Part shown: piece after piece, positions 1 to 37,189 of the stretch
Layout of the letters: each line of letters begins with the position of its first letter
Position numbering within the stretch: position 1 is the first letter of the stretch
Origin: Macrostomum lignano
Lineage: Eukaryota
DNA: 37,189 nt
Direction of reading: 5' to 3'
NCBI GenBank assembly: GCA_002269645.1
Contig: NIVC01004715.1
Span: forward strand, 1 to 37,189
The notes under the pieces: model-generated
What the model was told of the DNA's origin: nothing
Databases searched by the model: none
The model's input: the letters and a program-made list of their open reading frames with translations, nothing else
Program-made: the position numbers and the translations under genes

Positions 1-675
1 GAGGTCATGAGTCAGTGAATGAGGTCATGAGTTAGTGAAGGAAGATGTGACTCAATGAATGAGGTCATCAACCTGTGAATGAGGTTATGAGCCAGTGAAT
101 GAGGTCATGAGCCAGTGAATGAGGTCATCAGCCAGTGAATGAGGTCATCAGCCAGTGAATGAGGTTGTGAGTCAGTGAATGAGATCATGAGTCAGTGAAT
201 GAGGTTGTGAGTCAGTGAATGAGGTTGTGAGTCAGTGAATGAGGTTGTGAGTCAGTGAATGAGGTTATGAGCCAGTGAATGAGGTCATGAGCCAGTGAAT
301 GAGGTCATCAGCCAGTGAATGAGGTTGTGAGTCAGTGAATGAGATCATGAGTCAGTGAATGAGGTTGTGAGTCAATGAATGAGGTCATGAGTCAGTGAGT
401 GAGGTCATGAGCCAGCGAATGAGGTTGTAAGTCAGTGAACGAGGTCATGAATCAGTGAATGAGGTCATGAATCAGTGAATGAGGTCATGAATCAGTGAAT
501 GAGGTCATGAATCAGTGAATGAGGTCATGAATCAGTGAATGAGGTCATGAATCAGTGAATGAGGTCATGAATCAGTGAATGAGGTCATGAATCAGTGAAT
601 GAGGTCATGAATCAGTGAATGAGGTCATGAGTCAGTGAGTGAGGTCATGAGCCAGCGAATGAGGTCATAAATCAG
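1..675. repeat. 20-bp minisatellite (GAGGTCATGAGTCAGTGAAT), inside IDE intron 6
   Basis: About 33 tandem copies with point variants. The array ends about 25 bp before the exon-6 donor (GT at 702-701, minus strand). Confidence 0.97.
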
Positions 676-702
676 AAAAAAGTCATGGCTTTGGGCGCTC
701 AC

Positions 703-3700
703 CGATAAAAGTCAAGCAGCTCCTCGTGGCGCAGTGGGCCAGCCTCGACCGCCGACTGCTCGGAGGTGCCACCGGGCGGGAGCAGCAGCGCGGCCAGCCG
801 GTCCGGCCGGTCGAAGCAGGCGGCGCCGCTGGCGATCTCCGCCCAGTCAGCGGCGCTCCGGCCGGACAGCCGCTTCGGCCCGCTCCAGCAGGCGGCCCGC
901 AGCGCCTCCGCGTGGTCTCGCAGCTCCGCCGGCGTCATGGCGGCCAGCAGCGGCCCCGCGGCCTCCACGAATTCGTCGATGCGACTCTCCAGCTCGGCCG
1001 GGTGGCGCTCCGACTGCACGCAGAAGCTCAAGCCGCAGGCGGCGACGCCGGCCGCTCGGCCAGCTGCACCAGGTAGCCGAGCTGCTGCTGAGTGCGCAGC
1101 GAGTTGAAGAATCGCTCCTTCAGCGACTGCACCAGCAGCTTCGTCAGCGCCTGCCTGCGCAGCTGGCCCTCCGGGTGGTCGCCGGCTCCACCTGAAAGTA
1201 CACCACGCAGGCTGACGACCTGCAGGCGGCGTGACTATTTAAATGTGTCCACAAGTGTCTATTTAAATGTGTCCAGAAATGTCTATTTAAATGTGTCCAC
1301 AGTGTGTCTATTTAAATGTGTCCACAAGTGTCTATTTAAATGTGTCCACAAGTGTCTATTTAAATGTGTCCACAAGTGTCTATTTAAATGTGTCCACAAT
1401 GTCTATTTAAATGTGTCCACAAGTGTCTATTTAAATGTGTCCACAAGTGTCTATTTAAATTTGTCCACAGTGTGTCTATTTAAATTTGTCCACAGTGTGT
1501 CTATTTAAATGTGTCCACAAGTGTCTATTTAAATGTGTCCGCAGTGTGTCTATTTAAATGTGTCCACAAATGTCTATATAAATGTGTCCACAAGTGTCTA
1601 TTTAAATGTGTCCACAAGTGTCTATTTGAATGTGTCCACAAATGTCTATATAAATGTGTCCACAAGTGTCTATTTAAATGTGTCCACAAGTGTCTATTTA
1701 AATGTGTCCACAAGTTTCTATTTAAATGTGTCCACAAGTGTCTATTTGAATGTGTCCACAAATGTCTATATAAATGTGTCCACAAGTGTCTATTTAAATG
1801 TGTCCACAAGTTTCTATTTAAATGTGTCCACAAGTGTCTATTTGAATGTGTCCACAAGTTTCTATTTAAATGTGTCCACAAGTTTCTATTTAAATGTGTC
1901 CACAAGTGTCTATTTGAATGTGTCCACAAGTTTCTATTTAAATGTGTCCACAAGTTTCTATTTAAATGTGTCCACAAGTTTCTATTTAAATGTGTCCACA
2001 AGTGTCCATTTAAATGTGTCCACAAGTGTCTATTTAAATGTGTCCACAAGTGTCCATTTAAATGTGTCCACAAGTGTCTATTTAAATGTGTCCACAAGTG
2101 TCTATTTAAATGTGTCCATTAGTGTCTATTTAAATGTGTCCACAAGTGTCTATTTAAATGTGTCCACTAGTCTCTATTTAAATGTGTCCACAAGTGTCCA
2201 TTTAAATGTGTCCACAAGTGTCCATTTAAATGTGTCCACAAGTGTCTATTTAAATGTGTCCACAAGTGTCTATTTAAATGTGTCCACAAGTGTCTATTTG
2301 AATGTGTCCACAAATGTCTATATAAATGTGTCCACAAGTGTCTATTTAAATGTGTCCACAAGTTTCTATTTAAATGTGTCCACAAGTTTCTATTTAAATG
2401 TGTCCACAAGTTTCTATTTAAATGTGTCCACAAGTGTCTATTTAAATGTGTCCACAAGTGTCTATTTAAATGTGTCCACAAGTTTATATTTAAATGTGTC
2501 CACAAGTGTCTATTTAAATGTGTCCACAAGTGTCTATTTGAATGTGTCCACAAGTGTCTATTTAAATGTGTCCACAAGTGTCTATTTAAATGTGTCCACA
2601 AGTTTATATTTAAATGTGTCCACAAGTGTCTATTTAAATGTGTCCACAAGTGTCTATTTAAATGTTCCACAAGTGTCTATTTAAATGTGTCCACAAGTGT
2701 CTATTTAAATGTGTCCACAAGTGTCTATTTAAATGTGTCCACAAGTGTCTATTTAAATGTGTCCACAAGTGTCTATTTGAATGTGTCCACAAGTGTCTAT
2801 TTAAATGTGTCCACAAGTGTCTATTTAAATGTGTCCACAAGTTTCTATTTAAATGTGTCCACAAGTGTCTATTTAAATGTGTCCACAAGTGTCTATTTAA
2901 ATGTGTCCACAAGTGTCTATTTAAATGTGTCCACAAGTGTCTATTTAAATGTGTCCACAAGTGTCTATTTAAATGTGTCCACAAGTGTCTATTTGAATGT
3001 GTCCACCACTACAAGTTTGCAATAATAATGTCCAAAAGTCCCCAGCGCACTTGTGATGTTCAGCGGCCAGGCAGCGCAGCAGGTGGTGGCGGCGTGCGTC
3101 TCCGGCCTCGGGCAGCAGGACGTCCCGCTGTCGGTGCGGCTGCCGCTCTGGCGGCTGAGGCCGGCCCTGGCTGCCATCGGCGGCTGCTGCGTGGCGCCGC
3201 AGAGTCTGGGCGATGCCACCGCCGGCGGCGACCACCTGCTCGACCTCGGCGTTGCCGCAGGCGAAAGCCAGGAGGAAGCGCGGCCGGCCACCGGCGGCTG
3301 CAGGGAGCAACTGGCAGCGGGCGAACTCGGCAGCGGCTGCCGGGGTGGCGCCTGCGGGGCAGAGAGCCAGAGACGCAGCCAGTGAGGAGGCCAGCAGGAA
3401 GCCCTTTAGCGCGAGAGTCAGACGCTTGAGCTGCTCTGCCCCAGCTAAACCGATTTCTCACCTTCAATGGCGTCCAGGCGCTGCTGGTGCGTCCAGACAA
3501 GGCTGCAGCAGAGGACGGACTGGTGGAACAGGCACTGCTGCAGCGGCTGCTCCAGGGCGAAGTTCTTCAGGCTTTTTCGGTACTGCGGGACCGGACAGTC
3601 ATTGGCTGAGTGAAATTTACTGGCTCGGTTCTCTCAGACACAGCGGCTCACACTCGGACACCCAGCAGAAACTCACGCACTCGGACACCCAGCAGAAACC

Positions 3701-6566
3701 CACACACTCGGACACCCAGCAGAAACTCACACACTCGGACACCCAGCAGAAACCCACACACTTGGACACTCAACAGCAGCTCACACACTCGGACACCCAG
3801 CAGCAGCTCACACATTCGGACACCCAGCAGCAGCTCACCCGCTCAATCACGCTGTCGAATCTCAGCTGCTCGACCTCTGGCCGGCTCAGGCGGTCCAGCA
3901 CGGCCTCCAGCAGGGCCGGCAGACGGTGGCCGAAGCCCTGAATGCTCAGCGAGATCCCCTCGGCGCAGGCGGCCAGGGAGGCGGACAGGCCGGCCAGCTG
4001 GGCGTCGTACAGCACCGGGTTGAGGGCGTCCGACATCAGCTGGCAGTGCAGCTGGGAGTTGGCCGCAGAAAATGCGTCGGACCAGGCGTCCGGCGTTGCC
4101 ATGACAACGGTGAGACAGAGCTTCGGCAGGCAGTACTGCGCGTCGGCCCGGTGCCAGAGCCGCAGGCCAGCCTCCTCCAGCACCACCCGGGGCGGCGGCG
4201 AGCCGGGCGGGGCGGCGATCAGGGCGAACTGGCTGGGGATGAACGGGTTGGGGTCCGGGAGGCGCAAGTCGGACAGGAGGCTGTCCGCCCCATCAGCAGG
4301 GGCGTCACCGTTGTAGAGAGCGAGGCAAGCGGCCAGAAGGTCGGGCGGCAGCGGCTGCAGGCGATGCCGGACTCCGTAAATCGGCTCGACGCAACCGTCG
4401 GGCGGGCAGTGCGGCTCGAAGGCCTTGGAGACGGCGAATACCTTGCAGCGGTGCGGGTGCAGCTGGTCCAGCACCTGCGGTAGCGAACGGATAAAGACCA
4501 GGGGCTGAGGATAAAGACTATTTAGAGAAGAAAAAAGCAGACTTAGAAGCAGGAAGGATTGTGGATAAAAGACCGCGTGAGAATTGCACTTGCCATACTA
4601 GCTCATGAATGCCAGCTCATAAATGCCAGCTCATAAATACCAGCTCATGAATGCCAGCTCATGAATGCCAGCTCATGAATGCCAGCTCATGAATGCCAGC
4701 TCATAAATACCAGCTCATGAAAACCATATAATGAATGCCAGCTCATGAATACCTGCTCATGAATGCCCGCTTATGAATGACTGCTTATGAATGCCAGCTG
4801 ATCAATGCCAGCTCATGAATGCCAGCTGATCAATGCCAGCTCATGAATGTCAGCTGATCAATGCCAGCTCAGGAATGCCAGCTCATGAATGCCAGCTCAG
4901 GAATGCCAGCTCATGAATGCCAGCTCAGGAATGCCAGCTCATGAATGCCAGCTCATGAATGCCAGCTCATGAATGCCAGCTCATGAATGCCAGCTCATGA
5001 ATGCCAGCTCATGAATGCCAGCTCAGGAATGCCAGCTCATGAATGACATCAAAGACGAACCTCAGCAATGAGCTCCGGGGCGAACTCGGTGACAAGGCAG
5101 TCGGCGGTGAGCAGCTGGGGCATCGGGTAAGTCAGCAGCCGCCTGGCCAGTCGCTGGGTGGCCTCGGCCGACGGCTCGCGGTCCCGGTAGCGAAAGGCCA
5201 GCGCCGCCAAGTCGCTGAGCTCGCGGTGCACCCAGGCCTGCGGCCCCGCCCGGCGCAGCTGCCCGACGCATTGGAAAACGGCGCGCAGGACGGCTGCCCG
5301 GTTGGCCAGGCCGGCCTCCGTGAGGTCCGCCGACACGCGGAAAAAGTCGAAGCCGGCGGCGCCGCCTCCGCAGCCGGCGGAGAGGCCGTTTGCCCAGCCG
5401 CGACGCTTCAGGCACGCCAGCAGGCTGCCCGCGGACTCGTGGCCAAGCAGGTGGCTCGCGTAGTGGGCCGGCTGGGAGCTGCAGAAGAACGAGGGGGAAT
5501 TATCAGTGATTGTCAGGAAGGGATTATCTGGGGTCAGGGATAATCGGAGGGATTATCAGGGAGGGATTATCAGAGAGGGATTATCTGTGATCAAGGATTA
5601 TCAGGAAGCAGCTCATCTGATCGAGGAAGCAGCTCATCGGGCCCACCTGAACTGCTCCGTGTAGTCCTTCATCGGAAAGACGACTTCGAGTTTCTGAATG
5701 TCCCGCAGCGGCACCATCTGTACCTCGACGCCGCAGTCAGTGCCGTCGTAGGGATGCGACTCCCAACTGGGCATCGGCAGCTGCTTGTTGGCGACGCCGG
5801 AGAAGGCGGCCACAATGAGCTGCTGAAGCTGGTCGAGCGACTCGCGGCCCAGAACCGCCACCGCGGTGAGGTTAGCCGAGTAATTCTCCGAGTGAAATTG
5901 CAGCAGTCGCTGGCGCAGCTCAGCAGCCTTGGAGGCGTCGGGCAGCAGGGTCTCCAGACAGCCAGTCGAGTATTTGCTGTAGTCGTGCTGCGGATTGGCC
6001 AGGTGGTGGTCCAGCCGCAGCAGCCGCCTGGCATCGATGGGGATGTTCTTGGCGTGCTCGGAGTGCACGGCGTTCACCTCGCGGACGGTGGCGGACTCGG
6101 TGAACAGCGGCTCGGTGAAGAACTGGCCGAGACGGTCCAGGGCCTCCGGCAGGTGCTCCGGCGCGATGTCGAAGTAATAGCGCGTGAACTCCGCCGAGGT
6201 GACGGCGTTGCGCACTCCGCCGTGCTCGTTGATGAAGCGCAGGAAACTGTTCTCATCCGGGTATCTGGCGGTGCCCAGGAACAGCATGTGCTCGCAGAAG
6301 TGCGCCAGGCCCTGCAAGCTGCGGGGGTCGCGCAACGCGCCGGTTCGAACGCAGGCAGTGGCCGCCGACTTGTCTGCGTCGGGGTCGCTGATCGCCACCG
6401 CGCGCAGGCCATTGGCGAGCAGCAGGCAGCGATAGCTGCGTCTGTCCTCCGTGGACTTTTCAATTTCATTCAGCACCAGCTGCGGGTTGCCTGTGGAGCT
6501 GCTGGATAAGTATCTGGATGCTGCAGCTGCACTGCCAGTGGCCGCTGCTGCCACTGTTCCTATCAT
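703..6566 (-). CDS. IDE: Insulin-degrading enzyme (insulysin)-like M16A metallopeptidase; 3' end lies outside the window
   Basis: Manual exons on the minus strand: 6566-5647, 5478-5061, 4474-3839, 3582-3462, 3351-3051, 1219-703. All introns are GT-AG and phases are consistent (2,0,0,1,2,2). The protein has the inverted zinc motif GLAHFCEHMLFLGT plus IDE-type blocks EVNAVHSEH, PAHYASHLLGHE, YRKSLKNFALEQP, FFNSLRTQQQLGY and FCVQSERHPAELESRIDEF. Exon 6 needs two +1 corrections (about 1183 and about 1051). Confidence 0.92.
1231..3006. repeat. 24-bp minisatellite (GTGTCTATTTAAATGTGTCCACAA) filling IDE intron 5
   Basis: About 70+ tandem copies. It explains the CVHKCLFK / NVSTSVYL / WTHLNRHL pseudo-ORFs. 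Each unit carries the palindrome ATTTAAAT. Confidence 0.98.
3645..3838. repeat. 27-bp minisatellite in IDE intron 3
   Basis: About 7 copies of CACTCGGACACCCAGCAG(A/C)A(A/G)C(T/C)CACA. On the gene strand the array begins at the 5' splice site (CGG|GTGAGCTG). Confidence 0.9.
4603..5045. repeat. 14-bp minisatellite (ATGAATGCCAGCTC) in IDE intron 2
   Basis: About 30 tandem copies, ending about 15 bp from the exon-2 donor. Confidence 0.95.
5500..5640. repeat. Short degenerate GGATTATCAG-type repeat in IDE intron 1
   Basis: Several GG(G)ATTATC motifs plus a doubled GGAAGCAGCTCATC. Confidence 0.6.
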
Positions 6567-6679
6567 AGTAGTTAGTCTCTGAAGCTGAATTGGGTGGTAA
6601 TTTAATGCATTTAGTTTTCTGGGACATATTGATTACTTAAGACAAAAAGGTTGCTTAAAGTTAATGTAACAATTGCTCG

Positions 6680-9600
6680 CAGTGTTGCCACACCTGCGCT
6701 TTTTTAGCGCATCTGCGCTTTTTACAGTACCTGCGCTATTGCGCTTTTTCTGTTTCTTCTGCGCTAAATTTTTTTCTTGCTTTGTGTGACTGTAACTGAC
6801 GATTTTCTCATCAAAATTATGTACTTGCAAAGTTTTGTTAAGAGAATATATGACAATGGACGAATCGACAGCTTACTTTGCTCACTGGTTAACGAAACAA
6901 TGTGTTTTGCAACTTTCTGTTATTTTTCAGTCTCATTTTAAATAATTTTCTTTTTTCGTTACCTTTATTAGTAGTAGTTGAAGTGGTTTTGGATAGGTCA
7001 TAGGTGGGGCTCAATTGCTTTATTAAAGTAAAACCTAAATAATTTCAGCTGTAAAGCCTACTAAATGCGTGAAACCCAGTGGAATGCTGAGTGGTTAAAG
7101 AAGCTCGACAAGAATGGTCGAGTGATTGAAAGCTGGTGCTCTCTGGGGAAGCTCACTGGAGAAGCAGATTGTAACCTGTGCCGGACAAGCTTTTCATTCA
7201 CACAAAAAGGGCATTTCGGCTCTGTACCAGCACTCAATCACAGCAAAGCATGTTTCGCTCTCTAAATCGTGTCCAGGAAGTGTCACTGGGAGCCAGGCAC
7301 AGGCAGCTATCACATCATTTTTTGCAAGCCAGCCGCCAGTCACGTCAACTACTATAGCAACAGCAGCTCCACGGGCTGGTGATTTGACACTGGCTGCTTG
7401 TCTTCGGTTGCTTTTTGTGGTTGTCAAGAAGAATCTGTCAATCAGCGTAATGGACGAATTGGTGCCTGCGATGCCCGCAAGTTTTCCCGACAGCGGCATA
7501 GCGAAGTCAATGACATGTGGGCGAACAAAGGCAACCTACCTTATCAATGAGGCGCTTGCTCCATATGCCAAGGAGTCTATGCTGCAGACTCTGCGGCAGA
7601 ATCCCTTCTCTATACTGCTGGATGAAGGCACAGTGCGCGATCGATCTTGGCTTGTTGTTCTTTTTTTCAAGGGTTTTTTCAATCGAGCATAAGAAGGTGT
7701 TGCTCACTTTCGTTGGCCTGGAGGAGCTGAGAGATGCATCAGCTGAAGGACTAAAGACGCTGCTTTTGTCACTGCTTAAAACTGCAAAACTGCCGTTGCC
7801 AAACGTACTGTCAATAATGACAGATTCCTGCAATGCCATGCGAGGTAGACTAGTATACGAGCGTAAATAGTTAAATGCTTTACCACTACTGACGTAATGC
7901 GCACAGCAGTACAGTAACTGTATCACACTTTTCTTTCAGGTGCTCAAAATGGACTTCTTGCGAAGTTGAAGAGTCATCATCTGCCGCATCTCATTGATAC
8001 TGGCGGGTGTAGCCTACACCACGTCCACAACGCTGTCCAATATGCTGTGCATGCACTTGACAGCGAAGGTGAAGCGGAAGGTCTGATGGACGATGTGTAC
8101 AATTTTTTTCGCTTTTCTGGAAAGCGAGCTGAGTTAAAGGAGGTACGTTAAAAGTTTCCTTTTTAGAGGGCTAGACTAGAGGGCTGGCTGTGGGCCTGTT
8201 GCTGTCAGACGATATCCGGAATGATAAGCGATAATGTACTTTAATATTTTTATCATTTTAGCTGCAAGACGCTATGGACATTGCCCAGCACGTTTTTCTC
8301 CGACGCGTCGAGACTCACTGGCTGCAGGTGCTGCCTGTTGTACGACGTCTGTTGGAGCAGTGGCCTGTGCTACTGCAATTATTCTCCAACTTGAACACTG
8401 AGGCAATCAAGCTCAAGTCCCGGGCGCGTGCCCAGAGGATTAAGTCGGCATTGAACGACTCGGTCAAGGCCCAGCTCCAATTTCTGGAGCAAGTTCTTAC
8501 GCACTGCGAAGCTTTCGAGACAGTCTTTCAGCGCGAAGCAACGCAAGTTCATCAGCTGGCGAGCACTCTGGACAGTCTCTGCAGCAAAATTCTTATGAGC
8601 TTTGTCTCCGAAGACGTTGTTCGCGATACCAGGTCCCTAACTGACCTGGTAAACAAGGCCAAAGAGCGTGGCTCCCAGGTGCAGAATACGAAGTTAGCAA
8701 TCGGAAGCGCTACTCGAGAGACGGTCAAAAAGTTGTCCGCAATAGAACAAATCGGATTCTACAAGAGTGTCCGAGACTTTTATGGAGAGATCATCAATCG
8801 GCTGTTTTCCTACTTGCCACTCAATAACCGCGTTCGGCATGCGATGTCTTTTCTCGACCCCAAAGTAATCACGGGGGTTGAGTTCGATTTCGATAAAACA
8901 GTCTTGCGCGCCACTAAAGCAATGCCTACTGTCATTCCACCGGAACAGCTGGACAATTTGCGAATTGAGACAACGAGCCTTCGGGTCAGCTCATCTGAAG
9001 CTGATTTCGATGACGGTTTGATTCCTGAGCATTTCTGGTCTCAGTTGTCTTCTGAGAAATATCCGCTGTTGACTAAGCTTGCCCAGAGTGCTTGCTGTAT
9101 TCCACATGGCAATGCCGACAGCGAGCGTGTGCTGAAGTGGGTGTCAAGCAACCTGACTAAAGAGTGCAACAAGCTCAGCGATGTCACCCTAGATTCGCTG
9201 CTGACTGTCAAGACGTGGCTCAAGCTCTCAGTTGGTGTCAGTTGGGTGTTGGAAGTTATGATCACTCCCACACTACTTGAAGCCGGATTTGCGGCTTGTG
9301 TGAAGGCAGATGACTGGGAAGAACAAGGAGAAAATGGCCAAGTTTCAGGCTGAGCTAGATAAGCACCGGCGTGATGTGGCGGAGTGGGAGAAGGCGGCAG
9401 AAAGGGATCGGCTGGAGCAAGAAGATATGGTGCGGCAGCAGCAAAACATCGATGAGATGCGGAAGCAGGCACGGGAGATGCTTGCGCAAGCAGACCAGCA
9501 AGAGGGCATTTTGAGGAAGAGCACCAGTCGTAGTTCTAGTAATGCTGTTAATCAGAAGAAGCAGCGTAGGAACTAGAAAGTAAATTAGCAAAGTGCTTTG

Positions 9601-9991
9601 ACTTTTGTGACTGACTATTAATTATTCTTTAAATTGATAAATGATTCAATGGGGCAATTTTTTTCATCTTTTTGTGCCTTGTAAAGTTTTGAGGATGTGT
9701 CATGTGTCGATTGATGAATGATGCAAGTCAATATTCATTGAAACTACTTTAAATATAACCGATCGTATATATCTTTCATCTTTTTGCACTTTGTGAATTG
9801 TGAGGTACTCGTAGTTTTAAACAATTTTTAAGCAAAAAAATAAACAAAACTAGTAAATTGGAAAATATAGTGCACTACTTCTGACATTATTTGTTGGCTT
9901 AATTTTTTCAGTGTATTTTAATGAAGTATATGTGCTGCGCTATTTTTTTAAGCCTGCACTAAATTTTTTATGAAAGTCTATGGCAACACTG
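6680..9991 (+). mobile_element. Full-length hAT-type DNA transposon (3312 bp), 11-bp TIRs, apparent 9-bp TSD
   Basis: TIR CAGTGTTGCCA at 6680-6690 and TGGCAACACTG at 9981-9991. Flanks are AATTGCTCG (6671-6679) and AATTGCTGG (9992-10000). Subterminal (C)TGCGCT motifs are repeated at both ends. An hAT transposase is encoded inside. Confidence 0.9.
7065..9576 (+). pseudogene. Spliced hAT transposase with three +1 frameshifts
   Basis: Exons 7065-7844, 7940-8142 and 8262-9576 with GT-AG introns in consistent phase. N-terminal CxxC...H...H zinc finger (ADCNLC...QHSITAKH), CGRTKAT, FSILLDEGT (D1), SIMTDSCNAMRG (D2), GCSLHH (CxxH), RVETHWL (TRW-like) and IPHGNADSERV (E, hAT dimerisation region). Frameshifts fall at an A-run (7204-7208), a T-run (7661-7667) and a G-run (9316-9318). 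Confidence 0.88.
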
Positions 9992-11774
9992 AATTGCTGG
10001 GCACTTAAACCAAAAACTGCATTGTCGGCTGATTTTCCATGCAAGAATGGCATTCTTGCACTCTTTTACGTGCAGGAATGGATGTCTATGGTAAAATCTC
10101 ACTGAAAAAGCATTAGGCGCAGAAATGCATTCCTGCACAGTTTTGTGCATTCCTGCACGATGAATCATCCGACAATGGAATTCCTTCACGCACTCGTGAC
10201 CGTGCAGGAATATATCATTCTTTTATCAGGGTGGACACTAAGATGATAATAATTAAATCCACATGTCATAAAGACTGAAAGTTGAAACAAAAATCTAGCA
10301 AAAAAAGCATTAACATAAAAATGTTTAAAAACTTTATAAACTTTTTAAAATCAACAAGCCCTTGGTTTATAATTTGTATCAAATAAATAAGATAGCTTAT
10401 ATGCCTTGTATATCTTGCGAGCAATCCTGACTATAACAATAATACTTTAATTTTAGTAATGAGACTAATAAAGTCAAGAATGCTGAAATTAAGCATAGTG
10501 AAGCTATACTACTATATATATGTCATTAAAAATACTAAACATCTAGCTGCAAGTGTTTTACTAGGTATCAACCATGTCTAGGCTTGGCTTGGAGTCAAAG
10601 CATTCTGACTCAGCATCTCCAATAGCTAGGTACAGTGGTGGGTGAAGAAAAATTCTTTGCTCTCGGTCCTCTTAGTCTTAGTCTTAGATATATATATTGG
10701 TTCCAGAAGACTGAAGAGTTATTGATATTTATTTACAATCGCTTCAAGTGGGAAACTCAAATCAGAATATTAGGATCCGAAGCAACAATTAGGCTCAGCA
10801 TTCATACGTAAAAACGATAAAGGAGTATCTGATTATTATTATTATACTGGTCGACAATCCAATGCACTTTAAAACGTTAAATCTAAAGCTACCCTGAAGG
10901 TTTCTTACAATTTTGTGAGTTTAAAACATCGCGCTACTGTAAAGTTTAGAAAAACAAAATCTACAAGTGCTTTGAGCACAAAATGATAAAAAAACAAAAA
11001 AATTTGCACAAAATTCTTCAAAATTTACTAAAACATAACCAAAAGCTGCTTTCAATGTCGTTCGTTGTTCTGATTTAATTATATTTTCATCGACTGAAAT
11101 AATGAAAAATTTATCGCGTTCTGTCGATTCAGTGATTGTGTACGTAGTTCATTCATGATGGTGTTGGGATTTACATTTTATTTTTTAACTATAGTAAGTA
11201 CTGTAGGGTTTCTGCTGGTACTGCTATTTCAGTTGCACCGTTGGAGACTGATGTCTGAAACTTTACATACTAATCAAATCAATCAGTAGCCTAGGCCTAA
11301 CCTAAAGCTAAATTATGAATTATGAACTATCTGTCTAGATAAGATATTCCAGACCTTATCTTTAGTAGTTCTTAAACCTAAAGTCTATCAGTATAGCCAT
11401 ATGGAGCCAGGAGGGAGGAGGCACTACTAAACTAACTAGGCCTACCGCCTAGGGCCTAGGCCTAGTTAGTTATGTTTTCAGTTTTAGTTATTGTAATAAC
11501 AGTTTTCATATCCTATTTTAGCAAAAGTGACTAGCAATCTAGTGACTAGTGCCCCCCTTGGGGCGCGCAAGCAAGGAGCAAAAATTGTTCATTGAAAACA
11601 ATTAAAAAAGCACATTTTCTTAAAAACCAATTCCTTCATTTTTCTAAATCACATTATCTGAATACAATTGTGACAGACAAAGATGTTTACTATGAATGTC
11701 TTTTTTCTAAAAAAACAGAAAGACAATGAAATAAAGTTTTCAAAAAGATAACAGACATTTGCCCTAAATCAAAA

Positions 11775-12475
11775 ACATCCCCAAGACAGGTAGACAGCAA
11801 GCATCCCCCAGGATAGTAGTCTAAGTATCCCCCTAGATAATAAGCATCCCCCTAGATAGCAAGCATCCATCTAGATAGCAAGCATCCCCCCAGATAGCAA
11901 GCATCTACTTAGATAGCAAGCATCCCCCTAGACAAAAAGCATCTCCCAGATAGCAAGCATCCTCCTAGACAAAAAGCATCCCCCAAATAGCTTGAAGCAT
12001 CCTCCCAGATAGAAAGCATCGCCCCAGATAGCAAGCATCCCCCCAGACAAAAAGCATCCCCCAGATAGCAAGCATCCCCCCAGATAAAAAGCATCCCCTA
12101 AATAGTAGGCATCCCCCCAGATAGAAAGCATCTCCCTAGATAGCAAGCATCTGTTCATACATGCGCAACCTCCAAAATTTGGTTGGCCGTGTGACTTAGT
12201 TTTAACAAAAATGCGACATAGTTTTTGGCCAAAAATGCGACTTTCATCTAAAAAAACACAATTAATGCAACTTTGGGTAAACGGCAGAAGTAACTATGAC
12301 TGTCTTATAAAGCCAAAATGCCTCGTTAGCTACTTAGTACTACTACTTGGTGTTTTTTTCGGGTGGCATTTTTGCGACTTCCTTGGTTGACCGCCAAATC
12401 GGTCGGCCAGATCGGCCAACTCGGCTGACTGTTGCACATGTATGCATCTGTTAATAGCAAGCATCCCTGGATAGA
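11775..12475. repeat. Degenerate ~22-bp minisatellite (AGATAGCAAGCATCCCC..), interrupted by a MITE
   Basis: Tandem degenerate units run from 11775 to 12155, and the unit resumes right after the MITE TSD (AATAGCAAGCATCCC at about 12453). Confidence 0.85.
12156..12444. mobile_element. 289-bp non-autonomous TIR element (MITE), hAT- or P-type
   Basis: 14-bp TIRs CATACATGCGCAAC (12156-12169) and GTTGCACATGTATG (12431-12444), one mismatch. Perfect 8-bp TSD CATCTGTT (12148-12155 and 12445-12452). No ORF. Confidence 0.88.
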
Positions 12476-12477
12476 AA

Positions 12478-12575
12478 GAATCATTGGTTTATCAAGTGTA
12501 GTAATCATTGGTTTATCAAGTGCAATAATCCTTGGTTTATCAAGTGCAATAATCCTTGGTTTATCAAGTGCAGCA
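12478..12575. repeat. 24-bp tandem repeat (~4 copies, ATC(A/C)TTGGTTTATCAAGTG(C/T)AATA)
   Basis: Visible tandem units; source of the LDKPRIIA pseudo-ORF. Confidence 0.8.
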
Positions 12576-13258
12576 ATCCTTAGGCCTAGTTTATTAAGCA
12601 CTGTAATCCAGGTCTTTTCAATTAATCCTTTAATAAAAGCTTTTAATAAAAAGATAAATAAAAATAATTAAATAAATTTTTGCACTACTTTTATTATTAC
12701 ACTACTAAGATTCAAACCCAGGTCGTTGCATTAGTAGTCCAGTCTATTCAATTTACATATAGGCTAGCTCTCAGCAAAATTATAAGTGAATTTGTAGCAC
12801 TTATAATTTAATACTCACACTAAATCAATTAGAGTAAAAGACACACAAAGCAATTATGACATAATCAATTTCTAAGGCAAGTCAGTACTAGTCTCTATTA
12901 AAGTTAACAATAGGCCTATGGTTACGCAATATAAATCAAGTATTGTGCTATGCTTCCACACTGCATTTTCAATATTGTGACGCAATTCAATTGAGTCTCA
13001 AAATTTAGCCAGTATACAGACAATAAATAAAAAGCCTATTGTGATGCCATCTATTTTGGAATCAGAATTCAACTTGTCAGTTTTTTTCTTAGCATTCTTA
13101 CAATGCATTTCAAGTTGAAAGAGCTGCTTGAACTTTGCAAAAAAGCATGTTTTTCAAATATTTAATCCCTTTAGCATCAAGCAATTTTTTAGCCATAATG
13201 CAATAATGGAAAAATTCTAATTAAACAGTGCAAGTTTGAACAAAATCAGACTTTCATG

Positions 13259-15065
13259 CATGCAATTGAACTATCTATAGTAATAGTTTTTAAAGACCCA
13301 GACAGTTACTAAAGAGCTGGGCACATGAGGGGAAAATGAAATTAACTAACTAACTAACAAGCAAAGCAAGACAAGGGCTCCTACAATAACAATTTTTTCT
13401 ACTCTTTTTTGTTAACACAAATATATAATTAGACAGAACAAACTGTCTTACAAATACACATCAATTGGTGACAAGGATTAACAACCTATGGCGGCTATGG
13501 CCCTACCAATATCTGGACTAGATAGTGCAGATAATAAAGACGATGCTACTATCTGCAGCATTTGCTTGCAAACAATATTCATACCCCTTCTGCAAGAAAC
13601 CTGCAGAAGCTAACAAGCACAGATACTATACTCTAGGAGGTTATGAAGGCTATCCAAAGCTCCCAAACAATTGATAAAAGAAGACAGAGCTCAAGGCCTT
13701 TGCATAGATGCAAGACTAACTGACAATAGAAAATGGAATCCTGATCCATGGTGAACAAATTGTGTTGCCCAGCAGCCTAGTCAAGACAATCCTAAAGTGT
13801 GCCCATGAAAGACACCTGGAAATTGTATAAATAAAATGACTTCTGCAATCAGCATACTGGTGGCCAGGTATGGATAGTGCCATAACAAACTGTCAAGTTG
13901 TGTCTACTATGCTAGGATAGTGCTAAGTTGCACAAAATTATCATGCCAAATGATAGACCAGTTGAAAAGCCTGGTCAAAGCTCGCAATTGACATCATCAG
14001 GTTGTTTGCAATTGCTCCACAAAATCAATGATTTATTGATTACTACTTGTCATATCTCGAGATCCTCACTGGAGACACAAGATCACCAAGGCTAATCAAC
14101 TGGCTGACAGAGGTCTTCAATCACTTCAGCAATCCTGATACCCTGGTATTTGACAACAGAAGCAGCTTTGTCTCTAGAGACATGGAGGACTTTCTCGCTT
14201 CATAAGATATTTGACACAAATATGTTCCACTGTATGAGCAAAGACAAAATGGCAAGGTGGAAATCTTCAATTGAATGCTGAAGCATGTGGCACAAACCTT
14301 TGAGGTTGAGCGGAAGAGTTTTGAAGAGGGCATGTAACATACTATATTCAGCTACTGCACAATTCCAAATGAGAATGGAGATACACCTGCAAAACTGCTA
14401 TTTGGCTACAACATAAGAGCAAATTTCCAGCCTTGCAGAGCAACCAAGGTCAATGAAACATAGAACAAGCTAGTGACCACATTAAAACAGGAACTGCAGC
14501 AAGTATTCAAGCAACACTTCAAAGTTGGTGATCTGGTATGTATTTGTTTGCCACATTTGCCAAAGGGCAGGTCCCCCTTTACCTCTCCATTCAAAGTCAC
14601 CAAAGTGGTTGGCAACTTCATATACCAACTAGACAATGGGAAGGTTTGGACTGCGCCCAACTTGGTACCATTCAGATGAGACAAAAAGCGACAGAACCAG
14701 TTGAGATACAGTCAAGTAGAGTGCACCAACAGCATGTCCATTGGTCCAAAAGACAAAATAAAGGAATGCCACTTAAGCAACTGATTGAGGAAGTATGAAC
14801 AACCAAGTGGAGAGTGCACTATTTAAGGAGGAGGGAAGTTGATATGGATTTTAACTATGGAATTTTACACATGCAGTTGAACTATCTATGGTCATAATTC
14901 TTGAAGACCCAGACAATTACTAAAGAGCTAGGCACACAAGGAAAAATGGAATTAACTAACTAATGAGCAGAGTAAGACAAGGGCTCCTATGATAACAAAT
15001 TATTTCTAATCCTTTTTTTAACACAAATATACAATTAGATGGAACAAATTATTTTATAAATACAT
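13259..15065 (+). mobile_element. Degenerate, internally deleted Ty3/Gypsy LTR retrotransposon
   Basis: Diverged direct repeats (LTRs) at about 13259-13463 (5'-truncated) and about 14840-15065. PBS-like TGGTGACAAGGAT at about 13467 and polypurine tract AAGGAGGAGGGAAG at about 14825. Integrase remnants: AHERHLEIV*IK*LLQSAYWWPGMD (zinc finger), LAID, FSNPDTLVFDN, QRQNGKVEIFN*MLK, TPAKLLFG, FKVGDLV. No protease/RT/RNase H sequence was recognised. Confidence 0.9.
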
Positions 15066-15180
15066 ATTACTAGGCTTATTAAAGAGTGGTTCTACAATAT
15101 TAGATAAATTCATTTTAGTCAAAATCATATTATATATTGTCTATGGCCTAGGCCTAGCTGAAATTCAATTTTAAGTATCA

Positions 15181-15279
15181 GATTAAACATGCCTTTTGAG
15201 GGAGTTATTTGTATAAATCACGAGGGCCTGAGGCCTGAGGGATTTATGAAAATAACTCCCGAAAAAGGCATGTGTAATC
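15181..15279. mobile_element. 99-bp imperfect palindrome, probable non-autonomous element
   Basis: GATTAAACATGCCTTTTGAGGGAGTTATTTGTATAAATC is mirrored by GATTTATGAAAATAACTCCCGAAAAAGGCATGTGTAATC, around a central GGCCTGAGGCC. The palindrome is directly visible; mobile origin is inference. Confidence 0.55.
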
Positions 15280-16134
15280 TCGTATAAACCATAGACATTA
15301 AGACTTTGTGGGATATTATTGAATATTACCAAATAAAATCCCGGAGAACGCAAATATTGTCACAGAAAGTCTTTATTTCTATGGATTATTTTTATTTAGT
15401 CTTTATGGCTACATCATGGCAAGATAAAAAGAGTCAAAAAGTGAGTAGTGCCTTAGAACTTGTTAATAGCCTAGCAATTATCCCATGTAGGCCTAGTGTA
15501 TCTCTAACTATAATATTATTGATGTAATTGTCCAGTTATCAAATAGATAGTATACTAGCCTTAGGCATAGGTGTAGGCTGCATTCTGTAAGGCAATGAGC
15601 ACAGAGCACTTATAGCTCGTATTTGCTGTTGGTCCATAGGCTAGTGTTAGGCTAGATGGAGATTCCACTGAAGCCTGATATCAATTGCCTATATTTTGTT
15701 TTTTTATTCAAATTATTTTAGTTATTAAATTCAGTTGGGGTGCGCTCCTCCCATAGAGTTTTCTTTATTTTTTATATAGAAAATACACATTATTGTGTAT
15801 ATATACATGTACATGATATAAATATACATGTACCTTAGTAATCTGCACCCCCCCTCATTCAAAATTTTCTGGATCCGTACCTGCTGACTGGTAATTCACT
15901 AAGCCATCCATGCATCTGCATCTGCTTTTCTAGCTTCCCACTGTGGCAGCTCAGCTCTAGCAGTTTTTGACAGTCTGAGTAATTCCTGCCACTCCAATGC
16001 GCACCGCCTGGCCCAGTGCCAACTGCTGGCGTTGACCGTCCTCTGGCCAGTCCATTTTGCTGCTCCAACCAGGGCCTGCACCTGGACACCTGTGCGGAGT
16101 CTGGCAGTTGGGCCTCGCAGGCCAAGTCAGCCAG

Positions 16135-19029
16135 ATGTCCACTCTGCAGGGCGGCAACGGGAGCGGCGGCGTCGGAGGTGCGGGGCTACCCGAGCACATC
16201 TTGGTGCTGCACTCCGGCGACAAGCTGGTCCGCTGCGCCGCCTACATCGGCTCCTTCCCGGTGGAGGGCGCCGACCAGCGGCAGCGGACGGAGTTTGTCC
16301 ACCAGCAGCTCGAGGCGATGCAGGGCTGCGGCCGGTCCCGGCCCGTGCAGCTGTGGATCGCCCTGACTGGCGTCAAGGTGTGCGACCACACTGGGGAGCA
16401 GGTGAGCGGCCGCTTTTATAGCATTTGAAAAGATTTGAGCTTGTGAAAGAGACCAGCCACAGGCCACCTCCAGCCACAGACCATCTCCAGCCACAGACCA
16501 TCTCCAGCCACAGACCATCTCCAGCCACAGACCATCTCCAGCCACAGACCATCTCCAGTCACAGACCATCTCCAGCCACAGACCACCTCCAGCCACAGAC
16601 CATCTCCAGCCACAGACCATCTCCAGCCACAGGCCACCTCCAGCCACAGACCACCTCCAGCCACAGACCACCTCCAGCCACAGACCACCTCCAGCCACAG
16701 GCCACCTCCAGCCACAGACCACCTCCAGTCACAGACAACCTCCAGCCACAGGCCACCTCCAGCCACAGACCACCTCCAGCCACAGACCATCTCTGTAAAT
16801 TGTCACAGAATCCGCATCCCCAAGCCAGCACTGAGCGACCCTTCGGCCCGCAGGTGCTGATGGCGCACGCCCTTCGCCGCATCTCCTACGCGAACTGCAA
16901 CCCGGACCACCAGCAGTTCGCCTTCATGGCCCGCGAGCCCAAGACGCAGGTCAGTCTGCAGTATTGCCACGCCTTTGTCACGGACAGCGCTCAGCTGGCC
17001 GAGGAGCTCAACAACCTGCTGGGCGACTGCTTCAAGCTGGCCTACGCGCTGCAGCAGCAGCAGGAGCAGCGAAAGAAGCAGCAACAGCAGCAACAACAAC
17101 AGCAGCAGCAATTGCAGCAGCTCCCGCCGCCGCAGCCGGCTCCAACCGCCCAGCAACTGCTGATGAACGATCCCACCCTCGGCGCCCCTAATCGAGTCGG
17201 TAGCAACAGCGGCTTGCCCAGCAGCCTTGACTACCTGCGCCGCATCAACGCCTTTGCCCTTAGCAACGCTTGCGGCGGCCGCCAGCCCGCCCAGCCGTCG
17301 GCCCCCGGCGCCCCGGTGGAGAATTTCCGGTCCGCCTACGGCAACCCCGTCATCGTGCTGAAGGAGTGCATCGACCAGTCCGTGACATCCGGCGGCGGAA
17401 TCCTGGTTGGTCCCGCCGCTTTGGCTGCCGGCGGCAGCGGCGGTCGGGACACCGTGGACGCCCCGACCATCGGCAGGAACCTTGTGAACAACAACGGCTT
17501 CTCCGTTGGCACTGCGGCCCCCTCTGCTACCGATGTGGAGTCTCCGCCGCCGCCTCTGCCGCTTCGGTGAGAACTTTTTGTGCCTTGGCTGCTTTGAGGC
17601 ACCCACGAATCCTCGGGGCTTCCTCGTGAAGGGTCTGATCTGAGTTTCCTCATGAAGGGTCCAATAAAAGCTGGGTTTCCTCATGAAGGATTTGATAAAA
17701 GCTGGGCTTCCTCATGAAGGGTTGATGAAAGCAGGGTTTCCTCATGAAGGGTGCGATGAAAGCAGGGTTTCCTCATGAAGGGTCTGATGAAAGCAGGGCT
17801 TCCTCATGAAGGGTGTGATGAAAGCTGTGCTTCCTCATGAAGGGTCTGGTGAAAGCAGGGCTTCCTCATGAAGGATATGATGAAAGCAGGGTTTCCTCAT
17901 GAAGGGTCTGATGAAAGCAGGGTTTCCTCATGAAGGGTCTGATGAAAGCAGGGCTTCCTCATGAAGGGTGTGATGAAAGCAGGGTTTCCTCATGAAGGGT
18001 CTGATGAAAGCAGGGTTTCCTCATGAAGGGTCTGATGAAAGCAGGGCTTCCTCATGAAGGGTGTGATGAAAGCTGTGCTTCCTCATGAAGGGTCTGGTGA
18101 AAGCAGGGCTTCCTCATGAAGGATATGATGAAAGCAGGGTTTCCTCATGAAGGGTCTGATGAAAGCAGGGTTTCCTCATGAAGGGTCTGATGAAAGCAGG
18201 GCTTCCTCATGAAGGGTGTGATGAAAGCTGGGCTTCCTCATGAAGGGTGTGATGAAAGCTGTGCTTCCTCATGAAGGGTGTGATGAAAGCTGTGCTTCCT
18301 CATGAAGGGTCTGATCAAAGCAGGGTTTCCTCATGAAGGGCCTGATGAAAGCTGGGCTTCCTCATGAAGGGCCTGATCAAAGCAGGGTTTCCTCATGAAG
18401 GGCCTGATGAAAGCTGGGTTTCCTCATGAAGGGCCTGATGAGCAATTCCACTTTCTGCTCCTCCCAGTTACGACAGCCTGCGACCCTCTTCCTCCGACCG
18501 CACCCTGGAGCCGCCGCTGTCCTCTGAGCTGACCCCGGCAGCCTGGTATCAGGCCGACCTGCCCCGCGACCTCGCCCTCGAGCTGCTCAGCCGCGAGGAG
18601 ATCGGCGGCTTCATCGTCCGGGACAGCAGCACCCACGTGAACTGCTACGCCTTGTCCGTGCGGGTGCCGCGCCAGGACAACCCGTCGGGCTACGCGCACT
18701 ACCTGATCCAGCGCACCGCCAGGGGCGTCAAGCTCAAGGGCCTCCCCAAGGAGTGGCCCAGTCTGCAGTCGCTGGTGTGCCACCTGTCCGTGATGCCGGA
18801 GATGCTGCCCTGCCCGCTGCGGCTGCCCAGGCAGCAGGAGAACCCCATCTACTCCGAGCACCCGCCCGTCCCGCCCGGGGCTGGGGGCAGCGGAGGTGGC
18901 GGGCCAGCGAACCCGGAACCGGAGGATCTGGCGGGCCAGGCGTGCCCCTACGGCTTGAACCTGCCACCCGATGAAGACTATCAGAGACTGTCCGACTTCA
19001 GCTCCATCATGGCCGAGCTGCGAGTCTGA
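16135..19029 (+). CDS. SH2D5: PTB + SH2 domain adaptor, SH2D5-like (~513 aa)
   Basis: Exons 16135-16401, 16854-17566 and 18468-19029, GT-AG, phases 0 and 2. The PTB domain (YIGSFPV...VLMAHALRRISY...FAFMAREP...YCHAF) matches recalled SH2D5 motifs. It is followed by a polyQ linker (about 17052-17122) and a C-terminal SH2 (WYQADLPRDLALELL...GGFIVRDSST...YALSVRV...WPSLQSLV). An additional upstream exon cannot be excluded (acceptor-like CAG at 16118-16120). Confidence 0.85.
16453..16792. repeat. 17-bp minisatellite (CCAGCCACAGACCATCT) in SH2D5-like intron 1
   Basis: About 20 tandem copies. Confidence 0.95.
17620..18440. repeat. 31-bp minisatellite (TTTCCTCATGAAGGGTCTGATGAAAGCAGGG) in SH2D5-like intron 2
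   Basis: About 26 copies. A variant block recurs at 248-bp (8-mer) spacing (17821 and 18069). Confidence 0.96.
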
Positions 19030-19157
19030 TAGAGATTTCATTCAGTTGCCGATATGTATCGAAACTCGCGTAAATGTAGGCGATTTTTTACACATCAGAA
19101 TCGATTTTGCAGTACAGGCGGAGCCGGGCCAGTAAATTTCAAGCAATCTCTGACTGC

Positions 19158-19935
19158 CTGTCTGAATCGCTGTTGGAATGCCGGTCTTCTCCACCTGTCT
19201 GAGACTGATTCGGTGTTGGAATGCCGGTCTTCTCCACCTGTCTGAGACTGATTCGCTGTTGGAATGCCGGTCTTCTCCACCTGTCTGAGACTGATTCGCT
19301 GTTGGAATGCCGGTCTTCTCCATCTGTCTGAGACTGATTCGGTGTTGGAATGCCGGTCTTCTCCACCTGTCTGAATCGCTGTTGGAATGCCGGTCTTCTC
19401 CACCTGTCTGAGACTGATTCGGTGTTGGAATGCCGGTCTTCTCCACCTGTCTGAGACTGATTCGCTGTTGGAATGCCGGTCTTCTCCATCTGTCTGAGAC
19501 TGATTCTCTGTTGGAATGCCGGTCTTCTCCACCTGTCTGAGACTGATTCGCTGTTGGAATGCCGGTCTTCTCCATCTGTCTGAGACTGATTCGCTGTTGG
19601 AATGCCGGTCTTCTCCATCTGTCTGAGACTGATTCTCTGTTGGAATGCCGGTCTTCTCCACCTGTCTGAGACTGATTCGCTGTTGGAATGCCGGTCTTCT
19701 CCACCTGTCTGAGACTGATTCGCTGTTGGAATGCCGGTCTTCTCCACCTGTCTGAGACTGATTCGCTGTTGGAATGCCGGTCTTCTCCATCTGTCTGAGA
19801 CTGATTCGCTGTTGGAATGCCGGTCTTCTCCACCTGTCTGAGACTGATTCGCTGTTGGAATGCCGGTCTTCTCCACCTGTCTGATTCGCTGTTGGAATGC
19901 CGGTCTTCTCCACCTGTATGATTCTCACCTGTCTG
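19158..19935. repeat. 43-bp minisatellite (GCTGTTGGAATGCCGGTCTTCTCCACCTGTCTGAGACTGATTC) downstream of SH2D5-like
   Basis: About 18 copies, some lacking GAGACTG. It explains the three overlapping VEKTGIPTANQSQ pseudo-ORFs. Confidence 0.96.
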
Positions 19936-20584
19936 ATGATGGGAACTCAGGTTTTCGAAAACCTTCAATTCCTCTTAGCTGATGAAGCATCTGAAACGAA
20001 GGCCCGGTGATGCCGATTGTCAATCAATGCACTATTAGTAGCTATTTAGATGCCTGGGCAAAGCTGCCTGTTGTATCCTGCATGCTGACTGTATTTAATA
20101 ACATATATAAATATGTATTAGGAATTGTTTATCGAATCCTGATTGCTTATAAATGATTAATTCTGCCGTCAAAGCTGTACTACCGTCTCCAGGGACGGTC
20201 ATAGCAGAGATTACAGTCCCCTGTTGCTAAGGAACGGTGCGGCGTCGCCCCTGCGCTTTTTTATTCTAGTCCGGCCTTTTTTAATTCCACCCGGCGCCTG
20301 AATCACCGTGTTCACAGGCAGGGGCTGCCCGCCTCCGCTGCACACCTGTTGCTTCTTCCCACTGTTTGCACTTTGACTGTCCCGTCTTTTATCCCCGCGT
20401 GTCCCGCGCGTCATCAGCCGGCCGGACTGCTGGGCCATGACAGATACGGGCATTCAAGTCTCAGCGGCCACCGCGGGCACTCGGTCTCCACAGGAGCTTT
20501 TAGTCTGCTTTCTTTTTCTGCTTTTAAAGGCCCTTCTGTACTACTTAAGGGAATCAAAAGACATCCCGATTGCTAGGCGTTTGC

Positions 20585-21030
20585 TGTGAGATTGTTATAC
20601 GGTTGCTATGTGGTTGCTAAGGTAGACAGTTACTATGTGGTTGCTAAGGTAGATGTTACTATGTGGTTGCTAAGGTAGACGGGTGCTATGTGGTTGCTAA
20701 GGTAGATGTTACTATGTGGTTGCTAAGGTAGACGGGTGCTATGTGGTTGCTAAGGTAGATGTTACTATGTGGTTGCTAAGGTAGACGGGTGCTATGTGGT
20801 TGCTAAGGTAGATGTTACTATGTGGTTGCTAAGGTAGACGGGTGCTATGTGGTTGCTAAGGTAGATGTTACTATGTGGTTGCTAAGGTAGACGGGTGCTA
20901 TGTGGTTGCTAAGGTAGATGTTACTATGTGGTTGCTAAGGTAGACGGGTTACTATGTGGTTGCGAAGGTGACGGTTACTAATGTGGTTGCTAAGGTAGAC
21001 AGTTACTATGTGGTTGCTTGGCAACTGCTT
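20585..21030. repeat. 26/27-bp alternating minisatellite (53-bp dimer)
   Basis: TATGTGGTTGCTAAGGTAGATGTTAC alternates with TATGTGGTTGCTAAGGTAGACGGGTGC; period 53 (e.g. 20651, 20704). Confidence 0.95.
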
Positions 21031-22084
21031 TTAATTACTCTATCCATTCTGGGGTTAGCACTCAATCATGACTGCTTCTACATATGTAGGCATGGACAGC
21101 GGTTTTAACTTATTAATTGATGGCTTAAATATTTTCTTAGTCTTTCAAGCTTCCCTTCGCCTTTGGTCTCCGCCTCCTGTCTTCTTGCAGCCCCCCGTTT
21201 TCAGACTGGAAAATTGCAGCCACTGCTTCTCATTTGCTGCACAGCCTGTCAGTAGCGCAGCTTGCGCGGATCTCTGCCTGGCCATTCGCTTATTTTACAC
21301 GCAGAGCCCGGGCGCCACCCCCTGTGTTCGCTGCGCTGACTCGCCAGCTGTTTTTTTCCGTTTTGCCGCCTTCGAACTTCAATTAACCCCGGCTTTTTGC
21401 TGCTTGTCCACTTTGTGTTTTTACTTGGCAATCTCCACTGATGACGGAGGATTTTTGCTGGATTTTTACCGCTTGCTTGAGCAGTTCACTCTGTGTATCC
21501 CGGTTCCCCCTGCGAGTTTCTGTCCCCCTCCGCTTCCGAGCTGAACTCAGTCTCAGGCCAGTCTGCCTATACTTGCTGCATATCGGGCCCTGCACTGACA
21601 CCCCTGCCCAGCCATTCACAGGCTTAGCAATTCAAGAAAATTCTTGTAAGTTTCAGTTCTGCACATCGGCTCAATCATGATTGATGACACTTTCTGTTTA
21701 TGTTTTGATTGCCTTGGCGAATAATATCAGTGCGAATTTTACATTTCACTCTACTGCTGCTGCTTCAGATGCAGTAGCATGATTAGCGCATGCGCTGTAC
21801 TATTTAATTTCTGACAAGCCCGTATTTATATTTAAATATAAGAAGCCGTTCTGTTTCTCCTTGACAAAGTCGCTGATTAATCACAAATTTTGCTCCGTAT
21901 TTCTAATTGTCGAATCGCTGAGTCTCCTTAGCCTTCTGTCTTTATCTGATCGCTGCGACTGAGCAGCTTCTCGCTGGAAATTGCTTCAAGGGGGCTGATT
22001 TGCAGAGGCTTCTTGCTTGCTTCTGGTTCATATCGTCCCCAGCCAGGCTTTCGCGCAGAGGAAGGGGGACTGCCAGTTAGTGCA

Positions 22085-22370
22085 AAAATATCGACTACGC
22101 GGACAATGTCACTGCCACTGTGGCTGGACCATCACCCGCGGTCCTCAGAGACCTCCTTCAAGCCTTCATCCACCATGCCGAGCGCTGGGTACGCAGCTGC
22201 GGTCCTCTGGTGGATTTACACTGCCATTGTGAGACAGGCCATCTCATTCACCGGCTTCATTTGGAACAGTGCCCTGGAAGTGAAAGGGGTTTTTGAATCT
22301 CTCAACAAGGTGCAAGGCCGCGCTTGTCGAGCTATCATGAGTGCGACTTCTCTAAGCCCTTTGTTTGAGT
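22085..22370 (+). mobile_element. Non-LTR retrotransposon (LINE) RT fragment, R1/LOA-like, internally deleted
   Basis: One frame gives DYADNVTATVAGPSPAVLRDLLQAFIHHAERWVRSCG (YADD region, TAC at 22096). It is fused out of frame to LWWIYTAIVRQAISFTGFIW...LNKVQGRACRAIMSA, the post-RT motif typical of R1/LOA/Lian-type LINEs. Confidence 0.75.
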
Positions 22371-23545
22371 TCAGTTTCCTGTAGGTTTTGAGCTCAGCTT
22401 CCTGTAGAGTCTGATTTCAGCTTCCTGTAGGGTTTGAGTTCAGCTTTCTGTAGGGTTTGAGTTCAGTTTCCTGTAGGTTTTGAGCTCAGCTTCCTGTAGA
22501 GTCTGATTTCAGCTTCCTGTAGGGTTTGAGTTCAGCTTTCTGTAGGGTTTGAGTTCAGCTTCCTGTAGGTTTTAGCTCAGTTTCCTGTAGGTTTAAGTTC
22601 AGTTTCTTGTTGGGTTTGAGTTCAACTTTCCTGTAGGGTTTGAGCTCAGCTTCCTGTAGAGTCTGAGTTCAGCTTCCTGTAGGGTTTGAGTTCGGCTTTC
22701 TGTAGGGTTTGAGTTCAGCTTCCTGTAGGTTTTAGCTCAGTTTCCTGTAGGTTTAAGTTCAGTTTCTTGTTGGGTTTGAGTTCAACTTTCCTGTAGGGTT
22801 TGAGCTCAGCTTCCTGTAGAGTCTGAGTTCAGCTTCCTGTAGGGTTTGAGTTCGGCTTTCTGTAGGGTTTGAGTTCAGCTTCCTGTAGGTTTTAGCTCAG
22901 TTTCCTGTAGAGTCTGAGTTCAGCTTCCTGTAGGGTTTGAGTTCGGCTTTCTGTAGGGTTTGAGTTCAGCTTCCTGTAGGTTTTAGCTCAGTTTCCTGTA
23001 GGTTTAAGTTCAGTTTCTTGTTGGGTTTGAGTTCAACTTTCCTGTAGGGTTTGAGCTCAGCTTCCTGTAGAGTCTGAGTTCAGCTTCCTGTAGGGTTTGA
23101 GTTCGGCTTTCTGTAGGGTTTGAGTTCAGCTTCCTGTAGGTTTTAGCTCAGTTTCCTGTAGGTTTAAGTTCAGTTTCTTGTTGGGTTTGAGTTCAACTTT
23201 CCTGTAGGGTTTGAGCTCAGCTTCCTGTAGAGTCTGAGTTCAGCTTCCTGTAGGGTTTGAGTTCGGCTTTCTGTAGGGTTTGAGTTCAGCTTCCTGTAGG
23301 TTTTAGCTCAGTTTCCTGTAGGGTTTAAGTTCAGTTTCTTGTTGGGTTTGAGTTCAGTTTCTTGTAGGGTTTGACTTCAGTTTCTTGTTGGGTTTGAGTT
23401 CAACTTTCCTGTAGGTTTGAGCTCAGCGTCCTGTAGGTTTTGAGTTCAGTTTCCTGTAGGGTTTGAGTTCAGTTTCCTGTAGGGTTTGACTTCAGCTTCC
23501 TGTAGGTTTTGAGCTCAGTTTCCCTGTAGGGTTTGAGTTCAACTT
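22370..23545. repeat. 22/23-bp minisatellite (GGGTTTGAGTTCAGCTTCCTGTA) with ~160-bp higher-order unit
   Basis: About 50 monomers. A 7-monomer variant pattern repeats (GAGCTCAG anchors at 22642, 22802, 23053 and 23213). Confidence 0.95.
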
Positions 23546-23549
23546 CCTC

Positions 23550-24775
23550 CACTCAGTTTTCGTCCCATGCAGATGACCCTCCTGCTGTCGGAATCGCACA
23601 GTCAGCAACTGAATCCCGGCCGGGGAGGCAAACAATGGCCCCGAGCGCCTGCGAGTTTGCATAGCAACTGCAACAGCTGCAGAAAAGCTGCCATGATAAT
23701 TGAGAGACGGAAATGCGCAGCCCGGGCGCTGGCTGGACGCAGGATGTCTCAAGGCTTAGGACGCCTCTTTGAAGTCAGAGGCTAATGAGCGAAGGAGCGC
23801 GAGCCCACGGCCACCTGGACTCGTCGGGTTCCTATTTTTAGGAATTAATAAAGGCATTGAAAGCATTTGCGACCGCCAGCTGTTGGAAAATCCGACAGGG
23901 TCTTGCTAATCCTTAAATGCAGGAAATATTTTTGGGAATACAAGATGGCCAAAAATTCTCAGTAATTGCAAAATTTCTCGATGCTTTCTGTACAGCGCGG
24001 CTTCTCGTGCTGAGGAGAAACTGTTTACCTGATCTGTGCTGTCTTCAACTTGCCTGCCAGTAGTCAGTGCCAGCCTTGATCCCAGTATTGAGCATTTCTT
24101 GAGCAGCAAGCTCTTCACTCTGTGCATACGAGATAAGGCAGGCAGGTATAGAATATATTGACGTCTGCAAACAATGCACAGCACAAGGGCTTTATATAAT
24201 TTTTAGCATATCAGTTAGTTTTCTGGATCTCTTGGCTGCCTCCTTCAGTTCCTCTTGGCGCTGTCTCTTCACGAGTATTCTTTTAGCTGATGGCATTTTA
24301 GTGATTTTGGTTGCAGCGCCAGCAGCGGTTTGAGTCTTGGGATTGTGGCAGACTTGGAATGTCGATCGGAGACGCCAAAGTAAAAGGGCAAACACTAAAA
24401 GCTTAGGCACATTAATAAATAAAAGCTGTAGTGGAATGGGATTGAGAACAACATGAACTATATTGTATGTCCACATACCCCATTGAGGGTGACGGGGCCT
24501 ATACATTCAAGCGGTGATGGGGGCAGAGACAGAAAGGAAGGAAGGCTTGTCGCTTGAGGAAGGGCTCACAAGTTATGTGCATACCCCTACCCACTGGCCA
24601 CTGTACATTCTTAGCTCGTACATGTACATTGCCTCAGCTGTGGTGCCCCCTCGCTCCAGCTTGTAGCCTTAGCTCCCAGACTCAGAAAAGCAAAAGCTCA
24701 AAACCCCAACATGCTATCATGCTAAAAGGTGGGGGCTCCCGCCCCCCCCCCCCCCCGATTCCGACACCCCCGGTG
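23550..24775 (-). mobile_element. Possible decayed 5' end of a TTF-zinc-finger (ZMYM1-like) hAT element
   Basis: On the minus strand, MPSAKRILVKRQRQEELKEAAKRSRKLTDML resembles the basic N-terminus of such transposases. LFCSCCSCY and EWRKL fragments lie near 23670-23540, and there is a G/C-tract-rich end at 24727-24775. Frames are broken and the resemblance is weak. Confidence 0.3.
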
Positions 24776-25138
24776 CTAGGTGACTGTAAAGCCGCCTGTG
24801 TCCTGGCAATTTAAAGAGCACTGCTGAGCATGACTAATCAGATAAGAGTTCAATTCAAAAGCACTGCTGAGCATGACTAATCAGATAAGAGTTCAATTCA
24901 GTTTAGCTCAGTTTAACAATCAAGCGAGCACTTGCGTTATATTTGTAAGATTAAAATATTTACTGTTGCGTTCGCATCTTGGCTCCATTCTGCTTTTGGA
25001 AGCAAAAGCCACAACGACAACTTGGACGCTCAATAGCGGATCATCCCAGAGACTTTGGGGAGTTTGCGCGTCCTCAGATGTCCATCATCAACTTGCTTAG
25101 GTTACACAGTGATGGCGCAACTGCCCGCTCGGCACCTG

Positions 25139-25723
25139 TCAATCTTCGTCGGCGGACTTTCCAGCAGTCTCGACGTCGGTGCCGGTCATTCCGGCGGCCG
25201 ACGAAGATTTCCGACTCGGTGCCATCAGGCTGGCCGCGGTGCCCGCGCAGGCCAGGAGACAGCCGGCGGCCACGAGGCCTACGGACAGCACGCGCCCGCG
25301 CACAGGCAGCTGCGGAGTCGAGCCCAGCTGTTGGATAGCAAAACAGCCGAAGCCAAGCATCAGGAGGCCGACGCCGATGCACAGAATGGCGATCGGGAAG
25401 TACTCGCAGTACGGGCCCCAGCGCCAGCTTCCGATGCCGGAAGATGTCGCTGCAGACGGTTGTGGCGACTTTGACTGCTGCGGCGAATTTGCAGTTTGAA
25501 GCAGACACAGGCGTTCGGCTTTGATCCCACTGCTGACCCCATCGCACGCACCAGAGCCACCAGCTTCCTTTGCAGCCCTGGCTTCATAGAACTGCTGCAG
25601 GTAGGACCTCACTTTGATTGGTTTTCTTCCGCCTTTCCTGAAATTTTTGTCAAACAATAGAAGCATTAAAAGCATCCGAAGAATTTGTTAGATGAATAAT
25701 CGAAACAGTCAGACTTACGGCAT
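25139..25723 (-). CDS. NRSN: Neurensin-like two-TM vesicular membrane protein (copy A, ~167 aa)
   Basis: ATG CC|G splice: exon 25723-25719, 81-bp GTAAGT...TTTCAG intron, exon 25637-25139. This gives MPKGGRKPIKVRSYLQQFYE..., matching the neurensin signature VRSYLHQFYE. Two hydrophobic helices follow (YFPIAILCIGVGLLMLGFGCFAI; VLSVGLVAAGCLLACAGTAASL). Confidence 0.82.
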
Positions 25724-26358
25724 GCCAGCCCTGGGAATAAAGCTCTGTGGATTAGAAACCGAAGCCAGACTCGGGCGCAGCAAGGTTCTCAGCTGCCACG
25801 GTATTTCAGCCGCTCAATCGGACAGGAAATCTTCGGATTCGGACATTTCTGCTGAGCGCTTCTGTGGCCAATCAAAGCCGAGTGGCATCTGGTCCGCGAT
25901 TTTCAGCGCCCATAAATCGCAGATGGGCGCTGACTGGGAAAGCAGAAACATGCTGACAGGCTCCGAAAAAAAGACTGCAAGACCCATTTGATTTCAGAGG
26001 TTCAGCTGATCTTATCGCTTCTGACCTATAAAAAGTTTAGACTGATCGTGCACGAAGTCAATTATTCGCGTGAGTTGACCTCGGGGGGGGGGGGGGCAGG
26101 AGGCTTCTGTCGAACTGCAATGGGATACGCAGCAGACTCTCCTGCGCTCTCGCCGGCTTATCGAAAATCCCAGTCCAGACTGAGTGACATCCGTCAAAGT
26201 GACATGAAATCCGAGCTGCTGCAGTCGCCAATCAAAGTGTCTCGGCTGCACAGGTCGCTGGCCCGATAGTATTAATGCGCCTCTCCGACAGGCACTAACG
26301 TTTTCCTTGTCGTTTTAGCTCGAATTCGACACATTTTTAGACTTCTTCCTCTGTTGGG

Positions 26359-29300
26359 ATGAAGTCGACTTTGGTTTGCAGGCTCGGCTTCGCGCTTCTG
26401 TGCTTCGCCTGTCCGCTGCAGTGCGCGCTGCCTCAGAAACTCTGTGAGCCTCTGTTACCTGCTCCTGCTTCTGGCACTGGCTGTTGCTGCCTCTGGCACT
26501 GGCTGCTCCTGCTTCTGGCACTGGCTGTTCCTGCCTCTGGCACTGGCTGCTCCTGCCTCTGGCACTGGCTGCTCCTGCCTCTGGCACTGGCTGCTCCTGC
26601 TTCTGGCACTGGCTGTTGCTGCCTCTGGCACTGGCTGTTGCTGCCTCTGGCACTGGCTGTTGCTGCCTCTGGCACTGGCTGCTCCTGCCTCTGGCACTGG
26701 CTGTTGCTGCCTCTGGCACTGGCTGTTGCTGCCTTTGGCACTGGCTGCTCCTGCCTCTGGCACTGGCTGTTGCTGCCTCTGGCACTGGCTGTTGCTGCCT
26801 CTGGCACTGGCTGTTGCTGCCTCTGGCACTGGCTGCTCCTGCCTCGGATTATACTGTTCTTGATTCTATTAATATCTACCTATCAATGCTCCTGGCAATT
26901 GCTGCTGATGCTAAAAGAATCTGACTGAATGTAAAGGCTTTTGTGGCATCAATAGATTTCTCTGTGAGACCTGAGAGCTCAATAAGTTCACCTTCCGCCC
27001 ATCAACTCCAGGCTACTCAGGTCGCATCTCCGCGGCCGTCCTCGCTCCGGCCATCATCGGTGACCCAAGTCCGGTGCCGAAGCTGCCGGTCACGGAGTAC
27101 AGCAGCGAGCACCACTGCCTGTTCCAGCTCCACGCGCGGATCTTCCTCACCTGGCGCCAGGCCGCCGAGTTCTGCGCCCTGTTCAACGCCACGCTGCCGG
27201 TGCTGCGCACCCAGTTCGCCTGGCAGACTCTGCGCAGCTACGCCCAGAACCATCGCATCTGGGTTGGCGTGGTGCGCGCTGAAGGTGCGGTGCGCGAGGG
27301 CTCTCAGAGTGCCAGTGATTTTCACTCTGCTAGGCTGCAAAAAACGGTTTTCAGGTTCGCAACCACTCTCCTATTCACTCGAACCCCTGACCAACCAAAC
27401 CTTAACTCTGACCCCGTCTCACAAACCTAGATCGGGATCCTTTGATTCTCTCCCTGTTTCACCCCTGACCCACCAACCTCATCCCTGACCCATCAATCTC
27501 ACCCCTGACCCACCAACGTCATCCTTGACCTATCAACCTCACCCTTGACCCATCAACCTCACCTCTGACCCACCAACCTCACCCCTGACCCACTTAACTT
27601 TTCCTTTATTCACTTGCTTGACTCTTGCCTTGAACCCACCGGTCCTGAAACCAGAATAAGTCTCGCTACTGACCCGCCCCTAACCCACCCTTCAACGTCC
27701 TCATCAAGAAACCACTGTCCAGTTCAGGCCCCCGTCAGACCCTAGCCTGGCTCGAGTCTGTCAGACCCGAGCCTGGACGCTGTCTGACCCGAGCCTGGGC
27801 GCTGTCTGACCCTTGATCTCTGTCTGACCCGAGCCCGGCCTCTGTCTGACCCGAGCCTGGCCTCTGTCTGACCCGAGCCTGGCTGCTGTCAGACCCGAGC
27901 CTGGCCGCTGTCAGACCCGAGCCTGGGCGCTGTCTGACCCGAGCCTGGGCGCTGTCTGACCCTCGATCTCTGTCTGACCCGAGCCTGGCCTCTGTCTGAC
28001 CCGAGCCTGGCCGCTGTCAGACCCGAGCCTGGGCGCTGTCTGACCCGAGCCTGGGCGCTGTCAGACCCGAGCCTGGCCGCTGTCTGACCCGAGCCTGGGC
28101 GCTGTCTGACCCGAGCCTGACCTCTGTCTGACCCGAGCCAGGCCTCTGTCTGACCCGAGCCTGACCTCTGTCTGACCCGAGCCTGGCAGCTGTCTGACCC
28201 GAGCCTGGCCTCTGTCTGACCCGAGCCTGACCTCTGTCTGACCCGAGCCTGGCAGCTGTCTGACCCGAGCCTGGCCTCTGTCTGACCCGAGCCTGACCTC
28301 TGTCTGACCCGAGCCTGGCAGCTGTCTGACCCAGCCCCTCAGTTTCACCCGTCAACGCCGATCCCGCAGCAGCTGGTGACCAGGACCTGTGGCGCTGGTA
28401 CACCGACGGGCCCGAAGAGCCGCCGCTGAGCACCAGCGATTTCAGCCGGACCGACAACCGGACCGGCGTCGAGTGGAGCCGCTCCGAGCCCAGCAACGCC
28501 CACTGCGGCGAGGCCTGCGGAGTGGTGAACTACGATGGCAACCTGGCGGACTACGCCTGCGCCACTGTGCCGCCCTGGGACCCTTGCGGCGACGAGTCGC
28601 ACGTGGTGCGCACCGTGTGCCAGCGCTCCGGGCTGCCAGGTCTGCCATCTGGGGCGATGGGGAACTCATGGAATTGCTAATTGCTTATGGAGCATTTTGA
28701 AAGGTTAAATAGACACTTATGGTTGCAATTCGGGATCAGGGATGGCAATTCGGGATCAGGGATGGCAATTCGGGATCAGAGATGGCAATTCGGGATCCGG
28801 GATGGCAATTCGGGATCAGGGATGGCAATTCTGGATCAGGGATGGCAATTAGGGATCAGGGATGGCAATTAGGGATCAGGGATGGCAATTCGGGATCAGG
28901 GATGGCAATTAGGGATAAGGGATGGCAATTAGGGATCAGGGATGGCAATTCGGGATCAGGGATGGCAATTCGGGATCAGATTCGGGATCTGAGATTACTA
29001 TGCGATTCGGGATCTGAGATTACTATGCGATTCGGGATCTGAGATTACTATGCGATTCGGGATCAGAGATTACGATTCGGGATCTGAGATTACGATTCGG
29101 GATCTGAGATTATGATTCGGGATCTGAGATTACTATGCGATTCGGGATCAGAGATTACTATGCGATTCGGGATCTGAGATTACGATTCGGGATCTGAGAT
29201 TACGATTCGGGATCTGAGATTATGATTCGGGATCAGAGATTACTATGCGATTCGGGATCTGAGATTATGATTCGGGATCAGAGATTACTATGCGATTCGG

Positions 29301-30652
29301 GATCAGAGATTACTATGCGATTCGGGATCTGAGATTATGATTCGGGATCTGAGATTATGATTCGGGATCTGAGATTATGATTCGGGATCTGAGATTACGA
29401 TTCGGGATCTGAGATTACGATTCGGGATCTGAGATTATGATTCGGGACCTGAGATTACTATATGATTCGGGATCTGAGATTATGATTCGGGACCTGAGAT
29501 TACTATACGATTCGGGATCTGAGATTATGATTCGGGATCTGAGATTATGATTCGGGATCTGAGATTATGATTCGGGATCTGAGATTATGGTTCGGGATCT
29601 GAGATTATGATTCGGGATCTGAGATTATGATTCGGGATCTGAGATTACTATATGATTCGGGATCTGAGATTACGATTCGGGATCAGAGATTATGATTCGG
29701 GATCTGAGATTATGATTCGGGATCAGAGATTACTATGCGATTCGGGATCTGAGATTACTATGCGATTCGGGATCAGAGATTACTGTACGATTCGGGATCT
29801 GAGATTATGACTCGGGATCTGAGATTATGATTCGGGATCTGAGATTATGATTCGGGATCTGAGATTATGATTCGGGATCTGGGATTATGATTCGGGATCT
29901 GAGATTATGATTCGGGATCTGAGATTATGATTCGGGATCTGAGATTATGATTCGGGATCTGAGATTATGATTCGGGATGTTTGCATTGATTTTCCATACA
30001 TGAATTTCAGTTTGCCGGTACCAGCGAGAGCCGCCTGTTGTTCCTACTCAGAGGGATTTCTATATAATCATAGCCGGCACTTTTGCAGGAAAGAAAAATT
30101 TACAATCTACTCGTACTCTGCATGTTGCAATTCAGACAGTTATGAGCCTGGACCCAATCCACTTCCCCTGACCAACATCTCCGCCCTCACCCTCAACCGG
30201 AATCCTTGCATTCGGGTTCCCGCACTCCCCGAGAATTATGAGCTGCATGTACATCTTCATCTCGTATGGAAATTTTACGAGTACATCCTTAATGTATGTG
30301 CCTACTTGTAAAATCGATTAGTAGCTCTAATCTGCTCCCAGGTGTCCTATACATGCATGTACATGCACATGATTTCTCAGTTTCCCATGAGTTTCTCTAG
30401 ATCTTCTCAATCCAGATTTACTTGACTTAGAGAGAGTAGACTAGCTCTGTTGTATGTTCTGTGTACAATCTATACAGGTACACATTTTTAATCAAGTTCC
30501 CACACTTAAGCATAAATATAAATTTAATCAAAGTTGCTTCATCAAAAATAATTTCAGGGCTTCTTAGCGGCACGGGCTTAATATTGTTTCTGCGCCTGAT
30601 CGCGAAGGCAGTCAACAAGAAGACCCGGCAGGTGAAGCTGCCGGCTGCTTAA
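26359..30652 (+). CDS. Type I membrane C-type lectin domain protein (copy A, ~263 aa)
   Basis: Exons 26359-26443 (signal peptide MKSTLVCRLGFALLCFACPLQCA), 27021-27284, 28370-28639, 30011-30088 and 30558-30652, all phase 1. CTLD motifs: TWRQAAEFC, IWVG, WRW, W..SEPSN, EAC, LADYAC, VCQ. TM FYIIIAGTFAGLLSGTGLILFL with a basic tail. Exons 1-3 are well supported; the exon 4-5 join needs a GA donor. Confidence 0.78.
26455..26845. repeat. 22-bp minisatellite (CTGCTCCTGCCTCTGGCACTGG) in lectin intron 1; duplicated at 32042-32432
   Basis: About 18 copies; source of the ASGTGCCCLWHW / PEAATASARG pseudo-ORFs. Confidence 0.95.
27455..28332. repeat. Two minisatellites in lectin intron 2 (CTCACCCCTGACCCACCAAC-type 27455-27600; 22-bp CTGTCTGACCCGAGCCTGGCCT 27735-28332); duplicated at 33042-33919
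   Basis: Tandem units are visible, and both share a TGACCC core. Confidence 0.92.
28729..29977. repeat. Compound 20/25-bp minisatellite in lectin intron 3 (TCGGGATCAGGGATGGCAAT then GATTCGGGATCTGAGATTAT); duplicated at 34316-35564
   Basis: The unit switches at about 28980; both halves share ATTCGGGATC(A/T)G. Confidence 0.96.
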
Positions 30653-30726
30653 TTAAGTTTTTATAACGTCCATCATCAACTTGCTGAGGTTACACAGTGA
30701 TGGCGCAACTGCCCGCTCGGCACCTG

Positions 30727-31311
30727 TCAATCTTCGTCGGCGGACTTTCCAGCAGTCTCGACGTCGGTGCCGGTCATTCCGGCGGCCGACGAAGATTTCC
30801 GACTCGGTGCCATCAGGCTGGCCGCGGTGCCCGCGCAGGCCAGGAGACAGCCGGCGGCCACGAGGCCTACGGACAGCACGCGCCCGCGCACAGGCAGCTG
30901 CGGAGTCGAGCCCAGCTGTTGGATAGCAAAACAGCCGAAGCCAAGCATCAGGAGGCCGACGCCGATGCACAGAATGGCGATCGGGAAGTACTCGCAGTAC
31001 GGGCCCCAGCGCCAGCTTCCGATGCCGGAAGATGTCGCTGCAGACGGTTGTGGCGACTTTGACTGCTGCGGCGAATTTGCAGTTTGAAGCAGACACAGGC
31101 GTTCGGCTTTGATCCCACTGCTGACCCCATCGCACGCACCAGAGCCACCAGCTTCCTTTGCAGCCCTGGCTTCATAGAACTGCTGCAGGTAGGACCTCAC
31201 TTTGATTGGTTTTCTTCCGCCTTTCCTGAAATTTTTGTCAAACAATAGAAGCATTAAAAGCATCCGAAGAATTTGTTAGATGAATAATCGAAACAGTCAG
31301 ACTTACGGCAT
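30727..31311 (-). CDS. NRSN: Neurensin-like protein (copy B)
   Basis: Same structure as copy A: exons 31311-31307 and 31225-30727. The native 3' flank is cut 59 bp after the stop by the duplication junction. Confidence 0.8.
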
Positions 31312-31945
31312 GCCAGCCCTGGGAATAAAGCTCTGTGGATTAGAAACCGAAGCCAGACTCGGGGCGCAGCAAGGTTCTCAGCTGCCACGGTATTTCAGCC
31401 GCTCAATCGGACAGGAAATCTTCGGATTCGGACATTTCTGCTGAGCGCTTCTGTGGCCAATCAAAGCCGAGTGGCATCTGGTCCGCGATTTTCAGCGCCC
31501 ATAAATCGCAGATGGGCGCTGACTGGGAAAGCAGAAACATGCTGACAGGCTCCGAAAAAAAGACTGCAAGACCCATTTGATTTCAGAGGTTCAGCTGATC
31601 TTATCGCTTCTGACCTATAAAAAGTTTAGACTGATCGTGCACGAAGTCAATTATTCGCGTGAGTTGACCTCGGGGGGGGGGGGCAGGAGGCTTCTGTCGA
31701 ACTGCAATGGGATACGCAGCAGACTCTCCTGCGCTCTCGCCGGCTTATCGAAAATCCCAGTCCAGACTGAGTGACATCCGTCAAAGTGACATGAAATCCG
31801 AGCTGCTGCAGTCGCCAATCAAAGTGTCTCGGCTGCACAGGTCGCTGGCCCGATAGTATTAATGCGCCTCTCCGACAGGCACTAACGTTTTCCTTGTCGT
31901 TTTAGCTCGAATTCGACACATTTTTAGACTTCTTCCTCTGTTGGG

Positions 31946-34900
31946 ATGAAGTCGACTTTGGTTTGCAGGCTCGGCTTCGCGCTTCTGTGCTTCGCCTGTC
32001 CGCTGCAGTGCGCGCTGCCTCAGAAACTCTGTGAGCCTCTGTTACCTGCTCCTGCTTCTGGCACTGGCTGTTGCTGCCTCTGGCACTGGCTGCTCCTGCT
32101 TCTGGCACTGGCTGTTCCTGCCTCTGGCACTGGCTGCTCCTGCCTCTGGCACTGGCTGCTCCTGCCTCTGGCACTGGCTGCTCCTGCTTCTGGCACTGGC
32201 TGTTGCTGCCTCTGGCACTGGCTGTTGCTGCCTCTGGCACTGGCTGTTGCTGCCTCTGGCACTGGCTGCTCCTGCCTCTGGCACTGGCTGTTGCTGCCTC
32301 TGGCACTGGCTGTTGCTGCCTTTGGCACTGGCTGCTCCTGCCTCTGGCACTGGCTGTTGCTGCCTCTGGCACTGGCTGTTGCTGCCTCTGGCACTGGCTG
32401 TTGCTGCCTCTGGCACTGGCTGCTCCTGCCTCGGATTATACTGTTCTTGATTCTATTAATATCTACCTATCAATGCTCCTGGCAATTGCTGCTGATGCTA
32501 AAAGAATCTGACTGAATGTAAAGGCTTTTGTGGCATCAATAGATTTCTCTGTGAGACCTGAGAGCTCAATAAGTTCACCTTCCGCCCATCAACTCCAGGC
32601 TACTCAGGTCGCATCTCCGCGGCCGTCCTCGCTCCGGCCATCATCGGTGACCCAAGTCCGGTGCCGAAGCTGCCGGTCACGGAGTACAGCAGCGAGCACC
32701 ACTGCCTGTTCCAGCTCCACGCGCGGATCTTCCTCACCTGGCGCCAGGCCGCCGAGTTCTGCGCCCTGTTCAACGCCACGCTGCCGGTGCTGCGCACCCA
32801 GTTCGCCTGGCAGACTCTGCGCAGCTACGCCCAGAACCATCGCATCTGGGTTGGCGTGGTGCGCGCTGAAGGTGCGGTGCGCGAGGGCTCTCAGAGTGCC
32901 AGTGATTTTCACTCTGCTAGGCTGCAAAAAACGGTTTTCAGGTTCGCAACCACTCTCCTATTCACTCGAACCCCTGACCAACCAAACCTTAACTCTGACC
33001 CCGTCTCACAAACCTAGATCGGGATCCTTTGATTCTCTCCCTGTTTCACCCCTGACCCACCAACCTCATCCCTGACCCATCAATCTCACCCCTGACCCAC
33101 CAACGTCATCCTTGACCTATCAACCTCACCCTTGACCCATCAACCTCACCTCTGACCCACCAACCTCACCCCTGACCCACTTAACTTTTCCTTTATTCAC
33201 TTGCTTGACTCTTGCCTTGAACCCACCGGTCCTGAAACCAGAATAAGTCTCGCTACTGACCCGCCCCTAACCCACCCTTCAACGTCCTCATCAAGAAACC
33301 ACTGTCCAGTTCAGGCCCCCGTCAGACCCTAGCCTGGCTCGAGTCTGTCAGACCCGAGCCTGGACGCTGTCTGACCCGAGCCTGGGCGCTGTCTGACCCT
33401 TGATCTCTGTCTGACCCGAGCCCGGCCTCTGTCTGACCCGAGCCTGGCCTCTGTCTGACCCGAGCCTGGCTGCTGTCAGACCCGAGCCTGGCCGCTGTCA
33501 GACCCGAGCCTGGGCGCTGTCTGACCCGAGCCTGGGCGCTGTCTGACCCTCGATCTCTGTCTGACCCGAGCCTGGCCTCTGTCTGACCCGAGCCTGGCCG
33601 CTGTCAGACCCGAGCCTGGGCGCTGTCTGACCCGAGCCTGGGCGCTGTCAGACCCGAGCCTGGCCGCTGTCTGACCCGAGCCTGGGCGCTGTCTGACCCG
33701 AGCCTGACCTCTGTCTGACCCGAGCCAGGCCTCTGTCTGACCCGAGCCTGACCTCTGTCTGACCCGAGCCTGGCAGCTGTCTGACCCGAGCCTGGCCTCT
33801 GTCTGACCCGAGCCTGACCTCTGTCTGACCCGAGCCTGGCAGCTGTCTGACCCGAGCCTGGCCTCTGTCTGACCCGAGCCTGACCTCTGTCTGACCCGAG
33901 CCTGGCAGCTGTCTGACCCAGCCCCTCAGTTTCACCCGTCAACGCCGATCCCGCAGCAGCTGGTGACCAGGACCTGTGGCGCTGGTACACCGACGGGCCC
34001 GAAGAGCCGCCGCTGAGCACCAGCGATTTCAGCCGGACCGACAACCGGACCGGCGTCGAGTGGAGCCGCTCCGAGCCCAGCAACGCCCACTGCGGCGAGG
34101 CCTGCGGAGTGGTGAACTACGATGGCAACCTGGCGGACTACGCCTGCGCCACTGTGCCGCCCTGGGACCCTTGCGGCGACGAGTCGCACGTGGTGCGCAC
34201 CGTGTGCCAGCGCTCCGGGCTGCCAGGTCTGCCATCTGGGGCGATGGGGAACTCATGGAATTGCTAATTGCTTATGGAGCATTTTGAAAGGTTAAATAGA
34301 CACTTATGGTTGCAATTCGGGATCAGGGATGGCAATTCGGGATCAGGGATGGCAATTCGGGATCAGAGATGGCAATTCGGGATCCGGGATGGCAATTCGG
34401 GATCAGGGATGGCAATTCTGGATCAGGGATGGCAATTAGGGATCAGGGATGGCAATTAGGGATCAGGGATGGCAATTCGGGATCAGGGATGGCAATTAGG
34501 GATAAGGGATGGCAATTAGGGATCAGGGATGGCAATTCGGGATCAGGGATGGCAATTCGGGATCAGATTCGGGATCTGAGATTACTATGCGATTCGGGAT
34601 CTGAGATTACTATGCGATTCGGGATCTGAGATTACTATGCGATTCGGGATCAGAGATTACGATTCGGGATCTGAGATTACGATTCGGGATCTGAGATTAT
34701 GATTCGGGATCTGAGATTACTATGCGATTCGGGATCAGAGATTACTATGCGATTCGGGATCTGAGATTACGATTCGGGATCTGAGATTACGATTCGGGAT
34801 CTGAGATTATGATTCGGGATCAGAGATTACTATGCGATTCGGGATCTGAGATTATGATTCGGGATCAGAGATTACTATGCGATTCGGGATCAGAGATTAC

Positions 34901-36239
34901 TATGCGATTCGGGATCTGAGATTATGATTCGGGATCTGAGATTATGATTCGGGATCTGAGATTATGATTCGGGATCTGAGATTACGATTCGGGATCTGAG
35001 ATTACGATTCGGGATCTGAGATTATGATTCGGGACCTGAGATTACTATATGATTCGGGATCTGAGATTATGATTCGGGACCTGAGATTACTATACGATTC
35101 GGGATCTGAGATTATGATTCGGGATCTGAGATTATGATTCGGGATCTGAGATTATGATTCGGGATCTGAGATTATGGTTCGGGATCTGAGATTATGATTC
35201 GGGATCTGAGATTATGATTCGGGATCTGAGATTACTATATGATTCGGGATCTGAGATTACGATTCGGGATCAGAGATTATGATTCGGGATCTGAGATTAT
35301 GATTCGGGATCAGAGATTACTATGCGATTCGGGATCTGAGATTACTATGCGATTCGGGATCAGAGATTACTGTACGATTCGGGATCTGAGATTATGACTC
35401 GGGATCTGAGATTATGATTCGGGATCTGAGATTATGATTCGGGATCTGAGATTATGATTCGGGATCTGGGATTATGATTCGGGATCTGAGATTATGATTC
35501 GGGATCTGAGATTATGATTCGGGATCTGAGATTATGATTCGGGATCTGAGATTATGATTCGGGATGTTTGCATTGATTTTCCATACATGAATTTCAGTTT
35601 GCCGGTACCAGCGAGAGCCGCCTGTTGTTCCTACTCAGAGGGATTTCTATATAATCATAGCCGGCACTTTTGCAGGAAAGAAAAATTTACAATCTACTCG
35701 TACTCTGCATGTTGCAATTCAGACAGTTATGAGCCTGGACCCAATCCACTTCCCCTGACCAACATCTCCGCCCTCACCCTCAACCGGAATCCTTGCATTC
35801 GGGTTCCCGCACTCCCCGAGAATTATGAGCTGCATGTACATCTTCATCTCGTATGGAAATTTTACGAGTACATCCTTAATGTATGTGCCTACTTGTAAAA
35901 TCGATTAGTAGCTCTAATCTGCTCCCAGGTGTCCTATACATGCATGTACATGCACATGATTTCTCAGTTTCCCATGAGTTTCTCTAGATCTTCTCAATCC
36001 AGATTTACTTGACTTAGAGAGAGTAGACTAGCTCTGTTGTATGTTCTGTGTACAATCTATACAGGTACACATTTTTAATCAAGTTCCCACACTTAAGCAT
36101 AAATATAAATTTAATCAAAGTTGCTTCATCAAAAATAATTTCAGGGCTTCTTAGCGGCACGGGCTTAATATTGTTTCTGCGCCTGATCGCGAAGGCAGTC
36201 AACAAGAAGACCCGGCAGGTGAAGCTGCCGGCTGCTTAA
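31946..36239 (+). CDS. Type I membrane C-type lectin domain protein (copy B)
   Basis: Exons 31946-32030, 32608-32871, 33957-34226, 35598-35675 and 36145-36239. AATAAA signals follow the stop at about 36274-36286, supporting the terminal exon. Confidence 0.78.
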
Positions 36240-37189
36240 TTAAGTTTTTATAACGACCAGGATACCGTGATTAAAATAAAAAATAAAACTATAATTATAA
36301 CCTTGAAATTTACAAATAGTTCAATGTTTTGAGTACAAATTCTCGAAACTAAACAGGTAAAAAATAAAATGTGGTTGTATGAATCGATGACTTCATATTG
36401 TTTATCTAAACCAACGTTAAACACAGCAGGAAGCGCTGTAGCTGCGTTCCGTTGCATCACTATTCAACTTGAAAAAAAATAAATATGCATGCAAAATGTG
36501 AGACCGTGAAAGTTTATATACAGCAGTAAAACTGCAGCTTGGAAAAGATTTTGGTCAAGTTCCAGCTCGATACGAGCGCACGTGTCTAACTGGTGCTCCG
36601 AGTCAGGAGCGATTTTCGATGTGCACCACTTGTTTTATTTGTTCCATATGCGTTCCTTGTAAATCAGGATGGTCTATGCTCAATCTGGAACAACGCCAAC
36701 CTCTCGATCGGGGCGGTCAGCTAGTGGGGCTTCGGACTGCAGGACCGCCCTCAGCAAACAAAGGCAGCCTAAACAGTATGCGAATATTGATCATTATTTC
36801 ACTACTAATGGGGTGAATCGGTGAAAGAAATGCGTGAACAGAATTGAAGGCGATGGACGATTGCATGATAGCAGGCCATCATGAGAGGCGCTTCAAAAGA
36901 CTGTATGAAATTTCACAATGCCGAAAACTAAAAAATGCAGCATATTTATTGAATACGAATTTTGTTCGAGCATGTTGGCATGTTGCTTGTCATGTCGGCG
37001 TATCGCTAGTAGAGTGAATTGATTAAACTGTAAGATCGCAGTTTTACACTTTCATAACACTAACCAAGGACGACTTAAGTAGGACGGGAAAACCTCGTTT
37101 TTAGAAAATTTTTAGAAGGCAGGTTTTCTAACGAGCGGGCTGGGGGTGGGTGCACGATACAAGCGTAATTCAGGCTAGCATAATATATG

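Follow-up and report, generated by a model that had tools for sequence, protein, structure and literature searches.

GA splice donors are very rare outside two animal lineages, and a +2 T>A change mostly abolishes splicing at a donor (PMC5714493; PMC12805630). In the copepod Eurytemora affinis and the appendicularian Oikopleura dioica, GA donors, backed by RNA-seq, account for 3-12% of introns (Robertson 2017, PMC5714493; Frey & Pucker 2020, PMC7072748), while only 14 of 222,263 human introns carry one (PMC5714493). An AG at the end of the exon and an A at +3 are described as near-obligate for genuine GA donors (PMC5714493; PMC7072748). The GA donor of vertebrate FGFR1-3 is reported to need a canonical GT lying 6 nt before it (Brackenridge et al. 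2003, cited by PMC7072748 and PMC5714493). Among human +2T>A donor variants, of which ATM c.6347+2T>A is one of the leaky ones, one of six assayed in minigenes gave any full-length product, at 12%, and the other five gave 0% (PMC12805630). Flatworms are absent from those supplements of PMC7072748 that were consulted, and the literature that we searched holds no report of GA donors or non-canonical splicing in Macrostomum or flatworms.

The site described here, in a C-type lectin gene of the flatworm Macrostomum lignano, is another instance of a known phenomenon, a non-canonical or mutated splice donor. It lies in a window of 37,189 nucleotides (contig NIVC01004715.1, assembly GCA_002269645.1), to which all positions refer unless another contig or locus is named. 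With the GA (and GG) donors of E. affinis and O. dioica it shares the G at +1, the A at +2, the AG exon end, the A at +3, the AG acceptor and gene predictions that stop short; it differs from them in being a single (duplicated) site known from the genome sequence alone, in a setting where 12 of 12 other donors read and both relatives have GT. As described for FGFR1-3 in the sources consulted, a conserved coding junction would be served by GA-AG in an otherwise ordinary spliceosome, but the 6 nt before 30089, and indeed the whole exon end ACTTTTGCAG, contain no GT. The likeness to the ATM c.6347+2T>A type is that of a derived +2 T>A in an otherwise strong donor, although the human variants were assayed in minigenes and the lectin donor is a flatworm site read from sequence alone.

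On the plus strand, five exons with all junctions in phase 1 join into an open reading frame of 801 nt, or 266 aa, in what we call lectin copy 1 (a slash marks the exon-intron boundary):

26359..26443, plus strand: exon 1, encoding the signal peptide MKSTLVCRLGFALLCFACPLQCALPQKL plus 1 nt; donor TCT/GTGAGC
27012..27284, plus strand: exon 2, first half of the C-type lectin domain; donor AAG/GTGCGG
28370..28639, plus strand: exon 3, second half of the lectin domain, ...TVCQRSGLP plus 1 nt; donor CAG/GTCTGC
30011..30088, plus strand: exon 4, 78 nt, phase 1/1, V-CRYQREPPVVPTQRDFYIIIAGTFA + G, encoding the stalk and the first half of the transmembrane (TM) helix; acceptor aatttcag
30089..30557, plus strand: intron 4, 469 nt, 40% GC, no satellite, beginning GAAAGA and ending aataatttcag
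30558..30652, plus strand: exon 5, (G)LLSGTGLILFLRLIAKAVNKKTRQVKLPAA, with the stop TAA at 30650-30652

The product reads, in order, as a signal peptide, a C-type lectin domain, a short stalk, a TM helix and a short basic tail. The Pfam Lectin_C family (PF00059) matches residues 75-188 with E=5.6e-8 (33.9 bits against a cut-off of 22.6). With the EPN/QPD and WND motif positions of C-type lectin domains as reference, the Ca2+/sugar-binding EPN or QPD motif plus WND is absent from the lectin domain; EPS and LAD stand at the corresponding places, and carbohydrate binding is therefore not implied. Joined in phase 1, exons 4 and 5 give DFYIIIAGTFA-G-LLSGTGLILFLRLIAKAVNKK, and the resulting C-terminus, ...DFYIIIAGTFAGLLSGTGLILFLRLIAKAVNKKTRQVKLPAA, includes a run of 22 residues without charge (Kyte-Doolittle 19-residue mean 2.03), after which come basic residues. 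The features expected of a type I protein, namely a signal peptide, a C-terminal helix of ~20 residues and basic residues after it, were found together only in the GA-AG-joined product, with the tail KAVNKKTRQVK. Third-position G+C is 0.46 in exon 4, 0.88-0.89 in the lectin-domain exons and 0.72 in exon 5. The phase-1 junction of exon 1 falls in a Cys codon, as it does in exon 1 of a paralogue described below (CGT/GTAAGT).

Each of lectin introns 1-3 consists largely of minisatellite sequence of its own (26465-26845, 27459-28336 and 28725-29978, with counterparts in the second gene copy): the repeat unit is a 22-mer in the first, the second combines a 40-mer with a 22-mer, and the third has two 20-mers, whereas intron 4 is free of such repeats.

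Protein searches with the product of the lectin gene recovered, for the gene itself, only genome-derived models that end at exon 3. The UniRef entry A0A1I8G8U9 (M. lignano, C-type lectin domain-containing) is 99% identical over query residues 29-209, corresponding to exons 2-3, and both it and its close relative A0A1I8HKR3 (P0002) stop at ...CQRSGLP, the end of exon 3. These models choose an alternative donor for exon 2, CCA/GTGATT after 27314, 30 nt downstream, which adds GAVREGSQSA, and their first 98-110 residues are an antisense translation of an adjacent minus-strand gene:

30697-31062 (plus) / 30727-31263 (minus strand): region of the adjacent minus-strand gene, whose 178-aa open reading frame has two hydrophobic stretches and weakly matches DUF3995

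The two UniRef models are chimeric and poor, lacking exons 1, 4 and 5. Exact look-ups of P0001, P0002, P0003 (the paralogue introduced next) and the 178-aa minus-strand reading frame returned no record.

A word-indexed protein search found only the gene's own UniRef model, and exhaustive HMMER and profile searches were needed to reach a paralogue. The HMMER search identified the M. lignano protein A0A1I8HBV4 (P0003; 261 aa, 47-48% identity), and the profile search added the NCBI protein BOX15_Mlig007782g1 (P0133), whose locus, on NIVC01000921.1 of GCA_002269645.1, we call L002 (the gene model at L002 10001-12581). The alignment with A0A1I8HBV4 is gapless from the lectin domain through the junction (TFA-G-LLSG against TFA-A-LIGC), the window gene reading VCRYQREPPVVPTQRDFYIIIAGTFAGLLSGTGLILFLRLIAKAVNKKTR where the paralogue reads VCRYTSNPPAIPTPHDYYIIVGATFAALIGCAGAVLGVRLIVKTLERRDQ, and exon 5 pairs with the paralogue's LIGCAGAVLGVRLIVKTLERRDQ. 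Two further exons 4 could be delimited at the DNA level:

L002 11035-11112: exon 4 of the paralogue, 78 nt, phase 1, V-CRYTSNPPAIPTPHDYYIIVGATFA + G; donor CCG/GTAAGT
Logan contig L001 (run DRR639838) 2043-2120: exon 4 of a distant homologue, 78 nt, phase 1, DCIWHTEPTPIIFGQDWYIVLAITFG + T; donor GAT/GTGAGT

The three exon 4 sequences align column for column up to the donor, and the introns beyond are unrelated; in L002, exon 5 follows the acceptor ttttgcacag. From this comparison, 30088/30089 is the ancestral intron position, and joining it to 30558 restores the helix of the family. Because the paralogue (GTAAGT) and the distant homologue (GTGAGT) both carry GT, the ancestral donor dinucleotide was GT and the GA is a derived +2 T>A, accompanied by an A at +6. 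Besides the 78-nt exon 4, the paralogue has in common with the window gene a signal peptide, a lectin domain, a CRY...P stalk, a TM helix split in phase 1 and a charged tail; it differs in its donor (CCG/GTAAGT), in having no lectin-domain intron and in a longer acidic/basic cytoplasmic tail. The missing intron (27285-28369 in the window), in place of which L002 10184-10718 encodes an uninterrupted domain, reflects a gain or loss of an intron within the family.

The first-pass annotation had placed exon 4 at 30011-30088, with exon 5 starting at 30558 after a TTTCAG acceptor in phase 1, and had expected the joined exons to encode a 22-residue hydrophobic helix followed by basic residues; direct reading and homology bear out all of these coordinates, and the hydropathy and the gapless paralogue alignment bear out the helix. 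It had further noted that the donor deviates from consensus at +2 and +6 only, and that an in-phase GT near 30113 is weak and would interrupt the helix. Both observations hold: CAG/GAAAGA, with intron 4 opening on G30089 and A30090 followed by AAGA, agrees with CAG/GTAAGT at 7 of 9 positions, and the homologous exons 4 end at the equivalent of 30088, so that neither the GT at 30113 nor a GC at 30077 is the native boundary.

Under uniform base composition, a random sequence would reach at least 6 of the 7 matches outside +1/+2 with a chance of ~0.0013, a figure that calls for no correction for multiple testing because the position of the site was fixed by homology. The energy of the duplex with U1, -6.3 kcal/mol, is the best in the gene, whose own GT donors range from -4.4 to -5.8 kcal/mol, and the AG at -2/-1 and the A at +3 are both present. 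The 12 other M. lignano donors that we read, a small sample, are all GT (3 in the lectin gene, 3 in the paralogue and ~6 in an insulin-degrading-enzyme gene of the window). When all GT, GC and GA donors were combined with AG acceptors across 30030-30640, no canonical pair matched the homologue-supported junction.

Several special mechanisms were considered and rejected. U12-type introns have the 5' site /RTATCCTT and a branch site TCCTTAAC 10-20 nt from the 3' end; here the donor is GAAAGAAA, and the only CTTAAG lies ~55 nt from the acceptor. A shifted U1 register at the GA donor was rejected from the sequence, and A-to-I editing would yield GG, not GT. An Rfam scan of the whole window gave no match, hence no snRNA to inspect.

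Three further positions bear on what an altered donor would produce:

30077..30078, plus strand: cryptic in-phase GC, CCG/GCACTT; its use would delete GTFA and leave an 18-22 residue helix; U1 energy -1.7 kcal/mol
30113..30114, plus strand: cryptic in-phase GT, CTC/GTACTC; its use would add 8 codons and break the helix (GKKNLQSTR inserted); U1 energy -0.9 kcal/mol
30168..30170, plus strand: stop codon that would end translation of an intron-4-retaining transcript; its product terminates in ...FAGKKNLQSTRTLHVAIQTVMSLDPIHFP and lacks a TM helix (Kyte-Doolittle 19-residue mean 0.68)

With its 78 nt, exon 4 can also be skipped in frame, in the lectin gene and in the paralogue. In the exon-4-skipped product, ...RSGLP-G-LLSGTGLILFLRLIAKAVNKK, the hydrophobic stretch comprises 12 uncharged residues, or 16 if R-LIA is included, and the Kyte-Doolittle 19-residue mean is 1.65. 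P0133, the transcript-based model that NCBI gives for the paralogue, leaves exon 4 out, reading ...HRSDIE-A-LIGSAGAV..., and the UniRef model of a near-identical paralogue copy keeps it, which suggests either an alternative cassette exon that changes the length of the anchor or an annotation artefact. Since the NCBI model skips exon 4 despite a perfect GTAAGT donor, this exon may be weakly defined in the lectin family regardless of the donor. A secreted form arising by intronic polyadenylation was rejected, as intron 4 contains neither AATAAA nor ATTAAA.

The lectin gene is present twice in the window, within a head-to-tail duplication:

25080..30667: duplication unit 1, 5,588 bp, containing lectin copy 1 and, on the minus strand, the 3' exon of another gene
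30668..36259: duplication unit 2, 99.911% identical to unit 1
31946-32030, 32599-32871, 33957-34226, 35598-35675 and 36145-36239, plus strand: exons of lectin copy 2, offset by 5,587 downstream of the poly-G indels
35676..36144, plus strand: intron 4 of lectin copy 2, with GA at 35676-35677, identical to that of copy 1
36270..36287, plus strand: poly(A) signals after copy 2, ATTAAA at 36270 and AATAAA at 36282, 30-42 nt past the stop

The units meet at TATAACG/TCCATC (the slash here marking their junction), 16 nt past the stop of copy 1, and differ by two mismatches near their ends and by homopolymer (poly-G run) indels, with no interior substitution over ~5.5 kb. The first-pass annotation had cited GA in both copies; the dinucleotide is indeed there in each, but, because the copies are 99.9% identical tandem duplicates, the second GA is not an independent observation, and for the same reason the age of the GA change cannot be read from the two. 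A recent mutation and a functional GA donor would alike be expected to keep AAG at +3 to +5. With the unit junction 16 nt beyond its stop, copy 1 is without the native poly(A) signals, and neither AATAAA nor ATTAAA occurs for ~600 nt after that stop. The duplication likewise strips the native 3' flank from the second copy of the minus-strand gene. The 5,588-bp duplication could be a very recent event or an assembly artefact.

Elsewhere in the window, coding blocks of 60-65% G+C stand between satellite-filled introns, and three other loci were recognized:

699-6566, minus strand: orthologue of insulin-degrading enzyme (IDE), with the HFCEH zinc motif encoded in its large first exon; the donors read are all GT
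7126-9353, plus strand: reading frames matching the hAT-family C-terminal dimerisation domain of Pfam (E=4.6e-7); a hAT transposon, or a domesticated copy of one, is probable
about 16000-19030, plus strand: gene whose product matches Pfam PTB/PID (E=1.4e-6); it also has a poly-Q tract, and its reading frame stays open through a 17-nt repeat (16453-16793)

The IDE introns hold 14-mer, 27-mer and 24-mer satellites (4600-5045, 3649-3838 and 1231-3006). At ~1041-1060 on the minus strand, a conserved IDE exon changes frame, reading ...QQLGYLVQLAE and then RAAGVAACGLSFCVQSE; this apparent 1-nt indel is either an assembly error or the mark of a pseudogene copy. Downstream of the PTB/PID domain, a reading frame resembles SH2 by eye and has no Pfam match, and an assignment of the gene as a Shc-like adaptor is only a guess.

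We give a probability of about 0.5 to the reading in which the GA donor is impaired, with exon 4 skipped or intron 4 retained and leaky GA use at most. A conserved phase-1 intron splits the coding sequence of the TM helix, its GT has become GA in the lectin gene and its tandem twin, and an ordinary U2-type spliceosome would be expected to use such a donor poorly. By one route, exon 4 would be skipped in frame, leaving a short hydrophobic segment of 12-16 residues in an isoform like that annotated for the paralogue; by the other, intron 4 would be retained and translation would end at 30168, giving a soluble form. Exact GA-AG splicing with the full 22-residue anchor would then account for a minor, leaky fraction at most. 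The first-pass annotation had offered, as its alternative, a T>A donor mutation that converts a receptor into a secreted form. The GT of the relatives favours the derived T>A, but we judge it more likely that exon 4 is skipped in frame, the commonest consequence when a donor is dead and one that the annotation had not weighed, than that a solely secreted form results. The genome of M. lignano is that of a hidden polyploid (PMC5730564; PMC10468722) of high redundancy, and disabling changes would therefore be tolerated. What speaks against impairment is that all five lectin exons are intact, that the GA flanks are the gene's best match to U1 (7/9, -6.3 kcal/mol), that AG at -2/-1 and A at +3 are reported features of working GA donors, that donor requirements may be relaxed in M. 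lignano, and that the paralogue model without exon 4 may reflect a minor isoform or faulty annotation.

Much of the same evidence would suit an intron whose CAG/GAAAGA donor is spliced efficiently, yielding the full type I receptor with its 22-residue TM helix: the junction matches the helix of the paralogue without a gap, the AG before and the A at +3 recall the GA donors of E. affinis, O. dioica and man, complementarity to U1 outside +2 tops that of the gene's other donors, exons 4 and 5 are intact, and the cryptic canonical donors are very weak. Such splicing is conceivable but doubtful, given that both relatives carry GT at the site, that +6 is off consensus as well, that none of the 12 other donors read is GA, that GA donors have the rarity and +2T>A changes the consequences outlined at the outset, that the literature searched is silent on flatworm GA donors, and that no helper GT of the FGFR type lies 6 nt upstream. 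The first-pass annotation had proposed to inspect the donor of the orthologue in sister species; here the paralogue locus and the Logan homologue have the same boundary but do not conserve the GA. A move of splicing to the GC at 30077, with loss of GTFA, or to the GT at 30113, with a gain of 8 residues, is improbable. Both donors are in phase with the acceptor at 30557, and the GC variant would retain a hydrophobic stretch (Kyte-Doolittle 19-residue mean 2.25), but U1 pairing is very poor at either, GC donors usually require a near-perfect context, and use of the GC would delete TF residues that are invariant in three homologues. Still less probable is an error of base calling or assembly, with GT in the true genome and an artefactual tandem duplication. 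The copies differ solely by homopolymer indels and two end mismatches, and these indels, together with the apparent 1-nt frameshift of the IDE gene, indicate that consensus errors exist in the assembly; however, the errors seen are indels and not substitutions, the ~5.5-kb interior is free of substitutions between the copies, and, as +6 differs from the T of the paralogue, a second substitution error would be needed if T is ancestral.

The five-exon structure, which is wrong in the public UniRef models, thus appears to be that of a gene for a type I C-type-lectin membrane protein. Should the GA donor be functional, M. lignano would be a third animal lineage tolerating GA donors, beside the copepod and the appendicularian, and its gene models would be truncated at such sites, as happened in E. 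affinis. We regard it as unlikely that M. lignano splices GA-AG introns, with the lectin gene as the first recognized flatworm case and models that miss the exons after such donors. If, as in the impaired-donor reading that we prefer, the GA donor fails, the site would be an ordinary recent donor mutation in a redundant tandem lectin gene of a polyploid genome, with the membrane anchor shortened or lost. Either way, the comparison settles the predicted structure of the gene, five exons encoding a putative type I membrane lectin.
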